Positions 1 to 64,000 of a stretch of 64,000 nucleotides of DNA are shown here, piece after piece. Position 1 is the first letter of the stretch, and every line of letters begins with the position of its first letter. Location: NCBI GenBank assembly GCA_009859145.1, contig VRVR01000017.1, positions 143,170 through 207,169 of the forward strand, given 5' to 3'. The notes under the pieces were generated by a model. It made no database searches. It was not told where the DNA came from and saw only the letters and a list, made by a program, of their open reading frames with translations. Position numbers and translations under genes: made by a program. This stretch comes from Andalucia godoyi And28 (taxonomy: Eukaryota > Protista > Jakobida).

Positions 1-333
1 CATTTCGTTCGCATCAATTCCATGTGACAGAGTGGTGTCGACCATCATCACTTTCACAGTGGAAGAAACGCTCTTTATGTTGCTCGTACCGCCATCTGCT
101 GTTGCGTCGGAGGAGGACGCTACATGAACCCAGCGCTTCAGCTTGGACTTCCATGCAAGCACCGTCTTTTCGGAGATGAGCTTTGCGAATTCGAACAGTT
201 ATTTTTCCCTTTTCGTTTTGGGATCTTCTGGCCTTCTTTTTGTCGCATTTCCCATTTCCGTCAAACTTTTCTTTTGTTTCTTCACGGTTTCTCTCTCACT
301 CATCGTTCTTTAGAAGGTAGATCACTGGATACC

Positions 334-3183
334 ATGGGTTGCGGAGCTTCTCGAGTCTCTCGCAGCTCTAGTCTGCCGCTAGACGTCGAAGAACCGAGAG
401 CTTCCGAGGGAAAGGGGAGTGGTTGTGCTGCTCTTCAGCAAGTTTTAAGCAGTCTGACCGACAAAATCCAGCATCTTGATAATGTCCGTACGTCCTTTGC
501 GTCGCACATTTACTCTTTGGTTGTCCACTTTGGGGCTCTTGAAAGTATGACTGCTGAAATTGCTGCTCGTCATTTTGCAATTGTTGCGTCTGGATCCGAC
601 TACAGCGATTGTATTCATCTTTGTTCTTCCGCTATCCAAAGCACTGGCAAGAAGCTTGACGACAGTACAATTGCGACAGAATCTAAAAGTCAGTATGTGA
701 TTGACATGTTGGGGGAGTGTGCGAGCTTTTACCGATCAAGGATGACTTCATGGTGCGATTCCATGCAAAAGTTGTCATCATTGTTTGAGGAGTCGTGCTT
801 GACCATCCAAGAACTGAGGTGCGAGCCCCATCCGCTTGCAGAAGACAATGTTGACAGAGCAATGGATTTAATCGTCGTTTGGAAATCATCGTCTAAAGAA
901 TGGGAGCTTCTCTGGGTTGCGTATATGGACGTGCTCTCTTCTCACGAGCGTGTTTCCGCTTTGATCTGTCGAGTGATTGAAGAATCTGATTTTGTCCGTC
1001 AGGAACAATCCGATTGCGGCCAACTTCTCCTTTCATTTGGACGTCGTCTAAGAGACGCTGGATCATCTCTCTGCGAAAAGCTGGAGAGATCCCGACTTGA
1101 TTCCGAAGCTCGTTTGTTATTCGCGAGTATCGATGGTTGCGAATCTATTCTTGTTTCTAGGACTTTTGTTACACTATTTCACATTTTCTCCGGGATTTTG
1201 GAATGTGTATCGAACTGCTTTTCCGAATGGGAGACCGTGCTTCAGGTGCCGTTTGCTGAGAATCGCCCCCACACTATTCTTCGCCCAACTGAAAAATGCG
1301 AGGACGGTAGCTTCAATGTCCCCGTTTCATCGAGCAAGATGATCTGCATCGAATCACGCTCTTCTTCATTGTTGCAATGCCAGTTGGGAAGTCGAGGCAG
1401 TCGTCCTCGACTGCTATCCAAGTTTCGGGCGACCAGTCACGCCATCCGCGCTGTGAACAGGATGCAAACACTTGTTGAATACAGATTCACCGATGATTCA
1501 GTGTCCATGATCGTCGAACCAGGGTCGCCTCGAATGTCCGTGTCCTCTTCAAGAACGGCTTCCTTTGTTGGAGAGGAGATGTCTGTCGACGAAACTGCCA
1601 GAGGTCACTTTTTGAACGGAGAATTTAGTCGAGTTGTAACGATTTTGCAGCCGCTTTGTGCTTCCACAGAATTGCTTCTCGACGAAAACTGTCAATTAGT
1701 CTTTTTTCACCGGTGCCGATTGCTTTGTGATGCTCTGAAGAACACATCGCAAGACTCTTGGCTCCTATTTACTGAAGATTTGGTGTCTCGTTTTCCGAAA
1801 GAACCCGAAGCGCATGTGCTGAGAATTGAATGTCTGTTGCACAACCGAATGTTTGACGAAGGGAGGGTGGCTTCGAAGATGGCCGCATCTATGTTTCCAG
1901 ATTGCACTGCCTTGCAACATCTATCGATGGTGTCCAAGACGTCTTCATTTCATCGCGGAATTGCAGACTGGCGGGAGGCGGATGAACGTGTTTTTTCCAA
2001 GGAGTGTACTCTGTACGAACACACGATTGAAGACCTCTCCAGATATCTTGCGGAGCCTTTTCTGTCTTCGAGTCGGCCTCTGCTTATCATTCGATGCTTT
2101 TACCGCTGGATAACGGATCGAATATCGTATGACTGCGAAGCATTTCTGCAAAAGGAATTTCGATCTTCTTCAACGCCCTCCGGCGTGTTCAAGACGAGAA
2201 AGGCTGTGTGTGCTGGATATGCTACTCTTTTTGAGAAGATGTGTCAAATTGTAGGAATTGCATGTTCAATTGTGGTTGGATTCGCAAGTGTGTTTGGCGT
2301 TCCGAGAAGTCCCGGGAAACCGAACCACGCTTGGAATGTTGTTGAAGTGAACGGCAAATGGTATCTTCTGGATTGTTGCTGGGGAGCAGGATATGCCACC
2401 TCTTTGGGGAAGGACATGCATTTTGTGAAGAGATTTACTGAGTTTTACTGGCTGTCCAAACCAGAATTGTTGATCTCGTCTCATTTCCCATGTGAGAGTA
2501 GATGGCAACTTTTGGACCGTTTGGTTTCTGCCGAAGAGTTTGAAGCCATGGTTGACTTGTTCCCTCCGGCAATTGACGTGGGGCTCAGCTTGGTGTCTCA
2601 TCAACAGCGCAAGATTAAGTTGCATTGCAACGAAGAGGCACGCATCAAGTTTGCAGTGCGTTGCAAGCTGTGGGCGACCTTTTCGAAGCCTGACGCGAAA
2701 TCTCCTTTTTTGTTTCAGTATGGACATGACTCGTGTGAATTGCTGATTACACCTTTAGAAAAAAATCTGTCGTCAATGCTGATCTTTGTTCAACCGGAAA
2801 ATTCGGATGATACCACTTTCCAGTTTGCACTGTCCTACGATCTTGATATTTCCGATGGGGGCGGGGTCAATGAGGTTTCTGAAAAACGTCACTACGTTGA
2901 AGCATACTATCCGTGCCGATTTCGCATTTGGCCGACGTCACCATGTCTTCCTTCTGGTGAGAAGTGCATTATCACTGTGCATCTTCCGCTCTCTCACTCA
3001 GTCCTTGCTCTCAATGGTACTCACTCCTGTTTCAAGCTTGTGAAGGAAGACGATGATGGTTGGGGAACATACGAAGTTGAACGCGACATGGTTGCGGGAA
3101 AGTGCTGGATTTCTCTGAAAGACAGCGCGCTGAGTGCAGATTTGAAAACGTTGGCTGTCTACGATGTGAAGTCAATACCGTAG
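334..3183 (+). CDS. Transglutaminase-like (KY/CYK3-type) cysteine-triad protein with helical/TPR-like middle region and N-terminal MGCGAS acylation motif
   Basis: ORF 124..3183; best start is ATG 334 (MGCGASRVS). Motifs AVCAGYATLFEKMC, NHAWNVVEVNGKWYLLDCCWG give an intact Cys-His-Asp triad. Confidence 0.8.
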   Translation: MGCGASRVSRSSSLPLDVEEPRASEGKGSGCAALQQVLSSLTDKIQHLDNVRTSFASHIYSLVVHFGALESMTAEIAARHFAIVASGSDYSDCIHLCSSAIQSTGKKLDDSTIATESKSQYVIDMLGECASFYRSRMTSWCDSMQKLSSLFEESCLTIQELRCEPHPLAEDNVDRAMDLIVVWKSSSKEWELLWVAYMDVLSSHERVSALICRVIEESDFVRQEQSDCGQLLLSFGRRLRDAGSSLCEKLERSRLDSEARLLFASIDGCESILVSRTFVTLFHIFSGILECVSNCFSEWETVLQVPFAENRPHTILRPTEKCEDGSFNVPVSSSKMICIESRSSSLLQCQLGSRGSRPRLLSKFRATSHAIRAVNRMQTLVEYRFTDDSVSMIVEPGSPRMSVSSSRTASFVGEEMSVDETARGHFLNGEFSRVVTILQPLCASTELLLDENCQLVFFHRCRLLCDALKNTSQDSWLLFTEDLVSRFPKEPEAHVLRIECLLHNRMFDEGRVASKMAASMFPDCTALQHLSMVSKTSSFHRGIADWREADERVFSKECTLYEHTIEDLSRYLAEPFLSSSRPLLIIRCFYRWITDRISYDCEAFLQKEFRSSSTPSGVFKTRKAVCAGYATLFEKMCQIVGIACSIVVGFASVFGVPRSPGKPNHAWNVVEVNGKWYLLDCCWGAGYATSLGKDMHFVKRFTEFYWLSKPELLISSHFPCESRWQLLDRLVSAEEFEAMVDLFPPAIDVGLSLVSHQQRKIKLHCNEEARIKFAVRCKLWATFSKPDAKSPFLFQYGHDSCELLITPLEKNLSSMLIFVQPENSDDTTFQFALSYDLDISDGGGVNEVSEKRHYVEAYYPCRFRIWPTSPCLPSGEKCIITVHLPLSHSVLALNGTHSCFKLVKEDDDGWGTYEVERDMVAGKCWISLKDSALSADLKTLAVYDVKSIP

Positions 3184-3640
3184 TCTCCAGTATATTGGAT
3201 GAATGTCATGAATAACGAAGGAACATTATTGAAAGCCGTAGCTTTTTTCTTGGACGAATCGCTGGCAGGGTATGTTGATGCATAGAGAAAGAAGTCATCC
3301 TAGGCCCTCGGAACCAAAATCCAAAAAAGAAAACGGGCATATGACGAGGAATGGCGAGTGCTAATTGCGAGAGGAGCAAGCGTCTCTCACTCATTACGGG
3401 GAGATTCGTGATGACTCCGCAGCTTGACCACTGGGTCTTTCAATAAACGACCATGACAGACGCGATAACTGGCTAGAATGGTGATATGCAGCATCTAGAA
3501 CTCCGTCGGAACACGTGGAGGCATTTTCGTTTCGTGTTTGATGTTCCAAGAGACAGTCCAGGCAAGAAGCTCCATTGTTTAGGATGGAAACGCTGCGCTG
3601 AACATCCGTCTTTTGCGTGCTCGAAAACTGTGAGCGCCAC

Positions 3641-4093
3641 TGAATCATAGCACGTCATTGTCATGCATACGGGGGAGTATACACAAACAGACACGGTCGA
3701 TACTGGCCGACACTAGCACGTTTGTTTCACAGGAATTCGTGATACACGGCCTCCTAGGTCCCGCAGACCTATTAAGAGACCGCGTGTCACTACGCCTACC
3801 GCCTCTTCCTCTCGCATCTCCAGGTGCATCAATCGCTGCAACTGAGGACACGAAAGCGCCTGCTGCTAGGGCCGTCAGCATCAAAATGCACCCTTCTCAG
3901 GAGCAACGTGTCACGCTGAGAAAGTGGCTCACAGATTGATCGAGATTGGGGACGGAGCGCGGAACATTTATCTGAAGAACGCCGTGAGGCGTGTCGGGGC
4001 CTATCCCCTTCCCGGCAACGGGATGCAAGATTGAATATGCACATGTCTATTCGTAGATATGCAGCATGTTCAGTGTATAACGTAGCCGCATGG
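3641..4093 (+). mobile_element. Non-autonomous, internally deleted Fanzor2/IS607-TnpB-derived element, copy 1
   Basis: Encodes RAVSIKMHPSQEQRVTLRKWLT (3868-3933; resembles the TnpB N-terminal HTH, KIRLYPTxEQxxxLxxW). This is joined directly, across a frameshift, to IDRDW/DGARNIYLKN (3935-3980; extra G at 3950). Near-identical copy at 39547-39994 (2 substitutions over 215 bp, 3816-4030 vs 39719-39933). Confidence 0.85.
3993..4090 (+). ncRNA. Candidate omega-RNA scaffold of Fanzor-derived element copy 1
   Basis: Stem GTCGGG(3993-3998)/CCCGGC(4011-4016), long hairpin 4030-4074 with TTCG loop, loop GCCTAT complementary to GTAGCC/GTAGGC just before the right end. Position matches TnpB/Fanzor omega-RNAs. 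Expression not shown. Confidence 0.55.
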
Positions 4094-4272
4094 AGGAAGA
4101 CACTCCCTGATGGGACGGATGATGCCAGCTTGATGCTAGTGACCGACGGTGCCGGTACGGTGCTGTTTAAGAACACCTACTGCACGCCACGCCAGCAATA
4201 CCTTGGGGAAATTGCCTCGATGAGACAGGTCTGTCTGCTGAGAAGTTGCTCAAGAAAAGTTGCTGCATTGTT

Positions 4273-5265
4273 ATGAACTTCGCGGAGTTGATTGGTCGTA
4301 TGGGGTTTCGGGACAAGTCGGTCCGCGCTTTTTCTTCGTTGTCCGGTATTTCGAGCCGATTCCAAGTTCCCAGGAAGGTGAGGATCGTTGAAGTTGGACC
4401 TCGAGACGGATTGCAGAATGAGAAGCAGGTAATTCCGACAGATATAAAAATTGGATTAGTGGATGGACTAAGCGCATCAGGGCTTCGGAGCATTGAGACA
4501 ACGTCGTTCGTGTCGCCAAAAGCTGTTCCTCAAATGGGAGATGCCGCGGAAGTCATGCGTCGTATTAACCGTGTTCCAGGAGTTTCATATTCTGCTTTGA
4601 CTCCGAATGCAAAAGGACTGGAAGCAGCTCTGGCTCTAAATGTATCGGAAGTCGCTGTGTTTACTGCAGCGTCGGATAGCTTTACACAAAAAAATATCCA
4701 GTGCTCTGTGGATGAGTCGTTTGATCGTTTTGAAGCAATTTTCTCAGCGTCTTCGAGAGTGAAGGTTCGGGGTTATGTTTCATGCGTCCTCGGTTGTCCG
4801 TACGAAGGGGTTATTTCTCCGCAGCGTGTTGTCGAAGTGACCAAGCGTCTGTTTGATAAGGGATGTTACGAAGTGTCGCTCGGTGATACGATCGGCGTTG
4901 GAACTGTTGGTTCGACTGCGAGACTGTTGGAAGAATGCGTGCGGTCCGGAATCGACCTGTCTCGCATTGCAGTGCATTTTCATAATACATACGGTCAAGC
5001 GCTTGCCAATATTTTTTGTGCATTGCAGTTTGGGGTCAGTGTGGTGGATTCCTCCATTGCTGGTCTCGGCGGATGCCCGTATGCTCGAGGCGCTTCTGGA
5101 AACGTTGCAACAGAGGATGTGGTGTACATGCTAAATGGAATGGGAATCGAAACCGGGGTAGATTTACAACGTTTGCTAGAAGCTGGAAAATACATTTGCG
5201 ATCATCTCCAGCGACAACCCTCTTCAGGTGTCGGTCGAGCTCTGGGGGGCAAGTCATCGCAATGA
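4273..5265 (+). CDS. HMGCL: Hydroxymethylglutaryl-CoA lyase, mitochondrial
   Basis: [68 protein letters not shown]; start uncertain (4273 or 4300). Confidence 0.95.
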
Positions 5266-5340
5266 GCGTGCTCACTTCCCAGGCGAATGCGAATCCGTAA
5301 AGTAATTCTGTGCACCTGTCCCCTTCAGATAATAACCTAT

Positions 5341-6056
5341 TCACGCCGACAGCGCTTTATGGAACTCTGTATATGCAGTGTCTAGATCAAACATCAGTTG
5401 TCGTACATCTTCCGAACTTAACGTCTCCGTCGCACGCATCGCATTCATTTTGGTAAACCAATCTTGCAATCTTCTTGTATGTTTTTCATATTCCATTGGA
5501 AGAAATGAGCTACTTTTGGACAAAGCCTCGACCAGGTCTTGAACGAGAGGAAACAGCTGGTCCACAGCGTTCATGTCCAGCTTCAGGGAATCCATTACCG
5601 TAATGAAAAATTGAACAGTCTCTGCGACTTGCTTTGTTTGGATTGTGGAAGAGCTGCATTTCAGTGGTTAGACATTTGAAGCGAATTCCAAAACAGTTTC
5701 GACAAAAAAAGCGAAAAAAAAAAAGAAAAAAAGCAAGCATACCCGACTGCTCGAAACTCCGTGGTCGCTGGAACACCGACTCGTAGTCGCCGTAAGGCAG
5801 TCGGCGCACTGACAGAATACTCCGCGACAAACTGGTCCAGGCTCCATTTATCTCCAAGAGAAGAAGACAACAACTTGTACTGAGAAAGTAGTTTTGCGCA
5901 TTGCTGCGCATACGAGTCCTGGGAGAGAGCATCCCGAGTGTATGCCTTCTCCAGGTGTTCGATGCAATGAATGAGCGCAAACATGTCCGCAAGCGCATCG
6001 TAGTACTCTCTCTCGTTTCGGTTCGACGCCAGTTTGACTCTGTCAGTGGAAATCAT
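5341..6056 (-). CDS. VPS28: ESCRT-I subunit VPS28 (2 exons: 6056-5743, 5653-5341)
   Basis: EREYYDALADMFALIHCIEHLEKAY and FITVMDSLKLDMNAVDQLFPL joined in frame by an 89-nt GTATGC..CTAAC..CAG intron (5654-5742); 208 aa. Confidence 0.93.
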
Positions 6057-6375
6057 TATGGATACAACCCCCGGTAAGTTTGCTTATTATCAGTTATGCG
6101 TCAGCAAACAATTCGGGAGCAAAAGAACATCCAACTTTTGTGCTCAAGAAGACTGTTCAGGCTGTTCAACAAAGGTTCCGAATCCTGCAGCCCAGCATCT
6201 GTACAGCTCGAATTACAACAGATGATGGCTTCATGACCCGTCATTAGATTTACTCCGTGTGTCGCAGGCTTTGCGGCTCCCACAAGTCTCTCGTCAGAAC
6301 CACGCATTATGGACAATTTTCAGTCCTCTTGATTGCCTAGCAAGGTACCACGAATGCAGAAAACTTAAATTCCAC

Positions 6376-6990
6376 ATGACTGACTCGCATCTCAAAGCCA
6401 CCATCTCTTCTGCGGAAACAAACTCTGGACAAGAGGTCCCAGATTACGGAAGGCGTATTCAGTCTATTGTTGCAGAGCTTGGTGCTGCAGTTCGTCACGC
6501 CAATGTGTCGTCCGACGCGGATCTTGTCTCATTTCTTTCAGGATATTTTACAGATAAGGCAGAGGAACAAAAATGGCGTGGTAGCGTCCAGGTAAGTCTA
6601 GATTCTGTCGACAGACTTGTGGAAACATTGTGTCAGTTGTATCCAGTGCAGGAAACAAAGGAAAACGATTGTTGCACTCCTGCGATTCCCATCCGCGTTT
6701 TGTCCTTCACATCAGAAGCTGTGGGAATTGGAAAGTGTACAGTGTCCACCTGCATCGAATGGTGTTTTGCACATGCAGATGCTTCTGAAAAACAGATTGC
6801 CGATACGGCAGTCCCGTGGGCATTTTGGGTCTTCATCATGGCTTCCTTTGCAACACCCACGGAATTCGATTGCTGGAACAGGGTCAAAGAGATTTTACAG
6901 AAGCATTGCTGTGTGAGTGAAAGCGGAATTGAAAATATTGTCGGCTCTGTTGAATGCTGGCTCTTGTCGATTGGATGTGTTCCATCTTGA
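6376..6990 (+). CDS. Hypothetical protein (about 204 aa)
   Basis: Long ORF with coding-like composition; no recognised motif; 3' end uncertain because the frame stays open after the TGA. Confidence 0.45.
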   Translation: MTDSHLKATISSAETNSGQEVPDYGRRIQSIVAELGAAVRHANVSSDADLVSFLSGYFTDKAEEQKWRGSVQVSLDSVDRLVETLCQLYPVQETKENDCCTPAIPIRVLSFTSEAVGIGKCTVSTCIEWCFAHADASEKQIADTAVPWAFWVFIMASFATPTEFDCWNRVKEILQKHCCVSESGIENIVGSVECWLLSIGCVPS

Positions 6991-7465
6991 TATTCCAAGG
7001 TGGTTGTAAAAAACATCACGGACTGCATATCGGTGCGTGTTTCTGCTTTCAACACTCTCTACTGGGATGCCGTTGATGAGTTCAAAGCCACCGTTGATCA
7101 AGGTGTGTCGTCCCCTTCGTATTACTTAAAACGCTTGTTTTGTTCTGTTTTGTTTTTGTAGTCCACTTTCATGCACAAGTCATACCTCTTGAAATCACCA
7201 ACGGCAATGTGAAATAATAATGTACGTTTTAGTGAAATGTAAGTAATGTTAAAGGAGGAAAAAAATAGAAGGTGGAATAATAGCGTTGACATTTGCGGCA
7301 ACAGCACTAGCGAATTCAGGTTGCACGCACTGAAAGCGCAGATAAGTTGCCTGGGATGCGAACCCATCACACTCTGTCCCTCGCACCGTTTGAAACAGTT
7401 CTCATTAGCAGGAGAGCTCTTTGGTAAAGCGGGGATCCATTTTAGAAAAGGAGGAAAAAGGAAAA

Positions 7466-7495
7466 GAAGAAGAAGAAGAAGAAGAAGAAGAAGAA
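7466..7495. repeat. (GAA)10 microsatellite
   Basis: Directly visible. Confidence 0.95.
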
Positions 7496-8809
7496 GAGAG
7501 GAGACAGGACAAACAAGTGAAAGTGCGAAAACCCTCCCCACCCCTTGAGACCAGAGCCAGCATCCATTGAGACTTTACAGTAATTAAAAAAGGGGTTTAT
7601 TCGTGTCCAGCAGAACCAGACATTTTCTCACGCAGGCGCTTACGTGAGACTCCAACTCGCTTGCGCAGGGAGATTCCGACACGAGAGTTGCGGCCGGATG
7701 AGCGAGCATTGACGAATGTTCATCGCGGCCCAAGCACCGGCGGTGAGATGGACAGTTCACTGTGGCCCAGTGTCTCAACCCCCTGGGCACGAATCGCTCG
7801 CGACGCGTCGCTGGATTCGCAGACATCTTCAGGCGCACCCCTCTTTGGGTGCTGGTGGAACCGAAATAAAGGTAATACAAGGTCATTTCCACAGCCGCAA
7901 CATTTTGTTCATCGTGCAGTACGCGTCGATTGCTTCGAAATTCCGGAACCGTTTCTCGATGGCTCGCCGGATGGCGCACACCGATATGGTGTTTTGTAAT
8001 AAAGAGTACTCTTAAAACTGAAATTAACTACTATTTAATTTATCTTGTGATACGCACACAGAAAAGATAACAAACACAAGGAAAACAGAAGCAAAACAGA
8101 AACCAAAGCAAACGAATAAACGAACAAAAGAGAGAGAGAACACTCGAAAGGTGCGCTGCAACGACCATTACGGTCGGTGGCGCCGATCGAGTTTCGAAAA
8201 TTCGAAAGGATGAAGAACACGAAAAGGATAAACCGACAATGCACGGCGAAGTTGTGGCGACGCGGTGCCAAATAAAAGGAAAAATATCAAAATATGAACA
8301 CTACAGTGTTTTATTTAATGTTTTCTTTTTGACAAAACGAAGTAATTGTCGGAATTTCGGAATTGAATTTTATGGAAACGCCTGCTGCTACTGCAATGTT
8401 GCATGCAATCGATCCCACAAGTCAATCGTCTAGGGGGGAGGGGGGAGGGAGGGAAGGCCCCAGCACACAAGTGCAGAGACCCACCAAAAAGACTCTTCCC
8501 AGTCGAATGACCTATTGAAATCATTCCTTCAAAAGAGAGAGTGACATCAACCGAATTCCCCATCTCCAACGCAACAAGCACCCACGGAAAAAAAAACACT
8601 TCTTGCAGTCATTTCAACCAGTCTGCATCGAGCACCTACGAAGGAACACTGAGATTTGGTGTTTCCACTGGGTCCGATTTAACAACAATCTACACATGAA
8701 ACAGTGAACATCCTCGGATTTCGCTTCCATTTCCTCATTGTTTTTTCATCTCCCGGGGTGTTTCTTTGTGATAATTCTGCGACAATATAGATAGAAGACG
8801 AAGCACGTG

Positions 8810-8810
<1 letters not shown>

Positions 8811-8841
<31 letters not shown>
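8811..8841. repeat. (AC)n microsatellite
   Basis: Directly visible. Confidence 0.95.
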
Positions 8842-8844
<3 letters not shown>

Positions 8845-8873
8845 CGCAATGCAAGGAAAAACCGGACACAGCG

Positions 8874-9512
8874 TCATGGTGTATCTGGAGATGCTGATTC
8901 CCAGACTACCCGGACGTTGTCACTGCTGATTTCATTGAAAATCCCACTCAACAATGGACCGACGATTGGATCCGTAGCCCAATCAACAGCAGATCGTGGA
9001 TTCCGAATGATATCTGCAAATGCATCAAGAACGTGCGATGAAAGTATATTTGGAAAATGCAAAATTGACTGCACGTGCGCAACAACATCCGAAGAAGAGA
9101 GCTTCAGTGCCGTCAAAACGGAAGATGAATCGCTGCGCTTGACGTGCTGGACACGGTCATCTCCGGGCCGGCGGAGCGGAGGAAGAGAAGTGGACATCCA
9201 ATCTGCGACAACACTGCTGGCCTCCTGTGCAAACGCGTACAAGGAGAGCTTGTTTCCAGACGACATATGTTTCAGCCAAGCTTCCTCAATTCGATCATCA
9301 GGTCGTAGAGGCTGCATCCCCGACCAAGATGAGACTTCCCGCTTGTGGTTTCCAAAGTCGCAGACCAAGTACCTGAACGACGTGTTCAGCGGAAAGTTGT
9401 CGATTGTCGCAAGAACTGAATCGAGATCTGACAATTTACGAGACGCATCGCAGTTGAACACATGAACGTTTCCACATCTTGTTGCAACTTGCAACACAAT
9501 TCGTTGAACCAT
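8874..9512 (-). CDS. Hypothetical protein, possible ubiquitin-like N-terminus and STI1/DP-like C-terminus
   Basis: 212-aa ATG-initiated ORF; C-terminal DAFADIIRNPRSAVDWATDPIVGPLL resembles STI1 repeats; the N-terminal beta-grasp call is weak. Confidence 0.5.
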   Translation of the reverse strand: MVQRIVLQVATRCGNVHVFNCDASRKLSDLDSVLATIDNFPLNTSFRYLVCDFGNHKREVSSWSGMQPLRPDDRIEEAWLKHMSSGNKLSLYAFAQEASSVVADWMSTSLPPLRRPGDDRVQHVKRSDSSSVLTALKLSSSDVVAHVQSILHFPNILSSHVLDAFADIIRNPRSAVDWATDPIVGPLLSGIFNEISSDNVRVVWESASPDTP

Positions 9513-9862
9513 TCACTGCAGCATCGAACGCAGAAAACAGCGAATCCTGCTCTCTCCAGCTGGAGCGTCCAAACGTTTTCCAACTGGGATCGTGGACTGC
9601 ATCCCGTTTTCAGTGCTGATTCGTCCTTTTTATGTCAACCTGTTATTATTGCAGCATCCATTGATGCTTGCATCGATCCAGGCATTCCGGTGCTGACTGA
9701 TTTTTTCTTTTTCTTTTTCTTCTTTTCAATCGCTGGACCCCCCCAACTCCCCCCGCCTTCTCACTTTTTGGAGCGTGCTTTGTCTTCTTCTTCTTCTTCT
9801 TCTTCGTGTATTCAAATCGACGACGTCACCCCACGATTGCTTATTTCCATTGTGCGATCTCA

Positions 9863-10954
9863 ATGTCTGAACTTCTGGGATTTGTCATTCGTCCGGTTAC
9901 AACGTTCATTAGAACGCTCGTCTCCGGCGACAAACGGCGATTCCGCGATGGACGGTACGACCTGGATCTGTCCTACATCACGGACCGCATCATGGGAATG
10001 GCAATCCCCGCAACAGGAATCGCCAGTCTTTGGCGAAATCCTGCTTCTGAATTGGCAGCGTTTTTGAATGAATACCATCCAAAATCCTACAGAATCTTCA
10101 ATCTTTCAACATTGCCGTATGATACGTCCTATTTTGATGCGGATTCTGTTGTTGATCTTGGGTTTCCCGACCACCACAACCCACCATTGTTGTTATTGCA
10201 TAGACTCTGCCAAGAAATTGACAAATATCTTTCACTGGATTCCAGCAATGTTGTCTTGATTCACTGTCTTGCTGGTCGTGGGCGAACAGGCACAGTAATT
10301 GCGAGCTACTTGACGTATTCTGGGGAGTTTGACTCGGGATCGGAAGCACTCGAGCATTTTGCTCAGAGGCGGAGTTATGTCAACAAGGGGGTTACGCAGC
10401 CTTCGCAAAGACGATATGTGCAGTATTATTCTGAACTAATCTGCAATCGCCGTCCTTCGCACATCCCTGTTAAACTTATGCGCGTTGTTCTCTATTCACT
10501 TCCTCGAGTATCGAAAGGCAAGCAAGGCACAATCGCTGTTCCACAAATCGACATATTCACTGCCCCTGCACAGAGTGCAGAGCCAACCCTTCTGTTTCGC
10601 TCTTCTCTTCAGCACAGCGTCATTGGATCGGCGTCCGCCGATGTCCCAATCCAGCTGGCTCTCCCCCAAGTCACAGACATTTACATTCGTTGTTATCACG
10701 TCGTTGATTCATCCAAGCCTGGCAAGGACGGGGCTGGAAAAAGGAAGTTTCTATTTCGTCTTGGGTTCAACACAGGTTTCTTACCCTTAGGAGTGTTGCG
10801 CTTAACAAAGTCCGAGATTGACGATGCGATCAAGAGTTCCAAGTTCGATGCAGATTTTTTTATAGACATCGTATGTGACAGAATGGATGGAAAAGAAGAT
10901 CTAAAGAATGGCGAGGACCCTTTGCGGACAATCCAGAAACGAGATCGGCGATAG
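9863..10954 (+). CDS. PTEN-like phosphoinositide phosphatase with C2 domain
   Basis: LVSGDKRRFRDGRYDLDLSYITDRIMGMAIPA, FPDHHNPP, CX5R loop HCLAGRGRTG, GVTQPSQRRYVQYY, LFRLGFNTGF, EIDDAIKSSKF. Confidence 0.92.
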   Translation: MSELLGFVIRPVTTFIRTLVSGDKRRFRDGRYDLDLSYITDRIMGMAIPATGIASLWRNPASELAAFLNEYHPKSYRIFNLSTLPYDTSYFDADSVVDLGFPDHHNPPLLLLHRLCQEIDKYLSLDSSNVVLIHCLAGRGRTGTVIASYLTYSGEFDSGSEALEHFAQRRSYVNKGVTQPSQRRYVQYYSELICNRRPSHIPVKLMRVVLYSLPRVSKGKQGTIAVPQIDIFTAPAQSAEPTLLFRSSLQHSVIGSASADVPIQLALPQVTDIYIRCYHVVDSSKPGKDGAGKRKFLFRLGFNTGFLPLGVLRLTKSEIDDAIKSSKFDADFFIDIVCDRMDGKEDLKNGEDPLRTIQKRDRR

Positions 10955-13900
10955 CTAGTGGTATTTCCACGAAATGATAGCACAGCCCCTTAAGCAAACA
11001 ACAGAGGTTGATTCTTGGAATCCTTGCGGCAACACCACATCCATGAGCATGTTTGTTCGACTCGTATTTGTGTACAGCGGCATCGTAACGACATCTCGTT
11101 TTAAACCCGTGGAGCTGCTGGTATCAGGCGCTTCGGAAAACGTCAGTTTCATACACGGCAGTGAAGCGGTTCCCACACCACTTTCGGCGAGTGATACAGC
11201 CCCATCTAACCAAACACACCCTTCTAGTTGCAGATCAGTAACAATAAATTGTACAGGCAACTTGTTTGACACGGGATCATCCATGTTTTCAAAGACGAGC
11301 TTAGGGCAGAGAGTTTCCAAAGGCTTCTCCAGAATCTCCGCAGCCAGCTGATGGACAGCAGTGATAAACGCTTGCGGAGACAGCAGTTTTCCAAGACACA
11401 CCCGAACCGTGGAACTCGTCCCATCTCGAGAACAAGCATCGACAATCGAACGCAGTTGTGCGTGTCGAACGGACAGCTCAGGAATCCACGCACTCGCCAA
11501 AGGATTAGGTGCTGTTTCGAACATCCGCCAGTCTGCGGGGACCGTATCAGCCGACAGAAGTCGAAGCGTCATCCGAGTAGAATTCGTAAATCGAGACTGC
11601 CCTTTAAGCACGCTGAGCAGATCGCTAAGGTCCTGCCGAACTCGCAACAACACTGCGTTGAGCAGCCCAATTTCCCGAACCAAGAATCGACCAACAGCTT
11701 CTCCAATGTCTCTCCTCATTTCAGGTAAAGAAATTGTCGCAGGTAATACATCTAGCCAATGGTTACACGAAGAAATGATAATTGCAGTGCCTGATGCAAC
11801 AGAATCCGCGGACTTCGAACCACTCAGATCCTTTTCGTAAGCAGATTCGTCTTCCATTGAGGCTTGAAGAATCAATATCTTTTTCATCAGGTGTTCGCCT
11901 TGTCGCAAATGTACCATGTGCTGCGCCGATATGGGCAGTCCGATCCAATTTGGACCTTCTGTCGAAGGCAGGGAGGCGACCCAAGTTGAAAAATCTTCAA
12001 GGTTGACAATTCTACTGCTCAACAAGACTTCATTCTTCACAAGAACGAATCCATCCTTGTATGCATCTGCAGTCATGAAACTCTCCACGAGAGCCCGAAG
12101 GATCATCAAATCACGCTTGTTCTCGATCTTGCCTCCATAAATCGAAGAAGTCAACAGGGACCGAATCGCATTCCACGGTAGTTCGTCTGGCCGAACGTTC
12201 TGTCGACCCTTAGAGACTCGATCTATCCACAAGTCAACAACATCAAATGCAAATCGAAGATCAGCGTCATTGAACTCGTATTTCTTGGACCAGCCAAGAG
12301 GAATGAATCGAAGACGCTCCTGAACAACAGCATGAAGCCAGGAGAGCAACACATGCATACGGATACGCTCCAAGGGAGGTTGCACAACATTCGACGATGC
12401 TGCCACAGTCCGTAGCACGTGGGAAACCGAAGCCTGAATTCCTGGGGCAGCCTCATTCATCAAAATAAACGATCGTCGAAGGAGCGTTGACGGCAATGCA
12501 GAGTTAGACTCGGAAGAAAGGAATAATCGGAACGAAGGTCTTGACATTTGGGACAAAGTCGCAAGTCGCTTGTCCAAAGTCTCAATCCAGTTCAGGGCAA
12601 GGTGAACGTTCTTCAGCAACAACCAGGAACCAGATCGGGTCGCAGAATTCAGAAGTGATTCAGCTTCTACAATGCTATCCGCATCACCCAAGGCCACAGA
12701 CAAAAACTGAACACCCAATGTCTCCGACGCAAGCTTCTCAACGGCATCCGTCGGATCGTAACCCGGAGTGGAAATCATTAGCAACGGACTTGAGGGCACC
12801 ACACTTTCCACGATGCGTCGGAGATTCGCTTCGGAAGAGTCCCGCAAAAATTCTGCACCAAAAACAGACAGCACAAAGCTTTCCATTGCAAAGACGAGAC
12901 GATCGGGACGGAGAGCCTTCGTTAACAGCAAAGAGTGAAATGCACAGAGAACCTTGGAGGCTGCGTCTTGTCCATTTGCTTGCGATCCTAACAACTGTGA
13001 AGCAAGAACTTCTGGCTTTTCTGCAGACAAGATGTCAAATACCGCAGTCATGGTGGTTGCATCCTGGCTCTTAAGCTGGTCCTGGAGTAACTTGAATGAC
13101 GCCAAGGAAAGCAAAGACTGCAGTGCGGTTGACGATGAAGCAGATAGCTTGGATTGCAAGGCAGCGGGCATTGCAGTCTTTCCGCTGCCGGATTTCTCCA
13201 GTGAGACCGACAGGTGGAATAGCAACTCCGACTCTCGCGCAGAAATATCGACGCCACAGACATCGACAGCATACATAATGGAAAATCGCGATGCAAGCGC
13301 AAGGGCATCCACGTACAGCAGAGAACGACGGATGCGGGAAAACGCTGAAGAAAACAGCGAGATGATGAACGACGAAATTCGGAGCTCGGATCCTCGATCA
13401 CCTTCAGCATGAGGACTGGACAGCACAGTCTTCAAAATGACCCAGAATGTGTCAAGAGAGAACTGATAAAGATTGTTAATCTCCGAGAGGCGGAGGAGAG
13501 AAAAATAGATGCGAGAACAAACAGCAGCAAACGGTTGGTACACCGCTGCAGCTCGAGACAAATCTCTCATCACCACATCTGTTTCCTGCATGCGATTTTG
13601 AACATCGAACGCCTCCTTCTTAACAGTTTCAAGTTTTCTGAGAACAACGTCGTCTTCAAGAAGATTCGCCGTTGAATCGGATAGCGCATTCAGCAATTCC
13701 TCCTCCAAATTTCGCAGACGCACACGGTATTCCCCTTGCGACCGCAGTACTTCGGTGCGACGATTCTCAATGTCGGGTCTTTCTGAAAGCAATATGAGGG
13801 CAAGGGATTGACTGACCAAAGAAGCAGGAGTGACCGAGAAATTGACAAACGTCACCCTCGAGGAGACATCAGGAGAAAACTGGTGCAGTGGGTTCTTCGT

Positions 13901-16900
13901 GATCAAATACAATGCAAATGACGGCGAAAGATCTACCTCCCGCGCACCCACTCGAACCAGCATTCGGCCTCCAGTCTTTTGGACCTCTCGATTTAAAACT
14001 GGATTCAAAACAGGATCGAGATGTTCTACGTCCTCTACCAACAACGTTGTACCGCAGCGAATGGCATCTTCCAAAGCCGCCATGAATGACTGATCCAAAA
14101 AGCTCACTCGAACCACAGCATTCGAGCCTCCAATTGCAGTTCTGCTGGAAATGAGAAACTGAACACCTTGTCCAGTTGGATCAATGATCAAGGGATATCT
14201 GTTGAACCTCTCAAGCATCACCGCATTCTCGACGCACACATCATCCGCCGGCAGGCCAACAGACGCCCACATTAGTCGTTTGGATGGAGCACTTAGCATG
14301 TCCACCAGAGACAGCGACGGTCTGTATGGAATATGCAATCTATCCAAAAGCGCCATCCAGCGAGGAATCAGCAAAGAGTGGCGGTAATATTCGTCAAAAT
14401 AACCGGCATATGCGAGGAAGGCAGATGAAATCAAAGAGTCTCCAACAAGAGTCGACATGTCCGACGAGAAGGATTTCGTCTGAGAATCCCACCTCCTTCG
14501 TTCTTCAATCAAATTGGAGAGCAACGAGGAAGATCTTTCCGCCTTGGATTGTACAGTTGACTTTTCCAGCTTGATGTGCTCCGCTTCCGCGATCAGGTTT
14601 GCATATTCTTCCTTGTATCCCGAAATACGCATCTCCAATTCTGATATCATCTCAATCAACGCTCGCTGCTTCAGGCGCAAGTCATCCAATTCAGTTTGCA
14701 AGCTGAGGACCTCTTGTCGTAACGGCGACACTCTTTCCAAGACAAATGAATAAGACAGTTGAGCCTTTGTCCATTTCACCAACGGCCCACAGGCTTTTGA
14801 GCTTCGATTGACTGCGTCAAAATCAAACAGATCATTTGACATGAACTTCTCCATGCGTTTCCGGAGTTTTTCATCAATCTGGCTAGTATCAAATTCCACA
14901 ATGCTTGCGATGAAATCGGAATCACGAATGATACGGCGAATGCCTTCCCAGTCCGCCGCAGCCTTTTCTTTTCCGAGCATCGTACACACAGCTTGAAGAC
15001 AAAACTGGACAGCCGCAGGAGGATTTGGCAAAGCTCTCAGTTCGTCCAGCTGCTTCTTTTTAATCTCTCGGACTGCTTCTTTCGCGTCTGCAACCAAAGG
15101 CTCTACAGTCGCAAGCTCCTTTTCTGCATCTTCCCGACGATTTCGAACTTCGTCAGCTCTTCTTTCAACAACAACACTCATCTCTTCAGAAGTCTTCTTC
15201 TTCTCTTCTGCCTCTCGCTGTTCTACCATCATCTGGGACAACTTTTGATTGGCTGCGTGACTCTTCTCCGCAAGTCGTTCTTCATACTCTTTTAGCGAGG
15301 CCTTTAGTGAGGCCACTTCCAACTCAGCCTGACCAAGCTTTTCCAGTCCTCGAGTGACGTGCAACTGTTGATCAAGGATTTGCGCGGACTTTTCCAGCAT
15401 AATCCTCTCAAAGTGCCTGATGAGATCGAGGAAATGACGCGGAGTAACAAAAAAGGAAACGCCTTGTCTACGAGTGAAGACGGCTCCAACAGACGATCCG
15501 GTGTCATGCAGACCAACAAGAGACTGCGATGCAGCGACGGAGAAGGCGGATTCTTGCTCGTACTGATCCGATGAGAGGCGCTTGAAATGGTCCATTAGTC
15601 CCTCTTCCGCAGCAGACGCAAAACACTGCGATAGATCTATACGAGACACAAACTCCGAAGCAACCTGTGAAAGAGCAAGCTCATTCCAGTCGCCAAACCA
15701 ATCGACAACACATCGGTTGAACAAGGCTGGGGACGTCGCAGTTCTGTTCGTAAAATCTGGGTTGGAAGGATTCATTGTCAGAACGATATGCAAGTTGCGC
15801 TGCACCCGATTCAAGAACCACTTGAACAGATCGTCATCTGAATCAATGCGCTCTTCAGCGAGTCTCGCTGATTCACGACAAGAATTCAGTAGCGCTGCTA
15901 ATTCATCCCCTTCAAACAAACCGGGAACTTCTCCACTTGCCAACAACGCGTTCATATACTCAAGAAAAGCAGTGTCTAAAATATTCGATTCATCAAAAAT
16001 GAAACATATTTTCTCGCCCTTCACACCAGAACGCTTCAGCACAGAGCGCAAATCCGCCTCGAAATCAGCAAGCGTGTATCCCCGGTGCGCTTTGATTTGG
16101 AAAACAGAGAGCCCATTCATCCAAGCAACAAAACGAGACAACACAGTTTTTCCTGAACCAGAGGCACCTGCTAAGAGGAGATGCCCCAAAGGTTGCCTGA
16201 GCACACGATCGATTCGAAGCACATGGTTCAATACTTCATCAAACACAACCAAATGAACATCCATTTCCTCGTCAGCGAAAGACTTCAGGCGGGCGCGGAC
16301 ATACTGTCTCAGTTCTTCAGCATCTACAGAAACGTACGCGCGGGTAAGCCAGTTGGAAAACAAAATAGGCTGCTGCAACGACACGTCGAGATTGATAAAG
16401 AACGACGGATTGCCAAACAAGGTTCGTGCAGACGACGTAAACAAATCCAAGGTCCACTCTCGCTCAGAAGAGGAAACCAAACGATCGTGGAAGAGTCGCA
16501 GCCCTTCGTGCACCAGTAATCTCACAAACGTATCCCCCGAAATTTCGTTTTGCGTAGAACTGTTCACTACCTCAACAACGGCTCGCATCCAGCGAGACAA
16601 TTCTCGTGGACTGTATATGTAGTGAGGTTGCATGTCAGGAGTGAACCGGCGTTGTGAATCCGAGTACACCTTCACCATGAACTGGGAGCTGGAGAGCGCA
16701 AGCTGCGACAACTGCGGGAGCATCCGTAAAGCGGCTCGCATCAACGTTCCATAAATACGATTCAGCGAATCTGAGGAGGGAAAATCCACAAACAAGACGG
16801 GAGCATGTCGAAGAAACCGCATGGACAGAGGATGTCTCCCCGGATCCGAAGGAGGATTGCAAGCTCCAACGAATTGAACACGTTCCAGCGCAACAAAAGC

Positions 16901-19900
16901 TCCAGACTGCGGATGCCAGAAACCACGCATCTCCACAACCTGGCGTATCAGAGAAATGATTCGCTGTGTGCCATACTTATCCGGAGACGGAAGATTGATT
17001 TCATCACAGAAGATTACGAGCCACTTTCCTGGCTGAGACGGACGACAGACAAGGCCATTAGCGGTTCGTTCAATGTCGCAATACCTTTCAATTGTGCGGA
17101 AGATGATATTGGGGCCCGTCGCAGAGGAAAAAGAAAGAGAAACAACTTGAATGTCCGGCATCCGCTGGAGAACAGAGGTCAGAGTCATGGTCTTTCCAGA
17201 TCCCGGTGGTCCACAAAGAATGACTGGCACACGAAGATTCATCCAAGACCGAAGTACTTCCTCGTGACGAACTGTGTCTACTGTCGGAATGACAACATCC
17301 GGAGAACCCGCGCGGGATGCTTCGACCTCGGTATTGGGCACCAGAGACGACCAAGACACCATTTCTGCAGTCTCAATTTCAAGTCCGAGCTGCAACAGAT
17401 CTGCAGGCCCTGAGTAGTGAAGATCAGGCACAACAGTTGGCGCCGTAGAGCCTACAAACTTGGCAAATTCTTCGCGAAGACTTAGAGGTAGCGTTCCACC
17501 CAGTCCCCAAACAACCGCAAGCAGCAACTGGCGGTCACAAAATTTCACCAAAAATTCTGGATCGAGGGGCAAAGGCATGTTGGAATCGCGCGACCAATCA
17601 AGCACCCGTTGCACAGACCCCATCATAAGTGCAGAGACGGCCTCAACCCCATACGCCAAAGATACGTCCATGATATGCTTCCCAGAAAACGAGCCCGAAT
17701 TCACGTGGTTCCAGCACTTTTCAAACAGCTCGTACTCAACAAACAGTTTCCTGAAGCGCTGACTGACGACAGCAAACACACCAAAAGGATCGGTGGAAGC
17801 TCGGGCAGCACAGGAAAGTGCAAAGTGGTTCAAGCGCATCGTGGGCGACACGATACCGTCGGCGAACCAGATCATGCCGCATCGAGATACTGTAGCCAAC
17901 GTAGCTTGCTTCAGATCCTGTACTTCAAACACCAAACGGACATTCCGTGGCAGGGAGATACGTTCACCGTTGGGGAGAGTCAACAGTTTGTTATCGTCCA
18001 AGACAGAATTCAAGTTTTCAACCCATTCCGGATCGACATCACCATCAAACACAATCCAATGGACACAGGTCGTCACGTCCGACACGGGAGCATCCGCGAT
18101 CTTGCGTAGGATTTTGGTGAAAACACCATCGCTCCAGTCACGGGTGGTAGGATCCAAATAGCCGTATAGTTCCTCTTTCGTCAATGACTTTGGATCAAGA
18201 ATGTAACTTCTTGCCGAAAGCCCTTCAACGGACGCTCCAGCTTCCAGAGCCAGCTGCCACAAAGACGACTTTCCGCTTCCAGCAGGGCCCACAACCATCA
18301 AACCATGATGCACTTTGCTGATTTGATATACTTGCACAGCCTTGTCCAACCACATCTCGCTGGAAATCAGATGGCGACGTTGGCACAGATTGCTGATCTT
18401 CGCAACAAACTCCGAGTGAACGGCACTAGAAATCTTCGTTCCTCTGAAGACATCCATCAGCAGAGACCGCAGCAAAGGCACATCCTCTGGTACTAATTTT
18501 GGAATCAAGCTGTCACAGATGGCCGTGACAATCAGTTCGAACTCTTCGGAAGAAGAGTGCAGATCAGCACGGGATTTCAAAACTTCTCGTTTGATGTTCC
18601 CTGCAGTTACCAACACGCTTTTCAATGCACGCAATCCAAAATCGTAGTGAGATTGCTTTGACAATTGGTCAAAGCAAAGTGTGAAAAACGGAACGATTTT
18701 TTGGGATAGTTTTTCTGCGCTTTGAAAACCTTGCGCATAGAGCATAACTTGTGCAATCAACTCCTTGTCCGGCTGGATCATGGCAAAGGAGCGGAAAAGT
18801 TGCTTCAAATTGTCTGGGAGGTTTCTGCGACCTGCATATCCCGGGTTCATCGTAACAAAAATTCCTGTTTCCGGTCGAACCTGCACATGCCTTCCAATCA
18901 ATTCAATACGCCCGGCAGCAGGACCCGCTCGAATTGCAACTTGGATCAATTGGATCTGTTGAGAAACAGCAGAAAGAATGGATTCCTCGAGTCTGTTGAA
19001 CTCATCAAAGCATCCCCATGCGCCGCACTGACATAAACCCACAAAGATTCTCCCCATGGAACGGACATCAAAGGTGTCATCACAATTGAATACCAAAGTA
19101 AATCGTCCTAAGGCCTGGCCGAGTGCTTTGACCGTTTCCGTCTTGCCCGTTCCAGCAGGACCAAAAGGGGAGCCACCCAGCCGGGAATGCAAAGCTTGAG
19201 TCAACGTCAAAAACGCTCTATCTGTCAACGGGGTCTGCACCAGTCGGTCTTCAATACCGAAATATTCAAGACCATACACAAATTCTGCATTTGCGCATCT
19301 TACCAACACCGACCTTTCCGCGTCATTCCGTCCCTTTTCAGACGAAGAAGAAAGATAGTACCGAAAGAAACAAAGCCAGTCAAAGGATCCAGCGGTTTCG
19401 CATTTTAGAGAAATCAAATGCCGAGCGACATCGCGTTCGTGCACCAGTTCCGTAATCAGCGACACAGCTTTCTTGTGACGACGAGAATCGGCATTGGACA
19501 CATTCTCATGGGTCAACAACTGAATACATAAACCCAAACAATCAGCAAGATCCACAAGAGATTTTGCAGCATTGGACGTTGAGAGCGACTTCTCGACTTC
19601 GCTTGTCCACCAAACCTGAGATGCAAGCAGCGCAGCTTGACAAGGGAAACTGTCAAACCAACGAACGTATTGTGTGGAAAATGCCGAACGCTCAGCACGA
19701 GCAATTGCAAACAGCTGTTCGGTGGCAGAATAGACAGCACTCAAGAGAGAAGCTTGGATCTCGACATTTAATCGCGTTAACCAGGCGTGAACTGGTTCTT
19801 TGGGCAACACTACCACTGGCGTCACAAAGCCGAGTTCTTCCCCTTCTAATGACACAACAGAAACAATGGAATTGTCTCCGCAGTTCAAAGAAGCGACGCC

Positions 19901-22900
19901 AGCAAACATCTTCCGAAGATGCTTACTCACGCGCGCAACATCGGCGGCCTGCGCAAGCATCTCCAACAAATCTTCATCCCCTATAAAGTAAAAGCGTGGA
20001 AAAGAACTCCGCTGTTTTTCAAGATAATCTCCCAGAGATTTCTGAATTTTGGAAAGAGAATCGGCAATGCGCTCCAACACTTTCAAAAGATCCTTGTTGG
20101 AATCGAATACCTCCAGAAACCTAGGATTTTGCTGCACTTTCTTCATGAGACGCACAAACTCTGAATCAACAGATGAAAACTTATTCGCCTCTGCAGGCAA
20201 CTGCATCCGAATATCAGCAGCGGAGACGCCGCCAAAGATTCCTTCAAGATAAACCCATCTCCTCTGCACATCAGACCACACATCAACCAATACACGAATT
20301 CGGCTCAGTCTGTCTTCCCACTTTTCCGCTGTATCTTTAAACGGGAAATAGAATGGCGATTGCTTCATTGCTGTCAGAGAATTGAGATGCTCAGACATTT
20401 TTGATGACAGATCATCCCAGCCCTTGATTAATGAGCAGCGCGACTTGTAGGTCACAAGTTCCACGACACAAGACTCCCAGCTCTCGGCAACTTTGCTGAG
20501 AAACACTTCGAGAGCAAACTCTCCTTGCGCAGACCGGATCACTTCCTTGAAAACCATGTCGAACGTCAGCGGCTTCAAATCATAAACATATCCTAACGTA
20601 ATGTCAACAATGGAAACGGGCTTCGACGAGTTCAGCTTTCTGAACAAGAGAGCCCAGTGCCGGTCTTTCACAAAATCGCTGCGAAGGTCCACAATGATTC
20701 CGTGACATTTCTTAAACGACTCCAATGTTTCTCGCTGGAATTGCAGAGCAGGATAAGAATGCATCCAGGCCGGAAGACTAGAGACTTCTGCGAGAACTTC
20801 GTCGATTTGCGCGCGGAGTTTTCGTGGAACAATTCCAGAAAACGGCAAATCTCTGATGGCATCAATCCGATTAGAAACAGCAAAACACTCAGTCCAAACC
20901 TTCTTCATTTCCCTGAGCTCTGACAACACAGTGAGCATTGGGTTGTCAATATCCGGAACAAATGTAAAAGAAGCGTCCAGAACATTTCGAGCCATGTTAA
21001 TCTTGAACCAGTTTTCAGACAATGCGGATGCACGGTCCTCGTACTTTTGAATGCTCAGCAATGCTTCTTGGGGATGAACACCACCTTTTGTCGGTCGCTC
21101 AGAGCTCCACTCTTCTTCGAATTGCCGGACATAACCCCTTAGCAAACGGTCTTCATCATGAATACGCGCCTTGAGATCTTCGATAACGTTCTTCATCGCC
21201 TCTGATTTTCTGGATACCATTTGCTGCACACGATCCCATGCTCCGGATATCTGATCCACATGCACCCATTCTGACGGAAGAGGGATTTTGTTTCTGTCCA
21301 ATACCTTTTGCCCTCTGCGAAATAGATCGACAGACTGCGCCCAGTTGACAAGGGACGCATTGATTCTTTGCAAAAGAGTCACGCACTCAATGGCATTCTT
21401 GGTACTGGTTTCAAAATCAACATCTTCGAGATCTTTTCGAGTCCTTGCAAAATCGGCAAGTAGCTTCGCACCTTCGTCGTGCAACCGCGTACGAAAATTC
21501 TTCAAGAACCTCTGCATCCAGTCCTCGTACTTATCTCGAACCTTCTTGGAGATCGCGCGGCAATCGACAGTAGTTGCACCAAATTGCGCAATAGAATCTT
21601 CCGAGTCGACAATTGACCGTTTGCTCGAGACGCTTTCAAAAAGAGAGAGCCACGCACGCAGGTCAGATCCCAACTTTTCAACAACAACCTCCGCATCCAT
21701 CGACCACAGTGCCTGGTAGCGAAACCAGTCATTGCAGTATGTCGCCACGGCAGACACAGTATCTTCAATTGACGCAAACGCAGCACGTAGCAACTTGCTA
21801 TCCACGAACGAGAGCAGGTATCGATACGTCTTACTTTCCTTTTGAAACCCAGAACCGAGAGCTGCATCAAACTGTTTTGCCCTTATCATAGGAATCGCAC
21901 AGAGAACAGAGATGACTTCGTCAAGTTTTCGATACCAGTGGGTTCGGACTGTCTCCAAAGGCGGTTCAACAACAATGACAGACGACACAAGTTTCAGATG
22001 AACAGTTAATTGGTTGACGGACGCTCGCTCAGTGACGTCGGTGCTTTGCAATTCAGAATCGTTTTCGTTCTTCTGGACAGAGAAACAGGATACGAAATGC
22101 GACACTTCTGCTGACAACTTTCTCAGTATGACACCAGACACATGTTCGTTGATAACCACTATCCACTCAGAAGCATGCGAATACAATTCGGAGTGCAGAA
22201 CAACATAGTCCACAAGATCCTGGATTTCGGACACAGTGGAAGACACTTCGGAAGGGAGTGCCGAGGAGCACTTCTCAATCAGTGCAAAAATGCGCTTCTT
22301 CCTCGTCAGCAAGTCATCGACTTTGCGCTCGAAGGATCTTGCAGCAGAATTCAAAGGAAGGCAGAACTTTGAAACAGATACCTCTCGAGGACCGCTCCAC
22401 TCATGTTTCATGCCCATTTCAAGCAGACGGTAGATATCTGCGAGATCCCGAGCTAACAAACACTGCATTTCCTTGGCATGGACATGCAGTTTTTCGAGGG
22501 ATCGACGAACGCCGTCGACTGCTTCAATGAGCAGCATTGCAGCCTTCTGTGAAGTTACCGCGGCAAGCACAACACTCTTTACCAGAGAAGAGACATAGTC
22601 GCTGATCTTAAACAGACGAAACTGATTCGTCTCATTAATCAGATCCAAGAGCGCCATCGGGTAGTTGACTTGAAATACCAGTTCCGTTCCCTTCTTGGCA
22701 CCTTGAGAAGTCTTGACATCAACAATACTGAACACAGGACCTGCCATCACTGGTTCGTCGTCTGCACCTTGCCTCTTCCATTGAACAAACGAACAAGTCC
22801 GGATCCAACTTTCCGTTTTAGAAGTCCAATCATTCATCAAATTCCTGAGATTCGTCTGAATTTTCGATCGGAACGGATCTGATACTTGTCGGAATCGAAA

Positions 22901-24961
22901 AAGACTGGAATGCAAATGTCCAACTCCAAGACCTGTCAAAATGTCCTTGCACCTCTGAATTAAGCCTTCCGGATCCAGCTTTGAATCGACAGAACCAGCA
23001 TTACTTTTGATGAAGCTGGTTCCAGATGCGATCATCAACCTGGCTTCGGCATTTTCTGGGTACAAAATCTGGCAGAATGCACATACAAGAGCGGTACCGG
23101 CAATTTGAGGAGCAAGAGGCTTTGAATACGGCAAATTGGGTGCATAAACGCTCTCCACCAAGTCCTGATAACGAATACCAAGAAATCTCGCAAGATCCCC
23201 TGTCAGCTCCCAGTTTGTGCTGTTCCCACGAGAAAGGCGCTTCAGTTCTCCAATACCCAATCCAAAAATCTCAGAAACTCTCTCAGAGTACCGAGCAACG
23301 TGCCTATCAATCTGCAGTGCCCAGGCAGCGGCACCCGAAACAGGAGTAAGACTGCGAGTTCGAGCCAGACGGGAGAAATCTGCAGCTTCGTATCCCTTTT
23401 TGAATGTTTCTTCCAAAAACCGAACCACCCCAACCGCATAGTCAACCCAAAGTTTCCGAAAATCCGAAACAACAGCTGCAAGCTGCGGCCGGCTCATCCA
23501 AGCAGGAGAAGATGAGAGTAGTCGATAGACTTCCTCTTCGTTCTCAAACGTTACGGAAGGAAACTTATCACGAATCAGATCCGCAACGCGCGCCTCCACA
23601 TTCTCCAAGCGACCAAGAAAATGTGCAGAGGCATCTTTCCAGTCCATTGGAGAAAGTAACAGCGGATCGCTGATCTTCTCTTGGACTTCCTTGTTGATCG
23701 AGACCACTTCCGAGTCAAATCGCAAAAGGTCAGAAAAAGCCTTTCTAAACTCGACAATCTCCGACATTCTCTCAACAACACTTGCAGGGTCATCCAAGAA
23801 CATCTGTGAAACAAGCAATCCCGAAAACTCTTTCTTTCTCGACTGTTCATTCACGGATTTCACGATTTCATCCACGTTCTCTCCGAAATCTTTCTGAATT
23901 TCTACAAATGAAGCACGCAAGGCCTCCAATTCCTCCAGAGAAATAGACATCAGATTCTTCGAACGGGCAATGCGCAAGAAGGCGTCTTTGACTTCCAAAG
24001 ATACACCACGCAGCATTGCACGAACATAGTCGTACACATCATTCAGCGCCACGCCAGGTCTTGCGGATTTCAAGGTTTTAAGAAACAAAAGCACAGAGTC
24101 TTTTAGCTCCTCCACCTTTGTCGCAGTTCGCAAGGACATCAGACAACTCTGCGGAAACTTGTTCAAACTCGCAGTGTACTTCTGAACTCTCTGGCGAGAT
24201 GTCACAGTAAGATCGTGCAAATTCACAGCCAGGGGCTTTTTCTTCGACGTTCTTAGAACTTGAAGAGTCATGTCCACTGCAGGATGCTTTAGCTGACGCT
24301 CAAGATCTTCCAAGGCACGCTCAAGCTCGGACCAAAAAGAAAAATACAGATCCAGAGCAACACTGTCGGACGATGGTTTTGCTTTCGACGCCAGCAATTG
24401 AACTTCCTGCACAAACTGAGAGTATGACTTTTCGAGCCTCGTAAGAAAAGACACGTCTTGCAATTTCTCAGAATCCAGCGGTGTTCCAGATTCGATCGCA
24501 TTGAGAACTTCTGGCAAGCACGATTTCAGCAGATTGGCTTCCGGAACAGAAGACATTGCAGAGCACTGATCAAGTGCGCGTTTCAATTGGTCCACCTGAA
24601 CGAGCACAGGTTTAGCCGAGGCCTTGTTCGACAATAGCGGTTCAAACGCAGTGGACAAATACGAATGAAGAATGGCAAGTGGTTCATCGTCAGCAGACAA
24701 ACAAAACAATTGGGAGTGCAGAGGCACATCCGGAGACACACGAAAAGACGATGGATTCCGTTTAATCACGACAAATCCAAGATCATGTGGAATCTGCACC
24801 CCAACAGAAAGAATACGAAACACTGGAGCATTTGGAGACACCAGAAGAGCCTTGGCATTCGGCTGCTGAACAAACTGGGAGTACTGCTCTTCTCGAAAGG
24901 CATCGGCGGGGAGATCCTGCCCAAGGAAGACCTGAGCTGCTTGTTTCAAATACTCTTCCAT
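10955..24961 (-). CDS. DYNC1H1: Cytoplasmic dynein 1 heavy chain (intronless, about 4668 aa)
   Basis: Four P-loops GPAGTGKT, GPAGSGKS, GPPGSGKT, GASGSGKT; LGGSPFGPAGTGKTETVKALG, FNCD, WGCFDEFNRL, stalk coiled coil; likely start MEEYLKQ at 24961. Confidence 0.97.
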   Translation of the reverse strand: MEEYLKQAAQVFLGQDLPADAFREEQYSQFVQQPNAKALLVSPNAPVFRILSVGVQIPHDLGFVVIKRNPSSFRVSPDVPLHSQLFCLSADDEPLAILHSYLSTAFEPLLSNKASAKPVLVQVDQLKRALDQCSAMSSVPEANLLKSCLPEVLNAIESGTPLDSEKLQDVSFLTRLEKSYSQFVQEVQLLASKAKPSSDSVALDLYFSFWSELERALEDLERQLKHPAVDMTLQVLRTSKKKPLAVNLHDLTVTSRQRVQKYTASLNKFPQSCLMSLRTATKVEELKDSVLLFLKTLKSARPGVALNDVYDYVRAMLRGVSLEVKDAFLRIARSKNLMSISLEELEALRASFVEIQKDFGENVDEIVKSVNEQSRKKEFSGLLVSQMFLDDPASVVERMSEIVEFRKAFSDLLRFDSEVVSINKEVQEKISDPLLLSPMDWKDASAHFLGRLENVEARVADLIRDKFPSVTFENEEEVYRLLSSSPAWMSRPQLAAVVSDFRKLWVDYAVGVVRFLEETFKKGYEAADFSRLARTRSLTPVSGAAAWALQIDRHVARYSERVSEIFGLGIGELKRLSRGNSTNWELTGDLARFLGIRYQDLVESVYAPNLPYSKPLAPQIAGTALVCAFCQILYPENAEARLMIASGTSFIKSNAGSVDSKLDPEGLIQRCKDILTGLGVGHLHSSLFRFRQVSDPFRSKIQTNLRNLMNDWTSKTESWIRTCSFVQWKRQGADDEPVMAGPVFSIVDVKTSQGAKKGTELVFQVNYPMALLDLINETNQFRLFKISDYVSSLVKSVVLAAVTSQKAAMLLIEAVDGVRRSLEKLHVHAKEMQCLLARDLADIYRLLEMGMKHEWSGPREVSVSKFCLPLNSAARSFERKVDDLLTRKKRIFALIEKCSSALPSEVSSTVSEIQDLVDYVVLHSELYSHASEWIVVINEHVSGVILRKLSAEVSHFVSCFSVQKNENDSELQSTDVTERASVNQLTVHLKLVSSVIVVEPPLETVRTHWYRKLDEVISVLCAIPMIRAKQFDAALGSGFQKESKTYRYLLSFVDSKLLRAAFASIEDTVSAVATYCNDWFRYQALWSMDAEVVVEKLGSDLRAWLSLFESVSSKRSIVDSEDSIAQFGATTVDCRAISKKVRDKYEDWMQRFLKNFRTRLHDEGAKLLADFARTRKDLEDVDFETSTKNAIECVTLLQRINASLVNWAQSVDLFRRGQKVLDRNKIPLPSEWVHVDQISGAWDRVQQMVSRKSEAMKNVIEDLKARIHDEDRLLRGYVRQFEEEWSSERPTKGGVHPQEALLSIQKYEDRASALSENWFKINMARNVLDASFTFVPDIDNPMLTVLSELREMKKVWTECFAVSNRIDAIRDLPFSGIVPRKLRAQIDEVLAEVSSLPAWMHSYPALQFQRETLESFKKCHGIIVDLRSDFVKDRHWALLFRKLNSSKPVSIVDITLGYVYDLKPLTFDMVFKEVIRSAQGEFALEVFLSKVAESWESCVVELVTYKSRCSLIKGWDDLSSKMSEHLNSLTAMKQSPFYFPFKDTAEKWEDRLSRIRVLVDVWSDVQRRWVYLEGIFGGVSAADIRMQLPAEANKFSSVDSEFVRLMKKVQQNPRFLEVFDSNKDLLKVLERIADSLSKIQKSLGDYLEKQRSSFPRFYFIGDEDLLEMLAQAADVARVSKHLRKMFAGVASLNCGDNSIVSVVSLEGEELGFVTPVVVLPKEPVHAWLTRLNVEIQASLLSAVYSATEQLFAIARAERSAFSTQYVRWFDSFPCQAALLASQVWWTSEVEKSLSTSNAAKSLVDLADCLGLCIQLLTHENVSNADSRRHKKAVSLITELVHERDVARHLISLKCETAGSFDWLCFFRYYLSSSSEKGRNDAERSVLVRCANAEFVYGLEYFGIEDRLVQTPLTDRAFLTLTQALHSRLGGSPFGPAGTGKTETVKALGQALGRFTLVFNCDDTFDVRSMGRIFVGLCQCGAWGCFDEFNRLEESILSAVSQQIQLIQVAIRAGPAAGRIELIGRHVQVRPETGIFVTMNPGYAGRRNLPDNLKQLFRSFAMIQPDKELIAQVMLYAQGFQSAEKLSQKIVPFFTLCFDQLSKQSHYDFGLRALKSVLVTAGNIKREVLKSRADLHSSSEEFELIVTAICDSLIPKLVPEDVPLLRSLLMDVFRGTKISSAVHSEFVAKISNLCQRRHLISSEMWLDKAVQVYQISKVHHGLMVVGPAGSGKSSLWQLALEAGASVEGLSARSYILDPKSLTKEELYGYLDPTTRDWSDGVFTKILRKIADAPVSDVTTCVHWIVFDGDVDPEWVENLNSVLDDNKLLTLPNGERISLPRNVRLVFEVQDLKQATLATVSRCGMIWFADGIVSPTMRLNHFALSCAARASTDPFGVFAVVSQRFRKLFVEYELFEKCWNHVNSGSFSGKHIMDVSLAYGVEAVSALMMGSVQRVLDWSRDSNMPLPLDPEFLVKFCDRQLLLAVVWGLGGTLPLSLREEFAKFVGSTAPTVVPDLHYSGPADLLQLGLEIETAEMVSWSSLVPNTEVEASRAGSPDVVIPTVDTVRHEEVLRSWMNLRVPVILCGPPGSGKTMTLTSVLQRMPDIQVVSLSFSSATGPNIIFRTIERYCDIERTANGLVCRPSQPGKWLVIFCDEINLPSPDKYGTQRIISLIRQVVEMRGFWHPQSGAFVALERVQFVGACNPPSDPGRHPLSMRFLRHAPVLFVDFPSSDSLNRIYGTLMRAALRMLPQLSQLALSSSQFMVKVYSDSQRRFTPDMQPHYIYSPRELSRWMRAVVEVVNSSTQNEISGDTFVRLLVHEGLRLFHDRLVSSSEREWTLDLFTSSARTLFGNPSFFINLDVSLQQPILFSNWLTRAYVSVDAEELRQYVRARLKSFADEEMDVHLVVFDEVLNHVLRIDRVLRQPLGHLLLAGASGSGKTVLSRFVAWMNGLSVFQIKAHRGYTLADFEADLRSVLKRSGVKGEKICFIFDESNILDTAFLEYMNALLASGEVPGLFEGDELAALLNSCRESARLAEERIDSDDDLFKWFLNRVQRNLHIVLTMNPSNPDFTNRTATSPALFNRCVVDWFGDWNELALSQVASEFVSRIDLSQCFASAAEEGLMDHFKRLSSDQYEQESAFSVAASQSLVGLHDTGSSVGAVFTRRQGVSFFVTPRHFLDLIRHFERIMLEKSAQILDQQLHVTRGLEKLGQAELEVASLKASLKEYEERLAEKSHAANQKLSQMMVEQREAEEKKKTSEEMSVVVERRADEVRNRREDAEKELATVEPLVADAKEAVREIKKKQLDELRALPNPPAAVQFCLQAVCTMLGKEKAAADWEGIRRIIRDSDFIASIVEFDTSQIDEKLRKRMEKFMSNDLFDFDAVNRSSKACGPLVKWTKAQLSYSFVLERVSPLRQEVLSLQTELDDLRLKQRALIEMISELEMRISGYKEEYANLIAEAEHIKLEKSTVQSKAERSSSLLSNLIEERRRWDSQTKSFSSDMSTLVGDSLISSAFLAYAGYFDEYYRHSLLIPRWMALLDRLHIPYRPSLSLVDMLSAPSKRLMWASVGLPADDVCVENAVMLERFNRYPLIIDPTGQGVQFLISSRTAIGGSNAVVRVSFLDQSFMAALEDAIRCGTTLLVEDVEHLDPVLNPVLNREVQKTGGRMLVRVGAREVDLSPSFALYLITKNPLHQFSPDVSSRVTFVNFSVTPASLVSQSLALILLSERPDIENRRTEVLRSQGEYRVRLRNLEEELLNALSDSTANLLEDDVVLRKLETVKKEAFDVQNRMQETDVVMRDLSRAAAVYQPFAAVCSRIYFSLLRLSEINNLYQFSLDTFWVILKTVLSSPHAEGDRGSELRISSFIISLFSSAFSRIRRSLLYVDALALASRFSIMYAVDVCGVDISARESELLFHLSVSLEKSGSGKTAMPAALQSKLSASSSTALQSLLSLASFKLLQDQLKSQDATTMTAVFDILSAEKPEVLASQLLGSQANGQDAASKVLCAFHSLLLTKALRPDRLVFAMESFVLSVFGAEFLRDSSEANLRRIVESVVPSSPLLMISTPGYDPTDAVEKLASETLGVQFLSVALGDADSIVEAESLLNSATRSGSWLLLKNVHLALNWIETLDKRLATLSQMSRPSFRLFLSSESNSALPSTLLRRSFILMNEAAPGIQASVSHVLRTVAASSNVVQPPLERIRMHVLLSWLHAVVQERLRFIPLGWSKKYEFNDADLRFAFDVVDLWIDRVSKGRQNVRPDELPWNAIRSLLTSSIYGGKIENKRDLMILRALVESFMTADAYKDGFVLVKNEVLLSSRIVNLEDFSTWVASLPSTEGPNWIGLPISAQHMVHLRQGEHLMKKILILQASMEDESAYEKDLSGSKSADSVASGTAIIISSCNHWLDVLPATISLPEMRRDIGEAVGRFLVREIGLLNAVLLRVRQDLSDLLSVLKGQSRFTNSTRMTLRLLSADTVPADWRMFETAPNPLASAWIPELSVRHAQLRSIVDACSRDGTSSTVRVCLGKLLSPQAFITAVHQLAAEILEKPLETLCPKLVFENMDDPVSNKLPVQFIVTDLQLEGCVWLDGAVSLAESGVGTASLPCMKLTFSEAPDTSSSTGLKRDVVTMPLYTNTSRTNMLMDVVLPQGFQESTSVVCLRGCAIISWKYH

Positions 24962-25360
24962 GGGTATGCGCACGCAACGTGTGTGGGTGTGGTAGAGTGC
25001 TGACTTGCTTGCTTGCTTGGGGTTTTTAAAATTTATTTCTCTTCAAGTTGCAACAAAAAGAAGGATTTCCTTTCAAAGAAAGCGGACTCGTTGCGTGAGG
25101 GGCGCGCATCTGGAGCCTCCCGAATTCGAAATGGAAACGAAACCTGTAAAGCATCAAGTGATACAAACGAAACCTTATCCAACAATGACAAAAGCCTCAA
25201 GTATCACACAATGCATAATTCTCGCAAACAAAGAAAGAAAAAAAAAACCCTGCAGAAAAACAGTATCACACCGCTGCCACCTATTGCGATGTGATGAAGC
25301 AGTCTAAAGCGCAAGACAACAAAAAACACTGCCACGCGCCATGCGCATGCGTTTGCTATC

Positions 25361-25905
25361 TTGACAACTCCGTCACACGATGCCCGATTCGTTTCGCCCC
25401 ATTTTGATCATGAAATCCCTATAAACACGGCGCCGCGTTTGCATTCTCGCACAGCGACGCTCATTTCTTATTTTTGTTGTCCATGCAACGCACCATGTAC
25501 GTCACGCCCGCAGCGCTGCGCACGAGTTGTGACAATCTCCACCGCCGCCAGAACGATCCGCAGCATCCACGCCGGCTCCCATCGCATGCACTGCCTCGCA
25601 GACGTCGAACACGCCATCACCACCTGCTTCGTTGCCCGCGACGTGCATGACGATGCGCTCCGCAGGGCAGCTGCCGACAAACTGTCTTCGACGATCGCCA
25701 AGGTGTTTTGTTGCCCATCGTGCAAATGCACGATCGACCGCGATTGGAACGGCGCGCGCAACATCCACATCTATCTTCGGAACGTCGCTCATGCCGAGGG
25801 GCGTGTTGGAGCCTACCCCCCTTCCCAATCATGCTATGCATGTTGTTAGCTTGCAACATTGATTATGGGTGATCAGCGATGATCATCCGTGGTGTGGTAA
25901 CACCG
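25361..25905 (+). mobile_element. Divergent Fanzor2/TnpB relic, copy 3 (zinc-finger half, terminal RuvC motif and 3' hairpins)
   Basis: KVFCCPSCKCTIDRDWNGARNIHIYLRN from 25700, then RVGAYP as in copies 1 and 2; hairpins 25805-25829, 25867-25888 (GCGA loop), 25891-25904. Left boundary uncertain. Confidence 0.8.
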
Positions 25906-26228
25906 ATAAAAGAAATAAAACTTACCTGATTTATTATACGAAAAAGAAAACACAAAGAAAAACAAAACACAACACGAAAGACTGTTGGAAGATCCAAACG
26001 GTGCGTGACGACGGTTGTTGCACCGTACATCACAGTGGTTAGTGTGTGCAATGCAGGCGCACACGCATGAGAAAATGACGCTCTCCATCGAAACAGCGTG
26101 AAAATCGGTAGTCTGGAGCATTTCCGATGTCCTCATGAGGGATGCGAGTATTCGCACCCATGCGACCAACTCGGTTCGCGAGCAATATTCATTTTGCATG
26201 CTGTATCGATTGGGGAGTTTGCTGGTTT

Positions 26229-26331
26229 GCGATGACCCTTTTGATGCAGAGTTGGCGCTCGCCCCAAAATGGATCTGTCTTCGGTGACAGTTTAGCCGGT
26301 GATCAATAAGGATTCATGTTTTGGCGAGCGG
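26229..26331 (+). repeat. Structured dispersed repeat, copy A (other copy 50241-50392, opposite strand)
   Basis: Shared blocks GCGATGACCCTTTnGATGCAGAG, GCTCGCCCCAAA, GGATCTGTCnTCGGTG, TTAGCCG, TCATGTTTTGGCGAGCGG; internal inverted repeat. Confidence 0.8.
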
Positions 26332-27315
26332 ATTCAATTACCACGTACGGTGTACAAGTTACAGCAATTCCTGCGGTGCCTGGATGCTAGCGGTGATCCT
26401 GACAAGAGTCTCGAGACGATCCAAGGTGTCTGACAGACGTCTGATCACAGTCGACAATGGAGAGGTAAGTATCCGTACGCTGGTTTGCAGAGTAACGTCT
26501 CCGCGTCAGATGCCGAGTCAGCAGCCCGGCGGGTCTTCTTTGCGAAACAAAAATTACTGTTTGATGAATCGGGCAGTCTTATGAAATCTATTGTTCAAAT
26601 CAATGGTGCGCTGTCTGTTACCGCGGAATGCGTGTAGTCTCTGAAAGCCTGCTGTCATGAAGGAATCCAGACGAACACATCCCCGCCAGCTGTGCTGCTT
26701 TCTGCGTTTCAACGTTTCCTCGGATTTTCGAGACTTGCAACGCATGCAAAGCAAAAAAAATATAAAATATAAAATAAAAATAACAAACAAACCATCATGT
26801 ACTGTACCAATTCCAGCTGCAGTTCTTGATGAGCAACGGCAATTTCGGAACTAAGGATGGCGAACCATCAAAAAGACCACTCGTCAGATGCTGGCTTGAG
26901 GGTCACTTCCAATTCCGACAAAGGCTGCTGCACAAGATGACGGAGTACGCGGACCGCGAGATCCACGCTGTTACTGAGGAGTGCATCTCCAAGACATGTT
27001 GAGCTGTCTGGCGTTCTTCATGCGTGGCTAAACGGACGCAAAAGTGTTCCGATGTCCGCGTCATGTCGGACACGTCTGGATCGACGTCGGAACGGTGCGC
27101 GCAGCTTCTATCTGAAGAACGCTTCGGCATAGTGGGTTCTACACCCATCTGAATTGAATTGAATTCACACTCGATTCCGATGCAAGACTGAACATGGATT
27201 GGCCAGTAATGATTCGCCATGCTTGGCGAACAAGGCCGGCGAAAGACATAAACCAATCAACAAGAATCTGCAATCGCAGGGAAAACCTGCAACTATTCTG
27301 CCAAACTCTCAATCC

Positions 27316-27702
27316 TTACAATATTGTGGAAGCACCACACTCAGCACAGACAATTCGAATTGCTGGCACCATCTCCGTATCTTCCGCAGAAGACGTCTGA
27401 TCAATACTGTTCTTACCATCCGTCACGACCTCCGCTGGTGAAGGCTTGTCGACCACGGAGTCGTCCACAATCAACAAAGCTGTAGCACCGGGAATTAGAA
27501 ACATGTCGCACTTTTTGCAGAAGGAGCGCTTGATCGTGCGGCTGAGACGGGTCTGCGATTTTGACGCAACTTTCTTAAGCAGCGATGCATACGATCGACA
27601 CAGATCAGTGGATCCCTTGGTGCAGTGCAGCGTATGGATTGCTTGATATAAATAATTAATGCGATGGGCGTGGTCCGAAGCCTGACCAGATCCTCTACCC
27701 AT
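27316..27702 (-). CDS. RPP21: RNase P/MRP subunit RPP21/Rpr2-like
   Basis: HRINYLYQA, LKKVASKSQTRLSRTIKRSFCKKC, IVCAECG zinc ligands; the C-terminus may be spliced (GTAAGG at the stop). Confidence 0.85.
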   Translation of the reverse strand: MGRGSGQASDHAHRINYLYQAIHTLHCTKGSTDLCRSYASLLKKVASKSQTRLSRTIKRSFCKKCDMFLIPGATALLIVDDSVVDKPSPAEVVTDGKNSIDQTSSAEDTEMVPAIRIVCAECGASTIL

Positions 27703-28110
27703 TTCGAGGTGCACTCAGCAGACCAAGCAACGATTTTTTTGCAGGGGGGAGGGAAGAAAACGAAATCAGGCATGCATTATTAGGCTGGCGAGGAAAGGGA
27801 CCGGGAAAAAATCAAGTGACGCTGCAATGACACTCGAATTTCCCAGGGACAGCAAATGAAGCGCTGTCATGTCAGAGGGGGAGAGAGAAAAAGAGAGAGA
27901 GAGAGAGAGAGACTTGTAGTCGGACAGGGAAATGTCCGTCTCCGTCTCGATTCGCAAACAACAATTCCTGAATCCTCTCTGTCTCCCATATGCCTTCCGA
28001 TTTTCCGCACCACTTTTGGCTTTCTTGATGACTATTTCTTCTTCTTCTGTTTTTCCTTCCTTCCTCCCTCCCCTTTTTCTGGTTGGATTATAGAGTGAAG
28101 CAGCATCGAC

Positions 28111-29364
28111 ATGATTTCGTCCCTTTTTATCCTGAATCGCGCTGGTGACGTGATTTTGGAAAAGCACTGGGCATCCGTGCAGTCAAGGACGGCTGTGGAT
28201 GCCTTTTGGCTTGAGATGCAGAACCTCGGCGGTCTCAATGCTGCACCTCCTGTGATTGAGGCTGCGAAAACGGTCTTCATGTTCATCACTAGGGATTCTC
28301 TTGTGTTCCTAGGGGCTGTGGCGAGGGAAACGTCTCCACTCATGTCGTTGGAAATGATGCATCGTTTTGCAGACATTTTGAAGCAGGTTTATTTCCCTTC
28401 TGCACCGGGCCTGACGGAAGATTTGTTGCGCGATAATTTCGTGACGGTTTTCTCTCTTCTGGATGAGTTTGCCGACAACGGATTCCCGCTTACCACAGAA
28501 CCCGCGACTTTGAAAGAGGTCGTTCCGCCGCACACGGGTATTTTATCATCGCTCCGTTCGAGTTCAATTGTTACCGCCACCGTTCCCGATTCTTCCCTCG
28601 GCGTCGTATCTTGGCGCAAGTCAGGCATCCGCTATTCCACAAATGAAATTTTCTTCGACGTGATCGAGGAGATTGATGCAATTGTCGATATCAACGGCAT
28701 CATGTTGTCCCACGAGGTTCAAGGTCGCATTGAGTGCAAATGCCATTTGTCTGGCATGCCGGACGTGCTGGTTACCTTCCTGGATCCGACTATCCTGGAC
28801 GACTGCTCGTTCCATCCTTGCGTTCGCTATGCTCGCTACGAGTCTGATCGCTCTTTGTCCTTCATCCCTCCCGATGGGTCGTTTACTCTGATGACGTACA
28901 GAATCAACAGACCGGCAAACGTGCCGTTGTATGTCAAGCCTCAGATTTCCTTCAACTCGGCTGGTGGCCGTGTTACCATCATGTCTGGTATGCGCCAATC
29001 CTCGAATGCAAATATCATCTCGGTCGAAGATATCGTTGTCACGGTTCCCATGCCCCAAAGCGTGGCTTCTGTGACTGCTCAAGTACAGGGAGGCTCTTTC
29101 AAGTTTGATCAGAGCTCACGAGTCTTAAAGTGGGACATTGGAAAGATGAGCGGAGCAAAGACATGCTCTTTGGAAGCCACAGCAAAGCTTTCTTCTTCCC
29201 AAGTTCCCGACGGGTCTGTAACGGTTCAAGTTGCATGGAAGATCCCGCAGATTTGCATTTCCGGTCTCAAAGTAGATTCAGTTAATATTTCTGGTGAGCG
29301 GTACAAGGCGTTCAAGGGGGTTCGTGCGTACACCAAGTCCGGAAATTTCACAATCAGAACCTAA
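28111..29364 (+). CDS. AP3M: AP-3 complex subunit mu
   Basis: MISSLFILNRAGDVILEKHW, LLDEFADNGFPLTTE, VSWRKSGIRYSTNEIFFDVIEEIDAI, LSGMPD, FHPCVRY, SFIPPDG, YKAFKGVRAYTKSG. Confidence 0.93.
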   Translation: MISSLFILNRAGDVILEKHWASVQSRTAVDAFWLEMQNLGGLNAAPPVIEAAKTVFMFITRDSLVFLGAVARETSPLMSLEMMHRFADILKQVYFPSAPGLTEDLLRDNFVTVFSLLDEFADNGFPLTTEPATLKEVVPPHTGILSSLRSSSIVTATVPDSSLGVVSWRKSGIRYSTNEIFFDVIEEIDAIVDINGIMLSHEVQGRIECKCHLSGMPDVLVTFLDPTILDDCSFHPCVRYARYESDRSLSFIPPDGSFTLMTYRINRPANVPLYVKPQISFNSAGGRVTIMSGMRQSSNANIISVEDIVVTVPMPQSVASVTAQVQGGSFKFDQSSRVLKWDIGKMSGAKTCSLEATAKLSSSQVPDGSVTVQVAWKIPQICISGLKVDSVNISGERYKAFKGVRAYTKSGNFTIRT

Positions 29365-29760
29365 GCCAGTATGTTATGCGAATTCTTTTCTAGAGAGTGG
29401 GATTCACATAATGTCGAAGGTATTTGCAAAATAAAATGTTCATTGTCTATCCTGTCCGTTTTTTCAGCAGCTTTCCTTTCGACTGCTTCTTTTTATTTGG
29501 GGGCGGTAAGGGAGGGAGGTATGCAGCGGTACTGGTATGTGTTGAGGTTTTCTAGTGCTTCTGCCGGAGCCAGATGCGGCCCACAAGGTTTTCGGCTGCA
29601 AGCATCTGTCGAAATCTATGTTTAAAAAAAACAGTGCTACCGGAAGCATGGTTCCGTTGTCTTGACGTTGCCCATCGAATGCTGAAGGCGCCGGGCAAGA
29701 ACGAAAGAGAGCGCAGTTCAGCTGCTGTAGTCGCCAGCGGTAACGACGAGATTTTTCCCG

Positions 29761-29821
29761 GCTAGGGTTAGGTCCGAGAGTGACATGTCAGCGCTTGGAC
29801 CAGTGTCATCGTAACCCTAGC
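29761..29821. promoter_or_regulatory. Inverted pair of telomere-like motifs (GCTAGGGTTA ... TAACCCTAGC) upstream of RPL28
   Basis: Perfect 10-bp inverted repeat enclosing a GGTCC/GGACC inner stem, 130 bp upstream of the RPL28 ATG; function inferred only. Confidence 0.4.
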
Positions 29822-29951
29822 TGACAGCAATTCCCCAATTTTTTGTTGTTGCTGTTCTCATTAAAAAGCCTGGTCGCGCATTTCGATTGTTTTGTCGTGA
29901 TTTCCGGTGGGGCGTTTGTTTGTGTTTTTTGCGCAGCATATTATATCGAGG

Positions 29952-30338
29952 ATGTCGTACTCTCCGGATTTGGTTTGGTCTCTGGTCAAGAACAACTCTA
30001 GCTTCTTGATCAAGCGTAAGGGTGTTCAACTGTCTTCTGACCCATTGAACCTTACCAACAAGAACACCTTCAAGGACAATGGCTTCTTGAACCGCAAGGC
30101 AATCGGAATCCAGGCCTCCAAGGATGGAATCACTGTTTCTTCAAAGTCAACTGCCTCTGGCCGTGCCTCCAAGCCCGCCGCATTGGTGAACAAGTACACC
30201 ACCAAGGCCTCTACCAAGCGCGCTGCCGCCAAGTTCATTGCAAACTTCAAGGCGTACCGTCCGGACCTGCTCCAGGCTGGTTTCCGCCGCTTCTCTGCCC
30301 TGAACAAGGCTGCCCGTGCCTCCGCCAAGAAGCAGTAA
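29952..30338 (+). CDS. RPL28: 60S ribosomal protein L28
   Basis: MSYSPDLVWSLVKNNSSFLIKRK...SDPLNLTNKNTFKDNG...YRPDLLQAGFRRFSAL; strongly biased codon usage. Confidence 0.95.
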   Translation: MSYSPDLVWSLVKNNSSFLIKRKGVQLSSDPLNLTNKNTFKDNGFLNRKAIGIQASKDGITVSSKSTASGRASKPAALVNKYTTKASTKRAAAKFIANFKAYRPDLLQAGFRRFSALNKAARASAKKQ

Positions 30339-30580
30339 GAGATTAGATATGTAATGTTCTGCTTGCGCCAGAATTAAACCCGACCAAAAAAATAATAATA
30401 ATCATGTCTTCTTTTTCGATTCGCAGTTTCTTCCTCTTCAATTTTCTCTTTATTATGCTGTTGTTCTTTTCCTTTCTCTGCTGTCTCGTGCGTTTGAGAT
30501 TAACAGTCAACTGGAGATTTTGGAATCCCACGCTGTCAGACAGCAGCTATTTACATAGAAAATTTGATTTTGGGGGTGAT

Positions 30581-31879
30581 CTACAGAGAGCATATGCGGA
30601 ACGCTGTTTCGTCAAGATCCACATCCATGCCCAGAGCAACAGAAAAGAGAGCAAATCGGCTGTTGTGCCCTCGCACGCACAGTGCTTGTTCGCCGTCTTG
30701 ACAGGCTGCAATTTCAGACACATTTTTGTTTCGCACAAGCGATGCAAGACTTCGTATGACATCCAGCATGAACGTCTCAGAATTTAACAGCGAAGGATCA
30801 CAGACACACCGCTGCTGCAAATAGCTCACCTGCATCGAATGCCGTGGGATGCCGTTACCGAAACGCAACTCCGGTCTCATCTGGACAACACGAGTGAGAT
30901 ACTCGATTCTCAGATCTGTACTGAGCGGATCGACGACGACAACACCCAGTGTTGGCTCCTCAGTAACTCCGAAGGGCCGTTGAACTACATTCTCGGCGGT
31001 CAGAGGATTCATATGTTCGAAAACTGCAAAGTGGACCCATGCTTCAAAAGCCACAACAGATACCGACATGATTCTCCCGTCATGCACGATGTCTTCGACT
31101 CTTCCGTACACATCTGGGCTTTCGTCTGTCCGAACATCGTACTGCAATGCGTGCGACAGAAGAACACAGTCCGAGAGCAGTCGCTTCGGTAACGTGCTAT
31201 TATACACCACATTAGACGCCATGAGACAATGCCCAACAAGAGAGAATTGAGAACTTTTGTTTGGGACGATGAGAGGCGGAATCATTTCTCTTGTTGCACG
31301 GGGCGCTACACACGGGAAAACGCCGGTGCAAACATCGTCGAGAGCATCTGCGAGAGACGACGCCGGCAAAGGGAGCACGTACTGGAAACGAAACGGGATC
31401 AAAAACGGAACATCCGAATGTCGGATGTGGCAAATGCGACAAATTGTCCTTGTCCATCCAACAGCGATTCGCTTATCGTTCCAGCAATAGCTCCGAGGGA
31501 ATAACACGCAAAGCACCAATCGAATCTGCGATACGTCGTTTTGAACCCGAGGAATCACGTCTTCCCACACGTCATCATCAAGAAGCACTGCGCCATGATC
31601 ATTTCCGAGGCCTACTCTTCTCGACTTCTCTTTGGCATTATCGGACGAGTTCTGCAGAAGATGTGCACCGGGTGGATCAGCACCGGTCCACAGACTGAAC
31701 GCAGCCAAATAGTCGCCAGCAAAGTCCAGAGTTTCGCATCGAGAGACGCGGTATGCAGCGGTAAGGCTGCCTTTCAGCAAAGTCAAATCCCGCGGTCCTT
31801 GGTAGTGCAATAAGCATTCCGCACCCTCGGGTGCCAAGAAATCCAGCAGGAAAATGCCCACACGAGATTGGTCTGCCAT
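30581..31879 (-). CDS. Hypothetical protein (about 432 aa)
   Basis: Long ORF, first ATG at 31879, no recognised motif. Confidence 0.55.
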   Translation of the reverse strand: MADQSRVGIFLLDFLAPEGAECLLHYQGPRDLTLLKGSLTAAYRVSRCETLDFAGDYLAAFSLWTGADPPGAHLLQNSSDNAKEKSRRVGLGNDHGAVLLDDDVWEDVIPRVQNDVSQIRLVLCVLFPRSYCWNDKRIAVGWTRTICRICHIRHSDVPFLIPFRFQYVLPLPASSLADALDDVCTGVFPCVAPRATREMIPPLIVPNKSSQFSLVGHCLMASNVVYNSTLPKRLLSDCVLLSHALQYDVRTDESPDVYGRVEDIVHDGRIMSVSVVAFEAWVHFAVFEHMNPLTAENVVQRPFGVTEEPTLGVVVVDPLSTDLRIEYLTRVVQMRPELRFGNGIPRHSMQVSYLQQRCVCDPSLLNSETFMLDVIRSLASLVRNKNVSEIAACQDGEQALCVRGHNSRFALFSVALGMDVDLDETAFRICSL

Positions 31880-32424
31880 ATTCAACCACCTTCCGCCCCG
31901 CCCCGCCAGGCTTCTCTAATCCGCTGGCTGCCAACAAAGCGACTCGCTTTCAACACAGGCTGACCACCACAAAAGTGTCCTTTCGTATCCGAACTCCGAG
32001 CTCCGAGTGCTCAGTGTGCTCTCTCAAGAAAAGGTTTCCCTGCACATTTCGGGATTCATGGCTGCTTTCCCCCCCCCCCCCTCTCCCCTTTTTTGGCAAG
32101 GAGCTTTTGCAAAAAAAAATAATAAAATAAAATAAAATAGACTGGTTACGGCATCAAGCCAGAGTTGGAGTGATGCTTGAACAATCGTTTTCCTTTTGTG
32201 CCTTTCGACCGCTTGAGCGATATCGCAGAACGCGTTTATAATCAACACAGCTTCGTTCTGCGTTCTGCGTATATTTCCCATTATCATTCTTATTATTCTT
32301 ATTATTATTCTTATCAGTATCACAGTTGTTTTACTTTACTTTTCATTCATGCTTTTTCCTTCTAGCGCCTAATCTTTTTTTCTTCTTCTTGTTTCTTTTT
32401 TTATTTTAAATTGTGGCTAAAGCA

Positions 32425-34303
32425 ATGTTTTCCAGATTCTTTCGACGTTTAACATGTACAGACACAAGTGCCTTTATGTACCGAAGAGCGCCTTCGCTGC
32501 GGAGAGTGTCTCGAAATAACAGTCCAAACAACGTATCTTCATCCGCGAACGCGGCGTCCAATTTCGGCGGTGTAGGCGGAGACCAAACTCGAAAAGCCGG
32601 GGTAGTCGAAGCGAAGTATGACCCTACGACAAAGGGATTCGAGATTCTGGACCCTGATCCGATCAATCAGACGGTCATCCGTCCATCGGTCAACATTCCT
32701 GTACCAAGGCTCGAGCACGGTCTCGAAATCGTGCTTCAACAGTCGGGTGTATTCCCTCTGCAGTTGGACGACGCAAGATACCAGTTCCCGCCTTATTTGA
32801 AGCATATCGTGCAGCCAGACAAGATTGACTTCAATGCAGTTCCGCCGTTTGTGACATCTTCCCGCGATCCAGCGCTGCATTCGTTGGCGGTGGCGAACAA
32901 CAGTAGATACAAAGGATCCACTTCGTCTGTGACGTCCATTCTTGCGCAGCTGTACTTTCTGCTCACGAATTTCAAGACGACGCACACCGATTGTCTCTCC
33001 CCGGAATTCTCGAATATGACGTGTGCATTTACGAGGGCGACGACGAAGCCAGTTTGTGTTTTTCTGAGGCCGTTTGAGGGGATCTATGCGATTGATTCCG
33101 GGCCGTCAGCAATTCCGCCGAAGAATCAGATTTTGCTCGAACTTGGTAAATCTATGGAAAAGATGTTGACGCTCACCGAAGTGGAGTTTAAGGACCGCAT
33201 GCTGCTGCGGCAGGGTCAGGACTCGTACGTCCCGGGTGCCGAGGCATACAACTTCATGAAAGTCGGGTCGTTGATGCTGCGCTCGCAAATCGATTGCCAA
33301 GATGGCAAGAACAACTCGTTTGATCTGAAGACGCGGGCGTTATCGGCCATCCGTTACGATGTCCAGAATTATATGGTGCATCGCGGCACGAAAATCCGTA
33401 GAATCCGAGGGAGGACGCTTTCCTTCGAACGCGAATTTTATGACATGATACGATCTGTTTTTCTCAAATATTCGTTTCAGGTCCGGATTGGAAGGATGCA
33501 TGGCGTGTTCATTACGTATCACAACACGGATGAGGTTTTCGGCTTCGAATACGTGACTCTTCCAGAAATTGACAGCTGTGTATTTGGGAGCCACGATTTT
33601 GGAAATCGGTGCTTCGATGTCTGCATGAAGTTAATGTCGGTTTTGCTGGATCACGTCGTTGCAGATCTTGGCAAGGACCATCGTTCCATAAGAGTATGTT
33701 CGGTTTTTTTCTCTTACTTTTTTTTGGGGAGGGGCTCTCTGGTGACAGCTTCGTGATGTTTTATTCATGCATTTAATATGTGATTATCTCTGGATTCTAA
33801 TGTTCCCTTTTTCCAATGCACTTCCAGATTGTTATGGGAAATGATCGTGCAAGAAAAGAACTTGTGGTGTTTGCTGAGAAGATGGAGCGCGATTATGGTT
33901 GGGTTGAGGACAAGAGCAGTATGCCTTTTCATTCCATTTTCATCTTCATCTTTATGGTTATCTTATCTTCATTTTCATTTCATTCTTGGTACTTGTTCCT
34001 TGTTTTTGCTCACATTTTAATTCCTTGACTTTTTTCTTCTTCCCCCTTTCAGACATTACGAATGCGGACCTGGTGGAGATAACGGGAGAAGTGACTCAAT
34101 ATTCTCTCCGCGTCGATTCGGAGGTCAATGGCACGTTCTTGAACAAGTATACTTCCATGAACGTTCTGGATGCCAAAGATGACATGAATGTTTTCTACAG
34201 AATCCACAAAGAAGATCACTCGGAATTGAATCCAAAGCTCCGAGCGCAGTATCTGACCTGGCTGAGAAGGTCAATATTCTTTGATGATGATGTTGATTTT
34301 TAG
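32425..34303 (+). CDS. PET127: Mitochondrial RNA-processing exoribonuclease PET127 (exons 32425-33693, 33828-33918, 34053-34303)
   Basis: LEHGLEIVL, YKGSTSSVTSILAQLYF, LMLRSQIDC, FDLKTRA, FEREFYDMIRSVFLKYSFQVRIGRMHGVFITYHN; presequence-like N-terminus; two phase-consistent GTATGY introns. Confidence 0.9.
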
Positions 34304-34329
34304 ACTGTATTGTAAACGAATACTCAAGT

Positions 34330-37300
34330 TTAATTCGCAGCCCCTCCATACAATAGAGCGTGGAATCGCGATTCCTCTGGAGCAGAAAATTCGGAATGTG
34401 ACAAATGATCCACTGCTTTCCAGTCAAAGTACAGACGGATGCGCGAGCGGCCGGTAAGAGTTTCGGTGAAGGATCGAAGCCAGGAACGCAAACCTTTGTT
34501 CAGAGCTCGCTGAAATTCCGGTTGATCCGATTTCCAAGCAAAAGACAGCATTATCGCCGATTTTGATTCCCCCGTCGGTCCCGCTGAAGATCGACCGCTG
34601 AAAGCATCAAATCCATTCGCATTGGGAGACGGTGAAAGGATGGAAGCAGAAGCAGCAACCGTGTGAGCGGAGAAGGACAAGTAGAACGGCCGTCTTCCCC
34701 ACGTTCTGCCCACCAAAAAGGCGCGCAAGATACCCGAGTCCTTGAAGTCGTCACGGCACACAAGCGACAAGGAGCTGCTGCTGAGCAGTTCCATAAGGAA
34801 AACTTCAGCATCATCGACGCCGGCGACAAACAAATCGAGAGTCTGCCGATATTTGCACATTCTCCAACATTGTTCGAACTTGTAGGCTGACATGGAAACC
34901 CGTTCTTCCGTGATAGTATCCAAGATCGAGATTACCACTGGATTGCAACGAATCGTGATTTTGGGCACAGGAAATTCATCAACAGGCAGCGTCTTGTCAC
35001 CTTCCAGCGACTTGTACTGAAAGGAAAATCTCGGATAAAATTCGACAGCAGACTCCACATCTCCGTACAGGAGGAATGGAAGGACCAGCTGGAAAACGTC
35101 ACGCGCTTTCAGTTCATCCCTTCGATACGGCAGCGAGATCGCATCCACTGCAGCCGGAGAAGCTGAGGAAAGGAACTGAACTTGCGAGTGATTGCACGTA
35201 CACGTCAGGACTACATTGCTCAATGACAATGCAGAAATGTTTCGAATGTGCAGCGTGATCATCACAGTTCGCGACACGAGATCGACGCGGTGGGAAGCCT
35301 CTACAAAAATCATATCGGACGGTCCAGACAATGTCCTGGTATCTGTTGACCGCACATACTTTGTGTTGACCAATTCGGACGACACATCTGTGGAGGCTAT
35401 GGAGGGATTCATGAAAAAATCATCTGACAAGGCTGGGAAGAAGTACAGCGTATCCGAACCAGGGGAATTGAACAAATTTGCCGTAATATCGCGCTGCTGG
35501 AAAATACCAGTTACCTCGGTCTTGAAAGCAATATTTGAAAATGATACCTTGGTCATAATCATGGAAGCCAGGCTGTCAACAGCGCTTGCCTTGTTGAGGA
35601 ACTTTGAACGATACGCTACCATTGCTTGCACAAATGAACGCATGTACTGGTCGGAAAATGCAGCTCCTTGGGTGAGAAGAGTCCCTCGCCGTTCGATTTC
35701 CTTGTACAGCGCTTCTCCCTCATCCCCTGCAAAACAGTACAAGCACATCAGCTTGAGAACAGGGATGCCCCAGGTGCGGGCATCATCCAAAAATGACGAA
35801 ATACCCTTGCGAAGTTGTTCGATGTGCATTTGGGCTTCTTGTGCGCTGAGAAGACCGGCAATTTGCATGCCCAGATCATACATCACAGCGAGACCTTCGG
35901 AAACATCCTCTCTCTTTCTCAACTCTGGAGATTTGAAAGCTCTCAACATGTAGGAAATTCCGTCTCGAACAAAGGAGCTGATCATCAAAAATGCCTGGTA
36001 GTGGACAGAATGCACCTGCTTCATGCCTTTGATGATCGGCACAAGCCCCGCAACTTCGGCCATGACGGTGAGCAAATATGACGGTGTAGTCGAAATTTGA
36101 GTCTTCGTAATGCTCAACAATTGCTCAATGCCATATGATTCAATTCGCGTCCCTGATCCGTCCATGAGAGATCGTGAAAGCCCACGGAATGCTGCGAAAA
36201 AGACTTTGCGCGCATAGAGAGAGAATATGGGAGGGTAAATATTCACCGGAGTCACACTCACAATGCTCGGGAGATGCATCAGCACCATGTACTGATCCGC
36301 GTAAGGTCGTTCGAGACGGAAATTGGCGATCCATGCATTCAACAGTTTGAGCAAACAATCCAGGAGTTGCTCGTCAGTAAAAATGAGAGCCGGCTGGGAC
36401 AGTGCGCTTGTAGCAACTTCGCATCCAAGACGCACGGACCTTGGAGTCGACAAGTAGACACATGCACGCATAAGGTTCATGGAAACCAACGGATTGGTCG
36501 AGTCGGACCACGTCTCCAAGAAATGCACACAAAATTCGTCTATATCTCCGTTGAAATCCTTGATGCAAATACTCAGCGGATAAATGGCATACGCAGCAGC
36601 AGCCGCAGGAAGTGCTAGAACGCGATTCTGGAACAAGTATCGATCGCGATAGATGAATCGTTCCAAGCTGGTGCAAAGAGCCTCAAAGGAGCGCGAATGA
36701 ACCACGCTCTTCACTCTGTACAGAATATTGTAGACGCTCATAAACGCTGCGCCCGAAACTCCGTCGGCAACATCCAAGCATTTTTCAACCAGCAATTGAA
36801 CAACCTCTCTGCAGAAGGCTCTGCTACACTCCACGGAAGTCTCGTACTGCATAATTAACTGAGACACGAGCGTCGCTCCAACTTCGCGGACCTCGTCAAA
36901 TCTGCTGGAACATGCAATTCTGACGATTTCGGAAACAGCAGACTCCGTTTGGGAATCTAACAGCTTCTTCAAGGACATGACAGACGCGAATGCTCGTAAG
37001 CCAGAAATTGCAACGTCCGGATCGTCAGACTTTAAATCTCCTCTGAGAAAGGACGCAACTTCAGAACTGTGTATTTGTTTGAAACATTGACAATAGAATA
37101 ATGAGTCGACAAGTCCACCACGGAAAGAAAAAAGAGAGCAGAAGAGGAGAGAAGGAAAGGAAAGGGAAGGCAAGGGAAGGTAAGGGAGAGCAAGGATAAA
37201 AGACATACATGGTAACGGAGAGTGGGAGCGTTTGGATAATGTAGTATGAAAGTTTGCGAACGAGCCGGTGCGCAGAAGCCGAACATCCAAACTACAGCGT

Positions 37301-37517
37301 ACACAGTGAATACAATGCGCTACATAATCGGGGGGAAATGCGGGACAGCAAGAGAAGAATCCTAAAAAAGACATACGCGAATGGCCTCCAACGCAGCAGT
37401 CTCGATGAGATGACCAGACTGCGCGTCATTGCACAGCCCGTAGAAAAACGAAATTTGCGAAGGGATATCCTTGCCGGAAATGGAGGACAGTGTATCTGTT
37501 CCAGATTCCTCAGCCAT
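34330..37517 (-). CDS. TPLATE: TPLATE-like TSET complex large subunit (exons 37517-37377, 37291-37209, 37066-34330; about 986 aa)
   Basis: Colinear matches to TPLATE as recalled: RKLSYYII, GDLKSDDPDVAISGL, CLDVADGVSGAAFMSV, YRDRYLFQNRVLALP, RTLSGPSDMIFVEASH..TLHIRN, ITIRCNP, FEQCW; introns phase-consistent. Confidence 0.78.
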
Positions 37518-37923
37518 GATGAAGGACTAATCAAGTGGTCCAGAAACTTGTGTTTTCTATTTTTTTTCTTTTCTTTCTTAAATTAAAAAAACAAAACAAA
37601 GTAAACAAAAAAAGAGAAGCCATTTTTCAAAACAAAAATAATTATTTAGAAGAAAGAGGAAGGACTGGCAGATAGCACACAAGGATCGGAAAACCCTTGC
37701 CTGGGAGACGCCGAGGGGAAACCTTTGGATTACGACTGGTGATTTTTGAGTACCGAAGCGTTTCCCCTCCTCTGACACTCGCTGACACTCACTGACACCC
37801 TCTGACAGAGCACGGCCCGAATTTCTTCCAAGTTCAGAACAGCGCTTCTTCTTTATGCTCGTGCATTTCCTTCCATTTCTGTTTCCGCTGATCATTCCTC
37901 CCCGCTCTCCGTGTCGTGTCGCT

Positions 37924-39254
37924 ATGAAGATCTTATATCTTGTTGCGGTTTTCCTGATTCCGCTTGCCTCAGCGTACGTCTCTGTGCATTATTCGGAAGC
38001 GGAATGCGTGCAGCAGTACTCGCTGTTTGTGCAGAAATACGGACGGACATTCAAGTCTGCAGAAGAGCGCTTTTCTCGCTTTGACCTGTTCAAGCAGCGG
38101 CTGGACAAGGTTGCATCGCACAATGCGCTCAAAAAGTCGTACACCCTGAAGATTACCAAGTTTGCAGACTGGACTGCTGATGAGCGCAAGAGCCTACTGA
38201 CTCCGATGGCTTCTTTCGAGTCCAAGTTCGACGAGAAGTACAATCTCGGCTGGCACAAGGTTCGTGACGTGCCTCTTCCTTTCAAGGTGGACTGGAGAGA
38301 CAAGCATGCTGTTACCGAGGTCAAGGATCAAGGCGTATGTGGTTCCCCCTCTTTTCCGTCTCCATTTTCTCCCTGTTTTTTCTTTCTTCGTTCCAAAAAC
38401 CAAAAAGAAGACTCTTTTCCTTTTCTTTTTTTCGCCGTTTCACGGCCGCAATGATGTCAACATAACGACTTTCCTGAAACATTCTACGACGTAGCATTGT
38501 TATCAATGATGGTTGATAGGAAGAACTGAGCCTTGCAATTTTCTCCCCTTCGTCTTTTTTCCACTTCTTTCTCATTCTTCGTCACTTCCCCCTCCTGTGC
38601 GCTGTGTCTCTGAACGTTGTGCTTACGATTCTTTTTTTGAACGGATTTTGCTTTGTCTTGCAGCAATGCGGTTCATGCTGGGCGTTTTCTGCCACGGGCG
38701 CCGTTGAGGGAGCATGGGCTCTAAGCAACGGGACGCTGGTCAGTCTTTCGGAGAGCCAACTGGTCGACTGCGACAAGACCAGCCAAGGATGCGACGGCGG
38801 GCTGATGAGCTGGGCTTACGAATATTTGATCCAGACTGGATATCAGGATACTGAATCCTCCTATGACTACCGCGATTATGACAGAAAGTGCAAGGCGTCG
38901 CCTGCTGATTTCGGTGCAAAGATCACGGGCTACGTGAATGTCACCACGGACTCCACTCCAGCACTGCTGTCTGCGATTGCGCAACAGCCAATTTCTATTG
39001 GAGTCAACGCGGATGATGATTGGTTTGATTACGATTATGGTGTCTACATGGGAATGTGCTCGTCAGATCCGGATCAGATGAACCATGGCGTTCTCCTTGT
39101 TGGAGCGGAAGCGAATGCGAAAGGAAATGGAGTGTGGACTGTGAAGAACTCATGGGGTTCTGACTGGGGCATGGACGGATATATCGAGCTGTCCTTGGGT
39201 GCAAAGGAAAACTCTTGCGGACTGCTCAATACCCCACAGTATCCGGTCGTTTAA
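37924..39254 (+). CDS. Papain-family (C1A) cathepsin L-like cysteine protease (exons 37924-38334, 38664-39254)
   Basis: Signal peptide, I29 prodomain, VDWRDKHAVTEVKDQG|QCGSCWAFS, LSESQLVDC, GCDGG, NHGVLLVG, KNSWG; 329-nt intron. Confidence 0.96.
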
Positions 39255-39276
39255 TTTGCGTCTTCTCTTTACTCGC

Positions 39277-39277
<1 letters not shown>

Positions 39278-39315
<38 letters not shown>
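39278..39315. repeat. (GT)n microsatellite
   Basis: Directly visible. Confidence 0.95.
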
Positions 39316-39317
<2 letters not shown>

Positions 39318-39546
39318 CATTATTTATTTTGACGCTCGAGTTGTTCTATTCCGTTGTTTATTCAGTTGATGTCTATTTTCCGATGTATTTGTTTTGTTTT
39401 GTTTTGTTTTGTTTTTTGTTTTTGCGATTCGAACATGTAGCCTTGGTATTGATTAAAATTAATTAAAAAACGCATCCAAAAATGCCGAAATGCGAAGCAC
39501 GCAAGCTACAAGCAATATCAGGCAGAATAAATAGGACGAATACCGT

Positions 39547-39994
39547 TGAATAATAACACGTCATTGTCATGCACACGGAAGGAAGTATACATAAGCAGAC
39601 ACGGTCAATACTGGCCGACACTAGCACGTTTGTTTCACAGGAATTCGTGCTTACGCGTAGCCATCGATCATTCGTTCAGCGCATTGCCAAGAGACGAACT
39701 TCCAAGACACGATCTCATATCTCCAGGTGCATCAATCGCTGCAACTGAGGACACGAAAGCGCCTGCTGCTAGGGCCGTCAGCATCAAAATGCACCCTTCT
39801 CCGGAGCAACGTGTCACGCTGAGAAAGTGGCTCACCGATTGATCGAGATTGGGGACGGAGCGCGGAACATTTATCTGAAGAACGCCGTGAGGCGTGTCGG
39901 GGCCTATCCCCTTCCCGGCAACGGGATGCAAGACTGAATATGCATGTCCATCCGTAGATATGCATGTTCAGTGTATAATGTAGGCGCACCATGG
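39547..39994 (+). mobile_element. Non-autonomous, internally deleted Fanzor2/IS607-TnpB-derived element, copy 2
   Basis: Same left block, HTH fragment, deletion junction, frameshift and 3' hairpins as copy 1; different approximately 70-bp middle segment and unrelated flanks. Confidence 0.85.
39896..39990 (+). ncRNA. Candidate omega-RNA scaffold of copy 2
   Basis: Stem 39896-39901/39914-39919; 16-bp hairpin 39933-39972 with two G-U pairs; GCCTAT(39902-39907) can pair with GTAGGC(39980-39985). Confidence 0.55.
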
Positions 39995-40005
39995 TGTCCA
40001 ATGTT

Positions 40006-40401
40006 CTATCTACATCGTCCAACGAAGCATTCTTCGACAATAAAGTCGCTGAGAAATGCAGGACAAAAAAGAACCAGAACAAGAATGGCATGTCGCAGCC
40101 CAATATTGTGGTGCCAAAAGGACAAGTTTGAAAGCAACGCGGATCGCATTCCGCTGCAAAATTCCGTTTCTTTCATGACTGCGGCAGTCCAAGGAAGCGG
40201 AGTGAACATCCTCATCATCGTTACCTCCTTCTTCATTGACAAGACAGTTTCTTCGAGAGCACGAAGCCTCCCCATAAGAGCCATGACTTCCTCCGGCAAC
40301 GGACTCATTGGAAACACGTCGTCGGATCCTACCGAAACATGCCGTCGTACAGGAGGGGTCTTGGGAGACAGCACCGACCTCGACTCAATTCTCTGAGACA
40401 T
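40006..40401 (-). CDS. Hypothetical small protein with coiled-coil-like segment and hydrophobic C-terminus
   Basis: 131-aa ORF (LMGRLRALEETVLSMKKEV; ILVLVLFCPAFL); no family recognised. Confidence 0.35.
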   Translation of the reverse strand: MSQRIESRSVLSPKTPPVRRHVSVGSDDVFPMSPLPEEVMALMGRLRALEETVLSMKKEVTMMRMFTPLPWTAAVMKETEFCSGMRSALLSNLSFWHHNIGLRHAILVLVLFCPAFLSDFIVEECFVGRCR

Positions 40402-40621
40402 TATCACCATATGTGGGACCGCAGCGAACGGAAGCAATAAGAAAAAGAAGAAAGAAGAAGATCAGAAAACGAAGGGTGATGTCCGCGGAGACAGATTTCT
40501 GCACAGCTGTTGTTGACCTGAAGTGTATAGTCTTTTTTCTATGCGATGAATGTGCCTTCTTGCATGTGCTGGAGACCTCAAACGATTCTTAGAAATGAGG
40601 GAAGAAAACGCAGGCTGGGCT

Positions 40622-40623
40622 CA

Positions 40624-40678
<55 letters not shown>

Positions 40679-40685
40679 ACACACA
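40622..40685. repeat. Imperfect (CA)n microsatellite
   Basis: Directly visible. Confidence 0.95.
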
Positions 40686-40927
40686 GAGCGAGTGAGCGAG
40701 AGAGGAAAAGCCAAAAATGGACGCAACGCGAGAGAATACGGCAGCATGCGGCTGATGCTTGATGGGGCCTGTCTACGGAGAATTGCGAACTGTCGAACGA
40801 CTCACGAGCGGGTATTGGCTAACAATGGGGGGTTGGAAAATGTCTTTACCGCTTGGGAATACAAGCAATCACGCACGTTGTCCAGCGCTGCGAGCTGCGA
40901 TGCAGAGGCAGTTAAGGCATGGTGTCC

Positions 40928-43900
40928 TTACATAAACTTTTTGATCTCTTGACGAAACACAGTGACATTCTGCGAAAATTGGTCTCTGTTGCGGAACTCC
41001 AAGGAAAAATCAACGTTCAGCATTAATTTTTCAAACGCAACTTGCATGAGCTCACGTCGCTCGGGTTCCAACTCTTTGATGATTTGATTCTTAAGATCAG
41101 CAAACGACGCGGGGTTGACAGTGATGAGGGCCAGTAACGGTCGAGAGATGGAATAGTGAGACGGAGACTCCTCAAAAACGGTGATGCGGAACAGAGAATT
41201 GAGGATCGACGGCAGCAGCGAAGGCATGGAAGTGAAGTTCGACAAAGACTCAAAGGTCGAGGAGCGCTTGCTGCATTCCTGCACATAGTAGGTGCACAAG
41301 TGATCCAAAGCAGCAGAGCTTTCAACCATCACCACCGAGTCCGGGCACTTGACACCCTCATGCAAACAGTTCACAATCTGAATGAACATTGACGCATCCC
41401 ATGCACACACGGCTTTGGAATGGTCTGCAAACAGTGCATTCAAGAAGGAGTACAGGACACGCGACACTTTTGGATAAGCAAGGATGTCCTCAAGAGAAAC
41501 CGAAAGAACAAGAGTCACAGCGCTGGACAAGGCACTAGAGAGCGAGTCATCATTGTACAGCGCAAAAACGCCAAAATTACAATATTTTCCAGACAGCGCT
41601 GCAAGCAGGGTGGAAAGGACCAGGCGAATCCCTTTCAATTTCTCTACATACAAGTCCTTTGAGGGGACCACATGAACCGCTTGCGTACAGTACCACACAA
41701 GAATTCGAGCAATTTCTTTGAACAGCAGAATGCCATTCGGAGAGGACGGACCAAAAATGATACGCTGATTTCGGTTTGTGGCAAGCTCGGCCAAGAAACG
41801 AAGACAGGCTGTGGACGCCTCATGGTCCAGAGCAAGAGCTTGCATTCCTTGGTAGATCACTGTGAATTTCTGTGGATGCAGCCATTCGAAAAATCTCTCA
41901 AACGACCTTCTGGATCCGCACGAACTGCACACACCCTGCAAATCTCGCAAAATACCAATAAACGCTTCTCGACTGGAGATATTGACAAAAGATGCGTCAA
42001 ACGTCGCCATGAAATCAGAAAACTGCTGCGCCGAACAATCATCCAGCGACAGAAGTTTTGACAATGCGGCATAATACGACGTTCTCGCTTGCATATTTCG
42101 GGGATTCGACAGAAAGGTCAACTCCATTGAAGCGTGATTCTCCAACAGAGTAGCAACAGACGGCAGCTTCACCATGATCTTGCGCGTAACAAAACCTGTT
42201 GCAAGATCATTTAAAAGCGCCAACGTTTCCCCCACAATTTCAGAATTCGCAGCCCATGCCCGGAGATTGGAAACGATACGGGACACAAAGATATCCATGA
42301 CTTGTGTGTTGGTCTGAATTCCGCACAATGGGGCAAGTCTTTCAAAAATATTGGAGGACGTCACAGACTGTTCGCCCACATACGCTGCCCTGAACTCTTG
42401 GAAGAACCGCAGAATCGATTTTTCAAGAATGGAAATGCCTAGATAGCCCGCAGATATTTGCACAATCTGAAAAACGCGAGCTGTTATATCTCCATCAATG
42501 GTGTCTTTGTGATCAGCGGAGGAGGAGTTTCCGCGATGTGCAAGAACTCCTGCTGCAATGTACGTCAGAAAGCACATTTGGCACGCTGCGACAACATTTT
42601 GGTCTGTCTGAAACGACTGGATGACAGGATCGAATAACGATACAATGAAAGGCCCGAGTGTATCGTACATGGAACGGATCAAGTACGGAACTGACTCGAT
42701 CTGCGAATGCAACAATTCTTCATCAACAAGAAAGTCTGGCAGATCAACGTTCGAAGAAACCGTGTTCGCGATAGCATGAAGCCTGGACAGCATGTATGTG
42801 CGAACAATCTCTGGAATCAGTTCCGTTAGCTCGGATGGACGACCTGACGTTCGAGTATGCGGTAAAGCAGAAGCAAGTCTAGAAAAGAAGGAGAGCAGAT
42901 AATACGAAGAGTTAATGTAGTTGCTCCAATCAGAAATTGTAGCGATGGTGAACTGAGAGACAACGTTGATCCAGTCCGAATAGCCGTCCACGGCTAGCAA
43001 ATCCGTGAGCGGGAAGTTCGAGGACTTCATTTTCGCCAACAAGCGACAGACTTCATGTCGATTATCTGGATTCTCTAGTCCCACGCCATTTCGAAGAATC
43101 ATCGTTGCCCCATTCAGCAACGTAGTTAGGAACATTTTCCTCTCAACTTCTGAGGAAAATAGAGAGCGACGCACCCCAGCAAGCTGAACCAAACACATCA
43201 GCACCGTCTTGTCTCGGGTTCTAAAGTACAGGTCGAAGAACAACCCGAGAATGTTCTCCTCTTCGACCAACGATCGCCAGCCAGAAGGCAGCTGAAGAGT
43301 CGCAGACTCATCGGCTGACTCGTCAGGAAAGACGCCAACAAAATCGAACAGCAGGCACGACAGCGCAAGGGCCAATGCATCTTCATATTGCTGCGGAAAC
43401 GTTCTGAGGAATCGCACAGCTGCTTCAAAAGCAGGTTTCAACGCAATGTCTCTAAATGACACCGCAACAGTTCGATGCTGACTCAATGATTTCTTCGGCG
43501 CCACGATGTTCATCTCAGACACAACAGCCTCCATCGCGCGGAATGCATTCATCCCAACGAGATCGTCAATGATTGTTCTGAAAGAGTCATGATCTTTCCA
43601 ACCAAGCTTCGTAATGCGCGCCAGCAAAGTGTAGGCAGCTGAAGACAACTCTCGAAGCGAGCCTTTCGGACTCCGCAAGAATCGATAAATGACTTCGCGA
43701 ACCTCCAATCGCTGCTGAAGTTCCATGGTGCTCCAATGATTGGTGACGATTCTTTGAAGAGAAAGAAGAGTAATGTACAGTGCGTACGGTTCTTGAGAGC
43801 GCATCAGAATCTGGAACGCCTTTGGAACATCCGCTGTGGTCGACAAGAACTCTGCAATCCGGTTCTCGGCCTCCTTGCGCAATTCCGCAGAATGGGCAGT

Positions 43901-43951
43901 CAAAACTTGGGTGCATGTTGCCTCGTACTGCGAGAAAACGGAATCATCCAT
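40928..43951 (-). CDS. XPO7: Exportin-7 / RanBP16-like karyopherin
   Basis: LLARITKLGW, HRTVAVSFRDIAL, LSCLLFDFVG, QLPSGWR, LVQLAGVRRSLF, HEVCRLLAKM, NRNQRIIFGPSSPNGILLF, LSGKYCNFGVFALYND, NRDQFSQN. Confidence 0.93.
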   Translation of the reverse strand: MDDSVFSQYEATCTQVLTAHSAELRKEAENRIAEFLSTTADVPKAFQILMRSQEPYALYITLLSLQRIVTNHWSTMELQQRLEVREVIYRFLRSPKGSLRELSSAAYTLLARITKLGWKDHDSFRTIIDDLVGMNAFRAMEAVVSEMNIVAPKKSLSQHRTVAVSFRDIALKPAFEAAVRFLRTFPQQYEDALALALSCLLFDFVGVFPDESADESATLQLPSGWRSLVEEENILGLFFDLYFRTRDKTVLMCLVQLAGVRRSLFSSEVERKMFLTTLLNGATMILRNGVGLENPDNRHEVCRLLAKMKSSNFPLTDLLAVDGYSDWINVVSQFTIATISDWSNYINSSYYLLSFFSRLASALPHTRTSGRPSELTELIPEIVRTYMLSRLHAIANTVSSNVDLPDFLVDEELLHSQIESVPYLIRSMYDTLGPFIVSLFDPVIQSFQTDQNVVAACQMCFLTYIAAGVLAHRGNSSSADHKDTIDGDITARVFQIVQISAGYLGISILEKSILRFFQEFRAAYVGEQSVTSSNIFERLAPLCGIQTNTQVMDIFVSRIVSNLRAWAANSEIVGETLALLNDLATGFVTRKIMVKLPSVATLLENHASMELTFLSNPRNMQARTSYYAALSKLLSLDDCSAQQFSDFMATFDASFVNISSREAFIGILRDLQGVCSSCGSRRSFERFFEWLHPQKFTVIYQGMQALALDHEASTACLRFLAELATNRNQRIIFGPSSPNGILLFKEIARILVWYCTQAVHVVPSKDLYVEKLKGIRLVLSTLLAALSGKYCNFGVFALYNDDSLSSALSSAVTLVLSVSLEDILAYPKVSRVLYSFLNALFADHSKAVCAWDASMFIQIVNCLHEGVKCPDSVVMVESSAALDHLCTYYVQECSKRSSTFESLSNFTSMPSLLPSILNSLFRITVFEESPSHYSISRPLLALITVNPASFADLKNQIIKELEPERRELMQVAFEKLMLNVDFSLEFRNRDQFSQNVTVFRQEIKKFM

Positions 43952-44384
43952 GGCTAGGGGAAGAGGGGAAAACAACCAAACAGCGAACAGAGGACGGAAG
44001 AGGAAAAAGATTTTGCCAAAGAATACGTGGAGGGAAAAAAAAATAATGAATGAATGTTAGGAAGAAGGATGGAAAGCTGGGGGAAAGCTGGAAAAGCTGG
44101 AACTTTTTTGGTTTGGGAGATTCTGGACAAATTTGAAGGACGACTTTTGGTTTGGCTTGCAAATCGTGTCTTGCCGTAGTTTCTAGGATAATGATTACAT
44201 TTTCTTCTTCTTCTTCCATTCTTTCTTTAATTTTCGGTTCGTTTTTCTTTTCTTTTTCGAACACCGTAATAAGATGCCAAAAAAAAAGAGCCAATTTCAA
44301 AGACATCTATTTCGTCTTACTGAAAATCCAACGAACTGAACAGCTTCTCTGAAACGGACTAAGAAAGTACTCTTCGAGAGCTGC

Positions 44385-46031
44385 TCAGTCCACAGGAGGC
44401 AGCTCCATCGCATGTACTCCTGCTGAAGTGGTATAAATTAGTTTGCTGTTGTTCACGCTCACCAAATCTTGGCATTCTTCGATACTCAGAGTGTTGATGC
44501 AGGAGCCGGAACCTGTGCGAAACACATTGATGTCAGTTGATCGGGCAGTGGAATACACGAACTCGCCATCTTGTGACACATCGGTTGCAAAACAAAAGTC
44601 ACGTGGATTCACAGCGGACGGAGGAATGCCTTGGCGAAACCACAAGCGAATTCTTCTCATTCGGAAGTCAATGAGCGCCAAAGAACCGTCTACATTTGAC
44701 ACCACACATTCGGAATGATAGGGGACTCTGTGGATCGACAATGGTGCAAAAGGCATTCGGCACATGCCAAGCCTTTCCACATTTCGGGCATCTCGTGAGT
44801 CGAACATTGCCATGACTCCGTTGCGACCACCGACGAGGACGCTGCAGCAGTCCTGGTTCGGTGAGGTCGGAGAACTGCTGATGTACGAACATGATTGGCC
44901 ATTTGAGAACGGATAATCCGTGACGACAGAAAACGTTCGGACGTCCACTTCACGCAGTGTCAGCGAGGAACAGGTCAGAAACCGAAAGACATCAGCAGGG
45001 TTCTCATCAAAATCGCGGATTTCATCAAATGCGCTTCTTGGTGAAAATCGATGCACCGATCCCGATGCACCCCAACCCATGTCTTCAGACTCCACTACAG
45101 ACACCAGTGCAAGAGAAGGAAGCTTATCATCTCGTTGTGATATCGCCGCAAATGTGAAGGGCAAAGGACATGACTTCAGCTTCGTAAAGTAGTCCACCTG
45201 TGATGCTTACAGTTAGAAGGATTGTTTTTTCCCAACAGGAAAAAGAAGAAGACCAGGAAGGAAACATTAAAATTAATAAAAATAATAATACTAATACTAA
45301 TATGAAAATCGCATACACCAGGAAGAGAAAATGTGCATTCCTGCGAGCCAAGGCAAATGCACGGACCGTCAGCAGCGAAAATACAATCTCGTTGCTGATG
45401 ATAAGCTACACGATGCCACCCGCTGACCCGTAGCGGAAACCCGTACAAGATTCTCGATCGATCCTTTATCGACGATATGGTGCTTGTATCGAGTCTGGAG
45501 CAATTTCAAAGAATATACGTTTTCAATTTTGATTAGTACTATGATGACGATGACAATGACGATTTAGGCAAGCCACCAATCCCTCAACCACCCGCTCAGC
45601 AAACAAAACAAAACAAACAAACAAACAACAAGAAGCACATACAAGTAACGTTGGCGAGCTGTGTTCGATGACAGTAACGTGTTTCGGATATTCTGAAACA
45701 TGGTCGGTGGCGGCCGTATTGGAGCGATGTGGTCCAGCCGAGTCGCATGGCTGCTGTGGATTTTCTCCGATTCCAAGAGCGCAGACGCCACTTCTCGGGG
45801 AGTGTTCTTTGTAATGCGAAAGTACTTTCCTTTTGATTTGTCAAATACAAAACCCGGAAGTTCTCCAATATAACCCGGGATACTGGATTCCTGCTGGGAC
45901 GATGCCGACTGCGACACGCCCGCGCTGTCAGAGCCACACGCCGAGGACTGATTCACACTAGAGTCGTCGGGCGTTTGCCCATAACCTCGATGAAAACGAC
46001 CTCTTTTTTTGGGTCGGCGGCTCCGGTTCAT
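44385..46031 (-). CDS. DCAF4-like WD40 protein (exons 46031-45643, 45494-45317, 45197-44385; about 459 aa)
   Basis: N-terminal ELPGFVFDKSKGKYFRI motif typical of DCAF4/WDR21; C-terminal beta-propeller-like repeats (GGRNGVMAMFDSR, LALIDFR); introns phase-consistent. Confidence 0.7.
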
Positions 46032-46516
46032 AGCCTCTCAACACATGGAGCAGTCGTTCTATAAAAAGAAGAATTAAAAATAAATAAACATATACATTTA
46101 ATTTTTAATTAATAAAAGTTTTTTCAAAACCAAAAAAATGAAATGAAAGACAATGGTCCGTTGTCCCGGACTTTTCGACGTTTTCCCTCTTCAGCAGCTG
46201 TACAAACAACTCGACTGTGCACTGTCATCAAGTCCTCGTTAAAGCCTCACTCCTTCACTTTCTCTCTCTCTCTCTCCTCTCCTCTCCTGTCCTCTCCATG
46301 CCTCCGAGTCCAGACTTCCGAAATCCGAATGCTGCACATATACCGCTCGTTTTCGATATTATTTATATTTATTTATTTAATTTTTTGTCTTTTTGTTTTC
46401 TTCTTTGGCTTCTTTCTTCTCATCTTTTCCGTCCTGCATCTTGTCTTTCAACATTTTGTTTTCTTTGTTCTGTGGTTGTTATTTGTCTTTTCCTTCTGCT
46501 GCATCATCTTCTTTCA

Positions 46517-48220
46517 ATGTTTCGCCAAGCTGTTCGTCAGTCTACTGCGCTTTTTGCGCGGCGCGTGTCGACTGGATCGTCGTCCTCGTTTTCCCGGGCG
46601 TCTGGGTTCTGCAAGTCGACGACGGTGCTTGCTGCAGTCGGACTTGCGTCTGCAGCGACTCTTGCGCTGAGCTCTTCTTTTCTTGCGAACTCCAACCAGG
46701 GGCTGTTTGCAGAGGAAACACAAGTTGCGGAAGAGGAGCAGGCAAACGAAGCAGTCGAGACCACTTCGTCATCGCCGCAGGGATCTGCCGAGTCGACCTC
46801 AAACAGCGAGGCCGCGAGTAAGGGCAGTGCATCGGAAGCGGCGGAGGTAGCGCTGGAGTCTGAGTACCCGTATGTAATTGTGGGAATGGGGACGGCGGGA
46901 TATGCGGCAGCAAAGGCAATTTTGTCGCGTGATCCGGAAGCGAAGATTCTGATGATTGGCGACGAGGGCTACAGCCCGTACATGCGCCCTCCTCTTTCCA
47001 AGGAGCTTTGGACGACCGGGGCTGCTGATGTTGCCGAGACTCTTTCGTTTGTGGATTGGCAGGGTCGCCGTACGCATGTCTTTTATGATCCGTTCCACGC
47101 CAATCATTCTGTGCGCATGCTCAAGGGACACAAGGTGATTTCGATGGATGTTGGTGAGCATGAGCTGCAGTTGGACGATGGCCGAAAGGTCAAGTACCAC
47201 CGCTGTGTCATTGCGACGGGCGGGACGCCACGGACACTGCCTGTGGTTCCTGAATCAATCAAGCAGCACGTTTCCACGTATCGTACTGTGGACGATTTCC
47301 GTACGTTGGATGCCGTGACTCGTCGTGGTGGCCGCATTGTCGTCGTTGGAGGATCGTTCTTGGGAACGGAGGTTGCATATGCGATTGCGTCGACAAAGTC
47401 GGAACGCCAGGGGACCTCTGTCGTTTCTGTGTATCCGGAACCTGGTGTGCTTGCCCGAATTTTACCCAGATACTTGTCCGACTTTGCAACGTCGATTCTT
47501 GGACGCGCCGGTGTTGAACTCTACCCGAACCGTATTGTGACCCGTGTCGAGGAGGCTCCGTATAGCCATGCAACGGAAGACAACAGCAACGGAAGCAGTG
47601 GAAAGCGCGTTCGGGTGCACTTGGACAACAACCAGGTCATTGATGCAGATCACGTGCTTGTCGCAACCGGTATTCTACCGAATACTTCCATCTTTGCAGA
47701 TGCTGGCCTTGAAATCGATCCGAAGAACGGAGGCATCACCTGCAACGCAGAGCTCGAGGCGCGCACTGATGTGTTTGTCGCTGGAGATGTCGCATCCTTC
47801 TATTCTCCGGTCCTGGGGCGTCGCCGTGTGGAGCACTATGACCATGCAGAGTCTTCGGGCTGGACTGCTGGTCTGAATGCCGCCGGTGCCCGAAAGGTTT
47901 ACAATGCTCAGCCATTCTTCTGGTCTTCTTTAGGTGAAACTGCCGGAATCGAGGCGGTTGGAGAGCTTGACTCCAATTTGGACACGATTGCTTTTTGGGA
48001 CAAGGTTGGCATTGATGCCCAGGGTGCCCCCTGGTACTTCAATTCGCCTCCTGCTGTCCCCAAAGACTACGGAAAGGGTGTGGTGTACTACATGAAGAAC
48101 AAGCGTGTTGTCGGTGTCTTGTTGTTCAACACTCATGGAAAGATCCAGGACGCCAGAAGAGCTATCGCATCCAAGAAGCAGTATTCGCAGGAAGAGCTCA
48201 AAAACCTCATCCAGGTTTAA
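46517..48220 (+). CDS. AIFM1: Apoptosis-inducing factor (mitochondrial FAD/NADH oxidoreductase)
   Basis: Presequence MFRQAVRQSTALFARR plus TM; PYMRPPLSKELW, ATGGTP, GGSFLGTE, LGRRRVEHYDHA, YGKGVVYYMK..VVGVLLFN. Confidence 0.92.
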   Translation: MFRQAVRQSTALFARRVSTGSSSSFSRASGFCKSTTVLAAVGLASAATLALSSSFLANSNQGLFAEETQVAEEEQANEAVETTSSSPQGSAESTSNSEAASKGSASEAAEVALESEYPYVIVGMGTAGYAAAKAILSRDPEAKILMIGDEGYSPYMRPPLSKELWTTGAADVAETLSFVDWQGRRTHVFYDPFHANHSVRMLKGHKVISMDVGEHELQLDDGRKVKYHRCVIATGGTPRTLPVVPESIKQHVSTYRTVDDFRTLDAVTRRGGRIVVVGGSFLGTEVAYAIASTKSERQGTSVVSVYPEPGVLARILPRYLSDFATSILGRAGVELYPNRIVTRVEEAPYSHATEDNSNGSSGKRVRVHLDNNQVIDADHVLVATGILPNTSIFADAGLEIDPKNGGITCNAELEARTDVFVAGDVASFYSPVLGRRRVEHYDHAESSGWTAGLNAAGARKVYNAQPFFWSSLGETAGIEAVGELDSNLDTIAFWDKVGIDAQGAPWYFNSPPAVPKDYGKGVVYYMKNKRVVGVLLFNTHGKIQDARRAIASKKQYSQEELKNLIQV

Positions 48221-48439
48221 CGAAAATCGTCGTCCGGCGAATATGGTTTTTTGCGCATTTCGACTTTTCTGCAAAAATAAAAAATAAAAAAAGAATGCAG
48301 TTTTCTTTCCTCTTGCTTTTCTCCTTTCCCCAAAAAATCACTTTGCAGTTCAGTTATTTATATATATTCATTATTCTTTAGCTCTACTACTGCTTCTGCA
48401 TTCTCTGTCCGCCGTTTTTTCTTGCTTCATTTCTGCTTC

Positions 48440-50153
48440 ATGTCTATTGGCAAGAGCAGCTCCTCTTTGTTTGTTTTTGCGATTGTCGGAGCTGTGTTTG
48501 CGCACATTGTCTCTCCGTTGTTTTCCCGAGCTGCACTGAGCGCGAGGCAAGTTGTTCTGCGAATGCAAGAAGATCCGGTTGTTGTCGTCGGCGGTGGGCT
48601 TGCTGGTCTCTCGGCAGCAATTGAAGCACTCCGCTCGAATCCGGTTGTCCGTGTTGTTTTAGTGGAGAAGGAAGCTCGAATGGGCGGCAATTCGGCAAAA
48701 GCATCTTCTGGTATGAACGCTACTCCAACTCCTGTGCAGGAACGCGAGCATATCCACGATTCGCTTGAGGGGTTCCTTGCAGACGTTATCTCTTCTGGTG
48801 ACGGGAGATCAGATGCGGAACTGGTCAGGGTTCTTGTGGACAGGTCTGCGGACGCATGGAACTTCATCACTTCCTTTGGAGTTAATCTTGAGGACATTTC
48901 TCAGTGTGGCGGACATTCCGCGCCACGGACGCACAGAAACTTGGACGATCCCGTCAAGATGCCAAAAGTTGTGAATGTTGGATGGTCCATCATGTCTACC
49001 CTCATAGCGCACCTGGAAACAGAAAGCAAGAAACCTGAAGATGCTCGGGTGACCATCATGACCGGTTCGGAAGTTGTTCGACTTCTCGTCTCGGAAACCA
49101 ACAAGGTTTCTGGCGTTGAACTCAAGGATGGACAGAAAATCGCGGCATCTGCGGTGATTCTGACAACGGGTGGCTTTGGCGGAGACCTTTCTCCCGATGC
49201 CATGATTTGGAAGCACGCTCCCGAACTTCGCGGATTCGCCACAACGAACGGTGGCTTTGCCCGCGGAGATGGTGTCAGGATGGCTGCGCAAGTGGGCGCA
49301 AAAATGCAGGATCTTGATCAAGTGCAGATTCATCCGACTGGATACGTGAATCCTAAAGAGCCTGGTGCCCCGACCAAGTTCTTGGCCCCCGAGGCCCTGC
49401 GCGCAGTTGGAGGCATTCTTTTGAACAACAACGGAGAACGATTTGTCAATGAACTTGGTACTCGTAAGAATGTTTCTCGCTCCATGCTCGACAAGTGTCT
49501 TCCCTGGGATGGCCTTACAGGGCAAACAAAGGCATCTGTGATCGTGTTTTCCTCGGCTGCTGCAAGCGAATTCGGCACTCGAATGCTGGATTTCTATTCT
49601 AGTATGTTTCTCTCGTCTTTCTTGATTAACTCTATCTCTTCTTTTTAAATTATTTGTTGATAATCGGGAGGGAAAAGAAGAAGACGTTGTAGCAGTTTTG
49701 TCGTGAACTTACTCCCCTCCCCTCCCCCCTCATCTTGTGTTCGCAGAAATTGGCTTGATCATGAAGGCGGGGAATGCGGCAGAGCTTGCAGAGAAGATCC
49801 GCGTACCGGCTGCGAATGTCGAGCGAACGCTTGCAGAGTACGTTCGGTCGTCGCAAGTTGGAAAGGACGCCTTTGGAAAAACGGTGTTTCGAAACCCCCC
49901 TTCTTCCACCGAGCAGCTGTTCTATGCATTTGTCACTCCTTGCATCCACTATACAATGGGAGGCTGCAAGATCAATGTCCATGCTCAGGTTGTCCGAGAG
50001 GATGGATCGCCGGTAGATGGACTGTTTGCCGCTGGCGAAGTTTCAGCAGGTGTGCATGGTGCCAACCGCCTGGCTGGAAACTCCTTGTTGGAATGCGTCG
50101 TTTTCGGTCGGATAGCCGGAAGGGAAGCGACCCGTCTGGCTGCGTCACTGTAA
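48440..50153 (+). CDS. Soluble fumarate reductase (Osm1/Frd1, flavocytochrome c flavoprotein type); exons 48440-49601, 49747-50153
   Basis: [91 protein letters not shown]; hydrophobic N-terminal extension. Confidence 0.92.
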
Positions 50154-50240
50154 ACCTGGAATAAACCACTCTCTCAGTCCTCTGACTGCTGTTTAAATTT
50201 CGACGCTTCTGTCCGCCAATCGCACGCTGTAGCTCCACCA

Positions 50241-50392
50241 CCGCTCGCCAAAACATGAACCATTACCATTATTGGTCATCATCGGCTAAGTTGCCACCGA
50301 CGACAGATCCAAGCCACGTGTTTTTCTAAAAAATATTTGGGGCGAGCACAGACTCTTCAATGCAGATTGCTCTGCATCCAAAGGGTCATCGC
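50241..50392 (-). repeat. Structured dispersed repeat, copy B (with insertions relative to 26229-26331)
   Basis: Same conserved blocks as copy A on the opposite strand. Confidence 0.8.
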
Positions 50393-50545
50393 TTCTTCTT
50401 GCTCTCGGCCTCCGACGAGAGGGTCGGGCATGACCGGTGTGAATTTGTCGGGAAAGAACCCTCTTTGGAGCCATGAGATGTTTTTGTCTTTGATGTTCAT
50501 ACACAAAACAGTCAACCGTCGAAAACGATAAGCTGCAACAGAAGC

Positions 50546-50560
50546 AAAAAGTCGCAAAAA
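50546..50560 (-). terminator. Pol III T-run terminator(s) of the 5S gene
   Basis: Two T5 runs on the minus strand (50560-50556, 50550-50546) directly after the 5S 3' end. Confidence 0.75.
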
Positions 50561-50676
50561 GTACAGCGCTGGGAATTCCCGAGTGGTCACCCACCTCAGT
50601 ACTACTCCAGCCTGAGAGCACTTGACTTCGCAAATCGGACGGGATGCGGTATTTTCACTCTAGTATGGCCGTACCT
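50558..50676 (-). rRNA. 5S rRNA
   Basis: 119 nt AGGTACGGCCATACT...CATCCCGTCCGAT...GAAGTCAAG...TAGTACT..GTGGGTGACC..GGGAA...GCTGTACTTT; terminal stem closes; followed by T5 Pol III terminators. Confidence 0.96.
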
Positions 50677-50831
50677 AAGGCAGTGATCATCAAGATTTAA
50701 CTATTTCTAGTTCTTTCTTTGTCGTTGTCTTTTTTCATTTTCACTTTGCAGCTCTTTCGCTTCTCCCTGTCTTTCGTTGTTCGTGATTTTTCAGAGGAAT
50801 TGCATTGACAAGCAAGCAAGACAGTGTTTGC

Positions 50832-51917
50832 ATGTTTCGAGGTCTGGTTCCTGTTCGAAATGCGTCCACTGTGTTGACGATCGCAACTGTGATTGTCGGC
50901 GTTCCAGCTTGTGTGTATGGTATGTGTGCCGACCGACAAGACAATTTTTTCTCTCCTTTTCTTTTCTCATTCGACTTGCACTCTGTTCTCGACTGATTTG
51001 ATTGGTGTTTCCCACCCGTCCCCCAACCTCTCCTCATTTTGCGATGCGAAGCTCTGAAATGTTTGTCGCTAGTTGTTTTTCAGAATAAGGTGTTGTACAT
51101 GAATTATTTTCCTCCGGGAAGTCGGAAGCTTGACGCGGATCCGAGAACGTCGTTTGGTGCATCGTTCTCGGATGTCTCGATTGCTACTGCAGATGGAATA
51201 CGACTGCATTGCTGGTCGATTCCGGCTGCAACAACTCCGGACAAACAGCCTACTTTGGTGTACTTCCACGGCAATGCGGGCAACGTTGCGCATCGCATTG
51301 ACCTGCTGAAGAATCTGCACAAGCTGAATGTGAATCTATTTGTTCCGTCGTATCGTGGATACGGGCTAAGCTCTGGGAGTCCCTCTGAGAGCGGTCTGAA
51401 ACTCGATGCACAAGCGATCATGAAGTACGTCATGGAGCGTGAATTGCAACATGCACAGTTCATTCTATTCGGTCATTCGCTGGGGGGCGCAGTCGCGGCA
51501 TACGCAACGTCCCTGCACCCAGAAAGAGTTAGCCTATTGGTTCTAGAAAACACATTTACGAACATCCCAGATATGCTGGACGAGTTCTATCCCAAGTGGA
51601 CGCTGTATCGCTATCTGAAATTCGCGTTGAAGTCGATTTGGGATACGCGATCGATTGTTAAGGATCAACGAATGCAGGGCGTTCCGATGCTCTTCATTTC
51701 TGGTGAATTTGATGAAATTGTTCCACCAAAGATGATGAAGATGCTGTTTGACGAATCCGTTTCAGAGAGCAAAGCTTGGCACTCTGTACCTCGAGGGCTT
51801 CATAATGATACGTGGATAGTTGACGTGCCTCGGTATTCGTCTGCCATATCCGCACGCATCAAACGATACCAGAGCTCTGCACCGACAAATGGCGATGGCA
51901 GGCAGAACTCCAGCTAG
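50832..51917 (+). CDS. ABHD13: ABHD13/Bem46-like alpha/beta hydrolase (exons 50832-50919, 51073-51917)
   Basis: N-terminal TM, VFQNKVLY, YFHGNAGN, SYRGYGLSSGSPSESGL, GHSLGGAVA, LENTF, LFISGEFDEIVP, GLHNDTW; phase-consistent intron. Confidence 0.9.
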
Positions 51918-53833
51918 CGTTGCATGTTTTGATTTGCATAGACGGTTGACCATGAAGCGCCAATCGGAAACACATGCACTCTCGCTGTTGACAATGCCTG
52001 CATAGACTTGATGACGGACAGCAAGTACGTCGTCTGCAAACATCGGTCCTTCACATTTTGCAATCCTGTGTACTCCTCATCTTGCACAGCTGCCATGCTG
52101 AGCTGTGCCGGGTGCCGGGTGCAAACACATCGCGCGGCATATTCGACTTCCTCGACAGACATGCCCTTTCGGTACGGGGCCTCGGAAAAAGAATTCAATT
52201 TGGAGTCGAGATGTCTGCGCCCGCATACATATCGATTCGCAAAGTTCAGTGTAAAGAATCCAAGCGACATCACGATGATTTTTGACATTACTGGAGGGAC
52301 AATTGGCGCAAATCTGGAAGTGCTCATCAACGACTTGTGGCAACTCTCAATGCATTCCACGATGGAGGAAGGGGTTGCCTGAAGCCTTTCTTCTTCATTG
52401 TGTGGATAGAGCAGACGGCAAGCCGAGTACGCGGGAGTCGAATGGGTGCGATGGAATCTCTTTGTACTCGAATAACCTGCATCTTCAAAGCCCATGCACT
52501 CGTGCGCGCAGCAAACCTGCATCGACTGCCCCCCGATTTCTAGGACACAGGTTTTTTCAACATTCAACGGCGATTCTCGCAGAGCAGCCCGCATTCCAAG
52601 ATCAGCTTCCTCACCAGGAGACAGAATCTTGACATTTGCACCAACGGGAACATTCACAGACTTCCAGAGCGCATGCAGCTTGTCCACAGCTGCAGACATT
52701 GTGACTGCCCCCGAATCGACGATCTTTCGAATTCCCCCTGTTGCAACAATATCGACAGTCGGATCAGTCCACATTCCAAGCAGGGCACTCGACACATCGT
52801 TTAAAATTCGCCTCCAGTCCTGCGTGACTGCGTCATCCGCATTTTCAAGAATCTTTTCGTGCACTGCAATCGCGCTTTTTTTCACTCTCATCCAGTGACG
52901 CATTTCCAGTCCTTTGAAGAAGACCACATCGGCCGCCGTTCCGGAAGATCCGACATCCATGATGACAGACATCCGACACCAATCAGGATTCGCATGAACG
53001 GCACAGTGGATGGCCGGCACAGACCGAGACACAAACAACACTTGGTCCACACTCATGCGCGTCGCATATGCATTCACCAGAACGACTCTTGCAGTTGGAA
53101 ACACCGACGCAAACCCCTTGAGATGTTCCCATCGATTATCAAAAAAGGTGATTGTCATGCCTTCTCGGTACCGTGGTCCCAAAAAGCCACGAAACTTCTC
53201 GTACGACTCCAAGGAGTTCTTGGAGATAAAGTCAGCATCTTCAATCGTAAATCGCAGCTCGCGCCCAAACAGGTGTGAAACTCCTATGGCTTGAAGGCAT
53301 TCCTCGATGTGGGCCGAAGGACTGTTGGAGTACACGACAAGCAAGTATCCCTGCTCTTCCAATGCTCGCAAACCATCCCGCAACTCGTAGTCTAGTTCAA
53401 GACCAGCCGACGAGCACACTCCGCGGTGCACCTTCTCGAGAAAGAGGCGGGCCTGGCTCCTGTGCAGAATGTTTTCATCTACCAGTCCAGTAATTGTCGT
53501 TCCGTACTTTTCACAAAAGTACTCTGCAGTTTTCGATGGATCGCTCGTCAGTTCGCGAATGGCGGTATTGAATTGTTCATCTAACAGTGGCCGAGTCAGG
53601 TACTTCGCAGCATACATTGTGTCGTCCACGTCAAATACCATGATTCCAACATAGTCCGTCCTTCTTCGGTGAGAACCACGCATCAGAACATGCGCAGTCC
53701 CGTCATGCTCATGCTCAATCGGATTAACGATGCTATTGCCGTCTAGATCAATTTCCAATTCGGCAGCGCGAGCAGCATGACACAGAAATATCCACAAACA
53801 CGAATACAGCGCAAATGTCTGCAAAAACTTCAT
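51914..53833 (-). CDS. Secreted fusion of SDT1-type HAD 5'-nucleotidase-like domain and GDA1/CD39 NTPDase-like domain
   Basis: Signal peptide MKFLQTFALYSCLWIFLCHAARA; HAD motifs VFDVDDTMY, KYGTTITGL, YSNS, FFDN; apyrase regions MDVGSSGT, ATGGIR, ILSPGEEA, LEIGGQSMQ, ASWS. Confidence 0.8.
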   Translation of the reverse strand: MKFLQTFALYSCLWIFLCHAARAAELEIDLDGNSIVNPIEHEHDGTAHVLMRGSHRRRTDYVGIMVFDVDDTMYAAKYLTRPLLDEQFNTAIRELTSDPSKTAEYFCEKYGTTITGLVDENILHRSQARLFLEKVHRGVCSSAGLELDYELRDGLRALEEQGYLLVVYSNSPSAHIEECLQAIGVSHLFGRELRFTIEDADFISKNSLESYEKFRGFLGPRYREGMTITFFDNRWEHLKGFASVFPTARVVLVNAYATRMSVDQVLFVSRSVPAIHCAVHANPDWCRMSVIMDVGSSGTAADVVFFKGLEMRHWMRVKKSAIAVHEKILENADDAVTQDWRRILNDVSSALLGMWTDPTVDIVATGGIRKIVDSGAVTMSAAVDKLHALWKSVNVPVGANVKILSPGEEADLGMRAALRESPLNVEKTCVLEIGGQSMQVCCAHECMGFEDAGYSSTKRFHRTHSTPAYSACRLLYPHNEEERLQATPSSIVECIESCHKSLMSTSRFAPIVPPVMSKIIVMSLGFFTLNFANRYVCGRRHLDSKLNSFSEAPYRKGMSVEEVEYAARCVCTRHPAQLSMAAVQDEEYTGLQNVKDRCLQTTYLLSVIKSMQALSTARVHVFPIGASWSTVYANQNMQR

Positions 53834-54386
53834 GGAAACCCCCCGCTCCGCTTTCTGAGAGCCGCAGAAGAAAGAGAAGGAGATGAATGAATAAATGAAT
53901 GAATGAATGAATGAGGAAAACACGGCAAAGCAACAGTTGGCAAACTTTCGCTATGATCCGAAAATGAGCATCGTTAGTGTTTTCGATTGTTGTCAAATTC
54001 ACCCGACTCAAAAAACCGGGCTCCCGTCCGGGCGTGTCCTCTCCAGAACACCAGGAACTCGCAACATCCGGATGGGGCAATTGCAAGGACGTCATTGGCC
54101 AAGCAATCTCCAGTCTCCTGAACGTGCCTCGCCAGCGCTCAAGGCGAAAAGACAGAAGAAAAACAACAAAGGTTTTACTTAAGAGGACAGATTGCTCAAA
54201 TAAGATAACGACGGGATGAGCCCTGAATAAACACACGCACACACGCACGCAAGCACGCACACGAGCAGACACGAGCAAACCCAGTCAGCTGATCCGCGGA
54301 GGGCCTGCGCTACCCTGCATAGTAAAAAAAAAAGAGAGAATACATTGGTTTCGTCGAGTGAAACACAACCCCACAGCGGGGTGGTA

Positions 54387-55589
54387 TTACGAGCTCTTGC
54401 CAAGTTCAATCTTCTTCGTGATGGTGTTGATACCGTGATAGACCGCCCGATCAATCAGTGCAGCAAACGTGAAAATGCCACCGACAATCGCACACACAGA
54501 TGTCAAGAATGAAGCAAAGGTCTTTGATCGCTGGGAGATGTTCACGCGGATCGGAGAAATGTCATAGATGAAGAACACTCCTGGGTTAAAATGCGCATCC
54601 TTCGGAACATCGACCTGGCGAACATGTTCCGTGACCGAGTACTGGTTCGTCTCAAACGACGACCATCTGGAGTCCACGCGAGTAGGAACGACCTTGACAA
54701 AATATTGGAACTGCGCGACACCCTTTTCGACATTCGCTGCTGTCCGATCCAGAGGATTTATTTGTCCCGAGAACTGCTTTCCGAACGACAGACTGTTAAT
54801 CGTGTGCGTCATGTTGAAGTCCGCAAGCTCAAATGGCAAGAACTCGTTATTATCCTGGAACATGTTCTGGAACGCAGACGACGGCGTGAAATGCAAGTTT
54901 CCTGCGACTCTGTTCACTTTCATCGTACCTTTGATATTGCACCCCCGCTCTCTCGATCGTTTCATCTTGCGCTCCAGTGCATCCCGAACACACTGCTCAA
55001 CTTGCTCAGAAGGAATAAACGCCCAGCCTTTTGCGCGATACGCTGTCTTGACATCGTCGCAGGTATTGCAGCACGCCATTGTCTCGGATTCCGCACCAAA
55101 GCACGATCCGCAGTATCCTTCAGGGCGCGGCTGCCGTGCCTTTTCGAGAGCCTCCTTGATCTTGGAGTCTTCCATAAGTTCCATTTTCCGCGACTCCCCC
55201 GTGGATCTCATCTCCGTGTCTAAATCATGCTTTTCGATATCGTGCTCCACGGCAGAAGGCGAGTAGTGCTCTCCAGACATGTCAAAAGCACCAACAGTAA
55301 TCAAATCACAGCCCATGCGAGGAAACGTAATGTCGAAATTGATGGGAAGCTGGAGCCCCCGAGACGCATCCACAGTCAAGTGATCAACACGCTCCGAAGA
55401 CAAGTAATACATGAACTCTGAAATCACAAGAATCACAATCACAGCGATCGAAATTATCGAAATCGCTGCTCCGGAAACCGTCTTGACCCGAAAGTCCTCA
55501 ATCAGCTTTGGGTATGCATCGAGCGTCTTCAGACGTGTGCCAAGACCCGCAAACGATGCAAACGGAGACTTTCCTCCTCCAATCTGCAT
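54387..55589 (-). CDS. ERGIC3: ER-Golgi intermediate compartment protein 3 / Erv46
   Basis: LDAYPKLIEDFRVKTVSGA, YCGSCFGAE, CCNTCDDVKTAY..KGW, VNRVAGNLHF, FQYFVKVVPT, PGVFFIYDISPI, FLTSVCAIVGG, KKIELGK. Confidence 0.94.
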   Translation of the reverse strand: MQIGGGKSPFASFAGLGTRLKTLDAYPKLIEDFRVKTVSGAAISIISIAVIVILVISEFMYYLSSERVDHLTVDASRGLQLPINFDITFPRMGCDLITVGAFDMSGEHYSPSAVEHDIEKHDLDTEMRSTGESRKMELMEDSKIKEALEKARQPRPEGYCGSCFGAESETMACCNTCDDVKTAYRAKGWAFIPSEQVEQCVRDALERKMKRSRERGCNIKGTMKVNRVAGNLHFTPSSAFQNMFQDNNEFLPFELADFNMTHTINSLSFGKQFSGQINPLDRTAANVEKGVAQFQYFVKVVPTRVDSRWSSFETNQYSVTEHVRQVDVPKDAHFNPGVFFIYDISPIRVNISQRSKTFASFLTSVCAIVGGIFTFAALIDRAVYHGINTITKKIELGKSS

Positions 55590-56212
55590 TACCAGAAAAA
55601 TACAATTAATCGTAAGAACAACAACAGCGAATCAAAATATATATATATATATATATATGTAACAGTAATGGCTTCTTGTATATTTAAAAGCATTATTTTT
55701 GAATTTTAAAAACAGTTTTGCTGTTCCTATTGATGACGCAGCAGCATTCCTTTGGAGATGGGATAGTCCAGCCAAAGCGAAGGGTTTCAGCTGTCCTCGT
55801 CTACAGCAGATGGAGGTTCTTCCTCGTCCACTTCGACCTTTTTTCTCTTTCCGCTTGCATCTGTACAGAGAAGCAGATCACGTTAGACAAGTCATGATAT
55901 GCATTTAAAAGGTCGTGGCCGTGAAACGCAAGGGGCGGTGGTCAGTCGTGTGCACGGGAGGCTGTGCTTGTTCGCTGAGCAAAAGATGATCATTCGGAAA
56001 CATATCAGCTGCGAGGACGACAACAAGGTCCATCGTAGGCACCGGTGTCAAATTTTGGAACCCCCAGCTGTAGTAGAACTGGGGGTGTTTTTTGTTTTGT
56101 TTTTGGTGTTGTTTTGGAGTTCGGTTCGGTGAAGTGTGTCTGTGGACCAGTGGGTGACTTTTCACAAACACAGCGAGAAAATCGTGCGTCTATCCAATCA
56201 TCACTCAAAAGA

Positions 56213-56262
56213 GGACAGGACAGGACAGGACAGGACAGGACAGGACAGGACAGGACAGGACA
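56213..56262. repeat. (GGACA)10 pentanucleotide repeat just upstream of the ORC1 start
   Basis: Directly visible. Confidence 0.95.
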
Positions 56263-56280
56263 AGGGAGGAGAGCACAAGA

Positions 56281-58749
56281 ATGGCTCCCAAAAGAACAAG
56301 GAACGAAAGAGCAAATGCAAGGATGAAAAAGACGGAAAATGATGTCCTCGAGGATGCTTCGAGCAATGAAGATGATGAAGTGCAAAGAAAGAGAGCGAGA
56401 GTCGCGGTACACTCTGACGCGGAAGGCGTGATTCTGATAGAAGACGATGAGCGTATGGTAGTGGAGCGTTCGGAGGAGAGTGAGAGCGAGGGACCCCGAC
56501 ATTCGTATTCAACCCGACGAAACTCCAAAAGGTTGCAGCAACAAAATCAGGACCCGGAAACCACTGGAAATGCGCAGTCTGGGTCTGCTGCAGTACGTTT
56601 GGGCGACTCTGACTCGGAATCAGCCATTGATTCTGACGACATCAATGCCCGGAACGGCGATGTTTGCCTGAATGGAGTGTTCTGTGCAAAAAGGGATCTT
56701 TTACTGGAACAGGGAAAACGGAGGTATTACAGCGCACTGATGTTGAAAACTGGGATTGTTGTCTCACTGGGAGACTTTGTGTGTGTGGAGTCCGGGGATC
56801 CCGAGGTGGAGTACATTGCAATGATCGACCGTGTCTTCACAGTCAAGTCCGTTGCTGCAAAGCGCAGATGTCAGGTTCGCTGTCGGTGGTGCTTTCGGAG
56901 TCATGAGGCGGTTTCGAGCGATGGCTCGTATTTCGAACTTGGACATGACCGCGCAGAACTCATGATTTCGGACGTATTCAATTTGAATGCGGCTCACTTC
57001 ATAAAGAGATGCGTGGTGATGAAATGCCTTCCCTCTGTTACAGATGAAGAAAAGAGGAAGTTTGACCAGCTTTGCCGAAACCGAGCGCCGGATGAGTACT
57101 ACATTCGCTACGTGTACTTGCATGAAGTTGGTACAAGAATCCTCATTTCCCGCATTCCCGAAGACTCTCTGAATCCCTTCCGCCAATATGCGGTGATCCA
57201 GGACAATGGACTGAACAAGCCTGTCTGGGACGTATTAGATTCGAGGTGGAAGGATCTGTTTCCTCTTGGCGAATATGACAACGGACCGTTTGACTTTGAA
57301 GACAGTCTCGGTCGCGGAATGGTCCAAGCGCAGCCGAAGGAATCAAGGGAAGAGCATGACAAATCTGCTGCCCGTGCGGCTCTTGAAAAGATCAAGACTG
57401 TGGGAAATTCCATCGAGGCCCCCAAGGATTTGACGGCGGTTCCGACTGTCGACCGCTACAATCTTGCAAAGAAACAGCTCCAGTTAAGTTCGGTCCCGGA
57501 TAAATTGGAGTGTAGAAACGAGGAACGACGCATCATTTTGGACTTCTTGGTGTCCAAGCTGGAAAACACAGGCGAGGGGGGCGTTATGTACATTGCCGGG
57601 CTTCCGGGAACCGGCAAGACGGCCACTGTTCTGGAGTGCGTGAGAAAGTTACAGGGTGCCCATGAAATGGGCGAGTGCCCACCATTCCAGTTTGTTCACG
57701 TGAACGGCATGGCGCTTTCCGATCCAACCCAGCTTTATCGGATTCTGTACAATGCCATCACTGGCAAAACCGTGTTTCCAGCTCATGCAGGCGAATTGCT
57801 GGAGAAAATGTTTCGAGCACAGTCTGCAAAACGAGTCTGCTGTGTGCTCTTGATAGACGAGCTGGATCAAATCGTTACGAAGGGAATCCGGGTGATCTAC
57901 AACATGGTTGAATGGTCCATTCGCCCTTTTTCTCAACTGGTTCTGGTTTCCATTGCGAACACGATGGACTTGCCAGAGCGTCTTCTTCCGCGGATTGCGT
58001 CTCGCTTCGGCACATCGCGCATTCAGTTCGCCCCCTATTCCCAGCCTCAGCTTGTCCAAATCCTGGTTTCGCGCATTGCGGACACTTTTGTATTTGACCC
58101 GGCATCCATCGATTTCATTTCTCAAAAGGTTGCGCAGCTTGGAGACTGTCGCCGTGCACTGCATCTGTGTTCACTGGCAGTCGACTCTGCAATGAGAGAA
58201 TGGAAGCGGTTCGGTCGTTCTTCTTCTCCTGTTCTCGTGTCCGTCAAACACGTGGACGAAGCTCTTGTGCAGATGGCGCTTTCTGCACGTGTTCTTGTGA
58301 GCGCTATTCGAGATTTGCCGCTGCTCGCAAAACGCGTTCTTTGCCAGCTTGCGAACCTGTCAATGATCCAAAAGGACAACTTTGGGGCGGGGGCGTCGGA
58401 TTACATACGAATTGACTCGCTTTGTGACCGTGTCTTGTCGTTTTATGTTGGCCAGGACCGAAAGCAGGCGTCCGTCTCAAGGGTGGATGTGTATCATGTG
58501 ATTCACCAACCGTTGCAATCCATGAACTTGGTGCATGTCTCGACGTCTGCCACGGAAATGGGTTCTGTCGGCGACTCTGCCAGCACAACGATCAAATTCA
58601 AGTCCGTCGTCAGGAAGGACCGCTCGGAAAATGCCCTTCCCAAAGTCCGTCTCCTTCTCGATGTTCTCGAATTGAAACGATGTTTCGGTGAAGATCCGGA
58701 CCCAGGATGTGCACTCAAGGACCCTGCAACATCTGGAATTCGTCGGTAA
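56281..58749 (+). CDS. ORC1: Origin recognition complex subunit 1
   Basis: BAH-like domain (VSLGDFVCV..EYIAMID..CRWCFR), LQLSSVPDKLECR, YIAGLPGTGKTATV, VNGMALSDP, LLIDELD, IANTMDLPERL, RIQFAPYS. Confidence 0.9.
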   Translation: MAPKRTRNERANARMKKTENDVLEDASSNEDDEVQRKRARVAVHSDAEGVILIEDDERMVVERSEESESEGPRHSYSTRRNSKRLQQQNQDPETTGNAQSGSAAVRLGDSDSESAIDSDDINARNGDVCLNGVFCAKRDLLLEQGKRRYYSALMLKTGIVVSLGDFVCVESGDPEVEYIAMIDRVFTVKSVAAKRRCQVRCRWCFRSHEAVSSDGSYFELGHDRAELMISDVFNLNAAHFIKRCVVMKCLPSVTDEEKRKFDQLCRNRAPDEYYIRYVYLHEVGTRILISRIPEDSLNPFRQYAVIQDNGLNKPVWDVLDSRWKDLFPLGEYDNGPFDFEDSLGRGMVQAQPKESREEHDKSAARAALEKIKTVGNSIEAPKDLTAVPTVDRYNLAKKQLQLSSVPDKLECRNEERRIILDFLVSKLENTGEGGVMYIAGLPGTGKTATVLECVRKLQGAHEMGECPPFQFVHVNGMALSDPTQLYRILYNAITGKTVFPAHAGELLEKMFRAQSAKRVCCVLLIDELDQIVTKGIRVIYNMVEWSIRPFSQLVLVSIANTMDLPERLLPRIASRFGTSRIQFAPYSQPQLVQILVSRIADTFVFDPASIDFISQKVAQLGDCRRALHLCSLAVDSAMREWKRFGRSSSPVLVSVKHVDEALVQMALSARVLVSAIRDLPLLAKRVLCQLANLSMIQKDNFGAGASDYIRIDSLCDRVLSFYVGQDRKQASVSRVDVYHVIHQPLQSMNLVHVSTSATEMGSVGDSASTTIKFKSVVRKDRSENALPKVRLLLDVLELKRCFGEDPDPGCALKDPATSGIRR

Positions 58750-58768
58750 ATGACTTGTTTTCCCTCTC

Positions 58769-58799
<31 letters not shown>

Positions 58800-59131
58800 T
58801 TTCTTTTTCTTTTTTCCCGCCCGCGCTGTGCGTTCGGGGTTCCGCACCGTTCCCGATCGAAGTGTTTCCCAAACGTACGTGTGGGCTGATCTCTTCAACT
58901 GCGCCACAAACTGGAAGCTTTGTACGACCACTGCTGCGCTGCATGCGAAATACAGTTGCGACTTGCCTCTCCACTGAATCCACTGAACGAGAAGGTCGCC
59001 AACGCTGGAATGGCGGGGGGATGAAATGGAATCAATGGAAGAAAATAAGCCCTGTGCGCTCTTTGTGTTTCTTTGTTGCTGCTTTCATTCCTAGCATTGC
59101 TACTCTTACATACATCCTCCGACTTTTGCAA

Positions 59132-60145
59132 ATGCCGCGATACGAACCGGGGGAAATTAATCATCCTTCTGCAACGCTGACTCCGCATGGCTCCCGGAGT
59201 CCGAGGCAGCCGATGCACATCTCTCACATGTCGCTGGGAGATCATTCCATAGACCAAGACGCTCCAAGTTTATTCCCCGAAAGCTTCATGACGGAGAAAC
59301 ATTCGCTTTTTGATGATGGTGAAGGGGGATTGCAGGGCCCGCTGCTATCCCGATTGGGCTCCAACCCATCAGAACAAGATGTTGGGGCAACGGCAGCAGA
59401 AGACGCTGCGAAGCAGTCCTTGCTGGCAGGAGCGCTGCACATTGTACTGCGGCACCCAGACATGGTTTCAATGTACACGAACCTCATTGCGTTGGGAAGG
59501 TTAACGGGGTGCAACATTGAGTTTGAGGAAACGTGTGCTAATCGGCCAGCGGTGGATTCGAATCCTCAAGGGCCAGGCGCCGTGCTGGATTCCCACTGCG
59601 CACCTCTTCCAGACATCATCGAGTCCATTCCCAGGGACGTTGCCGTAGCCCAGTCTCGGGAAAAGCCCTCGTCGTCCAGAGTCGTGCAACGGTGCCACAG
59701 TCAGTTTGGGTTGTCCTCGACGGACTTGCGATCCGGTCACGTGGTGCTGAAAGCTTGGCCTGGCCTGCCGTGTGAGGCTCTGGTGCCGCTCATTGTCTTG
59801 GAGTTTCTCAATCTATCCGATAAGTACGGAGAACTGGGTGAAATTAATGAAAGCCACCGTTCGTCTTCCAAGGCATGTGAGACATGCACCAAACGGATCC
59901 AGCGTCTGATTCTTTGCCAGGAGAAGACGGTTGACAGCATCATTCATGACGGGATTCAACAGTACGAATGGCCCTCCAAGATAGCGATATATTCGTTTTC
60001 ATCTCTTCGGCAGCGCAACTTGCTGTCGCAGTTCCTGCAAGAGTATGCAGAGCACTGCTGCCAGTGCTTGGACCGAAGTGAGCTGAACTTCGCACGACCG
60101 TTTGAAACTCCGCATCGCTCGATGGAAGCAATAGGTAAATGGTAA
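59132..60145 (+). CDS. Hypothetical protein (about 337 aa; frame open from 58862)
   Basis: Long ORF; no recognised family; start uncertain. Confidence 0.5.
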   Translation: MPRYEPGEINHPSATLTPHGSRSPRQPMHISHMSLGDHSIDQDAPSLFPESFMTEKHSLFDDGEGGLQGPLLSRLGSNPSEQDVGATAAEDAAKQSLLAGALHIVLRHPDMVSMYTNLIALGRLTGCNIEFEETCANRPAVDSNPQGPGAVLDSHCAPLPDIIESIPRDVAVAQSREKPSSSRVVQRCHSQFGLSSTDLRSGHVVLKAWPGLPCEALVPLIVLEFLNLSDKYGELGEINESHRSSSKACETCTKRIQRLILCQEKTVDSIIHDGIQQYEWPSKIAIYSFSSLRQRNLLSQFLQEYAEHCCQCLDRSELNFARPFETPHRSMEAIGKW

Positions 60146-60453
60146 AACTTCCCTTCCCTTCCCTTCCCTTCCCTTCTCCCAGAAAAAACTCGATCTCTCC
60201 AGTCAATTAATTGTGTTTTCGGTTAGAAAACGAGCAACGACTTTTTTTTTTTTTTTTGGTGAACGGAACGGACAAAGCACAAGACATGGCAGAACGCCTT
60301 TTCTTACCACCACCCCCCCTCCAAAAAATAAAAGAAAGGAATAATAAAAGAAAAAGAAAGAAAGAAAAAGTGATAAGCAACGACAATTATATAATATGAA
60401 TCAACATGTTAAAAACAACCGGACCTTCAGAGAAGAACCGATTTTTTTTAAAT

Positions 60454-61470
60454 TTAAATTTGCTGGAGTTCTGTGTCGCCTTCTCCCGTGCCTGCGGATG
60501 GAACCGCGGATCTCCGTGACCGAGCTTCTTCGTCGTCTTCGTCTTGGAATTGGGTATGAACGATCCGTGGTGCATTCCCAATTACGGACGTCTTGTCGTG
60601 CCTCTGCAGCACACACAGATAAAACAGCAAGAGACCAAAGAGCGGTGTCTTCCGAACCTCTGCCATCAGCTTCTTGTTTGCGCCATACAGGAATGCATTC
60701 ACAATTCCCTGCATCCTCGTAAACATCACAAAGATGACATGCATCCAAAACAGATACGAGTTTGGATTAGCAAACTCGTATAACCGCACAATCGACGGAA
60801 AGAACCACACCAGAAACAGCACAACGGGATATCCACCAAGTCTTTTGAAAGCTCGGTGACCACGTTCCAGCAGGTTCTTTTGTGCAGTGAGCGAAAGCTC
60901 CGTTTTGGACAAGTGGTTTAACCGCTTCTTCGACAGCACAGCGACGACAGCAAAGAGAATAAAAGAAAGCCAAAGCCACAGATAGAAGAACACAAACTGG
61001 TCAAGCGGATCTGGAATGAAACAGAATGCGCCAGTGTCTTCTCCGAGTTTTCGAGTTCCCAGTGCACTGATGGACAGAATCAGTGGCGCCCCCCAGCAAA
61101 GAACATGCCATGCTCTCGAGTAGTCCGCAACATCCGTAAATGGCTTATAGATGATAATCAGCATTGTCAAGCTCACGGCAATCGTCCAGAAAATAGAAGC
61201 AAGCTGGAAAACAAGGAAAAGAAACGCCTGCGATTGACAAACCGCCGAAGAAGTGTCTGTTTGCGGACCGAAGAAAGATGGAGCATAAGACAAAAGGTTG
61301 GCTAATGCAAGAATCTCGACGTATTGCATTGATCTGTGATGAATTTTCTTGAACCGACGATACGAAATAATCATGAATAAGCATCCTGCAATAGAAAAGA
61401 CTGCAAATATCATCCCAATTACCGCCAAAGCGTCATTTTCAGACTGTGTAAATGGTTCGTCGTTCGACAT
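60454..61470 (-). CDS. 7TM GPCR of the cAMP-receptor-like (CAR/GCR1) type
   Basis: Seven hydrophobic segments; FSIAGCLFMI, CQSQAFL, ASIFWT, CWGAPL, FCFI, YPVVLFLVWFFPSIVR, QGIVNAFLYG. Confidence 0.85.
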   Translation of the reverse strand: MSNDEPFTQSENDALAVIGMIFAVFSIAGCLFMIISYRRFKKIHHRSMQYVEILALANLLSYAPSFFGPQTDTSSAVCQSQAFLFLVFQLASIFWTIAVSLTMLIIIYKPFTDVADYSRAWHVLCWGAPLILSISALGTRKLGEDTGAFCFIPDPLDQFVFFYLWLWLSFILFAVVAVLSKKRLNHLSKTELSLTAQKNLLERGHRAFKRLGGYPVVLFLVWFFPSIVRLYEFANPNSYLFWMHVIFVMFTRMQGIVNAFLYGANKKLMAEVRKTPLFGLLLFYLCVLQRHDKTSVIGNAPRIVHTQFQDEDDEEARSRRSAVPSAGTGEGDTELQQI

Positions 61471-61585
61471 TCACTCTTTTCTGTACCAAAAATTTTGCGA
61501 GTCCTCCCTGATTCAAATAAAACTGAATGAATGAGCAGAAACGTCCAAAGAAACCCACAATACAAAAGACCTTCTGAGAAAATCC

Positions 61586-61645
61586 CACACTCGCACACTC
61601 GCACACTCGCACACTCGCACACTCGCACACACACACACACACACA
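61586..61645. repeat. (CACACTCG)n octamer repeat grading into (CA)n
   Basis: Directly visible, upstream of the GPCR. Confidence 0.9.
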
Positions 61646-62042
61646 CAAAAGAAAAAACAAATCAACAACAACCACCAAAAGGAAACCAAAAGCAAGAGAA
61701 AACAAAAACAAGATTGGCGAAAAATTAAAATAACAATACGACGAGGACAACGGATATCGGAAACAAGGATTTACTGGAAACGACGGACAGTCTTGTGCGA
61801 GCGGAAAGGGGTAAAATCAATTATTAAAAAAAACAGAAAAATGAGTAAGAAGACCGTAGTTGGTGTGGCGAACAACCATTGTCTTTGTGCTCGGTTTTTT
61901 TTTTAAAATTTAAATTTCTTATTATTGTTACTTTTTTTGTTTATTATTATTATTATTATTATTATTGGTTATGTTGATCTTGTTCAGCATGAAGCACGGA
62001 GAAAGACATGGAGAGTCAGTGGGTAATGTTGTGTTCTTCTTT

Positions 62043-63026
62043 TTACGTACCGGTACCGAGTTGGATGTGTTGCTGCATTTTGCGGGTGATTTGGAGCATC
62101 AGAGCGGGATGTTCAAGATTCGGATAGTGACCGGTTTTTTCGAGGACAATCATCTGCGCGTGCGGCACAAGCTTCAGAAAGTCCAGTGGATCTGTGCAGT
62201 TGTGCGTTCGATCCGACTTTCCCCACATGCACACAATGGGAATGTTCTCTGGAACGACGCAGCACTGCTCCGCGGTCAGCTCGAGTCCGTGAACCAAGGT
62301 GGCGAGGCAGAAACACCCGTTATCTTCAAGCGCACTACACGACATCTTCTTGAACGAGTCATAGTGCGAACTTCCTTTTTCGAGCGCGGCCTTGAACCAC
62401 CGTTTCGGAATGGTTTCTTTCACCAAGAAGACGATGATCTGAGATAGAATTGGAATTCGCAGATATCCGTCAATATTCACATTGATCCATTTGCGCATTC
62501 CGACAACACTTGGGGTCTGACCAAGAATCAACCCAGACACCAAGTGCGGGTTCCTCTTTGCAAACGCAAGCGCATACAGTCCGTTCGCGCACGTTGCACT
62601 GACGATTGCTTTTGAGAGCCCCATTTTCTCGAATACTTCTTGCACAGTAATGCAAAACTGATCCACGCGGTGGTGGTATCGATACGAGGGAAACGAAAAT
62701 CCAAAACCCGGCGGATCCATCACAACGACTCGGTGACCGCTTTCATTGAACATTTGCACCAGTGGTATAAAACTCTCAATGACCACAGGCCCGTCAGCAA
62801 TCATGAACAGCGTGCATTTCCCAGCAGTGTCGTTTGCGGTAGACAGAGAATCCAGAATCCTGATTCTTCCGTACGACGTACACAATTCCGAAAACGGGCG
62901 ATCTGAACGTCGACCTGCCTTCATCCTGCACCGATGCGACACATAAAGAAGAAAGTCTGTCAGCGCAGCCAACGGCAAGAACATCGTCAGCACAAACCGC
63001 ACAAGCCGAGAACCCACACAACCCAT
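62043..63026 (-). CDS. Alpha/beta-fold hydrolase with Cys at the nucleophile elbow
   Basis: RVVVMDPPGFGFS, elbow ATCANG instead of GxSxG, WGKSD acid, GHYPNLE His; start MGCVGSR at 63026. Confidence 0.85.
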   Translation of the reverse strand: MGCVGSRLVRFVLTMFLPLAALTDFLLYVSHRCRMKAGRRSDRPFSELCTSYGRIRILDSLSTANDTAGKCTLFMIADGPVVIESFIPLVQMFNESGHRVVVMDPPGFGFSFPSYRYHHRVDQFCITVQEVFEKMGLSKAIVSATCANGLYALAFAKRNPHLVSGLILGQTPSVVGMRKWINVNIDGYLRIPILSQIIVFLVKETIPKRWFKAALEKGSSHYDSFKKMSCSALEDNGCFCLATLVHGLELTAEQCCVVPENIPIVCMWGKSDRTHNCTDPLDFLKLVPHAQMIVLEKTGHYPNLEHPALMLQITRKMQQHIQLGTGT

Positions 63027-63068
63027 TATCGATTTCAAAGACTTGGACGAAAAAAATACAAAAGCAAC

Positions 63069-63069
<1 letters not shown>

Positions 63070-63112
<43 letters not shown>
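63070..63112. repeat. (CAA)n microsatellite
   Basis: Directly visible; produces the spurious poly-C/L/Q ORF extensions. Confidence 0.95.
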
Positions 63113-63113
<1 letters not shown>

Positions 63114-63434
63114 CACAGTAAGAAATTCGTTACGTTTGCGGCCTCCTCAGTCCTTGCGCAGATCTCCAAATAAGTTTGTCAAAAAAACGGGGAAAGATCG
63201 GGAAAATAAAACTCCCGAACTGCATCGATTCTGCATATATATTTTTTGTTCCGCTTGCCCGACTGAAGAGAAGCGGAGGATTATTGCCGAACACTCTCCG
63301 AATTCCCGATTTGCTCATGCCGCTGCAAAATTCCTTTTGCGATCAATTTTTCTGTACCAACAACAAGCCAACGAAAGTGGAAATGGTCGATGACTTTTGT
63401 GCATGTCTATACATATCTAACACAGGAAAGCATT

Positions 63435-63913
63435 TCAAGTCCGAGAAAAGAGATGGGAACGCCGTTCGAGAGGCATCTGCCATTGCAGATCCTTCATTGG
63501 GACAGGTACAGAAACATCATCGACCAGTCGAAAGATGGATTGGTTTCGAAAGATTCGCTCTCGATGATCCTTAAGACTATGGGAAGTGATGCAGTGAGTT
63601 ATGCAAATTCAAGAACAAGTACAGTTTGCAGAAATACGAAGACGCAGCAGCGAGCGAGAAAGCGAGCGAGAGACTTCGGGAACATACGATTTTGTAATAG
63701 AATCCTGGGGTTTGGGGATGATCGCAGTGTTGCTGTCTATCTTGTCATAAAGAGATTTCAACGTTCCTCCGTTCTGGTTTAGTAGAAATGCGCCGCGGAC
63801 AGGCCCAATCCCGTCTAGGCCCCGAATACCATCTGCCGCGTCGCCCATCAACGCTTGCAAATCCACAAATTGATCAGGCATGATGTGAAACTTGTGTCGA
63901 ACATATGCATCCA
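63435..63913 (-). CDS. 3' part of a DNA polymerase I-type 5'-3' exonuclease/flap nuclease (exons 63913-63688, 63576-63435; 5' exons beyond the window)
   Basis: H3TH motif PDQFVDLQALMGDAADGIRGLDGIGPVRGAFLL..GGTLKSLY, spliced to LKDHRERIFRNQSIFRLVDDVSVP; phase-consistent GTATGT intron. Confidence 0.82.
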
Positions 63914-63930
63914 CTAAAACACGTACACAC

Positions 63931-63935
<5 letters not shown>

Positions 63936-63984
<49 letters not shown>
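63936..63984. repeat. (AG)n microsatellite in an intron
   Basis: Directly visible. Confidence 0.95.
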
Positions 63985-63988
<4 letters not shown>

Positions 63989-64000
63989 AGAAAGAAAGAA

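What the first reader, a model, noticed from the sequence alone, without database searches (positions are those of the whole stretch)
51914..53833. Secreted HAD nucleotidase-apyrase fusion: possible one-chain NTP-to-nucleoside enzyme
Seen: one intron-free ORF with a signal peptide, an SDT1/pyrimidine 5'-nucleotidase-like HAD domain (DVDDT intact; motif IV DN rather than DD) and all five apyrase-conserved regions in variant form. Known: NTPDases make NMP and 5'-nucleotidases make nucleosides, steps done by separate CD39 and CD73 in animals, and SDT1-type enzymes are normally cytosolic. Inference: an extracellular or lysosomal nucleotide-scavenging cascade in one polypeptide. I do not recall this architecture being described.
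Basis: partly seen in the sequence, partly recalled or inferred. Interest (0 to 1): 0.7.

Follow-up and report, generated by a model that had tools for sequence, protein, structure and literature searches.

The report
Secretory HAD–NTPDase-like two-domain phosphatase
A single gene of an unidentified protist joins a nucleotidase-type HAD domain to a very divergent apyrase/polyphosphatase-type domain behind a secretion signal. The combination is real, almost unique in public data and undescribed, but a one-chain NTP-to-nucleoside cascade is not proven and is doubtful for the gene's only relative.

Summary
The ORF is real: 639 codons on the minus strand (51914-53833), with a signal-peptide-like N-terminus. 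Residues 62-250 form a HAD domain whose best match is pyrimidine 5'-nucleotidase (TIGR01993, E 1.5e-13). Its motif I is DVDDT and its motif IV is DN.

Residues 288-639 form a two-lobed ASKHA phosphohydrolase domain. The top 50 Foldseek hits are all NTPDases or Ppx/GppA (best E 4.5e-11). Profile comparison puts ACR1-4 in register with CD39 (E 2e-5, probability 76%). No Pfam GDA1_CD39 hit is reported, and the sub-threshold HMM hits are to Ppx-GppA.

The fusion is not an artefact. Among 1.84 billion cluster representatives, only one full-length relative exists. It is a type-II-anchored metagenomic protein present as two variants, 31-35% identical end to end. That relative lacks the HAD nucleophile Asp (FALDGV), yet its HAD domain is under purifying selection (dN/dS 0.09). 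All ASKHA catalytic motifs are conserved in both lineages.

The conserved enzyme is therefore most likely the NTPDase-like domain. The HAD step may survive in the window's copy but is not family-wide. I class this as a new architecture and a new divergent lineage of known superfamilies. Function is inferred, not shown.

The parts
51914..53833 (-). Whole coding sequence: 639 codons plus a TAG stop. It is a single exon.
   Evidence: ORF listing and translation. Aligns over residues 62-636 with P0005, E 8e-65. GC3 is 0.54, like the neighbouring genes.
53765..53833 (-). Signal-peptide-like N-terminus, aa 1-23 (MKFLQTFALYSCLWIFLCHAARA). Probable cleavage is after A-R-A.
   Evidence: Read from the sequence. 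The homologue has an N-terminal hydrophobic anchor at the same end, with Kyte-Doolittle score above 2.0. No dedicated predictor was run.
53651..53764 (-). Poorly conserved acidic/His-rich N-terminal extension, aa 24-61. It ends in H-R-R-R-T, a possible propeptide junction.
   Evidence: 17% identity to P0005 here, against 30-37% elsewhere. Sequence.
53084..53650 (-). HAD phosphatase domain of the SDT1 / pyrimidine 5'-nucleotidase type, aa 62-250.
   Evidence: TIGR01993 E 1.5e-13. PF00702 26.9 bits. SSM1/SDT1 structures E 0.014. 55 HAD-only proteins matched at E 8e-9 to 1e-3. Motif alignment A5.
53618..53632 (-). HAD motif I, D68-V-D70-D-T72. Nucleophile and general acid are intact.
   Evidence: The homologues P0005 and P0182 have A-L-D-G-V here.
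53135..53140 (-). HAD motif IV, D232-N233. Relatives have DD or ED.
   Evidence: Alignment A5. P0005 has DD. One standalone relative, P0014, has EN.
52973..53083 (-). Interdomain linker, aa 251-287, with the conserved VP-x-x-x-CA and P-x-x-C (C277, C286).
   Evidence: Invariant columns of alignment A1. 31% identity.
51917..52972 (-). NTPDase/Ppx-GppA-type ASKHA phosphohydrolase domain with two lobes, aa 288-639.
   Evidence: AF2 model with pLDDT 68.5 and pTM 0.67, showing a duplicated beta-beta-beta-alpha-beta-alpha-beta-alpha topology. The Foldseek top 50 are all NTPDase or Ppx/GppA, E 4.5e-11 to 1e-8. hhalign against CD39 gives E 2.2e-5.
52937..52957 (-). ACR1 / phosphate-1 motif, D293-V-G-S-S-G-T299.
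   Evidence: Aligned to DAGSSHT of CD39. D, G, S, S, G and T are invariant between the window and P0005.
52727..52744 (-). ACR2-like motif, A364-T-G-G-I-R369.
   Evidence: Aligned to ATAGMR of CD39. Conserved in P0005.
52604..52627 (-). ACR3-like motif, I403-L-S-P-G-E408-E409-A. It carries the candidate catalytic base Glu.
   Evidence: Aligned to IITGQEEG of CD39 and IISGNEEA of E. coli PPX. This is part of the stretch that gives the Pfam Ppx-GppA hit.
52517..52540 (-). ACR4 / phosphate-2 motif, E432-I-G-G-Q-S-M-Q439. Glu replaces Asp; the terminal Gln is as in NTPDases.
   Evidence: Aligned to DLGGASTQ of CD39 and DIGGGSTE of PPX. EIGGQS-x-Q is invariant in P0005.
51950..51955 (-). Candidate ACR5 residues, S627-W628.
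   Evidence: Invariant in P0005. Falls on the GW of CD39's GWTLG only in a permissive/global hhalign run, with low column confidence.

Best explanation
The gene encodes a secretory-pathway (secreted or lumenal) two-domain phosphohydrolase of a very small, unannotated eukaryotic family.

The C-terminal ASKHA domain is a highly divergent NTPDase (GDA1/CD39)-like enzyme. It keeps the phosphate-binding loops, the ACR3 Glu and the ACR4 Gln. I infer that it hydrolyses terminal phosphates of nucleoside tri- and/or diphosphates, with a divalent metal, outside the cytosol. This is the conserved catalytic core of the family.

The N-terminal domain descends from an SDT1-type pyrimidine 5'-nucleotidase. 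It is retained as a tightly coupled module, with a conserved Cys-containing linker. Its role across the family is not catalytic, since the nucleophile is absent in the sister lineage. It probably binds nucleotide or NMP, or has a structural role.

In the window's copy the HAD motifs I-III are intact, so it may still dephosphorylate the NMP product, giving nucleoside plus Pi for uptake. The DN variant of motif IV makes this uncertain.

Shown: the ORF, the domain identities at superfamily level, the conservation of the fusion, the motif states and purifying selection.
Inferred: localisation, substrates and activity.
For: - Architecture. Residues 62-636 of the window protein align with 54-627 of P0005 (E 8e-65, 31-35% identity). 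Both domains and the linker are similarly conserved: 35.5%, 31%, 37% and 30%. A second variant, P0182, sits on another contig.
- HAD identity. TIGR01993 is the best family for both proteins, at E 1.5e-13 and 4.4e-10. The YGTT-x-GL cap signature, the S/T-N motif and the Lys are present.
- ASKHA identity. The AF2 model has pTM 0.67, and the Foldseek top 50 are exclusively NTPDase or Ppx/GppA.
- hhalign against CD39 orthologues: E 2.2e-5, probability 76%, with ACR1-4 in register. The N-lobe alone gives E 7.8e-6, probability 84%. The global alignment spans the whole domain at E 4e-6.
- hhalign against PPX/GppA: only E 0.004-0.008, probability 5-8%.
- All catalytic-motif residues of the ASKHA domain are invariant between the two lineages.
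- Selection: dN/dS is 0.049 for ASKHA and 0.093 for HAD between the two metagenomic variants.
- Secretory context: signal-peptide-like N-terminus in the window; N-terminal anchor and 11 sequons in P0005; 10 conserved Cys. From my own knowledge, eukaryotic GDA1/CD39 enzymes are all lumenal or ecto and disulfide-bonded, whereas Ppx/GppA enzymes are cytosolic.
Against: - No Pfam GDA1_CD39 hit is reported. The sub-threshold HMM hits are to Ppx-GppA (E 5e-4 and 4e-3) and to TIGR03706 exopolyphosphatase.
- The profile search of PDB sequences finds nothing significant.
- The reference alignments used for hhalign were shallow and of unequal depth: 14 CD39 orthologues against 4 PPX/GppA sequences.
- The AF2 model is of moderate confidence and rests on a two-sequence alignment.
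- ACR4 begins with Glu instead of the usual Asp.
- The window protein has no N-glycosylation sequon.
- No signal-peptide predictor was run, and no expression evidence exists.
- The gene is absent from the protein collection that holds four neighbouring proteins of the window, with EukProt as their source.
- HAD motif IV DN may or may not abolish activity.
Confidence: 0.5

Rival explanations
1. Both domains are active in the window protein, and one secreted chain converts NTP/NDP to NMP (ASKHA domain) and NMP to nucleoside plus Pi (HAD domain) for nucleoside scavenging.
For: - The window copy keeps DVDDT, the YGTT-x-GL cap signature, motif II Ser and motif III Lys.
- Its best family is pyrimidine 5'-nucleotidase.
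- One standalone relative, P0014, also has Asn at the second motif IV position.
- The ASKHA catalytic motifs are intact.
- The N-terminus looks secretory.
Against: - The sister lineage has no HAD nucleophile, yet its domain is kept under purifying selection. The fusion is therefore not maintained by the cascade.
- Each lineage carries a different lesion in the HAD catalytic set: nucleophile Asp to Ala in one, motif IV Asp to Asn in the other. This pattern is typical of a domain released from catalytic constraint.
- There is no biochemical evidence.
Confidence: 0.3
2. The C-terminal domain is a Ppx/GppA-type enzyme: an exopolyphosphatase, or a hydrolase of another polyphosphorylated substrate, acting on extracellular or vacuolar polyphosphate rather than on nucleotides.
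For: - The only HMM-library hits are Ppx-GppA (PF02541, E 5e-4 and 4e-3 in the two lineages) and TIGR03706.
- The best PDB profile hit is exopolyphosphatase 3mdq, E 0.4.
- The top Foldseek hit is Aquifex Ppx/GppA 1t6c, E 4.5e-11.
- The window's ACR3 reads EEA, as in PPX.
Against: - All these hits are below threshold and cover only the ACR3-ACR4 stretch, which the two families share.
- hhalign favours CD39: E 2e-5 against 8e-3. The global alignment to PPX fails.
- The GSSGT, TGG-x-R and terminal Gln of ACR4 are NTPDase-like.
- The C-lobe is Cys-rich and about 200 aa long, and the protein is secretory. From my own knowledge these are NTPDase traits that Ppx/GppA lacks.
Confidence: 0.12
3. The protein is a pseudoenzyme: a non-catalytic nucleotide- or glycan-binding secretory protein in which neither domain hydrolyses anything.
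For: - The HAD domain is degenerate in one lineage and variant in the other.
- ACR4 has Glu for Asp.
- The legume NTPDase-family entry in the Foldseek/PDB list is named a Nod-factor-binding lectin-nucleotide phosphohydrolase (5u7x).
Against: Every ASKHA phosphate-binding and catalytic motif residue is invariant across 31-35% overall identity, and dN/dS is 0.049. That is stronger conservation than a mere scaffold would require.
Confidence: 0.06
4. The finding is an artefact: a chance ORF, an assembly chimera of two genes, or a decaying pseudogene.
For: The protein is not in the protein collection although four neighbouring proteins of the window are. No expression data are available.
Against: - The ORF is 639 codons long and has a full-length homologue at E 8e-65.
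- The same architecture sits on two further contigs, with dN/dS 0.08.
- The linker is conserved.
- Codon composition matches the neighbouring genes.
Confidence: 0.02

Closest known systems
GDA1/CD39 NTPDases (apyrases; Pfam PF01150), e.g. mammalian CD39/ENTPD1, yeast Golgi GDA1, plant apyrases
   Same: - Two-lobed ASKHA fold.
- ACR1-4 are collinear and in register, with a similar catalytic residue set: Asp and Ser/Thr in ACR1, T-G/A in ACR2, Glu in ACR3, GG-x-S-x-Q in ACR4.
- Secretory or lumenal topology: the window copy has a signal-peptide-like N-terminus and the homologue a type II-like anchor. The C-lobe is Cys-rich.
- A possible ACR5 Trp and a possible conserved disulfide pair, C571/C598 (low confidence).
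   Different: - No hit to the Pfam family model.
- Only 10-15% identity to solved NTPDases.
- ACR4 starts with Glu rather than Asp, and ACR2 reads TGG rather than TAG.
- The C-lobe is about 60-100 residues shorter than in CD39.
- It is fused to an N-terminal HAD domain. None of the 120 listed hits of the CD39 search has a precomputed Pfam family other than PF01150.
Ppx/GppA phosphatases (Pfam PF02541), e.g. E. coli PPX and GppA, Aquifex 1T6C
   Same: - Same branch of the ASKHA fold, with equal Foldseek scores.
- The only, sub-threshold, HMM hits.
- The EEA of ACR3, and the short spacing between ACR3 and ACR4.
   Different: - Below the gathering score: 20 bits against 27.
- hhalign probability is only 5-8%.
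- Lacks GSNS in phosphate-1 and the Glu after GGGST.
- Secretory and Cys-rich, whereas (my own knowledge) Ppx/GppA proteins are cytosolic and mostly prokaryotic.
SDT1/SSM1-type pyrimidine 5'-nucleotidases (HAD subfamily IA, TIGR01993; PDB 3NUQ, 3ONN, 3OPX)
   Same: - Best-matching family for the N-terminal domain in both lineages.
- Motif order, the helical cap with YGTT-x-GL, and motifs I-III in the window copy.
   Different: - 50.9 bits against an equivalog cutoff of 142.9.
- Motif IV is DN.
- The sister lineage lacks the nucleophile.
- The domain sits behind a secretion signal and is fused to an ASKHA domain. The matched relatives are stand-alone proteins of 170-330 aa, and by my own knowledge they are cytosolic.
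The two-enzyme CD39 + CD73 ectonucleotidase cascade of animals, and single-enzyme bacterial adenosine synthases such as S. aureus AdsA
   Same: If both domains are active, the net chemistry (NTP to nucleoside, outside the cell) would be the same. The AdsA background comes from the abstract of PMC3213008.
   Different: By my own knowledge, CD73 and AdsA are calcineurin-like metallophosphoesterase 5'-nucleotidases, not HAD enzymes. In animals the two steps are on separate proteins. Here the second step is unproven, and it cannot occur by the standard HAD aspartyl-phosphate mechanism in the sister lineage.

Membership tests
GDA1/CD39 NTPDase (PF01150) | Match to the curated family HMM at or above the gathering score | tested here: not met
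   No PF01150 hit was listed, even at E<=10, for the whole protein, the isolated C-terminal domain or the homologue.
GDA1/CD39 NTPDase (PF01150) | ACR1-ACR4 present, collinear and in register with a bona fide NTPDase | tested here: met
   hhalign of A2 against 14 CD39 orthologues gives E 2.2e-5 and probability 76%. Aligned pairs: DVGSSGT/DAGSSHT, ATGGIR/ATAGMR, SPGEEA/TGQEEG, EIGGQSMQ/DLGGASTQ. The residues are variant in places, e.g. Glu for Asp in ACR4.
GDA1/CD39 NTPDase (PF01150) | ACR5 (GW-x-LG) near the C-terminus | tested here: inconclusive
   S627-W628 is invariant in the homologue. It falls on the GW of CD39 only in permissive/global hhalign runs with low column confidence. The C-lobe alone scores E 0.01.
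GDA1/CD39 NTPDase (PF01150) | Two-lobed ASKHA fold of the NTPDase/PPX branch | tested here: met
   AF2 model with pTM 0.67. Rat NTPDase1 and 2, plant NTPDase and human NTPDase4 score E 4e-10 to 4e-9 with TM about 0.55. Ppx/GppA scores equally well.
GDA1/CD39 NTPDase (PF01150) | Lumenal or ecto topology with conserved disulfides | tested here: inconclusive
   The window has a signal-peptide-like N-terminus, the homologue an anchor and 11 sequons, and 10 Cys are conserved. No predictor was run and no disulfides were mapped.
GDA1/CD39 NTPDase (PF01150) | Divalent-cation-dependent hydrolysis of NTP/NDP to NMP | not testable with these tools
   Needs a biochemical assay.
Ppx/GppA (PF02541) | Match to the family HMM at or above the gathering score (27 bits) | tested here: not met
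   20.0 bits (E 5e-4) for the window domain and 17.2 bits for the homologue. Only the ACR3-ACR4 stretch is covered. TIGR03706 scores 14.7 bits against a cutoff of 307.
Ppx/GppA (PF02541) | Profile-profile similarity across the domain | tested here: not met
   hhalign against E. coli PPX, two further PPX chains (8jgw, 8jgx) and E. coli GppA (6pbz) gives E 0.0076 and probability 5%. The global alignment fails. The reference alignment is shallow, with 4 sequences.
HAD superfamily phosphatase (PF00702) | Family HMM at or above the gathering score | tested here: met
   26.9 bits against 26.4 for the isolated domain, which is marginal. In the full-length scan it scores 23.7 bits. 55 HAD proteins matched at E<=1e-3 in a library of 1.84 billion.
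HAD superfamily phosphatase (PF00702) | Catalytic motifs I (DxDxT/V), II (S/T), III (K), IV (DD / GDxxxD) | tested here: inconclusive
   The window has I, II and III intact and IV as DN. The homologues lack the motif I nucleophile, reading FALDGV.
SDT1-type pyrimidine 5'-nucleotidase (TIGR01993 equivalog) | Equivalog-level score (cutoff 142.9 bits) | tested here: not met
   50.9 bits, E 1.5e-13. It is the best family but far below the cutoff. The protein is a relative, not an equivalog.

The most novel reading that the evidence does not exclude
This is a previously unrecognised family of eukaryotic secretory enzymes in which an NTPDase-like domain and an SDT1-like HAD nucleotidase are fused. 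In the window's organism it works as a natural single-chain NTP-to-nucleoside ectonucleotidase. That would be a HAD-based counterpart of the animal CD39+CD73 pair. The sister lineage would then show the same scaffold after loss of the second step.
Probability: 0.3. Interest if true: 0.75.

Novelty: new variant of a known kind. Interest (0 to 1): 0.55.

Why it matters
Extracellular nucleotide breakdown is normally split between unrelated enzymes: NTPDases, then metallophosphoesterase 5'-nucleotidases. A natural fusion of an NTPDase-like domain with a HAD nucleotidase would be a new solution to that pathway. It would also be a compact candidate for nucleoside or phosphate scavenging in a protist.

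Whatever its function, the C-terminal domain defines a lineage of the NTPDase/PPX branch so divergent that curated HMMs miss it. Only one other cluster exists among roughly 15 billion predicted proteins. It is therefore useful for understanding how far ACR motifs can drift, for example Glu for Asp in ACR4.

The pair of lineages also offers a natural experiment on how a catalytic HAD domain becomes a conserved non-catalytic module.

Tried and rejected
- Word-indexed homology search with the full protein: no hit at E<=1e-3.
- Exact-sequence look-ups of the target: absent from both collections.
- Two metagenome-contig scans, with HAD-derived and ASKHA-derived peptide patterns: pattern matches but no confirmed relative.
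- Single-sequence AlphaFold of the full protein: unusable, pLDDT 39.
- PDB sequence searches with the protein and with the two-sequence profile: nothing significant for the C-terminal domain.
- The CD39 homology search returned only vertebrate ENTPD1 orthologues in its listed top 120. The NTPDase reference profile is therefore narrow.
- Organism identification failed. Four neighbouring proteins of the window are in the collection, with only 'eukprot' given as source and no names, and a look-up of one neighbour found no contig.
- Literature searches for a HAD-apyrase fusion found nothing relevant.
- I first took the window for a kinetoplastid sequence and dropped the idea: genes alternate strands and a spliceosomal intron is present.
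- Recent horizontal transfer or contamination, rejected: codon composition matches the neighbouring genes.
- A paralogue elsewhere in the window: none found.
Full report
**The observation**

The minus strand carries an uninterrupted reading frame from the first ATG at 53833 to a TAG at 51914-51916, giving 639 aa. The frame is open upstream only to a GTG at 53923, with no earlier ATG.

The N-terminus, MKFLQTFALYSCLWIFLCHAARA|AE, has one Lys, a 16-residue hydrophobic core and A-x-A before the likely cleavage site. I read this by eye; no predictor was available.

Codon composition (GC3 0.54) matches the neighbouring genes, and the window holds no paralogue.

The window is eukaryotic, and its genes alternate strands. 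Pfam hits identify these genes:
- an ERGIC3/Erv46-type protein
- an ORC1-like BAH+AAA protein
- an AIF-type oxidoreductase
- a soluble fumarate reductase
- a cAMP-receptor-like GPCR
- an AP mu subunit
- Pet127
- an exportin-7-like protein
- a 4672-aa dynein heavy chain

Spliceosomal introns exist in this genome. The fumarate reductase gene has a phase-consistent GTATGT...CAG intron at 49602-49746. 'Intron-free' is therefore a property of this gene, not of the genome.

**N-terminal domain**

Residues 62-250 form a HAD phosphatase domain.
- Pfam PF00702 scores 26.9 bits against a cutoff of 26.4 when the domain is scanned alone.
- The best NCBIfam family is TIGR01993, pyrimidine 5'-nucleotidase. 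It scores E 1.5e-13 (50.9 bits), far below the equivalog cutoff of 142.9.
- The yeast SDT1/SSM1 structures match at E 0.014.
- In the exhaustive search of 1.84 billion cluster representatives, 55 stand-alone HAD proteins match this region at E 8e-9 to 1e-3. The three I scanned are themselves TIGR01993-like.

Aligned with such relatives, the window protein keeps:
- motif I, D68-V-D70-D-T72
- the YGTT-x-GL cap signature
- the motif II Ser-Asn
- the motif III Lys (K205)

It has D232-N233 where relatives have DD or ED. One stand-alone relative, P0014, has EN.

**C-terminal domain**

Residues 288-639 hit no Pfam family above threshold.
- The best hit, in both this protein and its homologue, is Ppx-GppA (E 5e-4 and 4e-3). 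It covers only the stretch equivalent to ACR3-ACR4.
- GDA1_CD39 is not reported at all.
- A PDB sequence-profile search finds nothing significant.

An AlphaFold model built on the two-sequence alignment reached pLDDT 68.5 and pTM 0.67. It shows two beta-beta-beta-alpha-beta-alpha-beta-alpha lobes.

Foldseek against the PDB returns, as its top 50, only Ppx/GppA enzymes and NTPDases. These include Aquifex 1t6c at 4.5e-11 and rat NTPDase1 3zx2 at 3.6e-10, plus plant NTPDase and human NTPDase4. TM-scores are about 0.5-0.56 and identity is 10-15%. The fold places the domain in the NTPDase/PPX branch of ASKHA but does not separate the two families.

| hhalign comparison | vs 14 CD39 orthologues | vs 4 PPX/GppA sequences |
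|---|---|---|
| Whole domain, local | E 2.2e-5, probability 76% | E 0.0076, probability 5% |
| N-lobe alone | E 7.8e-6, probability 84% | E 0.0042, probability 8% |
| C-lobe alone | E 0.01 | E 0.27 |
| Global | Spans the whole domain, E 4e-6, probability 72% | Fails, probability 0.1% |

- The CD39 alignment puts DVGSSGT on DAGSSHT, ATGGIR on ATAGMR, SPGEEA on TGQEEG and EIGGQSMQ on DLGGASTQ.
- The global alignment places S627-W628 on the GW of ACR5. It places C571 and C598 on two invariant Cys of the CD39 alignment, C402 and C425 of P0062. From memory I take these to be a CD39 disulfide pair; I did not check this. Column confidence in this part is low.

My reading is that this is a very divergent NTPDase-like domain. 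ACR1-4 are established, ACR5 is suggestive, and family membership by the curated model is not met. The reference profiles were shallow and unequal in depth, so the preference for NTPDase over PPX is moderate, not decisive.

**Is the fusion real, and how common is it?**

Among 1.84 billion representatives of about 15 billion proteins, exactly one protein matches over both domains. This is P0005: 632 aa, E 8e-65, aligned 62-636 against 54-627.

P0005 comes from a 5.2-kb eukaryotic contig in a JGI metagenome, next to a chromodomain protein. A 97%-identical variant, P0182, lies on a 10.6-kb contig of the same sample with the same neighbouring genes.

Identity to the window protein is even along the chain: HAD 35.5%, linker 31%, ASKHA N-lobe 37%, C-lobe 30%. 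The linker carries conserved Cys. An assembly artefact is excluded.

The window's own protein is absent from the collection, although four neighbouring proteins of the window are present with EukProt as source. The gene therefore appears to be unannotated. Literature searches found no description of such an architecture.

**What the homologue says about function**

P0005 and P0182 have FALDGV where the window has FDVDDT. The nucleophilic Asp is Ala and the motif Thr is Val, and the YGTT cap signature is also degraded. A HAD phosphatase cannot work without the nucleophile; this is established for the superfamily.

Yet the domain is under purifying selection. Between the two metagenomic variants, dN/dS is 0.093 for HAD, 0.049 for ASKHA and 0.084 overall, from 46 synonymous and 13 non-synonymous differences.

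By contrast, every phosphate-loop and catalytic-motif residue of the ASKHA domain is invariant between the two lineages.

The window copy carries a different variation: Asn at the second motif IV position. By my own knowledge this position is the Mg2+ ligand in related HAD-IA enzymes. Two lineages with two different lesions in the HAD catalytic set suggest that HAD catalysis is not what maintains the fusion.

**Topology**

P0005 has a short N-terminal tail, an 18-residue hydrophobic anchor and 11 N-x-S/T sequons. This is the type II layout of Golgi GDPases, by my own knowledge. The window protein has a shorter hydrophobic core with an A-x-A site, no sequons and 18 Cys, 10 of which are conserved in P0005. 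Both should face the lumen or the exterior.

**Best explanation, and how sure**

The protein is a secretory two-domain phosphohydrolase. I am highly confident of the architecture.

Its conserved catalytic core is the NTPDase-like domain, which I infer hydrolyses NTP/NDP. The SDT1-derived HAD domain is an obligatory partner whose role across the family is non-catalytic, such as nucleotide binding or structure. In the window's copy it might still remove the last phosphate. Composite confidence is about 0.5.

| Rival explanation | Confidence |
|---|---|
| A polyphosphatase-type activity | about 0.12 |
| A pseudoenzyme | about 0.06 |
| An artefact | about 0.02 |

**Novelty and verdict**

Both superfamilies are known. 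The combination, the secretory placement of an SDT1-like domain, and the extreme divergence of the ASKHA domain are new. I class it as a new variant of a known kind.

Interest is 0.55. An ectonucleotidase or HAD specialist would find the architecture and its rarity notable. Function rests on inference, the organism is unidentified, and the most exciting reading (a one-chain cascade) is weakened by the sister lineage.

Noticed in passing
window 50558-50676 (-): A solitary, full-length 5S rRNA gene (Rfam RF00001, 98.5 bits) lies between the fumarate reductase gene and the alpha/beta-hydrolase gene. 5S genes are therefore dispersed among protein-coding genes here. It is the only Rfam hit in the window, and no tRNA genes were found.
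   Followed up: partly
window 49602-49746 (+): The soluble fumarate reductase gene (ORFs 48422-49648 and 49737-50153) is split by a 145-nt GTATGT...CAG intron whose phase fits both reading frames. The genome therefore has spliceosomal introns even though most ORFs in the window are single-exon.
   Followed up: partly
window 51914-51917: The target gene and the convergent alpha/beta-hydrolase (BEM46-like, PF00561) gene at 51039-51917 (+) overlap at their stop codons. Their 3' UTRs must overlap completely on opposite strands.
   Followed up: no
window 51914-53833 (-): The 639-aa product is absent from the ~15-billion-protein collection, although four neighbouring proteins of the window are present as singleton clusters with EukProt as source. 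The gene seems to have been missed by the source annotation or transcriptome.
   Followed up: partly
window 53660-53671 (-), aa 55-58: An H-R-R-R stretch sits just before the conserved HAD core, at the end of a non-conserved acidic/His-rich segment (aa 24-61). It could be a polybasic propeptide-processing site.
   Followed up: no
window 10955-24973 (-): A 4672-codon single ORF encodes a complete dynein heavy chain, with DHC_N1/N2, AAA1-6, stalk and C-terminal domains, and no intron.
   Followed up: partly
L001 1-5157 and L002 5354-10520: The two metagenomic contigs carrying the homologue are 95.8% identical at the DNA level over 5.2 kb and share gene order (MTS-type methyltransferase, chromodomain protein, HAD-ASKHA gene). 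They are two strains or haplotypes of one uncultured eukaryote. The methyltransferase appears to be split into two ORFs, probably by an intron.
   Followed up: partly
window 53870-53920 and 54225-54275 (-): Just upstream of the target's ATG lie a (CATT)n-like microsatellite (cattcattcattcattcatttattcattcatc) and a GT/GC-rich run (gtgcgtgcttgcgtgcgtgtgtgcgtgtgt). They sit in the intergenic region shared with the ERGIC3-like gene.
   Followed up: no
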